A DNA stretch of 63,985 bases, filler included, from Catajapyx aquilonaris (taxonomy: Eukaryota), in the NCBI GenBank assembly GCA_000934665.2. It is 3 parts of 3 records of this genome, joined end to end, with 100 filler letters (N's around TTAATTAATTAA, not from the genome) between each part and the next. Parts side by side here need not be neighbours in the genome. Positions count along the whole stretch, not along the records: positions 43,073 to 63,985 come from JYFJ02006165.1; 2 more parts are not named here. One strand, 5' to 3'. The notes under the pieces were generated by a model that worked only from the letters and a program-made list of their open reading frames with translations, was not told where the DNA came from and searched no databases. Shown piece after piece: positions 1 to 63,985 of the stretch. The position numbers were made by a program, and so were the translations under genes. Within the stretch, counting starts at the first letter, position 1, and each line of letters opens with the position of its first letter.

Positions 1-3000
1 CAGTACTCTGCCGGTGTAGCCTTTTTCAATGCAACCCGCAAGGCTAAAAACCCGTTCAACCTGGTTCAAACCACTGCCCGCTTCCCTTGACTCTTGCCAG
101 CCCGCCCGACTCGATTCAAACTGATTGGACGTGACGTCACGTCGTAGACCGTAATAAATAAATTTATTACTGCCGTATTTCTAATAATAATAATTGTTTT
201 ATAAAACCGACCGGCGTTGTCGCCACCTACGATTTTTTTCCACCCCCTCGCACTCGCTTGACCCGTGACTCTGATACACCCTGTATATACTTCTAGATGC
301 ATAACTCGCTGTCCCCTTTCCATACAAGCAAAGTGATGCCAATCACGCCCAAAGTAAAGATGGCGTCATCGTTACTTTGGGCGGGGCAGCAGAAGCGGCG
401 GCCTCTGTGCTGATGGGCCGGGGACGTTTCCAGGGGCGCGGGGCATCCCTTGAAGATGCCCAACTACCAAGAGCTAATAACTACGTACAGGCCACCACGG
501 CAGATCGATCCAAGTCGCCCAAAGCCGCCATCTTTGCTTTGGGTGACTGGCACAAACCCCTATAGCACAAACTGGCTTCACTTTTTCTTAGCAGTTATGT
601 ATGTAGAAGTTATAGCAGATGTCTTTGATTTATACAAACTGAATAAAGAAAGGCACCAAGACTGGTCTCACGATGTAATGGATCACTCACTCCAGGTAGA
701 TAAGATATGCAAGGTGTGCGACCTTGTTTGCAGAGCTTCAAACATGAAGATAAAGTGCATATCTCACCTATCATAACGAACTTAGCTTCTGGTAATTGTT
801 ATGGCGTCAATTGCGGAAGTATTGGTGGAATGTTCGTCGTACTACTAGTTAAAAGTAACTAGTAAAATTCCACCCTAATTTTTTAAATATGCAGTTTACT
901 GTGCGAGTGTCCTGTATAGGCTATTACACAGAATGTTGGAATTGACAGTGGAGTAGGGGCTAATGTCACAGCCTTCTAGCTCTGAGCCCCCACGTTCGAT
1001 CCCTGCGCCGGACAAGATTTTTTCATTTTTCATTTATTTAGCAGGATGGGTTCCCCGGGGCACCCGTGACCTATTGTACATTAGCAACTAATGTTTTGAT
1101 AGCTATATACAAGTAACTGTTCCAAAGAGATTGCTTAAAATAAGCAGCTTATGCTAACTGAAACTCAGTGACATCAATTTGACCACACTGCATAAGCGTT
1201 ATAGGCATCTGACTCGTATTATTAGTGTAGTAGCTGTATTGTGGACCAACGAATCTATGCCAAAATTGAACAACTTGGCGTCATAGTGTTGGCATACTTC
1301 CGTCCTAATAAAGTCGAGCCAAGAAAAGTGACTCCAGCTAGACCAGAAGGAGCTGTCAATTATTTCAGACACAATTATGATGGCCCCTGTCACCACTTCT
1401 GGCCGATGTCAAGAGAGCGTTTTTGTCGCTTCCAGCGCTAATTTGACAGAAGGGAAAAGGCCCCGCAGGAAATTAACTCATCTTCCCGAAATTGTCACCT
1501 GCCTCTGGCCCGCCGGCGCGGCGTAGAAAAGTCTGCAGCTCTCGGCTAGATTGCGGTTTACTCGGTTGAAATCCGCCAATCAGCCATCTGAATTCAAATC
1601 GACGTCCTCTCCCGCGTCCGCTTGACAGGTGCTTGGCAGGGTTCCAATAGTAGGTTCCGAACACTTCGGGCGCCACCTTTTTTGATTGGCTCATCCAAAC
1701 AGTCATCTGAGGGCTTCTCCCCGTGGAGAACTCTTGAGGTCGGACTGTCGGAGGATGAACATGCCATATCTAGAATAAGTTGTTTGTAATTCAATGGGAG
1801 TGTTGGACTGTGCGTGATTGTTATTATTATTGAAGAATAGTGCCTGCACATTGGCGCGGGAGTCATTAGCGAATCATAGCCGTTCCAGTATACTGATGTT
1901 GGCTGCTTGTCATTATGACAAGAAATACTAGAGACATGCTAGGGTTTGAGGCGTCTAGGGTGATAGCATTGCTATGGGACGCAAATGCCACTCCTAATCA
2001 GGAGGAGATAATAGAAACTATTCGCTATCGTGAATTGCAAGTCGAGCCCATATGTGACGTTTTCAACTTATTCGAGGAAAATTTATCTTGGAAGGAAACG
2101 GGATATTTTGTATTTTCTGTCAGACAAAAATCCCCCTATATGCAAATGAGGAAAGAGTGATGTGTTGATTAATAAAAGGGCAAACAAACCCCTGCGCCGC
2201 AGCAGCGGCTCATGTGATTCATACGTCCAAATGATAATGATAAGGCTCTCGAGAAGCAGGAAATGATGCCATCCTCGGCAAGGACACCTGCGGCACAATA
2301 AGACCCCACCATGCTGCGAGACGTACACCGCAGCCATGACAACGTCGGCTCCCGGTTGAAAGCGCCGGCACATTTCGAAAAGGGCAACCTGTTGTTGCCC
2401 ATATCGTGTGGCAGTAGGATGGATAGAATAGCTTGCAATCCGTAAATGAATCCGGGATAGATTAGGAGTGGATGGGGCGGAGGGAGTCGATATCTAAAAA
2501 AGGTGGGGAGGTGCGTTGTATGTGGACAGTGCGAGGTTTGGCGCGGCACAATGATGATGTGGAGGCGGTTGTCGCGACGGAGGAGGTCGTCCAGCTTGCC
2601 GTCGGTGGCGGTCAAGAGGGTTCAGTCATGGATGAAGGTACAAGTGACCCGGGGGAATGGGTAGGATGGGACTGTTTGGATAGCACAAATGATTGGTGGG
2701 GTGTTTGGAGGATTGTTTTAGCCTGTATAGAAGACATGCAGTGGGATGGGAAATAGTGAGGCTCAGGTGGTATAATTTGGGTAGCAGAATTTAATACGGT
2801 ACGTGAGAGCCTTGCTACAATTTGTGTGGGACGATTGTGGCTGTGTTGATCCGCCGTTTATTCCTTGAAAGTGTGATATGCAACCGCAAGTGGTTGTTGG
2901 AACAGCGATTGTCTGCGCTTGTATTAAAAGGACTTGTTGACGTGAGTCACTTTTGTCAACTGCAACCGTGTGTAAACTGTGGTTCATTGTTAATATTCCA

Positions 3001-4539
3001 GCTGCAATTTATAAGGCGTTCTGTTCTTTTCCATGTCACCACCATATGACTCAGTTCAGATTGCATGTATTAGTAGGCTGATCTTGACAGGTGTTTTTCA
3101 AGATTGTTATACCTTTTATGTGAAGGCCTTATTTAGAGTAAAACCTAGGTTTTATTCCCCCCCACTCCCGTTCAGGTAGGCGGAAGAGAAGACTTGTCGG
3201 TCGCACTGTTTTCTTTTCGTTCCTTCCTTGCTCTGCTGCAGGGTAACTTAGTCGCCAGTGTATCTGATTTAAGGTGGGGTTGCCATTATGTAACATGACG
3301 TCTAAAGAGCAGTGTTCAAAGGGAGATAAGTTCGTTTTAGGTGTCTTATGTAAGCGTAAGGAGTGCAGGCTGTCTTCTAAACGCTGACCAGGCAAAAGTG
3401 TACGTTGTCTATAATTACCGGTATATCAGTGTTTATACGATATTAGAAGCTGTGTGGGAAATAGAAGCATTATTAAATTTTAAAGCAAATTATCACAGGG
3501 ACGCATGCAGCCTCAGTATCTAACAGCTGCACATTATCAACGTTAATTTTTAGAGTACGGTAGTTTTACACATACTGGACGAAGATGACTATTGGGATGA
3601 TGGTGGCAATTTCTTCAGAATTTGACTTACTGATAACGCGCGACTTACGGCTGTTCCATAAAATTGTGACGCAAATTGGAAGGTTATTAATAATCATGAT
3701 AAGCAGTGTTGGATTAACACCGACGCTGCAGGCGACAAGTAATGTGTAACGATCAATGTTACGAGGAATTAAAATAGCTTGTGTAAGCCTATCCTCCACC
3801 CCCTCGCACACAATTAGACCGAGGAATTGCGTGGTTATTGCGCAATGTGAAATCCTCAAGACATGGCTCCGCTTCTGATAGACCGACGAGAGTCATTGTT
3901 GTTGACAACGGCATTGGTTTTACTCCAACCTTGGGAGTCGCGTATGACCTGGTGGGTGTACCTGCCAATTTTCCAGTTCTATACATGCAAATGGGGGTTT
4001 AAAGATAGAAACTGCGTCAGCCGTGACTTTGCGCAGAGCCAAATGGGAAACGATATGCGGAAAACACCGGTGGCGGCGGATGGTGATGTATGGTGAAAAT
4101 GCGGTCTTGTTGAATGAGATGAAGCCTTGGGCTATACAGTGACAATAACAGTATTGGTACATACTGTCAACATTTGGGGCCGCAAGGCCGGGTATATTGG
4201 GGAATTAATGGTCGCCCTTGCCGCGTTGCTTCTGCGGATATTAAATTGGGACCTGTTGGAGTGGAGCGGTCTTTTCAGCGAAAGTTGTAAAGAATGACGT
4301 CACGTCGGAAGAAATTGTGGAAAGCGGGGAATTGGCTTGTGTTTCTGGCATGTTGACTTTTCTCGAGGGGTTGTGTGTTTGAACGAGTCGACGGGAGTTT
4401 GCTGTGACATAATATACCGGGTGAGTAATAAAAACTCCCTTTATCACGAAGAAAGTTCTACTAACAACTAGTGACATGTCCAGACCTGTCTAAACCAGGG
4501 AAATTTATGAATGATGGCCATAATTTAGATTGATAATAT

Positions 4540-4609
4540 AATTCAGCCCAATTTTAAGTAGTCTACCGCATTCTTAATTGCGGTACACTACTTAAAATTG
4601 GGCTGAATT
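4540..4609. repeat. Short hairpin, 31-bp arms
   Basis: aattcagcccaattttaagtagtctaccgca / tgcggtacactacttaaaattgggctgaatt; one mismatch, 8-nt loop. Confidence 0.85.
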
Positions 4610-4929
4610 GGGTATTAAAATTGCCGTGTGGCGGACTCTCAGGATCGTGGACCAAGTGGTGTTTCATTTTGAAAGCTTGTTGTTATATTTAAGAACATTG
4701 CGTCCTAGTAAATTACGGAAAGGTTGCTATTCTCGCCTCTGCCACAGTATATCTGTATCAACATACAGATAACTGCCATATTAGGGACCTATAAGGCGAT
4801 TGCTGGAGTTATTCAAATTTTTAGCGTGAGGGCGTCATTCCAAGCGTCATTCGTGCGTTGACGTGTATTGGTGATGCGAATATATGAGATATCTTGGAGG
4901 TTATGCAACTCGAGTAAGACGGGGTTGTG

Positions 4930-5230
4930 AAGTGGCCTAACCCGGCAGGATGTTATGTGCCATCCACGAGGAGTTGGTTGATTGCATGGGGGGATCAGGT
5001 CTTCTGACACCCGGAGGGGGCTTTTCATTCCCCGAACTGACTATTTGCCGGCCAGTTCTAGCAGCCCACTCCTGCATGGAACAAATTCGTGGGACAAGAA
5101 CATGGTAGGAAGGGAAGCGAACGGGGAAAACCACAGAAAACCCCATTCAGGACGGTCGGCACCGGGGATCGAAGTCATCGAACCCAGGACCTTCCGAATG
5201 ATAGCGCCTAACCACTAGACTAGACCGCCT
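4930..5230 (-). mobile_element. Degenerate tRNA-derived SINE
   Basis: Reverse-complement A-box (ctagtggttagg) and B-box (ggttcgat) at about 5175-5228, followed by ggggttttctgtggttttcc core; boundaries approximate. Confidence 0.6.
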
Positions 5231-8200
5231 CTGTCATGCACGTGGGACGTCACCATGAAACTAAATTGCAGAAGCACGCTGCTAGCAGAGATTGGGCAGA
5301 AGGACTAAAAGATTACCTATAAAGATTGAGAGGAATGAGATTAACTACCAGTACCGTTTCATACACTGAGTTCATTAGCAGTCGACGTTTTGGTATCCCG
5401 AGCAAGAGTTCGTGTGAGTTTCTGATTTTGGAAGATAGACAATTCATATGGACACCTCGCCATCATGGCCGTATAGTCCAGTAGGAGGTTCTTTTGCATC
5501 TAACAAAAAGTTGAAGTTGCGGTCTTGCCTGGGTGAATTCACGCTAAGTACGGTATAGGAATCACCTTCGCAGGAACGACACAACTACTCACAGTATAAA
5601 CTTGTCACGTCACCTGAAGTTGCCTATGGAATAGGTCTAAAGTAGACACTGGCAACCGGATTAAGGCCACTACCTGGAGGCAAAACTGGATCTTTATTAC
5701 ACTGCATAATTATCCAATGCGAAATGCGAGGTGGAGCTGAGAGTGCGGAAGTTATAGCTGTTTTCAATCGATTAGTATACTTTTCAGTCACCGATAGCAT
5801 TCAATTGATAATCGTCTGAAAAAGTAAGTTGCAATGTGTTTACAGAGTTAGAAAGACTCGGTCTGCTATCTCAGAATCGAGGGGTGCAAGTTCGTTTATA
5901 TTTTGTGCAATCCGTGAATAATGATATGCATAATGCGCGAAGGTTAAAGTCCGAATTTCATTGACATAAGAGTCCGGTCATCAAGTATTTCATGCTGGTA
6001 TAGGGGCCAGGAGGGAGTAGATGCCAGCGTGACGGTCTGCAACGTGGTGATACGGGTTAGTCGGGCGTAAAAATTAAAGTGAAATTAACAGAAATGATCT
6101 AAATTAAATTAAAGTGAAATTAACTAAAATTAAAATAAACATAGGCTCTGCTTGATACCTCTCAAAATTGAATATACTGTATGCAGAGGGAAAGAAAACT
6201 CGAACTTTGGGGGAGACTGTCCCTCAAAAGTGTGGTGTATGGAGAGGGGTTTGACGCACCGTGACTGCGCGTGACATGACTGGTACGGAGTGTCATGTTT
6301 TTTATTGTTGTTTTTTTACAACTGCTAATAGCATACGTTTCTGACACATTTGTAATTGAATATTGGGGGTATTACATTTTAAGACCTGTAAACAAGGCCG
6401 ACAACGTTCAGCCATTTTTCATTTCAATTCATTAATTTCTGGAGACCACGCCCAGTAGTTCGAGTCACATGAAGCGCTCTAATTTCGTAGCCGAGTCAAT
6501 TTGCAGTGTCGGTTACCTAGATCCTAAGCACGATTATATCTTCGGAACTGAGCCCCTGAGAGCCCGATCCAGAGACGATATGGGATAATTGCACATCCCC
6601 GAACAACTCGAGCTTCATTGGGCACGTATATAGGCCTACTTTCGCTCGGCCCCAAAGCCAAGGAACAGCCTGCATATAGAGTTGGGGAGGTGTAAAGCAT
6701 AGGTGGAAGTCATCCACCCTGGGCCATGAATCCGCTACTTGTCCCTTTTTGCCCACCTGATCTGTCTTTCACCCCCTCTCCCCAGTCCACTCCTTGCATC
6801 CACCCCTTATCTACCCTCACCACCGCCACTACCACCCCATCATCGGATCTGGCTGGACAAGAAATGGTGTAGTGGGCGGGTGGTCAGCCTCCCTGCTCAA
6901 GTTGTGAGGGGGGTGTCGGGCCTGGGGAGAGAGACGTGTGAGTGTGTGTAGCCTACTTGACCGAAGCCGGTGATATGTGTGTGGTTCTTGCACGCGGTTG
7001 ATGTCGGCTTCAAACAACAGCCATGGTTCTGACCAGAAGTCACAAGATGAGGTCACTGGCGCTGGTAAGGGCAGTGGTGTTGGGAGGAGTTGATTGTGCG
7101 GGGACTATAGTTAAAGTGTGAAATTATAATTTTTTTGGAGTTGCACAAATCGTGTGCGGCAGGGGGTTTCGGGTCGTATCAGATAGATTTGGCCCCTGCT
7201 GGGCTCATAAGTTAGGACACAGCGGTTCGAATCACATCTCCGTGGTGACTTTTTTATTTTTTAAAACTAGCAAGTGGAGGGGGATTCGTGCAATGGTGAA
7301 TGGACATATCGCACAGTCTTGACATGCAAATTGTGCTGGTCAGCTTCGAATAGCTTATTACTCATGAAGTTGCATTCGTCTGCAATGTGAAATGCTGTTC
7401 GTGACTCACACTGTCACTGTCTTGCCTGGCGTTGGGTCGCAGTAATTTGAGGTCGGGTACTTTGCGTGTAGATATTGTATTTATTTCATTTACATATCGC
7501 TGAAGTGAAACTTGGTCGAATGTGCGACTTAACCTTTCGGGATCGTGACTAGACGACTTGAGATGCTTGTCAGGTATACAATGGGGGTCTTTTTGTTAAC
7601 GACAAGTTGCTGAAGACAACATAATTCCCCCACCTGCTTCTTTCTCGTGTCAGTGAAGAGAAAAATGGCAACTATCCGCATTGTTATATGCTATAACTGC
7701 TTATTTGCCATCGCTTGTGCGATAAAAAGACCGGGTACGCAATCATTGTTGCAAACGCCATCTTCTCACGCCATCGAGTTTAGATGACAAGCAAAGAAAA
7801 AGCCGGATATTGAGTAATAAACTCGTATTCTCATCCCCTCATCATTGACCTATACGTCATGGGCAACTATTACTGCCAGTCCGATAGGTTATCAGTCAAT
7901 CGTGCTGTTGCAATATTTTCTTTCCCGGCATCAGCTTGCACGAAGATATTGGTACGGAAATTTGAGGCGTAATCCGGTAGCGCAAACGAACCTTAATTAC
8001 AGCGAATCATTCCGGTATAGGGCGCCCCAAATCGACCGTCCAGGGTGATGAAAATTTGTCCCGAAAGCGTTTCCCGAACAGAAGTAGCGTGAAACACGAA
8101 TTCCGTACTCAGGCATTATCGGCGCCAGAATATTATAGCTTTTTGTTTTTGGGGGTGGGGAAACAGAAAAAAAAACAGCGGATGAGTAGCCACGCGGATC

Positions 8201-10150
8201 ACGGCATCACGTCCGAGGAGGAAGGGATAAATTGGAACGGATTTGTCGGCGACTCAAGATTTCTTGGATAAAGAACAGGAGCGTGAATATTTGCATTTTG
8301 CAGCTGTTACTTGCAGGCAAAATTATGATAAAAGAGTTCACCCTGTTTCGGAATTCCCAGATTGCAGGAATGCAACATATTACTTTGACATATTTTGAAT
8401 ACGAGTTTAGGGAATGGGGGGTGTGAGAACGAGTTTGAATATTTGGTGCCGATTGGTGGAATTTGGGAATCATGAAATATTTGGTCCCGATTGGTATAGA
8501 ATTAGGGAATCATGGCTGGATGTTGTTATGCAGGGGATGAACGGAATATTGGATTCCCAACTGGAAAATCGTGGCATGTCGAACCCATCTCACCGAGCCC
8601 TGGTTTTAGCATGCGGTGCAGTGGTGGAAAAAACGTGGCGTGTAATTGAAATTAACAGGTGTTCGGAGTGTACCTAATGGGGTTCTTTGCAGCCATGCGC
8701 ATATTGACGGCTTGGAGCATTATTAATGGCATTGCGGAGTAGGGCCGTGGGCATTTACAGGGTTAGACGGAATTCGGAGTGTGTTAGTGCAGACCAATGT
8801 TCTGAACATTTTAAATACTTTTGAGGCACACTTTTTTCAAGTGTTTAATATAGGTAGGAAACAGAAGGATGCGACTGCTATCTTTTTAAAAGGCCATGCC
8901 TTTACGTGCTATTTTAAATGTTGAAAATTCATATTGGGTGCTGTACCTACATGACGTGGATCTTAATGTGTGCACGTAACTTTCAGGGCACGTATCGCAT
9001 TATGCAGTAGGGGCGGAAAAAAAATCGTCGCTCGCAGTTGGGTTTTACCTTGCATTTTGCGCTGTGCAGAAGTTGAATACTTGACGTTTCACAAAATAAA
9101 CTCGGACAAAGTAGAAATTGATTGTATCTACCATTTGAAGTTCCAGTGGGTAGATGCTTTTATTTCCTGATCCAATTGGGGACCAGACCACCACGAGTGT
9201 GCGAGGGAGTGAGGTTTTGGGGGGAAAGCATGCCTTCACTTGGGTCCAAAAACAAGATGAAACAGAAAAAGTATACGCCATGTGTTATAATGTGTGTAAA
9301 ATTTCGCGTACGTGCCAAGAGGCTAAAATGTAGTTTGTTTTTCTGGCGATAAAGTATGTACCATCGCAGCTTCCTGTGCATGCCTTAAGGAAGCGTGAAT
9401 TTTTTTAAATGGTATAATCGGTCATCTTCAGAGACAGTATTCAAGCCATTGTTCTTCGGCTTGTTATTGTGCATCCTGTTTACTGTTTTTTGGAATAGTT
9501 TCGTGGATGAAGAAGCAGGCGTTTTTTTTTTTTTCTTTTTCGGAAACGCAAGAAGGCTCGCGAGGAAGTTATGTCGTGGGTGTCTACGTTGCGAGTTTTG
9601 CGGGTCAATGGAATGCTGCAACGCTGCAAGTGCTTGTGGATAGCGGTTTGCAAAGGCAAGAAAGGGAATTGGAAGCGGTACCTGTCACCGACAAAAAAAA
9701 AAGAGGAAGGGAAATATGAAAAAAAAACTTGGGCTTACACTATTTTAAGACACCCAGCGCATGTTTTTAATTACTGTTTCAGCGATGCAGAACAAAGGAG
9801 CTAATGTGTTGGGCGAGTGTCATCGACTTCGCAAACATCAGGTGACAAAAGAGGCTGGTACCGGTTTCTTTTTTTTTCTTCTTCTCAGATAACTCGCAGA
9901 ACTTCCGGCTGAGCGATATGACGATAAAAAAAAGGCGCTTGAGGGTTCGTAGAACTCAGAAGGGGGGAAATGTGTGGTTTTAGTGGTGGGCTACAGGTGG
10001 TTAGCTTGTGATAAAATTATATTAAGAATGTGATTGATCCTTCAGGAGGATCCTCACTAGATTGGCGCTTTCATGATGAGTAAAATCGGGTTTGTGTCGC
10101 TGCATCACCCGGAAGTAGGGGGATAATATCCCTATCAAGTTTGATCAGCA

Positions 10151-10658
10151 TTAAAGGGACACTCCACTCAAAATGCAAGTTGGGCTCTAAAAATCGGGCA
10201 AAAAATCCGGTTTCCGAAGGTGCAATCGGTTTTTTTCTACGCGGAACGGAAAAGCCAGGACGAGGCGTTAAACTGTTAAAGTCTCAGAATTTGCTTCGTC
10301 TGCTAGTGAGGTGCCCCTCCAGTCCAGTCCGCCCCCGCCGCGCCGCGCCGCCGCCATAGGGCACTCGGCGAAACTGGTGAGGTGTCGTAAGCCGGGTCGG
10401 GTCGGGTCGGGAGGTGGCCAATGAAGCTGTGGCACGGACCAAAGATGGCGCTACGCTGGCACGACCTCTGGCCAATTTCTGCCAAATGCCGGTGGAGGCG
10501 CTGCTGTTTTGCGGCAGATACGAATTGCCGAATTTTGACGGCTCGCCCTGGCCTTACCGTTCGTCTCTCAGAAAAACTGCGTATACCCTCGGAATCAGGA
10601 TTTTCTGCCCGACTTTTAGAGCCCAACTTGCATTTTGAGTGGCGTGTCCCTGCTTTAA
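10151..10658. mobile_element. MITE with long imperfect TIRs and TTAA ends (Kolobok-like)
   Basis: ttaaagggacactccactcaaaatgcaagttgggctctaaaa... / ...ttttagagcccaacttgcattttgagtggcgtgtccctgctttaa; arms over 100 bp. Confidence 0.75.
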
Positions 10659-12285
10659 TTATAATTTGGAAGCTATCCTAAAATAGATGCCAGCATCTTT
10701 GCAGGACAATACACCCATCCTGAAAGAACCTTACGTTAAAAACATTGAACCAACAACAACCGCATGATGCATTTATGGCCCAGGGACGACCTTTTGGCAC
10801 GCTCCACATAACCTTTTACAAGTTATTGCTTTGGTTGCAATGCTACACCGGAACTGGCCGTAAATGTAAGAAGAGACGTGCATCGGTCGGCATTGCGAGT
10901 TGGAATTCCTAATCCTTGAAAAAGACGGATATAGCTAGAAGACCTTGGGGAGACTAAAATGTGTAGGTGTGAACAGGCTAATGCGAACAAAGGTCAGGAC
11001 TTTTGCCATCCCGTGGTGTTTTTTTTTGTGCGTGAAAAAGACTCGTGCCGATTTGGCTAGTGTGGGACAGGAATGGGTGATTGGGTCACTTGGAGGAATT
11101 GCACAGCTGGGGAAGAATAGAGGTGTGAGGAGTGGGAAGGTGGGTGGATGTTAATGTGGAAAAAAAAAGTCAAAGGGGGGTGAAAAGAATTGAGAGTTCA
11201 TTAGCGGCTTCCCGTGTGTTCATTGCGACAAGGGAGCGACAAAAAAAAAAAAAAAAAAAAGCTGGGTGCTCACTATGTCTGGAACTCTCGTTTTTTCTTC
11301 CATCCTTTTATTTAGCAGGGGCCATAGATTAGTATCGTGGTTTTGACAGTGCTCAAGAGCTTCTTGCACGTGATGGGAGCGCAAGACGGTGCCAAAGGGT
11401 TTTCCTTCCTATTCGTCACGAACTCGTGACCCACTTGGTTTGAAGTACTTGACGTCATAGGCGGCAACAGTGCAGTTTTTCATTGTGTGACGTCGGCCAT
11501 GCGAGAGCTTTCCTGTGGAAGCTATTTTAGAAGATAGTGGTGGTGGGATTGGTGTAGGATGAAGTGATCAGGTCCAGGCTAAGGGTTATTCAATGATATG
11601 GGCTCTTAGGGAATCCTCTTTCAATTCTCTACTTTGTTATTAGATCTCTGCTCTGCTGATGGATTTTGATAGCGGGAGGAAATGGGAGAACCCTGAGAAA
11701 CCTAACTCGGAACATGAAGACAGCACATCAAAACTCTTTCCACATGAGAAATTATCAGTACGACCCCCTTGGGAATAATGAGTTTACTAATATATGCATT
11801 ATGAGTGCCATTGTGTAAACGAGCCACGGGATGTTACTAATAACACAGTTATTGTGTATTCCCAAATTATTGGTACCCTGATCCCAATCTGCACATTTTG
11901 CCTCATTTCTGACTTTATTTTGAAAATTCAAGTACAGTAAATTAATTCAAATTGCATGGCATATGTTTATACCTTGTACTGCTTTAGTATTATTTTTAAT
12001 TATGAGGGGCTTTCTCCAAAAAATTGTGCTTTGTCATGTTGGTTATTAACCCTTAATTACACAATCTTGTGGACCACGCCCTATAAATCACTTGGTACAT
12101 GCATAGAAGGAGCTACATTATTCATAATGGTGGGTGTCGCGTATAGAAAAAGGAGTAAATTATGCGAATCCATGAACAAGTTTTACTTTTTGCTCATTCC
12201 AATCATTATGACCATTAGGCTGTTTATAACATGTGACTAGAAGAGTATGAAGTTGCTAATTATGAACCAATTTGTCATGTTTCAG

Positions 12286-12610
12286 GGTGACTATATTCAA
12301 CACCCAGCTCTGTACGAGCTGAGTCACAAGTATGGCTTGCAGGCTGATATGGCAGATTCAGCTCTGCCTCAGAAACTTGAGGAGCTCAAAGAGCATATTC
12401 GGAAGGAAATTCGCAAGGAGCTCAAGATCAAGGAAGGGGCTGAGAAATTGAAGGAAGTGACTACAGACAAGAAGTGCATGGCGGATGTTACTAGCATTGT
12501 GAAGAAGGCCAATGCTAAGCTTGCTGAACTGCATGCAGAGCTTCAAGAATTGGATTCTCAGATCATCCTCAGCCAAGGACAGGGGACGCCCACTCTCAGC
12601 AATGGACAAG
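12286..12610 (+). CDS. Pkn: Protein kinase N (PKN/PRK) internal exon encoding the HR1a Rho-binding repeat; rest of gene not found in this contig
   Basis: Translates GDYIQHPALYELSHKYGL...LEELKEHIRKEIRKELKIKEGAEKLKEV...LQELDSQIILSQG, matching the insect Pkn N-terminus/HR1 as remembered. Acceptor tttcag| at 12285 (phase 0); donor AAG|gtattt at 12611 (phase 1). Confidence 0.92.
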
Positions 12611-15600
12611 GTATTTGCTACAAAGTCAATGCACTTGGCTATATTTAGTTAGCTTAGTACTCATGATTCTTGTATTCTAGGTCACAAATAGCATAAAAAT
12701 GACAAATGTGGCTGGTAGAAAATTTTGTGTCCGAGCCACTAATATTTCTGGTATCAGATGCTCTGGCACATTCCATGTGGTACACACTAATTCACTTTGT
12801 GACAAGCACAAAAATAATTTATTCAATTTTGTGCCTGTATAATTAATTCAAAGTGGACTGCACATTGCTTTAAGGACATTGGGACACATTATGGATGAAC
12901 AGGTGTGCTCCGTAAACTTGATTCTGGAATGGTACCCAAGCTACCAAGAAGGGGCGTTGGCTGAACCTACTGCTGCCATAGGTGGAAATCAAAATAGGAA
13001 GAGTAGGCGGGGGTGGTTTAAAAAGGGGGGAAAACGCGGGCTGCCCTTGAACTGCATTCTTATGAATAGGATCTTTTTCCCAGTGGCCAAGTATAGCTCT
13101 GCAAGTCCATGCCAGTAACCTTGCATTTTGGCAGGGATTTCGGGAGGTTTTTTTGGTAGAGAGGGGACCCCCCCAAATGAAGGAAGCAACCACACATTGT
13201 TGTGTGCCTTTGCGCAGCCAAGAAGGAAGTGTCTAATTCTCCAGGTGTGTGAGCACGTACATGACTGGAATCTGCTTGGCAACGTGCAGTTTGTGTGGCA
13301 GGATACAAGTCACTGCTTGTTGAAAATAGTTAAGAAGTATGTACTGTCCTCTCTACTTTTGTGCGAGTAGTATGTAGCACAGGAAGCATGTGTGAGATAG
13401 TTTTGATATAATTTTGAAAGTGATGGCAGTCCAGAAGCAAACCAGGCACATTTCATGAAACCACATTTTTGCAGTAGTAGGCCTGTTCTATTGAAGCAAT
13501 TATTATGAACTGGGGGGGTTTCTAAAAATTAATAGAAGTGTGAGTACAATGTTTATAATATTACATTGGGATAGTGTCTATTAGTGTTTGACAAGGGGTT
13601 CCTTCAAGAGGTCCATTTGCAAAGTAAAGAAACGTATTGAACTTGAACGCAGGGTAAAATATTGCAAAATTGAGCCCTGCAGCATGGACACTGACTGTGA
13701 GAGAAACTTACCCATTAGTTGGTGGCGTATATGAAATGTTAGAAGAAAATCACAAGTTATTCAGTGGGTAAGCTACCTCCAGTGCCCAGACTAAGACCTT
13801 AAAGAAATACATGAAGGTTTACAGTAGGCTATTTATGGAAGTTGCAGGTATGCATTGCTGGATAAGAAAACTCTTAATTTAGTAAATGAATAGAGATACC
13901 AGTGCAGATATGGATGATAGCAGAATTCTGTAACACTAGGAATAATAATATACGCCTGTACTTAGTGTTAGCGTTTTGATAATTGCACCACAGAGCATTG
14001 GAAAGAAATGAAAATCACTGAACATATCATAGATAGAGAGAGGATGAATGTCAAGATGGCAAGACTCATGGCTTGTAGTTCCGTGTTTGACAAAAAGTAT
14101 TTCCCCTTTGTTGGCTCCTTAATGTACACTGCGTACTGTTAAAGCAGCTGTGTACTGTAACCCTTTCTGCGTGCCGTAAGTTTGACATATGTCGTCTGTC
14201 AGTTCCTGAATAACCAAGGTGGTATTGTCACAATGCGAATCATTAGAGGCATTGTGGAATTTGTGTTGCTCAGCGAATCGCACCACTAGAACGTTACTCT
14301 AGAAGACTAGAACAATATTAAAGCGGAAAGCGAATTTCAGCCTTGGACGTAAGTGACGTGGGTTGGTTTTTGTTGCCCGCAGAGGGAGCAAAACATGATA
14401 GATCGTGAATTACATGTATGTCAGATGAATCTCAAACATGCCCTGTAAAATTCTTAGGAGAGATACTACCGATTAGGCTTGACCAGTGTGTAAAACGTTT
14501 CTAACGGGATTAGGAAGTTGGCATTTAAATAACACCATGTCCTTCGCTACAATTCCCATCCCCCTGTATGTCATATGAGATGAATTTGAGAACAAATTAA
14601 ATCTGAATGACTTGGCAATGCTTGAATTCATTCATCATTTCGTTATCTTCTTGGGGATCTTGTTTATATGAATAGGTTGCACACTTTTGTGCGGCCTGCT
14701 GCATTCCAGCACTTATGGGTCTCCTCGTCAATATTACGTTCGGAAAATCGCATCGTGTAATTAAATTACGTTTAGTGGAGAAGGGCTTTCTTCGAGAAAG
14801 AAGCTTCACTTAAGATTTCTGAACTTTCCTAGCCTATATACCATTATTATTATTAGACTCACCTCGTCGTGGACGTTCGTCCTAAGTGGAGTTTGATGTG
14901 CCAGATTTGAATTCCCCAGTGGAACGTCCACCCCGATTGGTGGAATCAAGCTGTGTGTACCATTTTCAATCTGCGCTATCAGGCGGGAACAGATGGGCAT
15001 GCAATACAGTAAACTTTCTTAATGAATATCAACACGAGGTCCTTTTGTGTGAGGAGTTGCTTTGAACACGATGCGCCCGTAGCTATCTGTGCATGTGGAG
15101 TTTATTATTGGTTGGAGAACAGCATACAAGGTACTGTACACCTGCCTGTAATGGAACTGGATTAGGGATTCGATTGTCATAATTGGTATCAAACACGAAG
15201 CTCAAGAAAGCACTCTTTTAAAGAGAGCTATTCCAAATTTTGTGCCAACTGCCAAAGCTACTTAAATAGAAGTTTGAAGTCATTAAAAGTTAATAGTTTG
15301 ACTTTCTCAATTTCCCAATGGATTTTAAACACGTTGTTACATAGACTGCTGAATTTATCTGTATGATCACATGCTTGAGCAACAATTGAATTTGGAATGA
15401 GGGTAAATTACAGAATTGCTAATGCCTAATAGTAACAACAACACCTGGAAGACGCTGGAAGGCATAAGGAACGTTTTCGCGCGTTATCAACTGGATGCAT
15501 TTGAATTTTTCCCGCTAGGGGGAGGTGAGAGGGATGAAGGATGGGAGGAAAGAAGTGGCTCTTGCCTATACAGTGCGGAACTATAGCGACATTTACCTGG

Positions 15601-18381
15601 ACTAAGGACAAATGTAAAAGTGGCCAAGAGAGCCTGCTGGCCGGGGCAAGAGATCTAACTGGGAATCTACCGAATATCAGATAACGCGCAATTTCACGCC
15701 TAATTGTCACTTTCTTAGTAATGACAACATTGGTGACATAAGCCTGATACGAAACCATAGACTACTACTCGTAGTGTACACCGGAATATCAGGGTATATG
15801 GTCCCGTGGGTAGGGACATACGATATGTATACGGCAGCAGGTGGTTTACCGGAAGTATTGCATGCCACTGGTGATTGAGAAAACGTTCCATGGAAGAAAA
15901 AAAGCTTAAATTGGAGTTTCTTAGGTGTTGTATTAGAATTAGACAGTTTGTCAGAGAATTACATAAGTGCCTTGCTTCACTTACGGAGTTCCTTTATTTA
16001 CTTTTAACTGTTACAGCACTGGTCATTTTGAGTAATCCTGGGATTCCACGAGCGAGGTAGAGGTGACGGGGAATATGCAGGTGCGGGAGTAATGGCTCGA
16101 TAGTGGGCATTTTAATGTTCTGTCAATGTGGGTAATCTTGCTGACATTGCAACAGAGAAAAGTCAGAGACCCTCATTACGAATGAGAAAGGAATGCCAAT
16201 TTGGAACAGAACCCCGGAACTTTTCATCTTCGTACCGAACTATCGGCACTGTGAAACACTTCAGTTTATCATACATACACAGGACACAAAAATGAGACCC
16301 CTCTACGAGAAGGGGTAAGAAATAAGAACTGAGTTCCCGTTTGCACTGTCAGAGATGTTTTGGGGTTGTTTTACCTACAATGAAAATTGGAGCTTTTGGT
16401 TGAGGTGACTGTGCACCTGAACCAGCAGGGCTATATTCGGATTCTTGGGCGACTCAGGTATTACCTCTTAGGAGACATTTAATTTTTTGTACTGTGTGCG
16501 TATTTTTAAATTTCACGTGTCACACGTATTATTGGTAGGAGGCAAACTGGGGGAGAAGTAATAACCTCATTTATGTCAAATCCGTATTACATGGAGCAAA
16601 ATCGGAATCACCTGCTCTGATTTGCTTTGGAAATAGACTACCTTGCGAACCGGAATTGCCACGTTCTCACCGTACTCGATACACCAATTGGGAGGAAGTC
16701 ACCCACAAACGGGTTTTGCCACTCACTGGTACTCCCCGGGAAGCATGGCATAACTTAGGTCATACCATAAGCTGTCCGCATGAATGAGAGAATGCTCTTC
16801 CTTGTGAGGACGAGCGTAGAAAATTGCAGCCCGAGAAGGGAGATGACCGTTGCCCCTGACCTTCAATGAGCCAGAAGAGGGACATGGAACGGGAAAAAAT
16901 GATGGACCTAAGATCACATACATGTATTCGGACCCAAGACAAGAAATGTTTGGTGGACTTCTTTTCCCGCCGGAATGTTGGATGATACCATTGGCGCGTG
17001 GAGGTATAACTTAGGTGTGGAAGGGGCTTCGCCGGTAGCGCCACACGACGTTCTCGCGTACGATTAGTGGGAGGGGTGGGTTGATGGGATTTATTTTAGT
17101 GTACTCCCGGTTGGGGGCCTGGGAAGTTGGTCTTGGCCAGGCAGGAAATGACGGCAGGTTCTTCCCAATTCACGCACTGGTCAGCATCTCCCCAGACGGT
17201 AACTGGTTCTTGCTCCAAATGTAATTTTCACCAAAACAAAAAAAAGGGGATAAGTTTAGACTGTTTTAAGGAGCCGTTTTATTATTTTTATTTTTATTAT
17301 TGTTTTGCTGGGATCCGTTTGTGCATGAATATTCAACGCGTCACGAGTGCGTTCGTGGGAAACATACCCGTTCCTCCAACCCCCGTTTCCCCAGAGGCAC
17401 GGATCTTGATTATATAGAAAATCATCAGAAGGAAGTCATTTCTTGGCCTCCTTTTCTCGCCTTCCGCTTCCAATTTGCTTCATCCCCCGCATTATTCTCT
17501 TTCTGGTCTACTTATGTTATGGTGGACTGGACCAGTTGCGAAAATGAGGGTCGTGGGGGTAGGGGTAGGGGGAATGACATGGGATCTCTTTCTTTTTGAT
17601 GACTGCCTTGTCAAAAGTGACGTGTTTGCATGGGTGTGTAAAAATAATCGGTGGTTTTGTCTTGGATCCAAGGGCGTCGTCAAATCCATCTGCTCGGCCT
17701 TGTTGTTGTCCATAAAGGCGCGGCTTAAACCTTTGCAGCTTTGTCGTTAGTTTCAGCCAAATAAGAATGGCAGAAAAAGAGAGTAAGTGTCGGTTACATG
17801 GTTTGTGGACGCACGTGCCAGCAGGACATATCGTATATTGTGGTTTTGGGACATGTCACCGGCTTGCCTTCTCGTTGAAGGAGCTGGGTTCGGAGTATCA
17901 TGTGTTCATGGTATCAGGACCGTGGTACACTCATTTTGTCGTGCATCTAACGAGCTTCGGAAATAATTACTGCCAGAAGAGACCTTGGGAGGAGTTGGCC
18001 TGAACAACGCTTATGCCAATATTACGTAGGGCCAAGCAGGTCTGCGTCTTTTTGTCCTTTTTTTGGGGGGGGAGGGGGGGGGGGGACAAGCTTGTCTCAA
18101 ACGGGTGGGTCATTTGAGACGTGATTTTTTTTAAACTACTTCCTAAGGGCAGAATACAAATGAGTCAGCCGGAAGCTAGGATATAGGATGGAACAATGAA
18201 ATCGGGTCGTAGGTCTAACTTCAAAGTGTTGCCGTATATGTGCGAGGCTGAGATGCGTAAGTGACAGGGCTACCAATTCATGGGTAAGTTGGGTTGCCAG
18301 GAGATTGGAGTACCATGATTCGTGGACTCATCTGGCGTAAACATTAGTCAAGATGTATGGAGACTAAATAAGGACTTTTTA

Positions 18382-18506
18382 GGGCCGTTTTCTCGAACAG
18401 TGGTTCAAATGTAAACCCTTGACAACGGCCTAACAACAATCAAATCAGGGATTAAACTGGCTTTGAACCCGGTTTACATTTGAACCACTGTTCGAGAAAA
18501 CGGCCC
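18382..18506. mobile_element. PIF/Harbinger (Tourist-like) MITE
   Basis: Perfect 36-bp TIRs starting GGGCC; TTA target-site duplication on both sides. Confidence 0.85.
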
Positions 18507-20689
18507 TTAGGCTTGTGGTAGGCCTACTGTATTGCAAGGCAGTGCGATGACAAGGCTTTTCCTATCAAAACTGGATGTGGTATAAATATTGCATCAAAAA
18601 TTGCTGATCGCAAATGGACATTGCACACTGAAAATCCCATAGCAGCATTATGATTTTTGCATGTAACTAATGCCCACTTACCATCATGCACTCATTAAGT
18701 GTTGCACATCGCGTATTTGAGAGGAAAACGGAGCAGTATCACAGATTGGGGAGTAAGGAGAAGGGATGGTCCCTCTCCCCACTGCCACCGCCGATTTTTG
18801 TAGTCACATCTTAGGCCAGTACATGTTACATTGTAACGCAGATAAATTAAAGTTTAATGGAGGACATTTGCAACTCATGCGTGTCATTTTAATGGCATAT
18901 CACAATGACGTCACAATACCCCATTTGTTGTACCAGATTCCGCACCTGATTGCGCTTAAAAACAGACATGGTATACAAAAAGGTCGCAACCCGCGGAAAT
19001 CTCATACCGCTACAGGTATCATACGACCCAGGGATCGAAAATAGCATATGTGACATATCGGTTTCTATTATTAAAATATAGCGAAATCGTGTGGTTGAAG
19101 AAAATATCGATAGCAGGTGTGATGTATCGAAATATTGAGTTGCCCTACTGTATGGTACTGGGACGCTTGCGGTGACCTCCAGGAAGGGCCGGGAATAATA
19201 AATTATATCACAGCACTGACAGTCAGGCTGTGCGAGATCACGTCTTCCTTTGTCCGAGATGTTTTTCTTGCATATTCCTCATTGTGCACATACCTTGCCT
19301 AAGCAGACATGTACAGTCAAGGTCAAAATATGGGGAAAGACCAGGTTCAGGTCTTCTGGCTAGCGACTTGACTAAACCGGCAATAGCGAAATGTAGATTG
19401 AAAGGACTTATGCCGCATACACACCGTTACACAGTGTCATTTAAATGGTTGCGGAGAATTGTCCCGAACCAGTTAGGTCAATAAATAATAAGCGGCCTCT
19501 TCGGGGAGGCAACCAGATGTTATTTACACTCCTGGCCGGAGGCAGGAGTAGCGATCAGGTCTGTAAACGGAAGAGGCATTGCGTGTCTGACCGAGAGAAC
19601 TCAGGGAATAACAAATCCGTGCACCAGCAGACGACTATTGTGTGAGGCCCGTGGATGCATGTACGTCCGTTTGACCGTGGGAGGTCCCCCAAAAGAAAAC
19701 CCACGAGATACATTGCAGACAATCCCCACGTCTCTTTCCCTCCTTCCTCTGGGCAAGGGAAATGACGAAAACAAGGAGAAGGCAAGGCAGCTCACTGGGA
19801 AAACGGGAGAGTTGCGCCACGATTGTTGGGGAGGAAACAAATGAAATGATGCAGGCACTTCTCTTCCGTTGAGATCAGTCTCAGATGCAGCTCGTTACCT
19901 TGGCCCCCGCGTCTTCAGGGACATGGGAGGTGGGGCCCTGGGGCAGAATTTAGCTGCAGACTCTTGGCACTGCAATAGAAGTCTTGTGTTACCGCACGCC
20001 AAAATCCGGCGTGGTTGAATGTTTAGAGTGTTCGATAATGAATTGCACATGACAAGGCTTGACTTTCCGGGGAAGCACCTTCTGGAACTGAGGACGGTGA
20101 TGTCTTCTCGTCCGGAAAAATGGGGAGTTCTCGCGGCCGATTGGGTACGTTTCAGATGAAAAGGCCACCATACTCTAGTATTCTGGGCGTCAGAGCGATG
20201 CGGCGATCACATTTCGAATTGAGTGTAAATTGCGAGGATTTCGTCAGGGAATAGTTGGCGCTTGCTGGTGGAGAATGACCCACATGGCGACATGGGAAAT
20301 AAATTTCGGATGGTACTACTTTTGGACTGTTTTCCAGTTTTGGAAGGGAGCCCAAATTCCACGATTGTTTCATTTAGGCGGCACAGGTTGGATTTTCTCC
20401 CGGAATGTTGTTGGGTTTTTTTTATTTACGAGCGGAAGTTCCCAATGAAGTGGTAATAAGTCGGGCCAATGGGAGCAGTGGGGGTCTCGCAAACATCTCA
20501 TGTAATACGTTTGCTCATGGTACACACAGCAGAATCGCAGATGTGAGATGAGATTGCTTCAGTGAAATCGTGCACTTTTATACAGTCGAGTCGGATTGAA
20601 CAGGCAGGTTTTGGAGGTGTAAGTGTAGAAGTAGTGCGACCAGGTGGATCGCTCGAAATTGCTATCATTACTTTGCTTTATAGTCTGAT

Positions 20690-20945
20690 CCACCGTGGCA
20701 TGGTGGATAAGGCGTCCGACTGCTAATCGGGAGGTCCTGGGTTCGAATCCCGGGGCCGACGATCATGGCCGTGGTTTTCTGTGGTTTTCCACGGTCTTTC
20801 TAGTATAATTCCGGGGTCGCTTCCGTATAATAGGCCACAGCCGCTTCCTTCCTTCCCTATCCTTGGAGGTTGAGAGGCAGTGGCGGATTGGGGGGGGGGG
20901 GGGGGNGGGGGCGAAACTAAAGCGTAGCGGCACCCCACCTACCTT
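20690..20945 (+). mobile_element. tRNA-derived SINE
   Basis: A-box tggcatggtgg, anticodon-like arm tccga-ctgctaa-tcggg, B-box ggttcgaatcc, then SINE body gtggttttctgtggttttcc; no acceptor stem closure. Confidence 0.75.
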
Positions 20946-21301
20946 CTGATATACATTATACCGAGCTAAGGTCACGGGGGTCTGTGGGGGAAACCTATAT
21001 GAAAAAAAACGGAGTTGCTGTGGGTGTGGGGTGGTCCGATCAAACATCGGTTGATGTAAAATCTTCGAGCCTCTCGATCCCGGCCCTGTCACACAGGCGC
21101 CGAAAAAGGCGCGGCTTGATTAATTTCCTGTCGCTGGCAACCACCAACTCATGCGAGAACCGGTGCGGTATTTGCGAGAGACGCTAGACACGAGCGTGGC
21201 GAGAAGTGAATTCTCGCGCAAACACCAGCTCTCGCAAATCGCAATCTTCTGAACATTTCTTGAGGTAGCGGAAGCGGTGCTCAGGACTCTCTCTCTCTCT
21301 C

Positions 21302-21401
21302 NNNNNNNNNNNNNNNNNNNNNNNNNNNNNNNNNNNNNNNNNNNNTTAATTAATTAANNNNNNNNNNNNNNNNNNNNNNNNNNNNNNNNNNNNNNNNNNN
21401 N
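21302..21401. other. Artificial contig-joining spacer (N44-TTAATTAATTAA-N44)
   Basis: Exactly 100 bp with a palindromic six-frame stop linker; flanked on the left by a (CT)n repeat. Confidence 0.97.
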
Positions 21402-22839
21402 CCCCCAACATGCGTGATCAAATCGTGCCCAGTGCGGGATACGTAACTGGCAGTGCGAAAATGCATAATTGGGCGATTTGGGCGTCCGGTTGTGCGGCAA
21501 CTATTGTTACGTCACGTTTTGGGGGGTGTCGTGACTGAGCGAGATGGTCCGATTTGCAGAAACGCACTATTTGTGCATGGGCCCCGTTAGTACGGGGTGT
21601 CTACGGGACATCTGAACTATCCTTCTCCTCGGTTTAAAAAAAAAAAAATGAAAGAAAAACAAGGAGGACCTGGGGTATGGCTAGTGACAGGTCTTGACGT
21701 CATGGATTCGTCACGCTGTGGCAATACGTCGCGATTTAAATCGCGCGAAAAGCGGATGCTCCTGAATAACGGGAATGTCGTGTCCTCTCTGGGGTGAAAC
21801 GGAGAGTGCGAAATGAACAACATATGACCTATTATCGCGCCTCGGCATTGTTTTCCTTTTTTTATTATCTGCCGACCTTTCATAATAATAACAACACATT
21901 TTTTTTTTTTTTTTTTTTTTTTGTAGGCCGCAGACCGATCGGGAATAGAATTGGGTCGTTTATAGGGAAGCGACCCAGAATGGGTGGTAGTTTTTACTAT
22001 GGCTCGTATAGCGCATGGGGGAATGTGGGTTGGGTTCAGTGGGAAAGGTTGGGTGTAGTAGGGGAATGAAAGAGGGGAAAGGGGAATTGAGGGTGGGGTG
22101 TAAAGGGGGCTTATGGGAACCGGGATTTGTAACCAGTGTGTATGTGTACCTGCATGGTCGGATGGGTGAGTGGGTGGGGACGGGGTGGCGGTGTTGCCAC
22201 GTGCAGGGTCGGGAGGTGGGGTAGAGAGGGGGTCTGGTGGAAGAGGGGGGGGGGGGACGATCGATCGTTGGCAGGCAGATGTGGGGGTGTGGAGGTAGGG
22301 GTCGAGGGGGTGGTGGGATGGCCGGGTGTGAGAGGGTCTTGAGGGGGTGGCAGGCGGAAAACTGGGAGGGATGTGAATGAGCCCGCGGGCCACCCCGAGG
22401 CCAAGAGATGAAATAAAAAAAAGAGGTCTGCCCAAGAGAAATGTGCAAATGAGACTGTTCCTCCGAGAATGGGTTCTAGGATAGAGGAATAGAGCAGGGG
22501 GTGATTGTGGGAGGGCGGGTGGGTTGCCATCCCTACGCCCCCCCCCTCCCCATTGCCATCCCACCCCTCACCCCTCCCTGTCCCTCTCCCCTACCTCCCA
22601 CTTTGATCCAGCCATCCGGGGCTTGGTGAAGCCCAGGCAATCCGGGCTGTGGCTCTGCTACGGGCAACTCTCTGGTTGAAAACCCTCTTCCTCCCCGGGT
22701 ATCCCTCTGCAGCATCCGCAGCATTCCAGTCCCGTATACCCGTCCATCCAGTCTGTCCATCCGTGGGGAAAGAGCAGGGGAGGAGGAGTGGGAGGATTGG
22801 GGTGTGTGGGGAGAAGAGTTTGAAGACGAAGAGGAGGAG

Positions 22840-23211
22840 ATGGGTCCATGGCCGCGAGTGAGGGAGAAAAGACGCAGGAAGGATCCTCTGGAGCATCCTC
22901 CGATGCAATGGCCCGGCGGGAGCGGTCCGGCGGGCGGTGGTAGTGAGGGCTTGGGAGGCGGTACCCACATCGGTACCGCCGGTGGTGGCATGATGATAAA
23001 CACCTGCAACGTGGCTCTTGCAGGTGCCTTGGAGGAAGAGGAGGGGCGCGAGAGAGAGACTCTCTCCGGTAAGCAGAGGCACCAACTCAAGCACCGGGAG
23101 CTTTTCCTCTCGAGGCAGGTGGAGACCCTCCCCGCTACGCACATCAGAGGAAAGTGCTCCGTTACGCTGCTCAACGAGACCGAGTCTCTACTCTCCTACC
23201 TGGGAAAAGAC
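22840..23211 (+). CDS. MTA1-like: MTA exon A (BAH C-terminal part); 5' boundary uncertain (ATG 22840 or internal acceptor at 23024)
   Basis: [44 protein letters not shown]; donor GAC|gtgagt at 23212. Confidence 0.85.
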
Positions 23212-26200
23212 GTGAGTATATGGCATGTCATGTGGTTTGCCGTTTGAATCCGCCGCGCTTTCTTTTCAGTTTTTAAATATATATTTGTAGGCCTATATCT
23301 TACGTGGTGGGGGTCTTCCCGAATTCTTATATCGGGTAGCGGACAAGGTTGGGGCCAATCGGATTGCAGAGTTTCGCTTCCGTCGCGGGGTGGTTGGGTG
23401 GGGGATTTGGCCAATGGCGGATGTTGGGGTAGGGCGAGAAATAACTGGGATCGAGAGTTGGTAATAAGTCAGGGTAGATAGCGGAGTAAGCAGGTTCACC
23501 AAGGTTTTTTTTTCTTTCTTTTTTTTCTGTCTCTCAATCTCCCTCCACTACCCCTCCCTCACCCGCGCACACAATTTTTTCCCTTGCGCCGGCAGTTCCT
23601 TCGACTTGATGTTGCAATATAAGGAAAGAAACTCCAACAGACTTGCGTTAGTTTACTCCTGCTGAATAAATTTGTAGTATCATGTGGGCATGTGGAGGGT
23701 TTTTTTTAGTACTGATGGTTGAGGGGGATTAATGCAATTGCTCATTTGCATTACATTTGTCAGTATTCCATTCTAGGGCCACTTGACTAGTCTCTCAGAT
23801 ATGACATCATTTTGTCCTGCATGTAAATAATGGAAGGATATTTACTGTGCATGATGTACAGTGCGGAAATTTTGTATTTCTTGAAATAAAGGATTTTGGT
23901 TCTGAGGGACCTTGCATGTGGTTGTGACTTTTCTCCATTCTCATTTCGTCCTATTTCATTGGGTTTGAAAATGTTTTTACATAAGTTGCTGGATGGCACT
24001 ATAGCTGGCAATGGATTGAAACCCTAGGTCAAGGGATTGACAAGGGTGAGAAAGTTGTGCAAATTGATGGACCCTAGCATGTACAGGGTGGTGCAAATTC
24101 GTGGGTCGTTTTTTTATAACTGATATTGCCTGAAGTAGTTATTTTTTTGTAGCTTCTTGTGCTCCTAACCAGATGCCCCTTTCTATAGCAGCTGCTATAT
24201 TCAACCCCCTGGGAGTAATGGGGAACCTGGATTGGCGCATAACAAGCTACACCAAAATCACTCCTTCGGGTGATATCAGTTATAAAGAATGACCCATGAA
24301 TTTAGAACACCCTGTATATACAAAAACACAAACCATCATGAAAATTTCCTATGAAAGGGGTAGTCCATGATGGAGACCCAATCAAATAACAAAAGTCGGC
24401 TTGAAAATATGTCACACATCAATTGGGTGGCATTCAATTATTTCATATAACTCATACTAGCAATTCAAAAGCAATTTTTAAATTGTAAACCCCAAGCAGT
24501 CACAATCTAAGCATAACAGTAGCATGTCACCAGATATGCATGTGTACACTGGCTTTAGTGAATCCACATGGTTGGCACTCAACATCTGCATCACTGCTGC
24601 TTCATAAACATGAGTGCCAAGCAATACCAAGGAACCACAAGAATGACATGCTTCCTCATTATCTCACAGGACCCCATTCATAAACTTGGGAGTGCTGATC
24701 AGGTGTTTGCAGGGCACTCAACATGACACACATTTTGAATGATCCTGTACAAACAGCTTGACAAAAGCCACAGACTGTAAAGACTACCGAAATACAGGGT
24801 GTTCCAAGCATGCAGGTCACTTTAGCTTTAGAATGTGGAATATTTTCACCCAAAGTTGTCGTTTTTTTTGTGCAACTGCTTTGGGCGATATTAGTGATAA
24901 CTAAAAATGACCCTGATACTCATAACACCCTGCATAATACTAGCCTATGACCAGACTGGCACATGTACTATTGGGTTCAAATACTTTTGGCCACTTTATC
25001 CTGGTCTTGAAGCAATCTTTCGCACAGACCCCACGTTAAGGAGGTGTGTGTGTGTGAAGGGTTGCTTCAAGACCAGGATAAAGTGGCCAAAAGTATTTGA
25101 ACCCGATAGTACGCTAGCGCACATGACAGCACTTGACGTGAAATGCATAGGCATCCGAAATCCACGGATGCTCAAGTTCGTTATATAAAATGGCATAGTG
25201 TTTGCATATAACCTACACACATCTGCTCATGCACTTTAAATTGTCTCTAGATTAATTGAGGCGCTCAGAGAAAAACGGCATATCCCAACCGGAGTTCATT
25301 TTGAGATAAACGGCTTTTTGTGTTTCAAGAGAATAGGATTTTTCATTGCAGACCAATTTTACAAGGGGAATATGTGAGCTTTGGCATATCCCAATTCATT
25401 TGGGACTTCAGCACATGAAAGGCAGATGGCAGGAGAGTACAAAGGTACTACAATCTCAAAATCAGAAGTCGGTTGGGATATGCCTTTTTTCCTCTGAGCG
25501 CCTCAATTATAATACCTAATAAATGCAAATGATATGTAAATAGTTGCACTGAATTGTTTAGAGATTAATGACAAGAAAAAAGTATTTAAATGTTAAGTAG
25601 GCCTACATATGAAACTATTGTAGACCTAATTGCATAGTACATGTCAGCAACAACTTAACATAACTTATGTATAAGGATCTGTGAAATGGCAGGAGACTAC
25701 AACTGGGTATGCCTATGCATTGCTTCATTTGCATGGATTCAGCATAGTGCTAGGCACATGGAAAATTCAAGTTTTTCTATGGTTGATCCACCAATGTGAA
25801 TGTGGAGGGCAATATTTAGTTGAGGTTCAAGATGAAGGACATCCAAGACACAGCTGTCTTGGATGTCCTCCATCTTGAACCTCAACTAAACATTTCATTA
25901 ACCACAAACAAGCAACCACAATCTGGACATGTATTTTTTGTGCAAATCTAGATGAAAATGTACCCTTCAGGTTTTTTATTTGAGGTATCACTGATGAAAG
26001 TGGATGTTATTCACATTGCTGTCAGCCATACTGTTCCCATGATGCTAAGTCACAAAATTTTGAGCCATGGACAGTAACTTCTGCATACAGGCAATGATTG
26101 TACTGGTATTACCATGTTCCAAAACTGAATGGCCCCACAATTCTATTTATACTGAATGTATTCCATAAGTATCAGGGTCATTTTTAGTTATCGTTAATAT

Positions 26201-29200
26201 TGCCCAAAGTAGTTATTTTCATGCACTTTTGCACCTCGATTCATATGCCCAATTATTCCCAGATAGTCTAATATAGCAGTTGCTATATAATAATATGGCA
26301 CCTGGATCCTGGGTGAAGAAAGCTGCAAAAAGAAACTTCAAACTTTCGTATAATGAAAGTTGACCTGCATACTTGGAACACACCCTGTATGAGTACCATT
26401 GCTGGTGTGGAATAGGGACCCTTGGCATATTTCTTGCTGGACTCTTGATAAATGATAACTCCATTACATACCATGTGAGAACATTGTTGGTACCAACATT
26501 ATGTAAACTAATGGTGCATAAGGTTCAGTTTGTGGTAATTAAAAATGGTTAAGTTATCCTGGTAAAAATAATTGAGTGACAATGTACATTTAAAAAATCA
26601 GTTTTTTTTCTGACGGTTTTTTCATAGTTGTAGAATATTGCTACATCAGCCACTCATCATTGTAAAATTTGCTTTGTTTTTCTGTGTTTATGAAACCAAC
26701 TTTAAGATCTCACACTGCTACACTTACGTAGAAGCTGAAATTTTTGTAATTGATGAACTGGGGAAAAATTCGAGCCTTTTCCTGAAAGAGAGAGTACTTT
26801 TGGATATGGTTGGATATTGTAGCTAGTTATATGCCTGCATTATGTGCTTTGAAATATTTTCCAGTTACTAAAAAAAAAGTCAACTGAGTGATTAGTTGCC
26901 AGTAAATTATTAATTGTAATTAATTATTCCTGCTACCTGACTCAGCCCACTCTAGGTGATTGCCTCTAATCCAAAATAGAACTATTAAATTTGTTCAGTT
27001 GAGTTGCACAAAGAATATACATACGTGACCATTTGTGCCACTTGCTGACCACCACCTCCACCAAACCACAATTTATTGTGATAGCAACATTATTGGCTGC
27101 ACACATAAATGATTTTTCCTTTATTTGTAGAAAAATACACAAGAATCTTCAAGAAGTTCCAATGACAGGAAAAAGTGGCATGATCCATTTCTTCAGTCTT
27201 CACCAACCTCTCAGGTAAAAATGCAAGTTTTATCATGTTATGGAACTCTCAATGTCGTGAAACTGTTGTACTGGCATACAAGCTTTGACAGCAATAATTT
27301 GGTTATATGATGCATATTTTTTTTTTCTTCACTTGTTTGCGTGCAGTTGACAGCATGTAAATATGATGGAAAGATATTAGGAAAGATACATAGGTGGAAC
27401 AGATGGAGATAGAAACAAAGAGAGAAGAGGAGATAAAAAAGACTGGTGTGTGTGTGTATATGTCTGTCTTCTCCACAAAAAGACCTTTCCAGCTTGGTAG
27501 ACCCTACCAGTAGATGAAGTTACTGCTGATGTAGCTCTGGGAATTACTGGAGAAACACCAGCCCTCCCTCATGGAAAGGTGGGAGATACCATCAGGGGGA
27601 GGTACATTTGCATTGCCACTAGTAAGAGATGAGGAAGGTCCAAGTATAATGCATCTGCAACATATAGATAATTCTTGACTTATGCAACAGATGCATTTAT
27701 CATGACTACAATCCAAAGGTTGTTGACGTTCTTGGCAGTTGAGGTTTTTACCATCTAGGAGGTACAGGAGGTGATGCTACTTGTAAACTGTATGAAGAAG
27801 AAGGCTAATTTTTTCTCTCATGTGCAGTAATTGCACTTTACATTATATGAGATCCATAGCTGCTAGTGACAACTAAGAGTGGCCTTTTCCACAATTACAA
27901 TTCAGTGAGGAAGAAGTACCTGATCTGTAGGGAAGCCTAATATTGCTTAGAGGTAACAACAGATATGACTCCACAGTACTATGACCCTCACGATGTTTAT
28001 AGGTAGTGCTTATTGTAAACATTGGGTCTGTGATATTTTGCCTTGAGGGGAGGGAGGCCTGTAAAAGTGTGCCTGATGTAGGTGTGTGGAGGCAGTCCCC
28101 AACTTACATAAGTGAATCGTTCCACAAACCTTTATGTAAGGCAAGTTTTGCTCCAAGCCATGTTTTATAATATACTGTACAGAATATTCTGAAACCACAA
28201 CACTTGTACCAGGACATGGGTCCTACACCATTTTTATTAGTGTATCAATGTGGTTTTATGGTGCCGGCACCATTACTGTCTGTTTTGTGAGCTGAAGTTC
28301 AAGGAACATTACTGTGGCTTTGCCAACACATAATTTATCAAATGACAGCAGGACTGGTGACTTGGGACCACGCAAGGGTTGTGGTTTCAGAATATTGCTA
28401 CTTGACCAGTTTGTTCCATGAATTCAATGAATTTTTACTCGTGTTTTAAGTAAGTCCTGATCTATGTAAGTTGGGGACTACCTGAATTAGGTTGAAAGGG
28501 ACATCCTTTCAGGGTCTGAATGAAATTTTTTTGACAATGTGCATTTTAATGCAGATTTTTGAGGCTGAGAGTTAAAAGGGGGCTTTATAGTTGGCTTGTT
28601 TTTTCTAAGTAGAATGTTTTTGCTTCTGGATTATTTGGCATATGATTTGACAAGGTATTTGTCTTTTATAGAAATCTTCTGTCATTAGTAATACACTAAG
28701 GTCAGGATGCACCATCACAAGTTTCACTAGAAACCATCAGTGGTGCAACCTGGCCTAATTTTCAAGTTGTTAATGATGTCTGGAGTCAGGGTTCCAGCCT
28801 TCTTTTGTAAAGGTATTGATGTATATGCCAGACTTTATTGCTTAGGAAAGTTACATTCTGAAATATATCACCTTTAAGACAATGTATTGTGTGGCCAACA
28901 GAATGATATAAATACCAAGTATTTTGTTTGAATTAATTTATTTGCCTGTTGAGTACTTTTGGTACAAGTTTTGGTGTAGTTTTTTTAATGGGCTTGTCTC
29001 ACCTGCCACTAATGTAGCATTTTAACTATCCATAGGACACATTCTTTTATTCGCTGGTGTACGACCCACAACAGAAGACCCTTTTGGCTGATCGAGGGGA
29101 AATAAGGGTAGGCAGTCGCTACCAGGCTGAAGCAACTCCTCTCCTGGCAGAGGGTGAGCCTGACCCCAGGGGTGGGCAAGAGCTGGAAACTCTAGTGTGG

Positions 29201-32200
29201 ACTCCCCACCATGGTCTGTCTGACCGGCAGATAGATCAATTCTTGGTCATTTCTCGGTCAGTAGGCACCTTTGCTAGGGCACTTGATTGCTCCAGTTCAG
29301 TCAAGCAGCCTTCCTTGCACATGAGTGCTGCTGCAGCTTCCAGGGATGTCACTCTGGTGAGTTGAGAGAGTATTCATTGAATATTATGCATATTTCGTAG
29401 CTTAAAGTGGGTTGCATGATTGATGGCTGATTGATGTTATTCACATGGGATCAACACTTTTACTGAATTTACTAACAATCATGCTATCAGCCCTTAATAT
29501 GAAGCTATTATCAGAGGGAAAATGCAACTAAAACCAAATGTACACATCTGCTTGTATATCCCTGGAAATTGTGCACTGTTCCGGTCTCAAATCCTTTTCA
29601 AATAATATTAATTTCTAATTGCATTATGTGCAAAAATACATATCATCTGATGTGACGCAGCACAATTTTACCAATGATAGCTTCTTGTCTCTAGCATTAT
29701 TTCATTAGGAGTTTTTCGGTAAATATCTATTCAAGCTGAATTGGAGGTGGGGCCAAAAAAAATCTGAAATTGCATCTTTTGCCTTTACCGTCATCAACCA
29801 AGTGTATTAATTTTAATTGCAACTTCTTTTTACTCATCTAGTTTCATGCAATGGACACCTTGCATGAACATGGGTACAACTTAGCATCAGCATTAAGCTC
29901 CCTGGTTCCCTCAACGGGCCCGGTGCTATGTCGAGATGAAATGGAGGAGTGGTCTGCCTCAGAGGCTAACCTCTTTGAGGAGGCACTTGAGAAATATGGG
30001 AAGGATTTCAATGACATTCGTCAGGATTTTGTGAGTTCGCTATTCGTCAAGTTTTTTGTTTCTTTCATTATCCTATTTACCAGGACTGATGGCTGAATCC
30101 TTTTTCATGCTAACAACCACTGATTTATTTCAGCTGCCATGGAAGACCCTGAAGAACATCATAGAGTATTATTACATGTGGAAAACAACTGATCGTTATG
30201 TTCAGCAGAAAAGGGTCAAGGCAGTTGAGGCTGAATCCAAGCTCAAGCAAGTCTACATTCCCAACTAGTGAGTACTTGCTTTGTTGCAATGTGTCATAAG
30301 ATTTATTTTATCTATCTATCTATCTGTCTATTTATTTATTTACTTCCCCTAGTTTTCTCCCTACAGGGAAAAATAGCCATACACATAATAATACAATGAG
30401 TCAACATAATTGATTCCATAATTTAACAGGTGTAGCTTTGTTGATAACTATTTCATATTAACATTTTAATTGTTTATCTTTTAATTGTTGAGGATAACAG
30501 TTTCTAAATTTAAATTACATCAATTGTGTTGGACAATGTCCAGTATGGTGGAGCATTTTAGGACATGTGGTGTAGTCATATGGCTATTATACCCTGTAGT
30601 TCCATAACAGTATACATAATTGAGGCGCTCAGAGGAAAAACGGCATATCCCAACCGACCTCTGATTTTGAGATTGTAGTGCTTTTGTACTCTCCTGCCAT
30701 CTACCCTTCATGTGCTGAAGTCCCAAATGAATTGGGATATGCCAAAGCTCACATATTCCACTTGTAAAATTGGTCTGCAATGCAAAATCCTATTCTCTTG
30801 CAACCCAAAAAGGCGTATATCTCAAAATGAACTTCGGTTGGGATATGCCGTTTTTCCTCTGAGCGCTTCAATTATCATTGCATGGATTTGCAGAACTTTG
30901 TTTTGCCCCCAAGTTTACTCATTATGGATATCATGAAGTCAAGGAACTGCAGCCAAACTTAAAAGTTAACTGAAAATATAGACTGGTAGCATGCACACTA
31001 ATTGTTAGAAGAGGCACGAATGGAAGAATCCATCATTGAACATAAATGAAGCAAAATATTTTTTTTTCTCCATTGAGGGCCTGCACATATGTTTATGCAT
31101 AAATCCATGTGATGCCATGTACTTCTGATGAAAAGGTGAAGTCAGACTGAGATGCTTCATTTTCTTGTGTTGCAATTACACTGTTGCAGTAAGGTCTTGC
31201 TTTTGTCAGAAGCATATAAAGCAATGTGCTGCTTCCAAATGTGTGCATGCCATAAGAGAGACCAGAGGTTGTGTGAGAGTCAATCTTTGGTAAAGATACG
31301 ATATGTTGTCCCAGTGAAGTAAATGGTAAAATATTATGTTTTAGGTACAGCATTACACTTGTGTACGTGTCATAAGACAAGTCAATGAAACATGAGCACT
31401 ACGGGTGGAATTTTCATCCTACTGCTAACATACAGCTAGCTACTGCTAGCCACTTCCAAGGGTCTCCACCCGCAATTAGCAGTGGCATGGATTTTTTCAC
31501 GAAAATTCCATTTTTAGCAGAAAGCCTAGCAGGCGCTAAGCAGCAGTGCTGACAAGTCACTGCTCACAGAAAAGGCGAAAATTCCACCTTATGTATTTAT
31601 AAATTAACTCTTGTTTAATATTTGCTAGAGGGTCAAATTGAGCATGGTAATGGAAGTTATAATATTTTTCAACCATAATTTCTTACATTCTCTTACTTAG
31701 TGTATTAATACCATGTAATGCTGTCACGTTTCATGAGAAATGTTCCACTTTGATGATTTTAATTTGTACCTTATCAAAGTTAGAGTCAAGCACCTTTTCA
31801 TTTCTCTTACATATTGATATCTCACCAATGACTCATTGCAAAACGTGTGCCACTACACAAAATTAAGCTTCATTAAAAACCTTGGAGAATGCATTGCCTG
31901 CTAAAGTTAGTAACCCTACCCAAGTGGCAGGTGTTTTTTGGATGCAAAAATTGTTTAAAATGTAGGGATATAAAATTACTCCCATCTGTGCAGCAAGGTG
32001 GTGTCGATGAAGTTACACTGGATATGTTAACCATATCCATATTGGTGATGTAAAATGTACAAAGTTCAAGGGAAGGGCTGTGAAAGAGCGAAAATTTGTG
32101 GAAATAGTCTCTTCTTATCATTCTATGACCAAAAAAAAGTTTGTATGTGACAATTTTTTTTCAAGTAAATTAAGGTAGGTGTCCCAGTGATCGACACCAG

Positions 32201-35200
32201 AGACTTGGAACCTAAATAACAAGAGAACGTGGCAATATTGAGTGGAAATGAGACATCTGGCATAATTTCACATCCCTTTGGGGCTGCCTCCTGCCTGATC
32301 ACCATGTGTTCACCATTTGTGATTAAGTTATGCTAAGCCAACATGGCGTAAAACTTACCTTTCCCTGATGATATTGACACAACAGCAGTAAATACAGGAA
32401 GGGTGTCGATTACTGGGACATGAGTGGTGTCGATTACTGGTGCACTTGCACACCTGCATATTTTAAAACTTGACTCAAAATTAACATGTTTAATGGGGCA
32501 CGAATATGCACTGGATGAAAGAGAAAGTCTCAACGATTCGAACTATATTTTTTTTGAGGATTTCTTAACTAATTCCTATGGAAAGAGTGTCCGACGTGAG
32601 TTTTTTCCCCTTAACGTGTCTACCACTGGAACACTTACCTTATAGACAATAATAAATCACCCCATGTTGTACAGTGATGGAAATTAATGGAGAAGCATAA
32701 GTATCACCACCTGGCACAGTTTTTCCTTAGCGTGAAGCAGCTTCATGTAAAGGAAAAACTCTGCCAGGAGGCAATACTTGGGCTTCTCCATTAATTTCCA
32801 CCACTGTACCATGGAGTAGCAGGGAGGTTTGACTCTATTTTCTGCATCAAAAAGACTCGTTCCTAGTGAAAGGCAATTAGGCATGGCCAATGGCCACTTT
32901 CACCTGCCTCGCAATTAATGTGCAAACAATTCAAGCCACAAATCAATGCATCTGATTTTTCTAAAAGTTGGTACAGTAGTGTGATAACTGGAGGATTTAT
33001 TATGGCTAAACTCAATATGGCATTTGTGTTACAGCAATAAACCAAATCCAGCAGCCCTCAACACTGGAAAGGGAGTCCTCAATGGAGGAGCAGATGGAAC
33101 TGTTTCTGGAAAGGCTTGCGAGTCATGCTCCAGTAAGCATTTTCACCAATGATTTAATTGGTGAGATTTGATACTAACTCAGATTTTTATTTTTGCTGTA
33201 ATTAGTTACAGTGTCAAGCCAGTGGTACTCATGGGGTCCAACCAACCTGCAATGCCGCCTCTGCCACACATGCTGGATGTATTGGAAGAAGTATGGAGGG
33301 CTTAAGATGCCCTCACGCATTGCAGATGGTGATCCAATGGAGATCAAGAAGAAGCCAGGAAGCCTGTCAGATGAAGGTGCTTCATAATTTTGTTCTGTTG
33401 TAGGTGTTTCTAGAATATAAATGGTGGTAGAGTCATGTTTAGATATCCTCCATTAACTTTTCTCTTTTTGTCTCAATATTTGTTTATCACACAAGTATTT
33501 TTGAGGAAAGAATCACAACAGGATTTGCAGTTTCTGTGCATGCATGTTTACTGTAGATATTCTGTATATCTAAGATGCCACTTTCCCACCTGACATAATG
33601 TATAATTCTCTACCACACTTTAAAGTTGGAAGTAGTCGAAAAGAGAAATGAGCATGGGTGTTCACGTATTGTGTGCCAGGCTTGCAATGCTCTTTTGATG
33701 TGTTTCAGAGGGAGCAGGTGGTGTTGCAGAACGTGTGGTGGGACCCTTTACATCCCACCGGCCACACCGCTGTAGTGTGAGTGGATGTGGGAAAGAGTTC
33801 AAATTGAAAACACAGCTGGTTCGTCATTATGCTACCTGTCATGGGTTGGCCCTCCGCTCTGGGTCTCCTCGTCCCTTGATGAAGACGCGCACTGCCTTCT
33901 ACCTGCACACCACACCTTTGACCCGGTTGGCACGCAGGCTGTGCTCCTCACTTCTAGCACCACGCCATGCTGCCAGAGCCCCTTTTGCTCCAGTAAACAT
34001 CCCTGCCATCAAACAGGAGTGTCAAGCACAACTGGCTTCCAAGGCACCTGCTGAGCTCCGGACCCTGCTGATGATGTATCCCAGAAGGGCCAAGCCAGTC
34101 AGAGGAGGAGGTGCAGGATGTGGAAGGAGTAGTGGAGGGGGAGGGTGCAGTGGTGGAGGAGGTTCAACGGGGGTGCCAGGTGCCGTATCAACCAATACGG
34201 AAGAGAGTCAGTCATGTTTTTTTATTTTTTTTGGTTGCACTGCCAGTTGGCCCTTTAATGCACATATTCTTCGATTCTGTTTTTATATGGGAAGAGGTGC
34301 AAGTGACGGAGATAAAAACTTTCTATATTTGTGAAATCATCTTAGTCCTTAGTGGGCTTATAGTGTGTACCATTTAAACTAGGTGAAATTTGCTACATAC
34401 TGAACCGTTAAAAGCATTTGTTGTATTGCATGTATGGAAGGAATGTACGTAGAAAACAGGACGGGGAATGTGCCAGTCACTGCTAATTGAACTGCAGCAG
34501 AATCTCAAGTTGGCTTCACACAAGTGTCTCTGGCACTAGCCCCTCACCCAATCCTTTGGATCCACCAATCTATGCTGGGCTGATCCAACCTTCACCTTGT
34601 CCCTCCACCCTTTCCCTAGTCCTTCGAAAAGTTTCTTCACTCTAACTTTAGCACTTAATTATGAAAAATCCTGGGATAGGAGGTGGTTTTAACATGCAGC
34701 AGCCAATGCTGCCCAAGTCATAAGGCCATAAGTAATGTCACATTTGTAGTGTACCAGTGCTGTATGCAAATTGTTCGTGGACTATGCTGTCAAAGTAACA
34801 TGGAACTTGGAAAGAAGGTAGTGTGGAGGTCTTATCTAGCAGCCTACTGCTATCCAGGTGGGGAGATTAAGGGCTGCCCTCTTGGAAGGAGAAACTACTG
34901 TGTGTAAACCCACCTCTGTGAGGCAGGCAGTTTTAACCCTTTGACAGCTGAGTTTTTTTGCCGTTTTTCTTGTTTCTTGAAAAAAAAATGTAGTAGGAGT
35001 GATATTAACGAAAAACAATATGCTCCAATATTTATCATTTTAACTCGTGGTGGTCCTTTTGAATATAAAATGCTGAAAAAATTTATCTACAGGGTGTTCC
35101 AGAAATTTTTTAAGTGAAATTAACATTAAGCTTAATTAAATTTATTAAAAATTTTCAAGTCGCTATAAAATTGTTACTATGGTTGCAAAATAATACTAAA

Positions 35201-38200
35201 ACACTGTACTGTGAGAAACACCTAAGAGTCCAGACCTGTTCTGACTCAGCGGGAGGGGGTATGTTTAGCTAATACTGGGAGGCGGGAAAACTGATTAGTA
35301 TATGCCATGGTAGTTGAGCCCCCTTCCACAAGGTGGTAGGAGCATGAGCCTCAAACTGCACCATTTATGTCCAAACTCGAGCGCGCCCAGGTCAAAAACC
35401 CACAGATCATCATATGATGCACGTAGGCCTCGAAGGGTTAACCCCTGGAAAGTTACTATCTTCAAGACTATTGTGTTCTCAGCTAATGATAAAGATCTGA
35501 AAATGCAATACACTGATAAGAAATTATCATTGGTATGATGATAACCATGCCTTTGTGTTCATCTCAAAGGTGGAGCAGTGTCACCGTCAGGCAATGCTGG
35601 TCCAGGTGCCTCAGTTGCCAGCCCTTCTTCCCCTGGGATGGTGATGTCTCCTGCTCCGTCACCTTCAGGAGGTGGATCAGGTGGAGGCCTCTCTCTAGGG
35701 CCTGGAAACAACTCCGTTTCTCACTCCTCGTCCAGGTCAGGTCTGCCAGCCCATGCCAGCCGAGGAAGGGTGTCAGACATTGCTAATCGCCTGGGGCAGC
35801 CGGAGAAGGCAGTACCCACGTGGCTTCTGCCAACCGATCGCATGCTCATCCCCAGGACAGAACATGTCGCCTTCCCCCCTCCTCCAAGAGGACCAGATGG
35901 CTCCCTTCTTTATGACAGGTAATATTTCCTACAGTAAGCTAGATCATATTGATGTACAAGGTGATACCAATTGTCATGAGGATGTCATTTTAACAATGAA
36001 ATTAATGTATTTTGCAACAATGCACCAGTCACCAATCATTACTATAACAATGAAACCTCATTAATTTGTAATTGGATAATAAGACACTACGCAACACAAT
36101 ATTTTTGTCCATGGAAATTCATTTCCATGCTTTTTAGGTAACTCGTAACTCATAATGACCATTCATTTTGTCTTCGATTTGTTTTTGACCTTGGGTCAGT
36201 CAAGAAAAGCAAAATCCTCAAATATGTGAATTTTACCCAATCAAGTGGGCCTAACTGTTGCTAGACCATCTTGGATTTTGCTGAGAAAAATCACAGCTGT
36301 GCACACATATGCCATAACACTAGATCAAGTTCCAACCAAATTGCGAAATACTGTGGGGAGGGAAAAAATCGCGAAATTTTGGAAATTTGGCCTTTTTTGG
36401 ATAAAATTTTTCGGTTAGTGGATGAGGTCAAAACCCAATCAACATACACATCAAATGAAAGAGAAACGCAAGTATACTGTGCATATGTAATTTGTTTTCC
36501 TCTGAAATGTGACCAGAAAAATGTGTGGCATTCGAATGGTCACAAGTCCAAGAATTTGGGTCCTTGAAAATTAATGGCATATCTACAAAACATATCTATT
36601 ATTTTCTAGTGAACCATGCATGACCCAGGATTGAAACTGAACATATTGAATCTGGAACGGGTCGCAATTCCTGTCACCAAATATGGCTACTCTTACGCAA
36701 ATAAGTCACTAATTGTTGGGGTCTAAATACTTGGACATGTGGCAGAGCATGTGACCGATGGAATGCCACATGTGTTTCTGGGTGAATTTTCGAGAAGAAC
36801 AAATTACATAGGCACATTCTACTCGTGTTTCTCTTCCATTTGATCTACATGTTGATTGTGTTTTAACCACTTCCACTAATCGAAAAAAATTATCCAAAAA
36901 AAGAAGCCATAATTCCAAAATTTTGCGAATTTTCCCCTCCCTACAGTATTTTGCAATTTGGCTGAATCTTGATATGCAGTGTTGTGGCATGGGTGTGTAG
37001 AGTCGGTTAGAGGATTTCCTTACCACATGAGGCGAAGAAATTAGCCTCCAACAGAGGTTCTAGCTAGGGGAGTGCAAGTCATTGCATCAGGGGGAGGTAG
37101 CACCTCTGTTGAAGGCTAATTTCATCACCTCATGTGGTAAGGAAATCCTTTAACCGACTGTACAGCTGTGATTTTTCTCAGCAGAATCCAAGATGGTCTA
37201 GCAACTTGTTTGATAATTTTGCTCTTAAAACCAAATGGAAATGCATTGAATGGTATCACCCAACATCACTCAGGACAAAGAAGCTCAAACATTGATTCAT
37301 GCATCATTGTTTACAAACTAATATTGATAGTAATAATCTTGACACACAGTATTGAAACCTCCTAGTATTAGTGGTTTAGAACTGTTCAGCCATTGTGTAT
37401 GTAAACATCATTTTTGAACTTGTGAACAGGCTGCCGCCCCCACCTGGTGCTATTGCTGCTGCTGCAGCTGCCGCAGCGGCAGCAGCTGCTGCAGCAGGCA
37501 ACACTGGTGGATCGTCTCCCCCACTGACGCCTACCCCAACTGTGGCAGTGCCAACAAGGGATCAGCTACCAGCAATAAATAATGTCACCAGCAGCATACT
37601 AAAAAGGAGGCATTATGACGAGATTAATGGCATGGATGGTATGTTTTTTCCTGCCTGTTATTATTCTGCAGTTCTTGTGAAATATCTTATAAGAATTGTT
37701 TTGTTGCAGTGGATAATGACTGGGAAGAGAATGCATGGGATGCAGAGCCAGGTGGACGAAGAGGAAAAGGTACGAGTTTGTAGTTTAATATCCACTACTA
37801 TATTATTGCCATGCCCAGAGGTGTCTGATTAGGAAGGTACAAATGAGCTGTTGTGGAAGTATTGTAGTATATTACTTGGACACTGATTGATGATGTAGTT
37901 GAATAGCCAAGTAGAGAACAGGCAACGTCAACATTTTCCCCAGAATTTGAATGAGATCCTTGTTCATTCTCCATTACCCCAGATGTAGGTTATGACATAC
38001 AGACAAACTAGCAGCTGAGTTGCAGTGATAATTCAATGTTTGTATACAGAGAAGGATTGTTTTTATTAGTATTTTGGCTGTTTTGAAAATGTACTGCATA
38101 CTGTATGATAATTGCACAGCCTTTTCTATTGGGCTGGGATAGAAGTGTCTGGGGGCTGATCACAGTAGTTGTGAAGTAATTTACATTGGCATATGGCCAA

Positions 38201-40656
38201 TGATTGATAGGGAAATTGGTATGGAGCTATATTCCCCCTCAGTTTTCCTCTTATTGGAAGAAATTATAGGCATATTTTCTCCAAGTAAAATGTAGACAAA
38301 GTGTTTCCTGGGTACCATCCACTATGTCCCTTCCCTTTTGCTTGCACTGCTGTAACATAGTGCACATTATAGTAAATGATGTCATTTGAAACTTCAAGAG
38401 GCTAGGCACAAAAAGTGGTTTATATTGAAAAGAAAGTTATTCTGATTTTGATGGTTCTTTTAGCCCCACCAGTCAAGAGGCCTGCACCATCGTGGGACTT
38501 GGTGGCTGGTATGGGGATAGGACTGGGTGGAACTATGACCCTGGGCAGCCTTGGTGGAAGCAGAGGTAGTGGGGGTGGGGGTGTGCCAGTAGGAGGGACA
38601 GTTGGGGGTCTGTCATCAGCCTTGGGGCCCTCCCCTACCAGCTCCTTGGGCGGGAGGCCCATGCTCAACCACCTCAATGGTAAAGCCAAGGTGGCTGCTG
38701 TGGCAAGGCTTGGAGGTAGAAAACAGGTCATCTCGTGGATGGATGCCCCTGATGACGTCTATTTCCGCTCAACAGATGCTACAAGGTAAAATTGTCAGCC
38801 TTGGTTCTCAGGATTGCAGTTGTAATTTGTAGCCATATTTTAGTACCCATTTTTGTCATTTGGTGTAGCAAATGTTGCATGTATATTTTCAGTGTTGTAC
38901 AATGTTTCTGAGAAATAGTGAACCTCAGCCTCTTGCCTGCCAAATTGTCACAAGTGATATTGGAACCTCAAGTATTTCTTTGTGTGCATGTGTGGGGCAT
39001 AAGTGGATGTTTCTGAGACACCCTTTCTGAATGCTGATCAACTGAAGGATACCAAGGGCAGAGTAGTGAAAAAATTGCAATCGGACTTGAACAGATGAGA
39101 AGCTGACACTACATAACATTCATATTGTAGAGTGTGGCATCAGGGCATCATTCCAGGTGGAGTAGTAGTTAACAGCTTTTATTGAAATACATTCTACTCA
39201 TCTAGGAATTCCATTTAGATTTGTTGCAACATTTCTGCACAGATATTTAATATGGTGTCGTTTACTGCAGGGAGCTTTTGTAACCAACTTTTAGGTGGAG
39301 CTTATTACAAAAAGGATTTTTTTCCCCCCATCTCGATTTTTGTATAGTTAGATTCTAATTGGTGCAGCCAGAAGAGAAAATCAAAAGAAAGTAAACTAGT
39401 GTAGAGGTTAAGGATGACCTGGGATTGTCTGCCCAGGTTATGCACCCATTGATGCTCATCATGTAATAATTAAGAATGATTATTATTTCTCTAGAGGTCA
39501 CTAGATGGTACTTGGATAGCCCAGTTGAAAAATAGCACAAAATATTAAAGATCTTGATATTTGCATGTTTTAAATTCTGTGGGGAATTTTGAACATAAAC
39601 TACCCATTACATTATTTTCAGTGATGAAACATGAACTGTCCAAAAACAAGTCCAGGTTGCATCTCATTTGGATTTTCTCATAGTTGATTCAACCTGAATT
39701 TATGTACTTGATGCGTGAAATTGTTTACAAGAGAAAACAGCACCTTACTTTTTGAATTAAGGCTATATCAATATTTAGTGGTTGAATTGTACCAGCTGAG
39801 TAATGTGCACATGCTTTCAATTCAGTAAAATCTTGCCCCATTCTGCAACTGCTGCAATCAGATGTAGGTTTCTTCACTGAGAGTGAAGAGTGGATTTTCA
39901 TCCGGGTGGTAGCCTGGACCATTTTTTGTGGAGTATACTTTTAGGAGCTGACAGTGTTTTGATGTTTTAGTTATTACCTGCCGACATTTGCTTCAAAAAC
40001 ATCATCGGATATTGTAAGACTTATTTGGGGCAATTGCATGATATTAAATGTGGAACTTCGTCTCGACTAGTTAATGCACAGCTTATAAAAAGTTCAGAAT
40101 TTTTGCTCCTAAAATGTTCGCAGAATACTGCCACTGAAAGGAACTCGCATCACTTCTGCAACCTTCTTTCATGTATTACTGTTAATTTTTTAATTCTTCT
40201 AGTATCTTTGTGTACTCTCTTGCTTCTCTGCAGCTTGGTTCAGGGAATCTGCTAGCCACCTGAGAAACCAGTTTTCAGAATTTCAAAGAAGTTAGTAAGT
40301 TGTGCATGTGAATTACATTGCAAGCATAAATCAAGCAAGCAATAGTTGGACGTGTGACACTACTCCTTTGGGGGCACAACTGGCTTCTCAGGCAAGCTTG
40401 TTGCCATTGCTAGCCATTGCAGAAATGCTGCTACTCAAGGAAAGCGCCTTTTCCCATCCCCCCCTCCCGCAGAAAAATGAGGCGACAGTTGACAGCTGCC
40501 GAGCTGCGCAGGACGGCCCGAAAGCCATGGCGCAGAGTAGGTGGCTCCACCGTCAGCGGGTCAAGCATAGTTGGGGGTGGTGGCACTGGAGGTGGGGGAG
40601 GAGGTGGAGGGTCGTCAGGACCTCGTGGTGAAGACCCTGTTGTCGTTCTTGATTGA
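22840..40656 (+). CDS. MTA1-like: Metastasis-associated protein MTA1-like (NuRD subunit), spliced gene model of about 939 aa from ATG 22840
   Basis: join(22840 or 23024..23211, 29036..29356, 29842..30030, 30134..30267, 33035..33132, 33206..33376, 33709..34179, 35570..35918, 37430..37638, 38464..38785, 40473..40656). All introns GT-AG and phase-compatible. The N-terminal half of the BAH domain was not found in this contig. Confidence 0.93.
24084..24314. mobile_element. Tc1/mariner-type MITE
   Basis: TA|CAGGGTG...CACCCTG|TA with imperfect TIRs of about 70 bp. Confidence 0.75.
24968..25109. mobile_element. TA-flanked MITE
   Basis: ctattgggttcaaatacttttggccactttatcctggtcttgaagcaa and its near-perfect inverse, both ends flanked by TA. 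Confidence 0.8.
25155..25665 (+). mobile_element. Tigger/pogo-family non-autonomous fragment (MER2-like), split by a younger MITE
   Basis: aaatccacggatgctcaag...tatataaaatggcatagtgtttgcatataacctac...tctagatta // taatacctaata...atgtaaatagttg...aatgacaagaaaaaa resembles the MER2 consensus as remembered. Confidence 0.65.
25253..25509 (+). mobile_element. MITE family X, copy 1
   Basis: TIR attgaggcgctcagag(g)aaaaacggcatatcccaacc, TA flanks; second copy at 30617-30874. Confidence 0.85.
25815..25890. repeat. Hairpin with 36-bp arms and 4-nt loop
   Basis: tttagttgaggttcaagatgaaggacatccaagaca-cagc-inverse with one mismatch. Confidence 0.85.
28089..28484. mobile_element. Tigger-like MITE
   Basis: aggcagtccccaacttacata / tatgtaagttggggactacctg termini plus internal inverted aatattctgaaaccacaac. 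Confidence 0.6.
29036..29356 (+). CDS. MTA1-like: MTA exon B (BAH end and ELM2)
   Basis: catag|[31 protein letters not shown]...[33 protein letters not shown]|gtgagt. Confidence 0.95.
29842..30030 (+). CDS. MTA1-like: MTA exon C (ELM2 end and SANT)
   Basis: ctag|FHAMDTLH...[38 protein letters not shown]|gtgagt. Confidence 0.95.
30134..30267 (+). CDS. MTA1-like: MTA exon D (SANT)
   Basis: ttcag|[46 protein letters not shown]|gtgagt, phase 2. Confidence 0.95.
30617..30874 (-). mobile_element. MITE family X, copy 2 (inverted relative to copy 1)
   Basis: Internal sequence is the reverse complement of 25253-25509 with scattered substitutions. Confidence 0.85.
32171..32642. mobile_element. pogo-like MITE
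   Basis: taaggtaggtgtcccagtgatcgacac / gtgtctaccactggaacacttacctta termini; internal gtgtcgattactgg repeats. Confidence 0.65.
33035..33132 (+). CDS. MTA1-like: MTA exon E (start of GATA-type zinc finger)
   Basis: ttacag|(Y)[32 protein letters not shown]|gtaagc. Confidence 0.9.
33206..33376 (+). CDS. MTA1-like: MTA exon F (GATA-type zinc finger)
   Basis: (I)[38 protein letters not shown]; donor GAAG|gtgctt. Confidence 0.9.
33709..34179 (+). CDS. MTA1-like: MTA exon G (C2H2-like finger, R1 region, Gly-rich tail); 3' donor uncertain
   Basis: tttcag|...[26 protein letters not shown]...[22 protein letters not shown]...RHAARAPF; best phase-1 donor CAG|gtgccg at 34180. Confidence 0.82.
35570..35918 (+). 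CDS. MTA1-like: MTA exon H
   Basis: caaag| phase 1, Ser/Pro/Gly-rich then [12 protein letters not shown]...PTWLLPT...[16 protein letters not shown]; donor AG|gtaata phase 2. Confidence 0.85.
36084..37206. mobile_element. Fold-back DNA transposon remnant with CACTA-like start, carrying a nested MITE
   Basis: Inverted arms about 36257-36565 and 36720-37206; 36084-36370 is homologous to 50817-51110. Confidence 0.7.
37001..37160. mobile_element. MITE nested in the fold-back arm
   Basis: agtcggttagaggatttccttaccacatgagg...aacagaggt and inverse; arms about 58 bp. Confidence 0.75.
37430..37638 (+). CDS. MTA1-like: MTA exon I (poly-Ala14, [13 protein letters not shown])
   Basis: aacag| phase 2; donor G|gtatgt phase 1; both phases fit neighbouring exons. 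Confidence 0.82.
38464..38785 (+). CDS. MTA1-like: MTA exon J
   Basis: tttag|APPVKRP...[24 protein letters not shown], carrying the MTA W(I/M)DAPxDVF-like motif; donor AG|gtaaaa. Confidence 0.9.
40473..40656 (+). CDS. MTA1-like: MTA terminal exon K to the canonical stop
   Basis: cccgcag|[20 protein letters not shown]...EDPVVVLD*, comparable to the vertebrate MTA1 C-terminus KRAARRPY...EPIVIED as remembered. Confidence 0.9.
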
Positions 40657-41447
40657 CGCCTGGGGAGTGGCCACGCAGGGCTGCCAGGTGCAGACCACTC
40701 TGACTGCAGTGACGACGAGGATGTGGGAGAGCAGGAGCTAGTGGTGCCTGTGAGTACGAGTCCCACTCCGCGCGCCCGGACCAAGGCATAACTTATTACT
40801 TTGATTTAACTTTTATCTCATGCCCCATCCATCCCATCAGCCTGGATATTTCATCACTTCGTGGGCCTCCCCCAGTGAGCCTAATCCCTCCCTGCACCTG
40901 CTTACCACCCAGCCCCAATGGTTTTTACAACTACTCGGGTTCTGTTTCATTTGTGTGTGAGGGCAGAATAGATAAAAGACAAATTTCATTTTTTCTATAT
41001 GTGGGGAAGGGTGGTATGGGAGGGGGGGGTGTTCAAAGGTGGCCAGCTGGACATGTAGGGTTCGTTTCAGTGTTTTTTCCAGTAATTCCCCCGAGTAAAA
41101 GAAACAAACAGTACACAATAACGTGTATATGCACCTGATGTACATAAAAACAATGTGTTTTTTCCTCGAGAAAAAATTGCACACCCGTCTCTTTTTTTGT
41201 TTGTTTGTTTTTCTATCCACCTACCCCTTCTGCCCATCTTTTTTTTTTTTTTTTTTGTATTTACACAGACTATCCTTCAATGAAATTCCCCATGTCCTCC
41301 CTCCCAATCTGCGCCATCAACTCCCCATTCTCCACCCATTCACCTCCCTACCCCCCACTATTCCCCCTGCCCCTTTAATGCAGAAAATAAAGAAAAAAAA
41401 GTACTGTCTCTCTGTAACTTGCTACTTGTGCCCAAAATTTTTTCTAC

Positions 41448-41453
41448 AATAAA
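41448..41453 (+). promoter_or_regulatory. Candidate polyadenylation signal of MTA
   Basis: AATAAA about 0.8 kb downstream of the stop, followed by T/GT-rich sequence. Confidence 0.5.
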
Positions 41454-42972
41454 CATGCAAATTGGATCATCCACATCGTCTTTTTTAGTAGTGGTTTTAT
41501 TTCAGCATGTTATCATCATGTTCTTCATCCTGTTATTACAATTTTAGGATGCGATTATAAGCAATTTTAATAATTTTGCGTCAGGGATGAGAGCTGGAAA
41601 ACCAATAAAGCACTGGCCCAGTTTCTCTCTGGATCTCTATTTAACCCAAAGGAGCTATGGAAATGATAAAATATTGACATGTGTAAGGGACATTATTTAA
41701 GGCATGTAAGACAACTTTATTATGGAGATTAGACCTTCATAAATTGTCACCCTGAGCAGAACTGCCTGAAAAAGTTCCCTTTTTCATTTATTGATGCGTA
41801 GCAAATGATACAACATGGCAATGCCACAGCATGCACACCTGCTTTCTCAATGTCCTTGTCAAGAGCAGAAACATTTTTGTCCTTTGAGTAAGATAAGTTT
41901 GTGGTGTCATGTTCTATCAGTTTTGAATAATAGAAGGGATATCAACCTGTGAAGTAAATCCCATTTTCTTAAACATGAAATTGTGAATTTAAAGCTATAC
42001 TTGGGAAAAGACAATATGAAGCCAAACGAAGGCACAAGTTTCTTGTGTTAGAGGGGGTGCTTCCCCATTAGCTGTGACACTGGTCAACCAAGGGGAGCAG
42101 CTTCCCAGCGCGATGTGTAGAAAGCACTAATTCAAGACCTGACCGCTATGTTCGTCTTGAAGAGAAGCAGGCACATCAAGGTGAGATTTGGTGGTCAAGA
42201 CACACCAGGGACAGACCAAATGGATATTTGTAGTGCTGCAATACATTTTTATCAGGGCTCTTCTCAATGGGCAATGACAAGTTGACCTGCACCATTGTTT
42301 GGGGTTGTTTTTGATAAGGGTATCATTAGGATGTGCATTCCAAAGTGACTTAAGATAGGAATCCTCTTGCAGGCACCACTCTTCTGCTGCACTGTAAGAG
42401 ACAACTGACTCCAATCATGACAATCCTTTCGTTAACATATCACAAGATGGATATTTTCCAAATTCCCAGAGAAGAAAAAAAGTTACAGGAGCCGACTCCT
42501 AGTGCAACAGAGATAGCCTACGGTATATTTCTATGAAAAAATTCAAGCCTGTAATCCTGGTAATATAGAGGTTTGGTTTATTATCACTATCCAGGATGAT
42601 TTTCACTTGGACAGCAACACATATGATAATATTTTCACTCCGAATGTGACATATATGTGATGATTCTCGCTCTGATGATTTTATATTAACTAGTGATGCA
42701 AAACTGTCACTTGGCTCTGCACATCATGATTCTCTACACAAGTTTTACATACAGTCATGCCTTTAACCTTTGGGCAGTAGTGTATGCAAGGGAAAACCCT
42801 TATTGAATCTATCACAAACATTGACGTGTGGAAACTGAAAAATCCATCAATTCCATAACATATGTCATTGCCAACAATTTGAGTTATGATTATGATGGAC
42901 TTGGAGGTACAAAAATTCGACTTATGGAAGCCATTTTCGCAACCAATGCAGGCGCGGATCCAGGGGGGGGGG

Positions 42973-43072
42973 NNNNNNNNNNNNNNNNNNNNNNNNNNNN
43001 NNNNNNNNNNNNNNNNTTAATTAATTAANNNNNNNNNNNNNNNNNNNNNNNNNNNNNNNNNNNNNNNNNNNN
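42973..43072. other. Artificial contig-joining spacer (N44-TTAATTAATTAA-N44)
   Basis: Identical structure to the first spacer; preceded by a poly-G run. Confidence 0.97.
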
Positions 43073-43352
43073 GCAGCCCAGTCTTGTTTCAGTAATTTCT
43101 ATCCGTTACTTGGATCTTACTTTCCTTTTTTTTTACAATTCCGTAGGGAATTAGTTTTTGTGATAATTGGCATTTATGCAAGCAGAATGTAACTTATGTA
43201 AATGGATTCACTGACACAATTTTAAAAGCCTGGGAATATCATAAATGTTAGAATATAAAAACTTTCCAAGTGTGGTATGCCAGTTCTGTTCTATTATTAT
43301 TTTATTCTCACCTGAGTTCTTGTGTGGAAAACTTTGGTAACAGATCACGACG

Positions 43353-43433
43353 TCATGGCTTGGCCTTCACACGGGAGACACTGCATTTCTTCTGGAAACA
43401 CTGTAGCTTATTCTGCAAACCTTGTATAATGGG
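43353..43433 (-). CDS. CAP-D2-like: CAP-D2-like terminal exon 19
   Basis: ttccag|PIIQGLQNKLQCFQKK...KAKP* (~AIIDEFEQKLRACH); AATAAA on the - strand at 43301-43306. Confidence 0.78.
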   Translation of the reverse strand, partial: PIIQGLQNKLQCFQKKCSVSRVKAKP

Positions 43434-46400
43434 CTGGAAGGATTAGAATGATTAGAATGTAGGCTATCATAATAACATATGGCAGGGCATGTACAGAAAC
43501 AACCTAAACTCAACTAGATCAGAGAAGGGAAACCCGAGCTTGTGATATATTCGTGTGATATATTTCAGTATACAGGGTGTTTATTGTAACTGCAAAGACT
43601 TTCAGGGGTAATAGAGGGGACCAAGACAAGCATTTTCGACATAGGAACCCGTGTCCGGAAACGCCATCTAGAGGGGGTTCATAGACGAGGAACTGGTGTG
43701 CTCAGACGCGTCACGCGAGAGGCACTAGTCGAGAAGACTGTTTTGTTGATAGATGGCGAGCAGTTGTTGCCAGGTTATGGTGTATCGCGTCGTTGTAAGT
43801 CAACAACAACGCGATACGCCATAACCTGGCAACAACAGAACCGCTGTTGACTATCCGCGCATCTCCTAGGAGGCGGACTTAACTTGCTAGATGGCTCTGC
43901 TGTTGCCAGGTTATGCCACATCGCATCGTTGGTTACTATCCGAGCGCCATCTATCAACAAAACAGTCCGCTCGACTAGCGCCTATCGCGTGACGCGTCTG
44001 AGTGCACCCGTTCCTTGTCTATGAACCCCCTCTAGATGGCGTTTCCGGACACGGGTTCCTATGTCAAAAATACTTGTCTTGGTCCCCTCTATTACCCCTG
44101 AAAGTCTTTGCAGAGTTACAATAAACATATAGTCATTTACCCCAGGATCTTTCTGTAATATTTATAAGGCTAACTCTGGAGGTAGGTCTTGTTTACGGGT
44201 AGACCATAGGTACCCTTAACTAACATACGGGTACTGTACATTGACACTTAGTCGATTTTTTTTTCCTCTATCGCCTGGTGATGTCCATTTAGCCCTAAAT
44301 ATTCATAATGAGTCAGCAAGCCAGGATTTTCTGCGGTCACACTTGTGTAAGCAAGTTCAAGATCGAAATTAATCTTTGCTTTGGATTAACTCGAAACTGG
44401 TTTTTAGTGTATTTATATAATAAATTTATAAATTTATATAATAATTAATGTACGGCGATATAGAGCATTTCTCTTATAATGGACTACTATGTATATAATC
44501 ACTGTAGGAATGCTGCGGAATTAGATTGCTCACCATCGTGTCCTGTAGAAGTTCCAAATCAGCCTTCTTAGCCTTGTCTACGACAGCTGAAATATACTTC
44601 TCTACTTCTGGTTTGGTCAGTCGGATTTCCACACACCTGTCGAACGTGTTATGCAAGGCACCCAGAGAACTGAAACTGTGATTCAACTTTTGGAGGCAAT
44701 ATGCGATCATGACCCAGGCTGTTTCATTGTGGGACTTTCTCATTTCCTGGCATAAATTCCTCACCAGCAGGAGTCCTAAGTACTTGGGCCCATTGATCAC
44801 ACCACAGATAAAGCTGGAAGATGGATTGTGTGTGAAGCAGCCAAATTGCGATTGGAGGAAAGCAAAGTGATAATATAAAAATAAAAGATATAATATTATA
44901 CTCACTCCATTATCACGTAAAGTTGCTCGTCGGTAAGTCCCCGTTGGCATAGGCGAGGTATTGCACCAGGAAGCATGCTGGCCATAGTTGTAATTCTATC
45001 TCCAATTTCAACCAAAATCATCTCAGATGATTTGCGCAAATCGGAATCTACATCAACCAGGCACAGAAGTAGCTCTGACACCATACCCTGCTTTAGTCGA
45101 ATGGTACGCCCCATAATGAGCTCGCAAATGGTGCTGTGAACCTTCCTCCTCACACTGATTTGGTAAGATTTATTCTGCAAGCTGAAAGAATGCATTGATT
45201 ATTACAGGTGCACACATACATCAATATGTAATGAAACCTACATGTGGAACAGAGAGTTCATATGCTGCTCCATGCAATGTAAGTGGGCGTGTCCTAGCTT
45301 CACGAAGTATTCCAGAATTTCCATTCGAATTTTATGAAATGGACACATTCGAAGCATTTTCAACATGATCTGAAGATGAATAAAATAATGTAATTAGCTT
45401 CGACGGAGATACTGTATATACGTATATTACCGTGCCTTAAAAGTAAATAACCTTTAGGCATTAAATTCTTTTAAAGAATTTTCCCCAAAATGTAACATAG
45501 TCACACATTGGCCCAGCTCTTTACAAAAACACCATATCGATCGAATAATTTTCAAGCAGTGTTACCAAAATAATTTTGTAAGCCTAAGTCGAGCACTGCC
45601 AAACTTATTTCTTCGTCTCTTGGTCATGCCCTACCATGGCATTACTTAAACAGTTCACTATTGATCCATATTTCAGCATCCTTCTTACAATCCTGATGTA
45701 GTACTAGTCGTGTTTATTGTTATTTTTTTTTACATCTAAATAGCACATTTTTGTATGACTGTTATTGGCATCGAGCAACCGCTATGCTATACTGTACACT
45801 GTACAGTCGGCTCAAGGAGTATGTTACCAGACCCCTAACCTAGAAATTAGATTAGATTTCGGGGCTGAAGGTTTCCATACCTCCCAGGTTACTTTGTACT
45901 TGTCGTTTGAAGGCAATTATCTCAGTAACTATACTGTATACTGTATAGGCTTACAAAATATGACACCATAGTACTACGGCCGGGTTGCACTATCGCGTGT
46001 TTCTCTCAAAACGCCAGGGGCTCCTATTCTATGAGTAGGCCTATTAATTATTGGGCAACAAGAATACCTAATAATCCATCAATAATTATTGAGATCTCCA
46101 TTAGTATTCAAATACCTGGGCCATCAAGATTGGTTTTTTGGTAACATTCTTTTTAAATTAATGATATGGCTCAACTAATCAATAACTGTAGGCTACTGAT
46201 TTTTGAGGAGCAGTGAGATTACATTGCGTACATGCTAATTTTCAGAAGTTACTAAATAATCCTTTCCATTTCAAACGGAAATACTATGCTTGATCTTACA
46301 GCAGTTGAGCAACTCCTATTTTTATATTTGAAAAGAATCACATGAGACTTGAGACAAACTGAAGAATGCCAGAACATTATTTTATATCTCTCTCAGCATA

Positions 46401-49400
46401 TAATAGAGTGCATTCCCATTGAGGTGTTCGTTTCATTTAATGATTTTTCGCATTACGCTGCTCGGTAGGGGAGACCGGGTCACGATGGCTACAGAGGTAC
46501 GATGGCACTGTCAAATTTTTGAAGAGGCTATTAGGTTCATGGACATAATGCTTATGTGGTAGGTGCAGATAGACATGCTCCACATTACACCTTATTTTCA
46601 ATTCAATCGCAAAAGACTGTCGGCGGCAGTACCGATTTTTTCGGTTTTTGACCCGCATTTGAGTAAATCTGAATTTCTCGTAGTTTTTATTTTTTCTTCC
46701 AACTGAAGTGCTAGATCACTGAGCCCAATAATGCGTTTACAAGGCAGAATATCTGCCTACCAAATGACAGCATAAATGGCTATTTAATATTTGTCACTCA
46801 ACAGCAGGAGGACTAGAAAGGTTTTTTTAAAAAATGCCCATGGGGCACGATGGCACATTTTGTTTGGGGCACGTTGGCACATGTCCCTACCAACCTTGGC
46901 GCACCAAATGACGATTATGGTAGAGGTAGACCGCCTCTCCCCTGTCACTTATTAGGCCGGACCCATGCACTTTTCCCAGTTGCCCACTATTCTTGCTCCT
47001 TATAGCTAGCCCCAGGAGTTATTCTGCAGGCACGCTGTTATCTTGCAGGCAAAAAGTTCTGAATATCTTGTAACATCTTTGTAATATCTTGTAACTATAT
47101 GGATATGAATTGATAATGTGTGGGCGTCACGGTGGCCGAGCGGTTAGCGCCACAGCCTTCCACCTCTAAGGTCCCGAGTTCGATCCCCGGGTCGGACGGA
47201 GGATACTTATGTGGATAGAGTTTCGATGGGTTCTCTCCGTGTTCGCGTGGGTTTTCTCGGGGTTCTCCCGTTTCCTCCCACTATCAAAATCCATCACATT
47301 ACAGGCAAATGATTAAAGTCGGTCTATTAAAAGATAATCCCCTAAGAGGCCCAAGGGGCCTATCACGGGGTATCCATCATTAATTGATAATGTGTGTGGA
47401 AGTTATTTTAATATTATTTCATAAGCCTTATATTACTGTGCCAACATGCCCCATGGTGCCCCGGGCAAGGGGCACTACGGCACACTTGCAGAGGCTTTTT
47501 AAATAATTTATAGTGGATAGCATATTTAAAATGCGAACATGTGAAAATATCACATACCGGTACCGGTATATGCTCAAATGTCTAAAGTATTTATCAGTAT
47601 AAAAATTACAGTGAACTGGCCTCAGAAAAAAATTAAATGTAAAAATAATTGTGCCATCTAGCCCCGGTCTCCTTTACTAAGCAGTTTTTTATTTTATTTT
47701 GATGTTAACCCGTGATACAACTGTAAGCTGTTATAGGGGGGTGGCATACCACCATCAGTTTTCTGGTGTTTTTTCGACTTTTTTTCGCTCTCCAGTGCAA
47801 GGAATCAAGGATATAGGGTAAGGATAGGGGTTTTTGGGGAGGGAACATGGGTGCAAGTGCAATGTCTGTAAAGGGGTCAGCATGTGCTGTTCCCCAGGAG
47901 GTTAGGTTGCCAGGCACCTCCAAGGAGCCCCTGACGCGGGTGAAAGGGACATCCCAGGCAGGGATCGAACCTGGGACCTTTCAATCAGCAAGCCAAGATA
48001 TTACCATCTCTGCCACCACACCTCCCCCCTTACTAAGCAGCTAGTTTAGGGGTAGTCTAATCACAAAATATTATTAGCTGTTAATATTAGGTGGATCAAG
48101 CACATCATTTCAAAGCACGGAGGGAGGGTCTAACTCTAACCTGAAAAAAATCGCAAGGTTTTTTCAGAAGGAAATGTAATCTTGCTAGTTACCTCCATGT
48201 TTTCTGTGCAAAACTTAGGGGAATGCACCATGTATCTTAGATTCATCAGTGATGCAGCTTCCCAGACGACTAAGTTCTCGTACATTTTGGGCTGGTTCCC
48301 TAAATCCCACATGATCTTCCTGAAACATTAAAATAATGTGTATACTAATAATAATATGTTTCTAATCACAGGCAGCAACTGAAATAAAAAAGGCTCGTAC
48401 ATTATCCCAGTCTGGACAAGGCGGGATAGTGTCATCTTGCTAGGAAGCAGCCAATTGATGATGTCAGTCGTTTGTACATCACAGTCGGATTGTTTTGCCA
48501 TGTTGCAAGGGGCTTTACCCGGAGGTGGTGTGAGTACTTTCTTCCTGAGTTTGTCCCACAGTTGCCTGCTGAGAGGTCTATTACAATGCTTCGATCTCGT
48601 CTTTGGACATGAGTTGGTGCGCGCATCTATTTCCCCCTTCAACCTCTCCATCCGGTCAAGATGAAGCATGGCAATGCGAGACACCAATAAGATGAGATGT
48701 TCCTTGTGGGTTAGTGTCAACTCTTTAAATGATTTGACTTTCGCCATCACTCTTTTTAGTAAGTTCTCGCAGACCACAGTGGGATCCTTGGCCACCTGAA
48801 ATGTATATGGAATTAGTTATTACCCAAATGGAATGGAGGACCGTGGACTCGACATAAACGTATATTATATACTGTCAAGAGCTAATGATACTGTATATTG
48901 CCTGTATATTTGGCTTGGTTTCTATTGGTTAGAGATATTCCCATACATTGTACTTCAGTTGAAGTGTCTGTAGTGGTTAGAGTGGTTAGTAATTTTTTGC
49001 ACTAAGCTAATTACTTTTAAGCAGATTATTGGGAGTAGATACTTTTGGAGGTTGTCAAAATTATTAGCGGCTTAGAGTAGATTGAATGGATGATCCTTTT
49101 AACGAATGCAGATGGTCTAACGCACAGGCTCTGAACAGTGAGTTTAACCATGGACTTGGAGTATCAGTGGGTCAAAATGAGCATTTAGCAATGTCTCAAC
49201 ATTGGAATTACATTGAAATGCACAGCCTCAAGGGATGCTTCCATTAAACCGACAATCATATTACAAGCTATGGGTTCTCTTCGTACTCGGTGTGTTTTCC
49301 ATTTTCCTCCCACAAACAGAATCAATCACAGCACAATAATGAAAAAATATTAATATTGAAACGAGTATCCCCGATGAGCCCACATGTCTCTCAGAGAGTC

Positions 49401-52400
49401 ACCACCACCACAACCACCATCATCATCATCAAGTTTTTATGCCAGATCTAATCAAATGAAATGGAGTCAGTCATCCGTAAGGTGACGAGGGTTTGAATAA
49501 AGTTCAGGTAGACGAGAGTCGAGAGAAATCAGAAAACTGTCCAGACTATTTCATCCATCACTGCACCAAATGTGATTGCACCCCCTCCCCCCTGCCGACC
49601 TTTATGGGATCCAACTGCCATAAGGGTGACATGGGATATAAGGGGGAAGGGGGAAGTCGAAAGAAAAAGATGCAATAATTTATTATGACTTGCACTGCAT
49701 GGTTTATTCGATATTCTTCCTCCTAAGGCAACTGAGACACCTGCCCCATTGCTAGACGAAACGTCTGGCACAAAATTGTCCCTCGCTGTTGCCAACATAA
49801 GATTTCCGTGACAGCTCTCACGTCAGAGACATTCCCTGTATCAGATGTTTCGTCCAATAGTGGGGAAAGTGTCCCACTGGAATTGCCACCAATGACTACT
49901 GGAATGCATGATTTATTAAGTGTAATTATTTCACTTAATAAATCATGCATTCCAGTAGTCGTTAGTGCATCCTTTTCTTTTGCCTTCCCCTTCTACGCCC
50001 CATTTGGCCATGTGAGCACAGTCACTCAGCCTTATGGCGCTGGAGGTTGGACCCGATAATATCTGTGAGGGTGTTTCTTTGGGAATATCTAATGGCTCGC
50101 CTACCATTCTGGTATGAACCAAATTAAGAAAACTAGTAGATGTGATATGTCCAGATTTTACCATAACTTTACCTAAACTTTTTCGTAACCATGCCCGTAT
50201 ATCTGCGCACAGTTGACTGGCTCTATTTCACCTGAATGGACCCTTCAGTATACCTAAAAGCAGCTTACTTCCAATAAATCATTAACAACTTAGTTACAGA
50301 CACTTCATAATTATTGAAGCACTCTGCATAATGAACACTTGTTCACTATTTTAAAAATTCGTAGAATGGAATGACTAAAATAGACTGGTGTTATTGCTGC
50401 ACAGTCTTGTGTGAAGTTCTTGTTCACATTCTCACCTTCCATATTGTTGAGAGAATTGTCTGTATCATGGTGTTAAAACCTTCGGTTCCCTCAACATACA
50501 TGATCTTCTGAAGTACATCGCAAAGATGGATTATCACATCATGCAGTGCGTCGAACTTGGGCTGACCATGATCACCTTTGGGACAGCTGTCATAACGTGC
50601 ATCTAGAAGTGTCATTTTCGACAAAATAGTGCTCGTACAATGCACGAGAACGACATCCCTACTGTCACGCAGTCCAATTGACAAAAGATGAGAAAGATCA
50701 TGGACTTCAAGGTGATCTTGTGCCCTGAAAAATGTAAATCAGGTTTTAACTTATCCGCGTTTGCTCATGTTCTCAGGCCACACTGATTAACTGAAAGAGC
50801 AAAAGAACTGGGGAATACACTATGCAACAAAAATCAACATTTTTCTGCCCATAGAAATTCATCGCTATTTCCATGTTCTTCAGGTCACTCGTAACTCATA
50901 TAATAACAATTCATTTGTCTTCAATATTTGTTTTTGACCTTGGGGCAGTCGAAAAACTAAATTCCTCGAAAAATAGGGGTCATTCCGAATCAAGTGAACC
51001 GAAATGTTGCTCGACCATCTCGGATTTTGGTGAAATAAATCACAGATGCGCACACAACTGCATCTCAAGTTTCATCCTTATTGCGCAATACCGTTGGGAG
51101 GGGAAAAATCGATTATATGATATGACACGTTTCAAAAGACTTCTCTGCACCCCATTCATTGCACAAGGACACTTGGCCTTGGTTCCAACCTATTATTCAT
51201 TCAGTAGAGAAAAGCAGTTGGGTCATTCCAAATTAATTTAGTAAATTTTCGGAAAATTAGTGGCTTTCGAGTTTCGACCACTCCCGATATTTTTTTAAAA
51301 ATCACATGTGTAGGCATACAAGACATAGCACCAAATCCTAAATTTGACACTTCTGGAGTTATAGCACTGGAGTTATAGCTATAGGGACGACAAACTTAAC
51401 AATGTTGACGCCTTGCCATAATAATTATATTCCATTGTTATACCGTTTCCTGGTATACCGACATGATTTCAAATTACATGCCACGAAGGAATGAAATAAT
51501 ATTTCACAAACTATTACAAAAGATTTATTTTTAAAAATAAAACGCAGTTAACGCACAAATACAAAATACTCCACTATGCCTCGTAAATTGGACTGTGAGG
51601 TCACCAAAATGGGACTAGACCCAGTACTGTACAGCTCCTCCGCCATGATTTCCTGCTTTGTGGAAATTGACGACTGCTCCTCCTTTAACTCCTGAAGTAC
51701 AGTGTTGGTCATATATCGAGGCAACACCCAGCGACATTTTCCGAAGCGGCAGAAGAAGGAATCTTGCTCGCCCGGCTTGAAGTATCCTTATCTTCGATTC
51801 CTTCTTCTGCCGCTTCGGAAAATGTCGCTGGCAGTTGCCTCGATATATGACCAACACTGTAACCACCCCAGTGCAACTCCGTTATTTTCACATAGATTTC
51901 CCCCTCCGACCCCCGTGACTTTCGAGAGCCAAGTGGAGTCTTATCAGTAGTTAGGTAGGGTGCCGCATCGCTTGAGTTTGCGGCGCTTTTGTCCCGTTTT
52001 TTTTTAGTTCTCTACCCCAGAGCACTCCATCTTGTAAGCTAGTGGGAGAGGTGGGGGAAATGGGGGCATCCACGTTCTTATAATACAATAGTAATAATTT
52101 TCGCCGCAGTGAGGGGTCACGACATGCACTGTGGCGAGAAGAGGCCGAGTGGGACTCTGGACTCTGGAGATTACGCGATAAGGGGGCTATAGTTGCCCGA
52201 CCTGTATATACGAGTAATTATACACAAAAACTCCTCGTCCGTGTGAAGAACCTTCTCCACTTCTCTCCCAAATGGACCGCCGTCATAAATAGTGTACGTC
52301 ACTAACGTCAGGCTCACTTCCGGCGCGGCGCGTTCAAAAGTCGCGAATCTGCGTGAGTGAGGCCATGTCGTACGCACAAGAGCAGAACGTTGCATCGTCT

Positions 52401-54457
52401 CTACACTCGGGATCTAAAGCGAGTGTGGACATTGTAGGCCTACAGTTTGTCAGCCCTGGTCAGCCCTATAGTTCATTAACTCCAGAAGTGTCAAACGTTG
52501 GATTTGGCATCATGACTTGCTACACCTGCCATCTTTATCAAAAATATTGAGATTGTTTGAGCTATACATCCATTTCCTCAGGTGAGATGGAATGATTAAG
52601 TTACGTCACAATGAGAAACAATGTCTGTCAGCAATGAAGCTACAGTAACAATCTCTGATTGAATCAATAATCAATAATTACTCATCTCCATTTCTAATAT
52701 AATTTCATGAACATCAATTGGCAGGAAAAATGTATTACTTTTAGACTGAGACATGACCAATAATAATTATTGGTCATGTCTCAGTCTAAAAGTAATACAT
52801 TTTCACATAATTCACATGTTATGTTCACATAATTATTATGTGAACGCTTTTAGTCACACACAATACTGCCACTCCCTGCAGTCAGAAAATAGCTAGCTTA
52901 TGGTGGAGCCTCACAAATGTATGACTGTGCCTTACATCCTTGTGATTCAACAATATTATAAAGTATTATGCACTTACCGAGCGAGAATTCCTAACACAGC
53001 AATTGCATTTCTGCCATTCTGATCATCTCCATCACTGACCAAACACCACAGAAACTGTTCCAAAGAGACACAGGTGAGTATCGATCAAGCACGTTTGGTG
53101 TATCCGCAAATATTATTTTGGTTTCCACTTTTTATTTACCTCCACAAAATTACTGCAGAGGTCACCTGAAGCAACCAGTGACGATATTACAATGCGCAAA
53201 GATGTACACATTGAGAGGTCACACTCTTCAACGAGCTCACAGAAAATGTGGGCAAATGCACTGGCTTTTTCTCTGAAAAAAATAGATGTTTTATCGAAAT
53301 CGTATACTGGCACTGACATGTCTGACGCCAGTTACTGTGCACATTACAGGGTAGGAAAAATCAAACTACCATTGTCAGGGACACGGTCAGGGATGAAGAG
53401 GATGGGAGCAGGAGGGGCGAGCTATTGACAAAAAATGTCCCCCCTCCTGCCCCCACCCCATAATATTTTCCCACCAATCTAATCAATAATAATAACAATA
53501 ACAAAACTTTAATCATGACCATACCTGTAAATTAAGTTATGAGTGTTGGCCAGCTCTAAGAAGGCACTGGGCAAAACTGTACTGAGGATGTGCTCCGATC
53601 CATGTGCAAGAATTCTTCGGACTCCCCGATAGGCTGCATATATTCCTTGGTGTAGTGCAATCACGAGCAGGTTCATGGCTTTCGGTGCATTGTTGTCACT
53701 GTCTGACATCACAATGCTTGCTACCCTGGGCATTGCGTAAGAGAAGGTTCGCCTAAGAACCATCAAACTCTTCACACATTGCACTTTATAACTCAAACTC
53801 TTGCTGAAACAGTCTACACCAAGGTCTTCATTCTTTTCTTTCGATTCACAATGGAAGAACATGTGGGCCATCAGATGAGCCAACATGCCGCATTCCAACT
53901 CCACTTGTTTGTGGATCAGGTCATCGCTCCCCTCATCTCCGCGCTCTTCAAAGTCAGGATCCTTTGTGCCAACCTTAGGGTTATCTTTCTTGCCCTTCAT
54001 GTCCCTTTTACACTTATCACGTTCTGTGTCCTCATTGTTTGCCTTGTTCTTAAAGTCACCCGTATTAGTGATATCACCTGCCAATATTTTGGGGACTTCC
54101 CACATGTATAAGAACTTCAGGAATCTCAGAACACTAGGTTTCGACTTTGTGATCGTGACTTTCTCCGCTTCATTATAGGCACTTCGGTCTTCCTCCCCGG
54201 AATCGGAGGAAATGAACATCATCTCCATCCAACCCCTGCTGGGAAGAATGCATTCACTGACAAATCACATTGCAAATGACAATATAACAATGTACATGCC
54301 TAATTTCCGTGTTAGATGGGCAAGCTTCAGCCAGGATTCTTCCAACAACAGCTGCATCTTGGAAACGACCAGTTCTGAGCAGCTGAGTCGCAGTTTTCAA
54401 GGCAATATCCAAATTGTGAGGATTTTGTAGGTGTCTCCATTTTTCATTGATTGGTCC

Positions 54458-54539
<82 letters not shown>

Positions 54540-57500
54540 CACTGAATAATAATAATAATAATAATCACTGAATAATAATAATAATAATAATCACTGAATA
54601 ATAATCCCGAATTGAATAATAGAAAGGGTGCTATTAAAAGGAGATCGCGGTGTGACTCCGACTGTTTAAACTTACTTCTCGAGACAACGGGCATTAGTCT
54701 GTCCTTTCATCAACAAACTTGAAAGGGAATAGTTACAATCACGTTCTAAGAACAGTAAGGTCTGGACACTCCCCCTCTTATCGCCTTAGGAGCCTGACGG
54801 GGTGTTTTGCGGCAGGTGACCGCGTGATAGTGCTCTTCAGGACTTCGTAGACATGTGGCGACCCTACCTGACTACGCTGAACTTACTTGTTACTTACTTG
54901 TTAGGTAGAAGAGAAGCGCTTCTCTTCTCCCTAAGTTCAGCGCAGTCCGATAGGGTCGCCACATGTTTGTGAAACCCTGAAAAGCGCTATCATGCGGCCC
55001 CCTGCCGCAAAACACCCTGTCAGGCCCCTAAGGCGTATCGATGGGAGACCAGACCAGACCTTACTATTCTTAGACCGCGGTTACAATTCACACACACAAA
55101 CCCTGTTGGAAGTGTAGGGCAGAGGTTCCCAAACTTTTTGAGTCGCGGAGCACTTTTCAGGAGAGATATTCGTGACGGAGCACCAAGATCATCGAGCCGC
55201 GTAAGCAGAAAAAAATTCTGGGTTGGAGGGGGGAGGGGGAGCGCCAAATTAGTAAATTAGAATGGGAGGGGCGAAAGAGCGGTGCAGGCGAAAAATTTTT
55301 GGGTTCAAGGTCACACAAGCTACTGAGAGATTTGAATGGGTATAGCTTATTGAAGAATTCCTTTTTTTTCCCAACCTCTTCGCGGAGCACTTGGAAAAGC
55401 TTCGCGGAGCACAGTTTGGGAAACTCTGGTGTAGGGTATACTCATACTGTGTACTGAATAGACAATAGAGTATACTGTAGTGTGCGGTGTGACGCCAGTG
55501 CGGTATACTGTATACCGTACCCGAAATGTATACCCCTGTTCCCTTCATATTGCCTCATTCGTTGGTAATTTTTTTGCTGAACTGCCACAGTGCAGTGGCG
55601 GGTAACAGCGGAGGCAAGGATACGCGATGGTGGGTGGTTTATCGGACAGTAGTCCAGCAGTAGGAGAGGTATTTACCGTACTGTACCCCTGAACAAAGTG
55701 TTGTCTCCAAGCGGTTTCCTTGCTTGCAATTACCCGCCACCTTTAATATTATTCCATATCCCTGATATCACGCAGGTCTCCTTCATAGGCCCACCGCTGC
55801 CTATAATGCTTGCAGCACAATAAATTCAATGTTATGAATGAAGAAAGTACCGGGGCCAAAACTTGAATTTTAAGATCTTAAAAATCGAGCTAATGTTGAT
55901 GTCATGTGGGACCTGTCATGCTATAGGAGTACTTCTGATTTGTTAGGATGACTTCTACATTATTCGATCGAATGCTACTGCCTTGAATGGCACCCTGAAT
56001 ATATTTAGTAGTGTCTATTTCATAACCAACTGGACAGTGCACCGTCTCCATTTCTGGACTGACAGGATATAAGTTGCGTGTCAAATCAGGCTTGGTGGAG
56101 GAAGACGGGTGATGATAATATTGCTTGCCTTCATGTGCTCGCGTCCTTTCCAGGCGGAAATGGGCAGGCACAATATGATGCAGCATTGCAGCATAATTTT
56201 ACCCGAACTCCCTATGTGTTGGTAAAACAGTAGGTCTACTGTACCTACCTTTCATTGCATCATGAGAGTAGGAGAGGAGCTTCTTCTCTATTTCTGGCCA
56301 CTTCTTTATCTTCAGAGTGATATTTGGCCATATGGGGCATATTTCCCACTTATGCTTGCAAATGGTTAGCTTGCATTGGGCAAGGGATGGAACATCCTAG
56401 CAATTACAGTACAAAATACATTCTTGGCATATTCTTTAGACCAAAATTATTTGCAAATCCCGGACGGATCTGAACTCACATCTGCGTGGAGCTCACACTT
56501 TTGCGAAGGAGTCACACACTATTTTCGTGTGTGTCAACCCACTCTCCCTGCCCCGCCCGGGGATCGGAATCACGTTCTCAAAAATGTGACTCCCTTGCAA
56601 AAGTCTAAGCCATACGCAAATATGAATTTAGACCTAAAGGATGCGTGTTTACCTTTTCAATAGCAGCATATGTGTTGCAGACGCTCAAAAACACATTCAG
56701 TGCTGCGTCTCGAACAATGTAAGCCTCGTCAACCAATGCTTTTGCACTAACCCTTATGACGGATGCAAGGGAGGCCGCAGGAATTTGCCCATTGTTTAAC
56801 AGGGAGAGTATGTAATGTAAAACCTGCAACGTACAAAGTAAAGGTAAACTTAACGAACCTGTTGCATTATGGTAACAACATGAATTATTGGCGTACCCAA
56901 AATCGAATGATAAAAACTTGATCATTGAAGGAGGCCAACATTACTCGAAGGTAGTCATACAATCGCATTTGGTCAGGGTAGTTGACATCTTCGGGCCCTG
57001 GCTTCTGCGCGACTAGGTTGTACAGACGTTCAATCATGCGCCTCCGAATTATGTGGGACTAGAAAGAAATGTCACCAGTGAAACAGTTACACGACTGCTC
57101 AGGGACAATACCCAGTTGTGCCCCAAACTTACCTCTTGGTTCACTTCAGACAAGAAGTAACTCAGATTTCCTGTAACAGCTTCAGGATGAAGTTTGGAAA
57201 GATGTGCCAAGAACTTCATCAGCCTTTTATTTATGCGATCCTGGTCTTCGTCTGATGGAAGTGTATCTTGAGATACTAGGATCATCAACCTCATGAGCAT
57301 TATATTGGAATTGCACGGTTGAATGATTTCGTCTGTGAGCTTTACGAGAAACTGAGTCCAACGATGCGATTTCAGGATTGCTACTATTCGTTTCAAGAAG
57401 GAACTTTCATGTCCGTATTTCTGTATAAGAATGGCAATAGTTTTGGAAAGATATGGATGAACTTCTGTGTCGAGGTGGATGACACTGGTCTTCAAGATTT

Positions 57501-59612
57501 GGTACACAATGTCCCCAATATGCCTGAAACGATGCAAGTTAGTCATTCATCAAACCTTTCAAATCGGATAATTTTTGGCCAAACATGCACTCACTCCTGA
57601 ACGGCTGGTTCAACGACACATCCGGGCCACATCTTATCAAGAGGCAGCTCCAACAATTGAACCACTTGCTTCATAAGAATCAACCGTTTAGCAGACCATT
57701 CAGGATTAATCTTCGGTTCCCCCTGTAACAATATCTATTGCCAACATATGCACACTACAACATTGTACAGTAATGTTGAAAATCCTTTATCCGAAATGCT
57801 TGGGATCGGAAGTGTTTCGGATTTTGGAATACAGTATTAATAGCTAGGCTATCTTTACACCTGAAAATGGGACAGCCTTGGGATGGGACAGAGTCTAATA
57901 AACTACAGGTAATGAAGCTATACTGTCCGTTTATTTAATATAGAGCCCTGTGTTTGACTCTAAACAACTCCCAGGAAAATTATCCAAAAAAATAATGGCA
58001 TGTATCGTTAGAAAGCTTGTTTAAATCTACGTTACATATTATATGGGAGTTGTTTTCCTATCGTCAGTCTCTAATTTTTCATCGTAAAAAGAAGGCGGAA
58101 AAGTGTCATTTTTTGACTAGTTGCCCACGTTACACCGCAAAGGGGATTTTTATGACACTTTCAGGAGGCAAAAAATATCCCCCTGTGAACCCTAGATAGT
58201 GCTCATCTTTGTCTATCTAATGATATATTTGAAACATTGAGATCGCCATTTCTGTAATCATAATTAAGTTAATTGCACACCTCTGTTATCTCGGCTGTTT
58301 ATAATCCTAATTACTTCGCGAATGTATCGACGGCAAGCCATAAATGTGCGTGATAAGAATACATTGTGCTCTATTACACTAAAAATGTTAAAAGTATATA
58401 TTGTTTTAGTAAGTTTAATAGAAAAGGACCCAGCCCGCTTTCTGGCGGGAATAGACGGCGATACTTTTAAATACTTTTTTGTGTGTGTAATAGAGCACAA
58501 TGTAATCTTATCACGCACATTTCTGGCTTGCCGGCGATACATTCGCGAAGTAATTAGGATTATAAACGAGATATCAGACGTGTGCAATTAACTTAATTAT
58601 GATTACAGAAATTACGATCTCAATGTTTCAAATATGTCATTAGATAGACAAAGATGTGCACTATCCAGGGTTCACAGGTTGATTTTCGTGGCCTCCTGAA
58701 AGTGTCATAAAAAATTCACTTTGCGGTGTAACGTCGGCAACTAGTCAAAAAATGACACTTTTCCGCCTTCTCTTTACGATGAAAAATCAGAGACTGACGA
58801 TAGGAAAACAACTCGCATATATGAACCGTGGATTTAAACAAGCTTTCTAACGATACATACTGTCATTATTTATTTATTTTATAATTTGCCTGGGAGTTGT
58901 TTAGAGTCAAACACAGGGCTCTATCCTCTATATTAAATAAACGGATAGTAGTCATGATTCACTCTCATGAAATTATCAATTAGTGGCGCGTCATGTCAGT
59001 ACTCAAAACTTCCGAATTTTATCATTTCGAATCAAGTATCCTCAACCTGAGTGTGTTGCCTACCTACACCACTATAGAATAGTATAAGTTATATTTAACA
59101 TTACTGCAGCATTTTGCATGACACACTGAGTTTGAATTCTTGAGTGGACTCTTCAGTTTAACACTGAGCAGTTATTGTTGTATGGTCACTTTATATTTGA
59201 TTTGATTTGATTTGGTGCACAATTATTATGCATATTCCATGCCAGGTAGCCTACAGTACTTGTACTGTACTATTCAGGGTTATCCAAAACACTTGTCTGA
59301 CTAATGTGGCTATTAGCAGGAACTAAGCTGCTTATTATTAGCCAGTTACTTTCGCAGGGTTACTTTCAATAGTTATCACAAGTATTAGATGCTAATATTA
59401 GGTCAAGTGTATCTATTCTTTTTAAATCTTACAAAAGGGTCTGGCCATGCACAAATTCGATGTGAGATGCAAGTAATGATGGAAAAGTAACTGCTTAGTG
59501 CAGCTTAGTGCCAATAAATAGCCATATTAATCGAACAAGTATTTTGGATCAATCTGTGTATATGTGTAATGTGGGTATACGATATACACTATAACTACTT
59601 TTCGTATTTGAG

Positions 59613-59680
<68 letters not shown>

Positions 59681-62600
59681 GGCTGCGGCTGTATATCTAT
59701 AGTTAGTTTCTAAATAACCCCATTAACATTGTTGATTAATAATTATTGTTGCAGACATTACGCACGGATAAATCTTTGGCAGGATTATCTGTTACAGTCA
59801 TGTAGGACTGGTTGCACAATAATTGAAGATTTTACGATCGAGGATTTATCGTTGTTATTCACTGTTGAGATCAATTCCATTGGCCAATTCAATTCATTTC
59901 TGTATTGAAATCAATCTATACCTCAATTCAGGTCAATTCTAATGGTCAAGGAAATTGAATGGAAGCAATCATTCAATTCCATTTAAATAGGAATGCTATC
60001 AATCACAGTTCAACCAAATTCCATTTAAGTAAGAATGTTTTTCAATGACATAAATATTTCATTCCAATCATCAGTTTGGAAGTAAGTTAATGCCGAATTA
60101 ATGCCGAATTTAATTGTGCCAAATCAGTGCTTAATTCATTAGTTCTGAACCAGTGTAGAAGACAACCTGGTATATGAAAAGGAAAATAATATCATCCTTA
60201 TAATAATTATACCTGTGCATTAAAAAGAGGCTACTTACGTTATTTTGAGGAAAGAAACTTGTTGCAAATCTATTTTCCATCATTGGGGCCAGGTTGGAGA
60301 TGATGTAGATAGTCATTTTAATCGAGTTAAAATAGTTATATACTTCATCGGGTCTCCACCTTTCCTCTTTGTTCAAGTAATCTTTGTAGTCCGATATGAC
60401 CAGATCCAGAACTACAACATGAAATGACCAAGATGATTATTTTTCTACTACATTCTCTAGAAAAGGTAAGGGTACGCCACCACAGGTTCTTTTCAAAGCT
60501 TGCAATGCTGTGACAGGTCAATGATTCCAGAGCCGTAAAGGGGACCTGCGGAGACCTGTGTGGGTTTTTTTTTTTTTCTAGTGCCACGCAAAAGAACCAG
60601 TGATAGGGTCGGTCCTTCCTCTTCTCATCCAAGAGAACATGTTTAAATAGGATGTATTTTTCTGGAGATTTGTCATCTGTTCTGATGACAAACCTCCAAA
60701 ACTGTCTACACATACCTGTCCTTTCCACATTCCAATAGCGATGAACTAACTTGGTCGACAGATGGTAAAACTGTCGTATCACACTGTATAACACGTCGAA
60801 TCCATACAGTATGAAATGTTTTTCATCTGGACAGCTTTCGAAACCTAATAATGAAATTTGAAGCATATAATAATGAAACTTTCAAACGACCAAATTCATC
60901 GAAAGATGTCAACAAAGTGAAGAGCGGTTCACATGATGTGAACCACTTTGTATGATCACTCTTCACTTTGTTGACTATGACTCATCCATGAATTTAGTGC
61001 TGGAAGTGAGGCAACCATAGAAAACAGGTTTTTCTTTGGTATGAAAACCTTTACGGCTACCTGGTAATTGATTCGAATTTTAGTGCAACGGTACAACTTT
61101 CAATCAATTCAGATACAATCATTATCCTTAAATTTTTTTCACGATAATAATCAAAGGTGCCCTATATCGGATAGTAATTGCACTTGCACTGTCATTATGA
61201 ATATCGGCATCTACAGGGTTATTTAGAAATGGATGAAATGGGGAAAGAAGTTGCTGGAATAAATCTGGCAACAGGGCAGATTAAATTTTTTTACTGATTA
61301 TTTCTTGAATGACACTTTAGCCCGGAGATGATTTTACGCTTCTGTTATTGCGCACTTTGATGAAAGTGTAAAGTAATATTGCGTTCATAGAAATATGAGA
61401 TTGGGATAACCACACAAAAATACTTTTTTTTTCTAGCCTCAATTTCCGCCAAAGCTTTTGTTGCATTCGTTAATCGATCAAAACCGACACCAAATTTCAT
61501 TGCTTTGCGTTTTTCAGTCTGTACAAGTTTACGAGCATATGGGGTGGTGTCCCAGATATTCTGCTTATAACTTCGCCATTGGAGTATTTAGGGAAAGATG
61601 CTGGAGGAATGGCGCTTCCCAGACCCGGTGAAAAGGGCTCATACTTCAACATGTACTAAACAAAATAATACTAGCAGCAATTACTATGCTAGCATTTAAA
61701 AGCAACCAAGCATAAGTAAATGCTTGAAAACAAGCAACTTGGAGCAAAACAATCTTGAACTGAAACGGATGACGTACCTCAATTGGAACACACTGCATAA
61801 AACAATATTGGTATTATACGAGGGTAGAAATATTTCCAGTGACGGACCGTGACTCGCTTTGTAGCTCTGTTTGCTACATGCACAAGAGCCGGTGCAAAAA
61901 ACGATCGTGAAACAATTTTATAATAATTATTATTTGTAACTTATTGGATACAAGGATGGTGATGTTTAGTCTTCTAAATCTTTCCTCCGACAATTTTTGG
62001 TCCACACCTTGCACATAAACAAAAACGCGCGCATGACTGTACTAGGGTATCATACAGTTTCGACGAAACCTCCATACACATCTCGTCCAATGTAATCAAG
62101 ATAACAAAATTTTGTCCGAAAGATTTTTCGCCCAAATGACATTTGGTCCGAAATATTTCGCCTAATGATGCATTTACTCTGCAGTGTCACTGTATTCTCG
62201 TGCACCAGGCACGTTTTTGTCCAAAAAGTATCTTGTGTAAAATAATAATTCCTCCAAACCCAAAGACGCAGACGCGGGTAGACCAAAACGGGTTAGTCTT
62301 TGGACAAAAACATTTGGACGAAAAGATATTCGTAGTGTACGAGAATTAGTCCAAGGAAATGCATTTTGGCGAAATCATTGGACGAGATATCTTTGCAAGA
62401 AAATGATTTGACTGAATGGGTACGTAACCGTAATTATGTTCCAAGCATGTGAATTCCGTGCAAGAATGAGTCCTAATATGGAGTATTCAGACAGACACCG
62501 GTTTTTAGTCATTTAGCGCCGGAAATTTGCGAAACAATTATAGTAATACACAAAATCTTCCTAATTTGATGGGAAGGGTATTTTGATAGGTTTATTCCTC

Positions 62601-62960
62601 ACACCGGAAATGTACTCGGACCATTTCTAGCCTAGAAGTAAGTGGCACATTAGAACATTGAGAACAATTTTTGTTGGTGTTCTCATGTTTCACATGGTTT
62701 AGAACTATGGCAGTTTCCCGACATGCTTTGCTACTTGCACATGATCATTTCATCACATTAGATATAGCTCGGGCAGAGCTACAAACGACATAATTATGGT
62801 CCGTCACTGTGTCACAATGTGTCAAGTATAGTAGATACTCACTGGAAATGACGTCATTCAGTTCCCATTCGTCAAATTGACGAAATATCACATATGAGTC
62901 GTTTGAAGGTCCTGACATCCGAAGGTGCGATATGCACTTCGGGAATTTGAATTCCAACAT
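43353..62960 (-). CDS. CAP-D2-like: Divergent condensin complex subunit 1 (CAP-D2/Cnd1/Ycs4 family HEAT protein); complete 19-exon model, 1357 aa
   Basis: complement join of 62843..62960, 60716..60844, 60239..60411, 57595..57722, 57133..57523, 56897..57058, 56653..56823, 56249..56396, 54300..54456, 53525..54235, 53140..53272, 52978..53054, 50436..50724, 48401..48795, 48193..48319, 45242..45369, 44906..45181, 44534..44813, 43353..43433. Total 4074 nt, all phases compatible, no internal stops found. Collinear with remembered human NCAPD2: FDVLYSVIRQF~FDTIYSILHHF; GIYAAYRGVRRIL~GVPQALFGVRRML; IAYCLQKL~LAYCVSQL. Confidence 0.85.
43573..44127. mobile_element. Tc1/mariner-type MITE with TIRs of about 185 bp
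   Basis: TA|cagggtgtttattgtaactgcaaagactttcagggg... mirrored at about 43945-44127; right tip truncated. Confidence 0.8.
44534..44813 (-). CDS. CAP-D2-like: CAP-D2-like exon 18
   Basis: ttccag|...LVRNLCQEMR...IAYCLQKLNHS...; donor ATG|gtgagc. Confidence 0.85.
44906..45181 (-). CDS. CAP-D2-like: CAP-D2-like exon 17 (Cnd1 domain)
   Basis: tttcag|...SVRRKVHSTICELIMGRTIRLKQGMVSELLLCLVD...MLPGAIPRL; donor GA|gtgagt. Confidence 0.85.
45242..45369 (-). CDS. CAP-D2-like: CAP-D2-like exon 16
   Basis: cttcag|IMLKMLRMCPFHKIRMEILEY...MNSLFH|gtaggt. Confidence 0.8.
46465..47677. mobile_element. pogo-like non-autonomous element containing a SINE
   Basis: gtaggggagaccggg / cccggtctcctttac termini; internal ggggcacg(a/t)tggcaca repeats. 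Confidence 0.7.
47123..47381 (+). mobile_element. tRNA-derived SINE with 15-bp TSD
   Basis: A-box tggccgagcgg, B-box gttcgatccc, core gtgggttttctcggggttctcccgtttcctccca; TSD aattgataatgtgtg at 47108-47122 and 47382-47396. Confidence 0.88.
47685..48029 (-). mobile_element. tRNA-derived SINE with A-rich tail and 11-bp TSD
   Basis: Reverse B-box (gggatcgaacc at about 47961), T-rich run at 47685-47700, TSD ttactaagcag at 47674-47684 and 48030-48040. Confidence 0.8.
48193..48319 (-). CDS. CAP-D2-like: CAP-D2-like exon 15
   Basis: tttcag|...NQPKMYENLVVWEAASLMNLRYMVHSPKFCTENME|gtaact (~NNPGLYSNPDLSAAASLALGKFCMISATFC). Confidence 0.85.
48401..48795 (-). CDS. CAP-D2-like: CAP-D2-like exon 14
   Basis: tttcag|VAKDPTVVCENLL...LVSRIAMLHLDRMERLKGEIDAR; donor AT|gtacga. 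Confidence 0.82.
49894..49960. repeat. Perfect hairpin, 29-bp arms
   Basis: gactactggaatgcatgatttattaagtg-taattattt-cacttaataaatcatgcattccagtagtc. Confidence 0.9.
50436..50724 (-). CDS. CAP-D2-like: CAP-D2-like exon 13
   Basis: tttcag|...DLSHLLSIGL (~NLDTLVSIGL)...IQTILSTIWK|gtgaga. Confidence 0.82.
51700..51859. mobile_element. TA-flanked MITE
   Basis: cagtgttggtcatatatcgaggcaac...gaagaaggaatc and near-perfect inverse, arms about 64 bp. Confidence 0.82.
52727..52803. repeat. Perfect palindrome, 38-bp arms, 1-nt spacer
   Basis: aaaatgtattacttttagactgagacatgaccaataat-a-attattggtcatgtctcagtctaaaagtaatacatttt. Confidence 0.92.
52978..53054 (-). CDS. CAP-D2-like: CAP-D2-like exon 12
   Basis: aacag|FLWCLV...NAIAVLGILAR|gtaagt (~LLWER...VMLLGMMAR). 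Confidence 0.82.
53140..53272 (-). CDS. CAP-D2-like: CAP-D2-like exon 11
   Basis: tttttcag|REKASAFAHIFCELVEECDLSMCTSLRIVISSLVASGDL; donor GAG|gtaaat. Confidence 0.82.
53525..54235 (-). CDS. CAP-D2-like: CAP-D2-like exon 10
   Basis: Long open exon with a charged segment, then AMNLLVIALHQGIYAAYRGVRRIL; donor AG|gtatgg. Confidence 0.85.
54300..54456 (-). CDS. CAP-D2-like: CAP-D2-like exon 9 (GC donor)
   Basis: attag|...LDIALKTATQLLRTGRFQDAAVVGRILAEACP; donor AG|gcatgt. Confidence 0.72.
54458..54606. repeat. (TAA)n microsatellite with cactga interruptions
   Basis: About 27 pure units, then three cactga(ata)n units. Confidence 0.95.
54746..55073. mobile_element. MITE with imperfect TIRs of about 140 bp
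   Basis: ctaagaacagtaaggtctgg... / ...ccagaccttactattcttag. Confidence 0.7.
55120..55428. mobile_element. hAT (Charlie-like) MITE
   Basis: TIRs cagaggttcccaaact / agtttgggaaactctg; perfect 8-bp TSD gtgtaggg (55112-55119, 55429-55436). Confidence 0.9.
56249..56396 (-). CDS. CAP-D2-like: CAP-D2-like exon 8
   Basis: gctag|DVPSLAQC...KKWPEIEKKLLSY...K-G|gtaggt; open frame, phases fit. Confidence 0.72.
56653..56823 (-). CDS. CAP-D2-like: CAP-D2-like exon 7
   Basis: tgcag|VLHYILSLLNNGQIP...LVDEAYIVRDAALNVF...EK|gtaaac. Confidence 0.85.
56897..57058 (-). CDS. CAP-D2-like: CAP-D2-like exon 6
   Basis: ttctag|SHIIRRRMIE...FNDQVFIIRFW|gtacgc (~NYMMRNAVL...HDVNSFVRSR). Confidence 0.8.
57133..57523 (-). 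CDS. CAP-D2-like: CAP-D2-like exon 5
   Basis: tttcag|HIGDIVYQILK...KYGHE...FLAHLSKLHPE...VNQE|gtaagt. Confidence 0.85.
57595..57722 (-). CDS. CAP-D2-like: CAP-D2-like exon 4
   Basis: ttacag|GEPKINPEWSAKRLILMKQVVQLLELPLDKMWPGCVVEP; donor GA|gtgagt. Confidence 0.82.
57921..58950. mobile_element. Fold-back element of about 1.03 kb, almost entirely palindromic, TA-flanked
   Basis: ta-ctgtccgtttatttaatatagag... / ...ctctatattaaataaacggatag-ta; arms of about 470 bp with high identity. Confidence 0.88.
59613..59691. repeat. Compound microsatellite (ACT)n(GCT)n
   Basis: Directly visible. Confidence 0.95.
60239..60411 (-). CDS. CAP-D2-like: CAP-D2-like exon 3
   Basis: ttgtag|...YNYFNSIKMTIYIISNL (~HLNALKMNCYALIRL); donor AAC|gtaagt. 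Confidence 0.8.
60716..60844 (-). CDS. CAP-D2-like: CAP-D2-like exon 2
   Basis: attag|...HFILYGFDVLYSVIRQFYHL; donor CAG|gtatgt. Confidence 0.8.
62843..62960 (-). CDS. CAP-D2-like: CAP-D2-like exon 1
   Basis: MLEFKFPKCISHLRMSGPSNDSYVIFRQF ~ NCAPD2 MYEFHLPLSPEELLKSGGVNQYVV; donor A|gtgagt. Confidence 0.75.
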
Positions 62961-63540
62961 ACGATTCGGTTTCTTCTCTGTCACCGTGTAGGTCCCACTG
63001 TCAAAATTATAATGTTTTTACTGCAATGTCCATCAAAGTTGATCCAAGAAAAATTGATATATAGTCAACCTCTGGGCTGCATTTTCAATCCAGTCCAACT
63101 CTGCCCAAGATTTACGGCTTACTTTACATTTTAGTATGCTGCCGACTTTCTTTACAGGGCCAAGGGTGAATATTCCATCAACTCCACTCCAAGAATACAG
63201 TATGTCAAAAATTGCTTGGCATCAAGTCATCAAGGAGCATGTTTGCACACCGCCAAGGCTTCGATTCCATGGCACACTCATATGACTACCTCAATATGCA
63301 AGACAATTCCTAAACAAGCGAATGTGTGCCAGGTTATCTGTTGCAGTGTTACGCATTGTAACGTGTTTACATTCAAAGTAGCCTACAAATAATTTTGAAC
63401 ATCATAGTGCTTCCTATGATGAAATCTGTGTCTTATTCCCGATGAAGATAATATGCGTTGCAAGAGGGCAGCCCCCAGTCACTCTTAAACCAGTACATTT
63501 CTACCACCGCACCGTGAGCTTAGCTATTCTCCCCTGCACC

Positions 63541-63738
63541 GAGGGGGGTTGGCCACGTTCGGCACTAGAGTCAAGTGCCAGTACAGGTGGCGCCTTACCT
63601 AGCGGGACAATTCTGAACCCTGTTGGTCGACTCAGATTGGCTGGAGTCGACCATAATGGTTCAGAATTTCCCCGCTAGGTAAGGCGCCACATGTAGTCGC
63701 ACTTGACTCTAGCGCCGAACGTGGCCAACCCCCCCCTC
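63541..63738. mobile_element. Small inverted-repeat element
   Basis: gaggggggttggccacgttcggcactagagtcaagtgc / gcacttgactctagcgccgaacgtggccaacccccccctc. Confidence 0.65.
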
Positions 63739-63985
63739 ACGCGAAAAGAGGGCGAGTGACTGGGGGCTGCAAGAGGAAGAGTCCATCTATAAGGCAACTC
63801 GAATTAGTCCAGTCAAATTATGCGATTTTAGGCCTAAACCTAGAACAAACTGCAACAGAAATGGTGTCAACTGATTCTATAGCAAAAGATGGCGCTGAAA
63901 ACGATGGAACACAGTCTGCGACTGTCCGGTCGCCCCAAAAGCCGCCATCTTGAAAAAATGGCGGCCAAATCGGATATGTTGGACA

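What the first reader, a model, noticed from the sequence alone, without database searches (positions are those of the whole stretch)
40654..40791. Candidate programmed stop-codon readthrough extending the MTA (NuRD) C-terminus by 45 residues
Seen: the stop after the conserved end EDPVVVLD is UGA followed by C. The same frame stays open for 44 codons (RLGSGHAGLPGADHSDCSDDEDVGEQELVVPVSTSPTPRARTKA) to a UAA at 40789-40791. GC-rich, coding-like composition runs to that second stop and then drops abruptly into AT-rich sequence. After an 8-nt spacer, GAGUGG (40665-40670) can pair with CCACUC (40695-40700); an alternative or crossing stem is CGCCUGG (40657-40663)/CCAGGUG (40684-40690). Established: UGA-C is the leakiest stop context, readthrough is common in insects, and 3' stimulatory structures often start about 8 nt after the stop. 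Inference: the extension would put an acidic CK2-like patch (SDDED) and a second hydrophobic core (LVVPV) behind the terminal SIM-like VVVLD, giving a minor MTA isoform with altered SUMO or partner binding.
Basis: partly seen in the sequence, partly recalled or inferred. Interest (0 to 1): 0.85.

Follow-up and report, generated by a model that had tools for sequence, protein, structure and literature searches.

The report
Likely leaky stop extending arthropod MTA
The chromatin-regulator gene MTA in this arthropod ends in a leak-prone stop codon followed by 44 in-frame codons, as its fruit-fly counterpart does, so a longer protein is probably made now and then, but nothing here shows this directly.

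Summary
The sequence facts hold. MTA's last exon ends ...EDPVVVLD, then TGA (40654-40656) followed by C, then 44 open codons to TAA (40789-40791). The strongest base-composition break of the exon plus 3'UTR falls at that second stop.

An open frame of this length is not rare: 18% of dinucleotide shuffles stay open. The proposed hairpins fold no better than shuffled sequence. Codon usage favours the readthrough frame only marginally (about 5-7% of open shuffles do as well).

The main support comes from other species. A 2026 preprint table lists Drosophila MTA1-like as a tier-1, conserved readthrough gene, with TGA-C directly after ...IVILD and a 126-nt extension. All 7 arthropod-type MTA lineages I could examine use TGA, and 5 of them use TGA-C. 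The extension peptides are unrelated.

The terminal motif corresponds to the validated C-terminal SUMO-interacting motif of human MTA1.

There were no RNA or ribosome data and no close relatives. The organism falls outside the sampled insects.

Verdict: probable (about 0.55) ortholog of a catalogued readthrough gene. The proposed RNA structure is not supported, and the SUMO/CK2 function is speculative.

The parts
40473..40653 (+). Last coding exon of the MTA (NuRD scaffold) gene: (R)[21 protein letters not shown], a Gly-rich insert, then EDPVVVLD
   Evidence: Translation. tblastn of insect MTA proteins reaches 40465/40471-40542. Alignment with 12 insect C-termini. A strong pyrimidine tract and CAG lie just upstream, at 40441-40472.
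40630..40653 (+). C-terminal motif EDPVVVLD: a hydrophobic core flanked by acidic residues, counterpart of the human MTA1 SIM DEPIVIED
   Evidence: 98 of 120 arthropod MTA proteins end exactly in [VILM][VIL][VIL]L[DE], and none carries residues after it. The human SIM is described in passages of PMC5356852.
40654..40657 (+). Stop codon TGA plus the +4 base C (UGA-C, a leak-prone context)
   Evidence: The same TGA-C occurs at the orthologous stop in Drosophila, in termite-like loci L006-L012, and in L015/16 and L019/28.
40657..40788 (+). 44-codon in-frame extension, RLGSGHAGLPGADHSDCSDDEDVGEQELVVPVSTSPTPRARTKA
   Evidence: Codon-usage log-odds are 0.651 in this frame against 0.275 and 0.276 in the other two. 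43 of 890 open dinucleotide shuffles score as high. The frame preference sits in the last 26 codons only.
40789..40791 (+). Second in-frame stop TAA, coinciding with the main base-composition change point
40665..40700 (+). Proposed hairpin (GAGUGG/CCACUC) 8 nt after the stop. It is present but not more stable than chance.
   Evidence: z = +1.04 and +1.15.
40699..40710 (+). Weak candidate alternative acceptor CTCTGACTGCAG|T (exon start 40710). It would be in frame with the upstream exon and would encode ...S-DDEDVGEQELVVPVSTSPTPRARTKA.
   Evidence: The pyrimidine fraction is only 0.50. It could not be tested with reads.
40750..40755 (+). GTGAGT, a hexamer resembling a 5' splice site, in phase 0 after codon 31 of the extension
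   Evidence: Read. The exon side is CCT, not MAG. Its use could not be tested.
41386..41391 (+). First AATAAA after the stop (a second lies at 41448). No such signal lies between the two stops.

Best explanation
The MTA gene of this non-insect arthropod ends in a leak-prone UGA-C stop. This stop is the ortholog of the catalogued readthrough stop of Drosophila MTA1-like.

Proposed mechanism: on a minority of transcripts a near-cognate tRNA decodes UGA. Translation then continues for 44 codons to UAA (40789-40791). The product is an MTA isoform in which the C-terminal SUMO-interacting motif (EDPVVVLD) becomes internal and is followed by a disordered tail rich in acidic residues, Ser and Pro.

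Shown here: the stop, its context, the open frame, the composition break at the second stop, the orthology of the stop position, and the recurrence of TGA-C in other arthropod lineages.

Taken from a paper: readthrough of the fly ortholog.

Inferred: that ribosomes read through in this organism, that the extension is under selection, and any effect on SUMO or partner binding.
For: (1) TGA at 40654-56, C at 40657, 44 open codons, TAA at 40789-91.

(2) Preprint PMC13278127, Supplementary Table T3, row for FBgn0027951/FBtr0290206 (MTA1-like). It gives first stop TGA, second stop TAG, extension 126 nt, first-stop conservation 0.95 and extension protein identity 0.88. Conserved_SCR is 1, all three Ribo-seq classifiers are positive, and the score is 12, which is tier 1. 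Scoring and tiers were read in sections 6 and 26. 'Conserved SCR' means found by conservation across Drosophila. Table T9 shows ...ESQIVILD TGA C... in D. melanogaster, droEug2 and droAlb1, with related extension peptides.

(3) Stop contexts in metagenome loci found with an alignment of MTA C-termini. Counting the window and Drosophila, 7 of 7 arthropod-type lineages with the hydrophobic-acidic end use TGA, and 5 of 7 use TGA-C: the window, Drosophila, termite-like L006-L012, thrips-like L015/16, and L019/28. Extension lengths in these five are 44, about 42, 8, 30 and 47 codons.

(4) Codon usage favours the readthrough frame. The score is 0.651 against 0.275 and 0.276. 43 of 890 open dinucleotide shuffles reach the score and 64 of 890 reach the frame difference.

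(5) The composition change point lies at 40787-40789.

(6) Jungreis et al. 2016 (passages of PMC5100048) report that ancient readthrough stops are enriched for TGA and +4 C. They also report that orthologous extensions often show no visible similarity and differ in length, and that abundant readthrough is a pancrustacean trait.
Against: - No RNA, ribosome-profiling or peptide data for this organism could be used.
- No close relative was found, so conservation of the extension could not be tested. The best MTA identity in the R1-domain exon is 65-70%.
- No predicted protein of 185-2000 aa carries the extension.
- The open frame alone is expected in 18-30% of shuffles, and a 141-codon frame is open elsewhere in the same UTR.
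- The codon-usage signal is marginal and is absent from the first 18 codons (0.491 against 0.468).
- The hairpins are no better than chance.
- The extension shows no significant similarity to those of Drosophila, L015 or L019.
- Termite-like loci have TGA-C but only 8 codons behind it. Two lineages lack the C: L001 has TGA-T with a tandem stop, and L002/L017/L018 have TGA-A.
- MTA is not found in Data S1 of Jungreis 2016 by name or identifiers.
- The organism lies outside the sampled insects, so it might belong to a group without abundant readthrough.
Confidence: 0.55

Rival explanations
1. Termination is ordinary. The 44 codons are a chance open frame in a GC-rich start of the 3'UTR, and any readthrough is unselected background leakage without function.
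For: - 890 of 5000 dinucleotide shuffles and 1514 of 5000 mononucleotide shuffles of the segment stay open.
- Other frames of the same region are open for 56, 141 and (minus strand) 124 codons.
- The first 18 codons show no frame preference.
- The hairpins are not beyond chance.
- No protein in the databases searched carries the extension.
- Extension peptides are unrelated between lineages, and termite-like loci have only 8 codons.
- Composition change points in relatives' UTRs fall at arbitrary places.
Against: - The fly ortholog's stop is a conserved, Ribo-seq-supported readthrough stop.
- TGA is kept in 7 of 7 deeply diverged arthropod lineages and TGA-C in 5 of 7. Neutral turnover of stop codons would not predict this.
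- The composition break lies within 2 nt of the second stop.
- Codon usage prefers the readthrough frame at about the 5-7% level.
Confidence: 0.3
2. The distal part of the segment is coding because it is reached by alternative splicing, not by readthrough. One example is use of the weak in-frame acceptor CTCTGACTGCAG|T (exon start 40710). That would replace the normal last-exon peptide with S-DDEDVGEQELVVPVSTSPTPRARTKA.
For: - The frame-specific codon signal is confined to the last 26 codons, which begin at 40711 (0.763 against 0.104 and 0.362), and is absent from the first 18.
- An AG in the right phase exists at 40708-09.
- Annotated insect MTAs do have isoforms with other C-terminal ends, for example P0037 and P0090.
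Against: - The candidate acceptor has a poor pyrimidine tract (0.50), whereas the used acceptor at 40472 is strong.
- None of the 120 arthropod MTA proteins listed has an acidic plus LVVP-type alternative end joined after the penultimate exon.
- The more obvious AGs at 40686-87 and 40692-93 are out of frame and run into TGA at 40701 (read).
Confidence: 0.08
3. The conserved TGA is decoded by another recoding route, such as selenocysteine insertion.
For: TGA is the stop in all 7 arthropod-type lineages.
Against: - No SECIS or any other Rfam family matched in 40300-42500 at E <= 1.
- 98 of 120 annotated proteins end exactly at this position.
- The fly case is classed as readthrough.
Confidence: 0.01

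Closest known systems
Drosophila melanogaster MTA1-like (FBgn0027951) stop-codon readthrough, listed in Supplementary Tables T3 and T9 of Makarova et al. 2026 (preprint, PMC13278127)
   Same: It is the orthologous gene. The stop lies directly after the conserved hydrophobic-acidic end (IVILD against VVVLD). The context is TGA followed by C. The extension is of similar length (126 nt against 132 nt). The tail is of low complexity and likely disordered.
   Different: The fly case rests on conservation across Drosophila genomes and pooled Ribo-seq; here there is neither. The peptides show no visible similarity (fly PSPASTLTASAASATKLLSSS... against RLGSGHAGLPGADHSD...). The window's organism lies outside the sampled insects.
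Abundant conserved readthrough of Pancrustacea (Jungreis et al. 2011, recalled; Jungreis et al. 2016, PMC5100048, passages read)
   Same: TGA and +4 C, a long gene encoding a nuclear regulator, an extension of tens of codons, and fast divergence of the extension peptide between distant clades.
   Different: The defining evidence for that class, a protein-coding substitution signature in the extension, could not be computed. MTA was not found in the 687-row Data S1 of the 2016 paper.
Vertebrate UGA-CUAG readthrough (Loughran et al. 2014; seen only in a search listing) and the tobamovirus-type stop-CARYYA motif (recalled)
   Same: A UGA stop with C at +4.
   Different: The bases after the stop are CGCCUG, which is neither CUAG nor CARYYA.
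Readthrough stimulated by a 3' RNA structure starting about 8 nt after the stop (viral and some fly genes; recalled, and mentioned in passages of PMC5100048 and PMC13278127)
   Same: A 6-bp stem can be drawn starting 8 nt after the stop.
   Different: The fold is weaker than most shuffles. No relatives were available to test covariation. No Rfam family matches.
C-terminal SUMO-interacting motif of human MTA1, DEPIVIED, core I711/V712/I713 (Paget et al. 2016, PMC5356852, passages read, citing Cong et al. 2011)
   Same: EDPVVVLD has the same layout at the same terminal position: acidic residues, Pro, three hydrophobic residues, then an acidic end.
   Different: SUMO binding has not been tested for any arthropod MTA here. 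The human gene is not known to me to be read through. The vertebrate-like loci L023, L024 and L027 have TAG-A.

Membership tests
Conserved (programmed) stop-codon readthrough of the pancrustacean type | Leak-prone stop context (UGA, C at +4) | tested here: met
   TGA at 40654-56 and C at 40657.
Conserved (programmed) stop-codon readthrough of the pancrustacean type | An in-frame open extension of at least about 10 codons, ending at a second stop inside the 3'UTR and before the poly(A) signal | tested here: met
   44 codons to TAA at 40789-91. The first AATAAA is at 41386. The length alone is not beyond chance.
Conserved (programmed) stop-codon readthrough of the pancrustacean type | Conservation of the first stop codon and its context among relatives | tested here: met
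   TGA in 7 of 7 and TGA-C in 5 of 7 arthropod-type lineages. The lineages are few, most are unnamed, and no genome-wide background rate was available.
Conserved (programmed) stop-codon readthrough of the pancrustacean type | A protein-coding evolutionary signature in the extension (PhyloCSF or dN/dS, indels in multiples of three) | not testable with these tools
   No close relative's DNA was found. A single-sequence proxy, codon usage by frame, is marginal.
Conserved (programmed) stop-codon readthrough of the pancrustacean type | Ribosome footprints or peptides beyond the stop | not testable with these tools
Conserved (programmed) stop-codon readthrough of the pancrustacean type | Orthology to a catalogued readthrough stop | tested here: met
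   Fly MTA1-like is tier 1 with Conserved_SCR = 1. The stop follows the same terminal motif.
Structure-stimulated readthrough | A stable or conserved RNA structure shortly 3' of the stop | tested here: not met
   z = +1.04 (107 nt) and +1.15 (54 nt); 171 of 200 and 182 of 200 shuffles fold as well. Covariation is not testable.
UGA-CUAG / stop-CARYYA motif readthrough | The specific hexanucleotide after the stop | tested here: not met
   The sequence after the stop is CGCCTG.
MTA family (NuRD scaffold) | BAH, ELM2, SANT, GATA-type zinc finger and MTA_R1 domains in order | tested here: met
   Pfam finds BAH, ELM2 and MTA_R1 in window ORFs. tblastn of five arthropod MTAs gives 8 to 11 colinear segments each between 22984 and 40542. 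SANT and GATA were not scanned separately with Pfam.
C-terminal SIM of MTA1 | A hydrophobic core (V/I)x(V/I)(V/I) flanked by acidic residues at the C-terminal end | tested here: met
   EDPVVVLD against DEPIVIED. 98 of 120 arthropod MTAs end in this motif type.
C-terminal SIM of MTA1 | Non-covalent SUMO binding that depends on the core | not testable with these tools
   Needs a binding assay.

The most novel reading that the evidence does not exclude
The leak-prone UGA-C directly behind MTA's C-terminal SUMO-interacting motif is an ancient feature, shared from flies to non-insect arthropods. In this reading, what is conserved is the act of reading through, not the peptide. Readthrough turns a terminal SIM into an internal one and adds a lineage-specific disordered tail. 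In this lineage the tail carries a second SIM-like core preceded by acidic residues (SDDEDVGEQE-LVVPV). A minor NuRD scaffold isoform would then have tandem SIMs and changed binding to SUMOylated partners.
Probability: 0.2. Interest if true: 0.65.

Novelty: new member of a known kind. Interest (0 to 1): 0.42.

Why it matters
MTA is the scaffold of the NuRD deacetylase and remodelling complex. In humans its extreme C-terminus is a functional SUMO-interacting motif.

If a share of MTA is made with a tail behind that motif, one gene would give two scaffold forms with different partner binding. The fly ortholog is listed as a readthrough gene only in a supplementary table, and no paper found by my searches discusses it. 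The preprint's main text does not mention MTA1.

A leak-prone stop kept at this position in distant arthropods would make MTA a good case for asking what an "ancient" readthrough is for when the added peptide is not conserved. It would also correct annotation, because all 120 listed arthropod proteins stop at or before the motif.

Tried and rejected
**Searches and calls that gave nothing**
- Sequencing runs: no RNA holder was listed; only one run of unknown kind (X1) holds the stretch.
No splice, depth or end data exist here.
- Own genome: not held.
- Earlier notes near this place or on look-alike stretches: none.
- Extension peptide against predicted proteins of 185-2000 aa: 13 word candidates, none scored. 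Shorter proteins were not searched.
- Exhaustive HMMER search with the 105-aa last exon plus extension: 0 hits. This is uninformative. The conserved parts are short, and close relatives are hidden behind representatives at 50% identity.
- Scan of the bacterial and archaeal genome collection for contaminating host contigs: 206 pattern matches, none confirmed.
- Rfam on 40300-42500: 0 matches.
- Cluster members of fly MTA1-like: the 15 members listed (of 22 read) are 844-891 aa, and no readthrough isoform is among them.

**Literature**
- Two searches for readthrough together with MTA found 0 papers.
- Jungreis 2016 supplement: 2 of 3 files searched, no MTA1, CG2244, FBgn0027951, FBtr0290206 or 'metastasis'.
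- Dunn 2013: the 2 small held files have no hit; its large tables may not be held.
- Jungreis 2011 is not held.
- I did not trace which list gave the fly gene its Conserved_SCR flag.
- I did not interpret the reporter-screen counts for the fly MTA1-like fragment in Table T9.

**Ideas considered and set aside**
- Hairpins as stimulators: rejected as unsupported.
- Acceptors at AG 40686-87 and 40692-93: out of frame, and both hit TGA at 40701.
- TE or repeat origin of the segment: no second copy in the window.
- Resemblance of LVVPVSTSPTP to the end of a springtail MTA (P0061, LVVPPPRSPMP): 7 of 11 identical, E = 0.55 for the single comparison, so not significant. A second springtail-like protein gave nothing there.
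- Composition change-point analysis on 9 relatives' loci: not aligned with either stop, so it is a weak test.
- Pairs L019/L028 (2 differences) and L015/L016 (0 differences) are too alike to show selection in their extensions.


Full report
**What is in the sequence.**
The window carries an MTA (NuRD scaffold) gene on the + strand.
- Pfam finds BAH, ELM2 and MTA_R1 in ORFs at 22630-23244, 29036-29362 and 33699-34331.
- tblastn with five arthropod MTA proteins gives 8 to 11 colinear segments each, between 22984 and 40542.
- The penultimate exon ends AAG|GTAAAA at 38785. The last exon starts at 40473, behind a strong pyrimidine tract and CAG.
- The last exon reads (R)[21 protein letters not shown], then a Gly-rich insert, then [12 protein letters not shown].
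- TGA follows at 40654-40656, then C at 40657. Then come 44 open codons (RLGSGHAGLPGADHSDCSDDEDVGEQELVVPVSTSPTPRARTKA) and TAA at 40789-40791.

**Is it more than chance?**
- The open frame by itself is not. 1514 of 5000 mononucleotide shuffles and 890 of 5000 dinucleotide shuffles of the 132 nt stay open. Another frame of the same UTR is open for 141 codons, and the minus strand for 124.
- The hairpins are not. The 107-nt and 54-nt stretches fold at -34.0 and -18.4 kcal/mol, and 171 of 200 and 182 of 200 shuffles fold at least as well.
- Two single-sequence features do lean towards coding.
  - The first is codon usage. I built a table from 757 codons of this gene's own exons against intron trinucleotides. 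The extension scores 0.651 per codon in the readthrough frame, against 0.275 and 0.276 in the other frames. Real exons, left out in turn, score -0.08 to 0.49. Among open dinucleotide shuffles, 43 of 890 reach the score and 64 of 890 reach the frame difference.
  - The second is composition. The best single change point in 40473-41400 is at 40787-40789, the second stop, with a score twice that at the first stop.
- Caveats apply to both.
  - The frame preference lies wholly in the last 26 codons; the first 18 have none.
  - GC-rich open frames on the minus strand also score 0.45.
  - In 9 relatives' loci the change point matched neither stop.

**The C-terminus.**
Of 120 arthropod MTA proteins found with the R1-domain exon, 98 end exactly in [VILM][VIL][VIL]L[DE]. 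None has residues after that motif. The stop position is therefore old and fixed.

[quoted passage not shown] Mutating its core, I711/V712/I713, abolishes binding to SUMOylated HIC1 (passages of PMC5356852). EDPVVVLD has the same layout at the same place, so "SIM-like" is a fair reading.

**The fly ortholog.**
The preprint by Makarova et al. 2026 (PMC13278127) combines pooled Ribo-seq classifiers with conservation. I read its outline, sections 6, 7, 22 and 26, passages, and rows of one supplementary workbook that was cut when stored.
- Table T3 lists MTA1-like (FBgn0027951, FBtr0290206). The entries are: first stop TGA, second stop TAG, extension 126 nt, first-stop conservation 0.95, extension protein identity 0.88, Conserved_SCR = 1, all three classifiers positive, and score 12, which is tier 1.
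- "Conserved SCR" genes are those found earlier by conservation across Drosophila.
- Table T9 gives the sequence. ...ESQIVILD TGA C CG TCG... appears in D. melanogaster, droEug2 and droAlb1. The extensions are related and differ by in-frame changes (PSPASTLTASAAS..., PSPANTLASSAAVAAS..., PSTAETSAKISAAAAA...).
- The fly gene thus has the same leak-prone TGA-C, directly behind the same motif, with an extension of nearly the same length.
- The main text does not mention MTA1.
- I did not find MTA in the 687-row Data S1 of Jungreis et al. 2016, so I could not trace the source of the flag.

**Other lineages.**
An alignment of 12 insect C-termini plus the window retrieved 30 metagenome loci. I dropped 15 from the count.

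| Loci dropped | Reason | Stop context |
|---|---|---|
| L003, L004/5, L023, L024, L027 | non-arthropod-like F-RRAARKPWR type | TAA-T, TGA-A, TAG-A x3 |
| L013, L022, L025, L026, L029 | a group with a short, different end | TAA-T, TGA-A x3, TAA-A |
| L014 | repetitive tail without the motif | TGA-C, 2 codons |
| L020/21 | in-frame TAA inside the conserved motif | not applicable |
| L030 | no MTA-like end | not applicable |

The remaining 15 loci form five arthropod-type lineages.

| Lineage | Stop context | Extension (codons) |
|---|---|---|
| Termite-like, L006-L012 | TGA-C | 8 |
| Thrips-like, L015/16 | TGA-C | 30 |
| L019/28, a distant arthropod ending ...VGMVE | TGA-C | 47 |
| L001, insect | TGA-T, then TGC, then TGA | 1 |
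| L002 with L017/18 | TGA-A | 17 and 28; the two peptides share only their first two residues |

With the window and Drosophila, 7 of 7 lineages use TGA and 5 of 7 use TGA-C. I have no genome-wide background rates. From general knowledge, TGA-C is among the rarer contexts.

Jungreis et al. 2016 report three relevant things (passages). Readthrough stops shared by flies and mosquitoes are enriched for TGA and +4 C. Their extensions often show no visible similarity and differ in length. Abundant readthrough is a pancrustacean trait. The unrelated peptides here therefore do not argue against a shared leaky stop. The small number of lineages means this is suggestive, not proof.

**The organism.**
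I built a quick maximum-likelihood tree of 31 rows: the window plus 30 of the 120 proteins, chosen to span orders. The careful search did not finish.
- The window's MTA lies outside the 23 insect rows, whose clade has support 97.
- It groups weakly (83) with two springtail-type rows.
- It lies inside the clade opposed to chelicerates (100).
- No crustacean or myriapod row was present, so I can say only "non-insect mandibulate arthropod, probably pancrustacean".

Earlier unchecked notes on the same genome report several other stops whose fly or mosquito orthologs are catalogued readthrough genes. They also report one post-stop frame judged to be chance. I use them only as context.

**Explanation and rivals.**
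- Most likely (0.55): a minority of ribosomes decode this UGA and add 45 residues, as catalogued for the fly ortholog.
- Chance frame with ordinary termination (0.30) remains quite possible. Every within-window signal is marginal, and conservation could not be tested.
- An alternative in-frame acceptor at 40710 (0.08) would explain why only the distal 26 codons look coding. The site is weak, and no annotated arthropod isoform looks like its product.
- Selenocysteine is very unlikely: there is no SECIS or other Rfam hit.
The motif is absent from the extensions of Drosophila, L015/16 and L019/28, so it would be lineage-specific at best.

**Verdict.**
This is a probable new member of a known class: an ortholog of a catalogued readthrough gene in a distant arthropod. 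The stop context is real and recurrent. The RNA structure is unsupported, and the function is untested.

Noticed in passing
window 40750-40755: GTGAGT, a strong hexamer of the 5' splice-site type, sits in phase 0 after codon 31 of the extension. The exon side is CCT, not the usual MAG. It could mark a 3'UTR intron or a spliced continuation of the extension.
   Followed up: no
window 40540-40625: The last MTA exon carries a Gly-rich insert ([31 protein letters not shown]) between the RKPWR motif and the terminal motif. It is absent from all 12 insect sequences aligned.
   Followed up: partly
window 40738-40770, and protein P0061 residues 755-765: LVVPVSTSPTP in the extension resembles LVVPPPRSPMP, the last residues but one of a springtail MTA that does not end in the usual VVxLD motif. 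7 of 11 residues are identical, E = 0.55, which is not significant. The springtail rows are the window's weak sister group in the tree.
   Followed up: partly
L006-L012, from the stop to the second stop (e.g. L008 3108-3138): In the termite-like loci, CTGACA, which overlaps the TGA stop, and TGTCAG, just before the second stop TAA, are exact reverse complements. They bracket the 8-codon extension. The differences among the 7 loci in this stretch are all CpG transitions.
   Followed up: no
L001 2451-2459: This insect MTA transcript ends ...VVHLE TGA TGC TGA. That is a tandem-stop arrangement of the kind the fly preprint uses as a no-readthrough control, in contrast with the TGA-C lineages.
   Followed up: no
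L020 252-335 and L021 3004-3087: Two loci have an in-frame TAA inside the conserved KMRRQLTGT*LRRAARKPWR motif and a different end (KLKSGLTE). They may be a pseudogene or a diverged copy of the termite-like MTA last exon.
   Followed up: no
window 12241-12645 (+): An ORF with an HR1 repeat (Pfam PF02185, E = 1e-11) lies upstream of MTA on the same strand. It is probably an exon of a PKN- or rhophilin-like gene.
   Followed up: no
window about 42970-43075: A run of N, an assembly gap, lies about 1.6 kb downstream of the MTA poly(A) signals. It shows as X in the translations.
   Followed up: no
window 40800-41380: The 3'UTR behind the second stop is strongly pyrimidine-rich (GC skew down to -0.76) and has a T run of about 20 at 41240-41258. 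A 141-codon open frame (40713-41138) scores as non-coding (0.008 per codon).
   Followed up: partly

Follow-up and report, generated by a model that had tools for sequence, protein, structure and literature searches.

CAP-D2 is generally treated as a conserved and essential part of condensin I. The protein is built from about 21-22 HEAT repeats that extend along nearly its whole length, and its Cnd1 domain is common to CAP-D2 and the condensin II subunit CAP-D3. Between HEAT repeats 18 and 19 lies the KG-loop, canonically KVKGQL or KVKGQV, whose conserved Lys-Gly pair contacts the W-loop of SMC4, as described in the available portions of two reports (PMC6591010, PMC8932526). In the first of these, as far as the available text extends, the loop is described as highly conserved, CAP-D3 included, and as essential in yeast, and human cells need it for chromosome binding; in both yeast and human cells, condensin depends on the contact of this loop with SMC4 for its ATPase activity and for loading onto chromosomes (PMC6591010). 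The disordered C-terminal tail of vertebrate CAP-D2 is given as 92 amino acids in the accessible part of the second report (PMC8932526).

Variation on this theme has been described. In insects, the condensin I subunits are all readily recognised according to the available part of the literature, and extra Cap-D2 BLAST matches have been tabulated for three of 12 arthropod species, namely Nilaparvata lugens, Nasonia vitripennis, and Solenopsis invicta (King et al. 2019, supplementary table S10). These extras are BLAST matches, and the text copy of the table does not show legibly which of them the authors accepted as true duplications. An expansion of CAPD2, CAPH, and CAPG is described for Tetrahymena in the portion of that work at hand.

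Herein we describe a locus of Catajapyx aquilonaris that is most probably an intact gene for a CAP-D2-type HEAT-repeat (“B-type hawk”) condensin subunit, in which the architecture has been kept but most of the sequence has been replaced. If the gene is indeed of the CAP-D2 type, we consider it likelier to be an extra, fast-evolving paralogue, to which we give roughly an even chance, than the housekeeping CAP-D2 of this species, which falls well short of that. The statement as a whole, that this is a CAP-D2-type gene and also an extra fast-evolving paralogue, is held tentatively, at somewhat less than an even chance.

Structure of the CAP-D2-like Gene

All coordinates refer to the window, which is the whole 63,985-nucleotide stretch of DNA that was analysed. 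The gene was rebuilt in silico on the minus strand, from an ATG at 62960 to a TGA at 43355-43353, as 19 exons that all join in phase. The 3996 spliced nucleotides encode 1331 amino acids followed by the TGA codon, and the 18 introns of this curated model, which range from 60 to 2823 nt, all carry GT-AG borders. The features of the locus are as follows.

43353..62960, minus strand: whole CAP-D2-like gene, ATG to TGA; 19 exons, 1331 codons (curated model, phase check, coding statistics)
62960-62843, minus strand: exon 1; the start codon is the first ATG to follow an in-frame stop further upstream; peptide starts MLEFKFP
60844-60716, minus strand: exon 2
60411-60239, minus strand: exon 3
57722-57595, minus strand: exon 4, with the sole Cnd1_N match
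57523-57133, minus strand: exon 5; 130 amino acids, seven helices predicted
57058-56897, minus strand: exon 6
56823-56653, minus strand: exon 7, with a faint Cohesin_HEAT match
56396-56249, minus strand: exon 8; good splice signals on both sides, no further support
54374-54296, minus strand: exon 9, the least certain; weak GTACAT donor, then a 60-nt intron
54235-53525, minus strand: exon 10, the largest; 236 full codons
53272-53140, minus strand: exon 11
53054-52978, minus strand: exon 12
50724-50436, minus strand: exon 13
48795-48401, minus strand: exon 14, with the basic linker
48319-48193, minus strand: exon 15
45369-45242, minus strand: exon 16, where the Cnd1 domain is expected to start
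45181-44906, minus strand: exon 17, with the Cnd1 match and the KG-loop position
44813-44534, minus strand: exon 18; helices past the Cnd1 domain
43433-43353, minus strand: exon 19; final 26 codons and TGA
43301..43306, minus strand: AATAAA poly(A) signal, 47 nt past the stop codon
54737..55082, no strand assigned: foldback (MITE-like) repeat in intron 8, outside the gene product; arms of 104 nt and 29 nt, each 86% complementary

An earlier note on this DNA had described 19 in-phase exons with a start codon, a stop codon, and a downstream AATAAA, and all of this was reproduced on the minus strand. It had also given a length of 1357 amino acids, which could not be reproduced and is replaced here by 1331.

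The borders of the model are least sure across exons 8-10, and an alternative acceptor for exon 10 at 54256 would add seven amino acids. Exons 16 and 17 are separated by a 60-nt intron that preserves the frame and has three stops within it. An exon candidate at 54976-54898 with a better ab initio score was dropped because it sits within the foldback repeat, and a 36-nt candidate at 48040-48005 was dropped along with others, since the phase holds without them. Ab initio exon chaining, which yielded 32 exons, was set aside as predicting too many small exons. As a separate observation, the foldback repeat at 54737-55082 can mislead exon finding.

Coding Status of the Locus

The coding frame contains no internal stops, compared with 98 and 87 in the other two sense frames. 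About 77 stops would be expected in 1331 codons on the basis of intron triplet frequencies, and none of 2000 shuffles was free of stops. GC3 is 0.51 in the open reading frame versus 0.40 for the introns, and the composition by codon position is of the coding type. Foldback repeats and microsatellites occur at the locus in introns only, leaving the exons free. Because the reading frame is open even though the protein has diverged so far from its family, we infer that selection has kept it open. These findings support the conclusion that the locus is real coding sequence and not a decayed pseudogene, in line with the earlier note, which had stated that the gene does not look like one.

A subtler possibility is that the gene is a silent relic, either a duplicate whose divergence took place while it still functioned and whose expression ceased only lately, or a set of exons that is never spliced as modelled. 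Such a history would fit the weak donor at exon 9, the alteration of motifs that are held to be essential (see below), and the annotation of some extra Solenopsis Cap-D2 matches as ncRNA (King et al. 2019, table S10). However, neither a stop nor a frameshift is present in 1331 codons and 19 exons, where neutrality predicts the approximately 77 stops noted above. The coding-type composition, the retention of GT-AG in all 18 introns, and exons devoid of repeat insertions next to introns rich in them likewise make a silent relic quite improbable.

Domain Matches and Family Assignment

Evidence on the identity of the protein comes first from Pfam scans of one exon each, with E-values corrected for 24,736 families. 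Exon 4 matches Cnd1_N (PF12922) at 57701-57618 over profile positions 87-114 of 164, with 15.7 bits and an E-value of 0.014 (curated cut-off 27), and the same scan gives no match to this family in exons 2, 3, and 5. Exon 17 matches Cnd1 (PF12717) at 45159-44944 over profile positions 35-106 of 162, with 22.9 bits and an E-value of 1e-4 (cut-off 26.4). Exon 16 matches none of the Pfam families at E<=10, and exon 18 is without a Cnd1 match. A faint Cohesin_HEAT match in exon 7 (E 0.17) corresponds to a type of HEAT unit that occurs in this class of hawks.

The order of the two condensin families, Cnd1_N followed by Cnd1, and their relative positions are as expected for CAP-D2. Since the condensin family had been named beforehand, the chance of obtaining these two targeted matches is far smaller than the E-values indicate. 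We further take the protein to be collinear with human CAP-D2 from the first helix to the last, with no block missing or extra over the 19 exons. Presumably, the helices past the Cnd1 domain follow CAP-D2 rather than CAP-D3 in their alignment, as do several motifs of the middle region and the N-terminus. The likeness to CAP-D2 proposed in the earlier note is thus supported by the order and places of the two matches and by the presumed collinearity, but both profile matches in these exon-by-exon scans lie below their curated cut-offs.

This last point bears on the possibility that the locus encodes an unrelated HEAT/ARM-repeat protein, whose condensin labels would reflect chance or a generic likeness among repeats. 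No Pfam match attains its curated cut-off, and the Cnd1 profile is not specific, as it finds matches in three of 14 prokaryote control genomes. The best PDB matches of exon 17 are designed HEAT-like repeat proteins, so its Cnd1 match could be generic. The ESM Atlas look-alikes of exon 5 are generic HEAT/ARM clusters. For exons 5 and 10, AlphaFold2 predictions from a single sequence contain only helices, at low confidence (mean pLDDT 54.9 and 48.3, respectively). Foldseek searches against the PDB return nothing at E<=0.001 and only generic helical repeats, with no condensin among the 46 matches listed of at least 500 at E<=10. Chance or generic likeness is nevertheless a very improbable explanation. 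It would have to account for two distinct condensin-subunit-1 families found in the right order, first in exon 4 and then in exon 17, for a Cnd1_N profile that matches in none of the 14 prokaryote controls, and for the collinearity that we assume across all exons.

An exhaustive HMMER search with exon 10, using a query of 243 amino acids that starts at the alternative acceptor 54256, identified no relatives at E<=0.001 among 1,835,955,588 proteins. In word-based searches, exon 5 likewise had no relatives, and the second (C-terminal) half of exon 10 had none at E<=10. Per-exon PDB searches with six exon queries found no solved condensin chains. Exon 18 gained no support from the PDB or the ESM Atlas, where a match to RNA-polymerase Rpb1 clusters showed low recognition and was taken as spurious. 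A literature search on Cnd1_N and PF12922 found nothing relevant. Single-exon searches have low power, and a canonical arthropod CAP-D2 that is split into 19 exons might fail several of them as well.

Assignment to CAP-D2 over CAP-D3 would follow from the Cnd1_N match together with a presumed alignment to human CAP-D2. A different B-type hawk might be encoded instead, with a fast-evolving CAP-D3 as the most plausible candidate and a PDS5/NIPBL-like protein as another. The Cnd1 domain, being common to CAP-D2 and CAP-D3, would fit a CAP-D3 too, insect condensin II subunits are described in the available part of the literature as fast-evolving and repeatedly lost, and the faint match of exon 7 is to a cohesin-type HEAT unit. 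We consider this reading improbable, because the Cnd1_N match occurs at the expected N-terminal position, the aligned regions appear to follow CAP-D2, and a length of 1331 amino acids fits the body of CAP-D2 minus its tail. Moreover, no exon matches the PDS5 or Nipped-B families in the exon-by-exon Pfam scans.

Proposed Replacement of Contact and Regulatory Regions

Within this putative CAP-D2 framework, several regions have been rewritten. The sequence KIRMEILEYFVKLGHAHLH is read at 45333-45277 in exon 16, which would hold the start of the Cnd1 domain, and LIMGRTIRLKQGM is read at 45120-45082 in exon 17. The latter exon is where we assume the KG-loop to lie, following the earlier note and a presumed alignment to CAP-D2. 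The corresponding position, 45099-45082, reads RLKQGM, and the canonical KVKGQ(V/L) is not kept. Exon 14 contains a basic linker (amino acids 963-999, window 48618-48508) at the place where an acidic stretch was expected. The 70 residues past HLDRMERL carry a net charge of +8, and residues 951-1000 include 14 K/R versus four D/E. In exon 10, a charged low-complexity stretch (amino acids 554-605, window 54075-53920) is followed by helices, GVRRIL at 53625-53608 among them. The reading frame stops 26 codons into exon 19, right after the last predicted helices, leaving no disordered C-terminal tail. Only two S/T-P sites are present in the 1331 amino acids. The peptides that the earlier note had quoted for two replaced blocks are present in the rebuilt protein, which also lacks the acidic stretch and the long tail that the note had described as missing.

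The adjoining PKN gene provides a reference for this divergence. One PKN exon yields 1422 matches, with top identities of 72-74% to insect proteins, and the CAP-D2-like gene is, by this sequence comparison, apparently far more diverged. Because the PKN neighbour is ordinarily conserved, the divergence is specific to the CAP-D2-like gene. The same identities also indicate that the protein collection holds no close relative of this species, and therefore isolation of the lineage explains part of the missing matches.

These considerations bear directly on whether the gene is the sole CAP-D2 of this species, that is, a housekeeping orthologue that has evolved unusually fast along with the SMC4 and kleisin surfaces it contacts. 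The full-length architecture and strictly maintained reading frame are what an essential gene would exhibit, and positive selection on Cap-D2 between Drosophila species is reported in the portion of that literature available. Lineage isolation and the weakness of per-exon searches as tests further reduce the weight of the missing matches. In contrast, the gene-specific nature of the divergence counts against a housekeeping role. The same is true of the ready recovery of all five condensin I subunits in all insects examined, as stated in the available text of King et al., and of the loss of a conserved, essential KG-loop that even CAP-D3 has in common, according to the accessible part of PMC6591010. 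On balance we find a sole, fast-evolving CAP-D2 possible but unlikely. Base rates, namely the readily recognised condensin I subunits of insects and the extra Cap-D2 matches in three of 12 arthropod species, lean toward the extra paralogue, but they are not evidence on this locus.

A Possible Second Condensin

The earlier note had proposed a paralogue that exists beside a canonical CAP-D2 and may be germline- or sex-specific. If the gene product is a CAP-D2-type paralogue, it would be expected to clamp the kleisin, as CAP-D2 and Ycs4 do, and, when no ATP is bound, to engage the head of SMC4. The parts that appear to have changed include the KG-loop, the start of the Cnd1 domain, the linker between the lobes, which is basic, and the presumably regulatory tail, which is absent. 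With RLKQGM at the KG-loop position and these other alterations, the contact with SMC4 may either have been lost or have been re-wired to a partner that diverged in parallel. The resulting complex would then have an ATPase gating and a cell-cycle control unlike those of canonical condensin I. We speculate that a second condensin is built on this paralogue, with co-diverged SMC4 or kleisin surfaces or paralogues, that its activity is confined to a particular context, for instance the germline, and that its D2-SMC4 gate is re-wired or abolished. In this full form, the proposal is a conjecture to which we give a rather low probability.

A naturally maintained CAP-D2-type protein that lacks the KG-loop would offer a test, provided by nature, of how much change the gate between hawk and SMC4 tolerates. 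If the gene is instead the sole copy, it would demonstrate that routine detection can miss an essential condensin subunit once its sequence has drifted far enough, which matters for surveys of condensin presence and absence. These implications are moderated by the extra Cap-D2 BLAST matches already tabulated for several insects, and by the fact that function is read here from sequence alone.

Comparison with Known Condensin Systems

The protein resembles canonical CAP-D2/Ycs4/Cnd1 in the length of its body, in its all-helical prediction (at low confidence), and in the order of its Cnd1_N-like and Cnd1-like regions. It also has a charged low-complexity insert in mid-protein, at the place of the “proboscis” region described in the available portion of PMC8932526. 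It departs from the canonical proteins in several respects: neither domain match reaches its cut-off, the Cnd1 domain cannot be recognised where it should begin, RLKQGM replaces KVKGQ(V/L), the linker is basic, and the disordered tail is absent. Furthermore, no solved CAP-D2 or Ycs4 chain was found with any of the six exon queries.

CAP-D3 likewise belongs to the HEAT-repeat hawks and contains a Cnd1 domain, and it is described as fast-evolving in insects in the part of the literature at hand. The KG-loop is conserved in CAP-D3 also, according to the accessible text of PMC6591010, making the change seen here unusual for either family, whereas the Cnd1_N match, together with the presumed alignment, would favour CAP-D2 for this locus.

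Further parallels are the insect extras named “condensin complex subunit 1-like.” These are further CAP-D2-type sequences that have not been studied functionally, and strong divergence occurs among them, as in N. lugens with 39% identity. However, they were found with the Cap-D2 of their own species as bait, and thus are still recognisable and known to coexist with a canonical copy, while the divergence of the C. aquilonaris gene appears to be deeper.

For nematode condensin I-DC and the expanded condensin I of ciliates, paralogy, partners, and function have been demonstrated, as described in the available parts of those reports, whereas the C. aquilonaris gene is known from its sequence. Both systems offer precedents in which diverged subunits form a second, specialised complex. 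If a canonical copy coexists with the gene described here, it would represent an animal case of a condensin I subunit in a specialised complex, beyond those of nematodes and ciliates.

Gene structure and coding status

We examined a CAP-D2-like gene, a candidate for a condensin HEAT-repeat subunit (B-type hawk), in eukaryotic DNA with a G+C content of ~42% and introns rich in repeats. Ab initio chaining of exons, scored by an in-house codon and splice measure, called too many small exons, so the final model was curated by hand, with exon phases and the DNA around doubtful borders inspected. The main features of the locus are listed below.

Features of the CAP-D2-like locus
62960 to 43353, minus: CAP-D2-like gene, ATG at 62960, TGA at 43355-43353, 19 exons, curated in silico model
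54374-54296, minus: exon 9, whose donor is poor, before a 60-nt intron
43306, minus: poly(A) signal AATAAA, downstream of the stop codon
54458-54605: microsatellite (TAA)x47 in intron 8
59613-59660: microsatellite (ACT)x16 in intron 3
43590-44113, 51698-51861, 54737-55082, 58040-58821 and 63543-63734: five foldback (hairpin, MITE-like) repeats, arms 66-169 nt, 86-97% complementary

The model has a coding length of 3996 nt, every junction is in phase, and all 18 introns are GT-AG (8 of 60-92 nt and 10 of 252-2823 nt). An earlier note on this DNA had given the same exon number, ends, strand and poly(A) signal, and its quoted peptides recur in stop-to-stop minus-strand frames; however, its protein length of 1357 aa was irreproducible, and the curated model yields 1331 aa. 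Exons 8-10 are the weakest region of the predicted model. Exon 10 has a possible alternative acceptor at 54256, and a better-scoring candidate exon (54976-54898) was dropped because it lies within foldback repeat 54737-55082, which also carries 29-nt outer arms. The filler joins between records (21302-21401 and 42973-43072) each consist of two 44-N runs 12 bases apart; the second begins only ~280 nt past the stop codon, and the 3′ UTR context is thus incomplete.

The chosen frame contains no internal stops, whereas the two other sense frames contain 98 and 87, and ~77 would be expected in 1331 codons from the triplet frequencies of the gene’s own introns. None of 2000 shuffles was stop-free. 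G+C at codon positions 1-3 (0.49, 0.33 and 0.51, versus 0.40 in introns) is of coding type, and the exons are free of the foldbacks (four intronic, one upstream; one imitates a well-scoring exon) and of both microsatellites. These results agree with the earlier note, in which the gene is intact and does not look like a pseudogene. As far as sequence alone can indicate, the locus appears to be a real, maintained gene. Long neutral decay is unlikely, because all 19 exons have stayed open in a protein so distant from its family, although expression may have been lost very recently.

Family assignment

All 19 exons were scanned individually against Pfam (E<=10), with E-values corrected for 24,736 families even though the family had been named beforehand. 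Exon 4 matches Cnd1_N (15.7 bits, E 0.014, profile positions 87-114 of 164; cut-off 27) and exon 17 matches Cnd1 (22.9 bits, E 1e-4, profile positions 35-106 of 162; cut-off 26.4), both below cut-off but in the order and relative positions seen in CAP-D2. For exon 7 there is a faint resemblance to Cohesin_HEAT (E 0.17), and unrelated families match exon 17 (two) and exons 5, 13 and 18 (one each) at E 0.03-0.14. No Pfam family matches exon 16, the expected start of the Cnd1 domain, at E<=10.

A weak Cnd1 match alone does not indicate condensin, because PF12717 also matches 3 of 14 prokaryote control genomes (Bacillus subtilis, Methanocaldococcus jannaschii and Methanosarcina acetivorans), in two of them above cut-off. 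Given these matches, and given that the best PDB matches of exon 17 are designed HEAT-like repeat proteins, the exon 17 match may be generic. Cnd1_N is found in none of the 14 control genomes. Low-confidence structures were predicted for exons 5 and 10; a Foldseek search of the PDB with the predicted fold gave no significant matches, and ESM Atlas searches with exons 5 and 18 gave nothing informative.

We take the protein to be collinear with human CAP-D2, block by block, across all 19 exons, N-terminus and post-Cnd1 helices included; CAP-D3 presumably fits worse. A CAP-D2-type identity is probable, on thin formal evidence. Strict membership is not established; the two defining domains are matched only in part, the KG-loop departs from the canonical form, and the tail is absent. 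The protein would function like CAP-D2, if it acts with condensin at all.

Divergence and a conservation control

Searches with single exons, which are weak queries and uncalibrated against a canonical arthropod CAP-D2 split exon by exon, recovered no condensin chains from the PDB (phmmer, six queries). With the largest exon as query (243 aa), no match at E<=0.001 emerged among 1,835,955,588 representative proteins, and no relatives were retrieved when exon 5 or the folded half of exon 10 (the latter at E<=10) was used in word-based searches. An exon in a different record served as the control.

12286-12609, plus: PKN-type kinase exon (HR1/REM-1 repeat), 1422 matching proteins

Its best matches are 72-74% identical, mostly to hexapod serine/threonine-protein kinase N. 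Because this exon is conserved, the divergence appears to be specific to the CAP-D2-like gene rather than genome-wide. The same control indicates that the collection contains no protein from this species or a close relative, so the blank searches say little about sister-species orthologues.

Other features of the window

Two plus-strand frames (29036-29365 and 33699-34334) are open and resemble what we take to be two parts of a MIDEAS/TRERF1-type co-repressor gene, ELM2/SANT and the C-terminal zinc finger; along the window, this candidate lies tail-to-tail with the CAP-D2-like gene, in a separate record. A tRNA-Ser(GCT)-like sequence (20688-20761, plus; Rfam tRNA 31.2 bits against a cut-off of 29; ARAGORN calls it too) is flanked by single-N and 44-N gaps and may represent either a tRNA gene or a repeat derived from a tRNA. 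GC skew stays positive (0.08-0.24) over ~22 kb (2000-24000, spanning a record join), and a G+C-rich block (0.54) at 21600-23250 has, on both strands, long proline-rich open frames that overlap. Low-complexity DNA, repeat DNA or a large gene might account for this region.

Functional motifs and a possible mechanism

The accessible parts of two reports (Hassler et al. 2019, PMC6591010; Kinoshita et al. 2022, PMC8932526) describe a KG-loop between HEAT repeats 18 and 19 (KVKGQL in yeast, KVKGQV in human) that is highly conserved, CAP-D3 included, contacts the SMC4 W-loop, and is indispensable for viability, for ATPase activity and for binding to chromosomes. In the CAP-D2-like protein, the position provisionally aligned to it, following the earlier note, reads RLKQGM (45099-45082), which retains one lysine and one glycine, unpaired. 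Also unlike canonical CAP-D2, the Cnd1 start block is KIRMEILEYFVKLGHAHLH, and only two S/T-P sites occur in the whole protein. The losses, described in the earlier note, of the acidic stretch and of the long disordered C-terminal tail both hold: the linker after HLDRMERL is basic (14 K/R versus 4 D/E in residues 951-1000), and the protein ends 26 residues into exon 19, whereas the vertebrate tail is given as 92 aa (PMC8932526, in part).

We infer that the protein, as a B-type hawk, would bind kleisin and, while no ATP is bound, dock on the SMC4 head. Given the changed KG-loop and the missing tail, the SMC4-head contact might either have been lost or have been re-wired to a partner that diverged alongside it, which would change the gating of the ATPase cycle and loading.

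Relation to known condensins

If the gene is of CAP-D2 type, we lean, from prior knowledge and at roughly even chances, toward a diverged extra copy over a sole fast-evolving orthologue, which we consider rather unlikely. The portions available of King et al. 2019 (PMC6759200) state that all condensin I subunits were readily detected in each insect examined. In their table S10, 3 of 12 arthropod species have additional Cap-D2 hits, the acceptance of which as duplications is not readable there: Nilaparvata (39% identity), Nasonia (83%) and Solenopsis, which has several, part of them with an ncRNA annotation. Diverged CAP-D2-like hits in insects have already been tabulated (PMC6759200, table S10, seen in part), with their function unstudied, and specialised condensins are known, from the sources available in part, in nematodes and ciliates.
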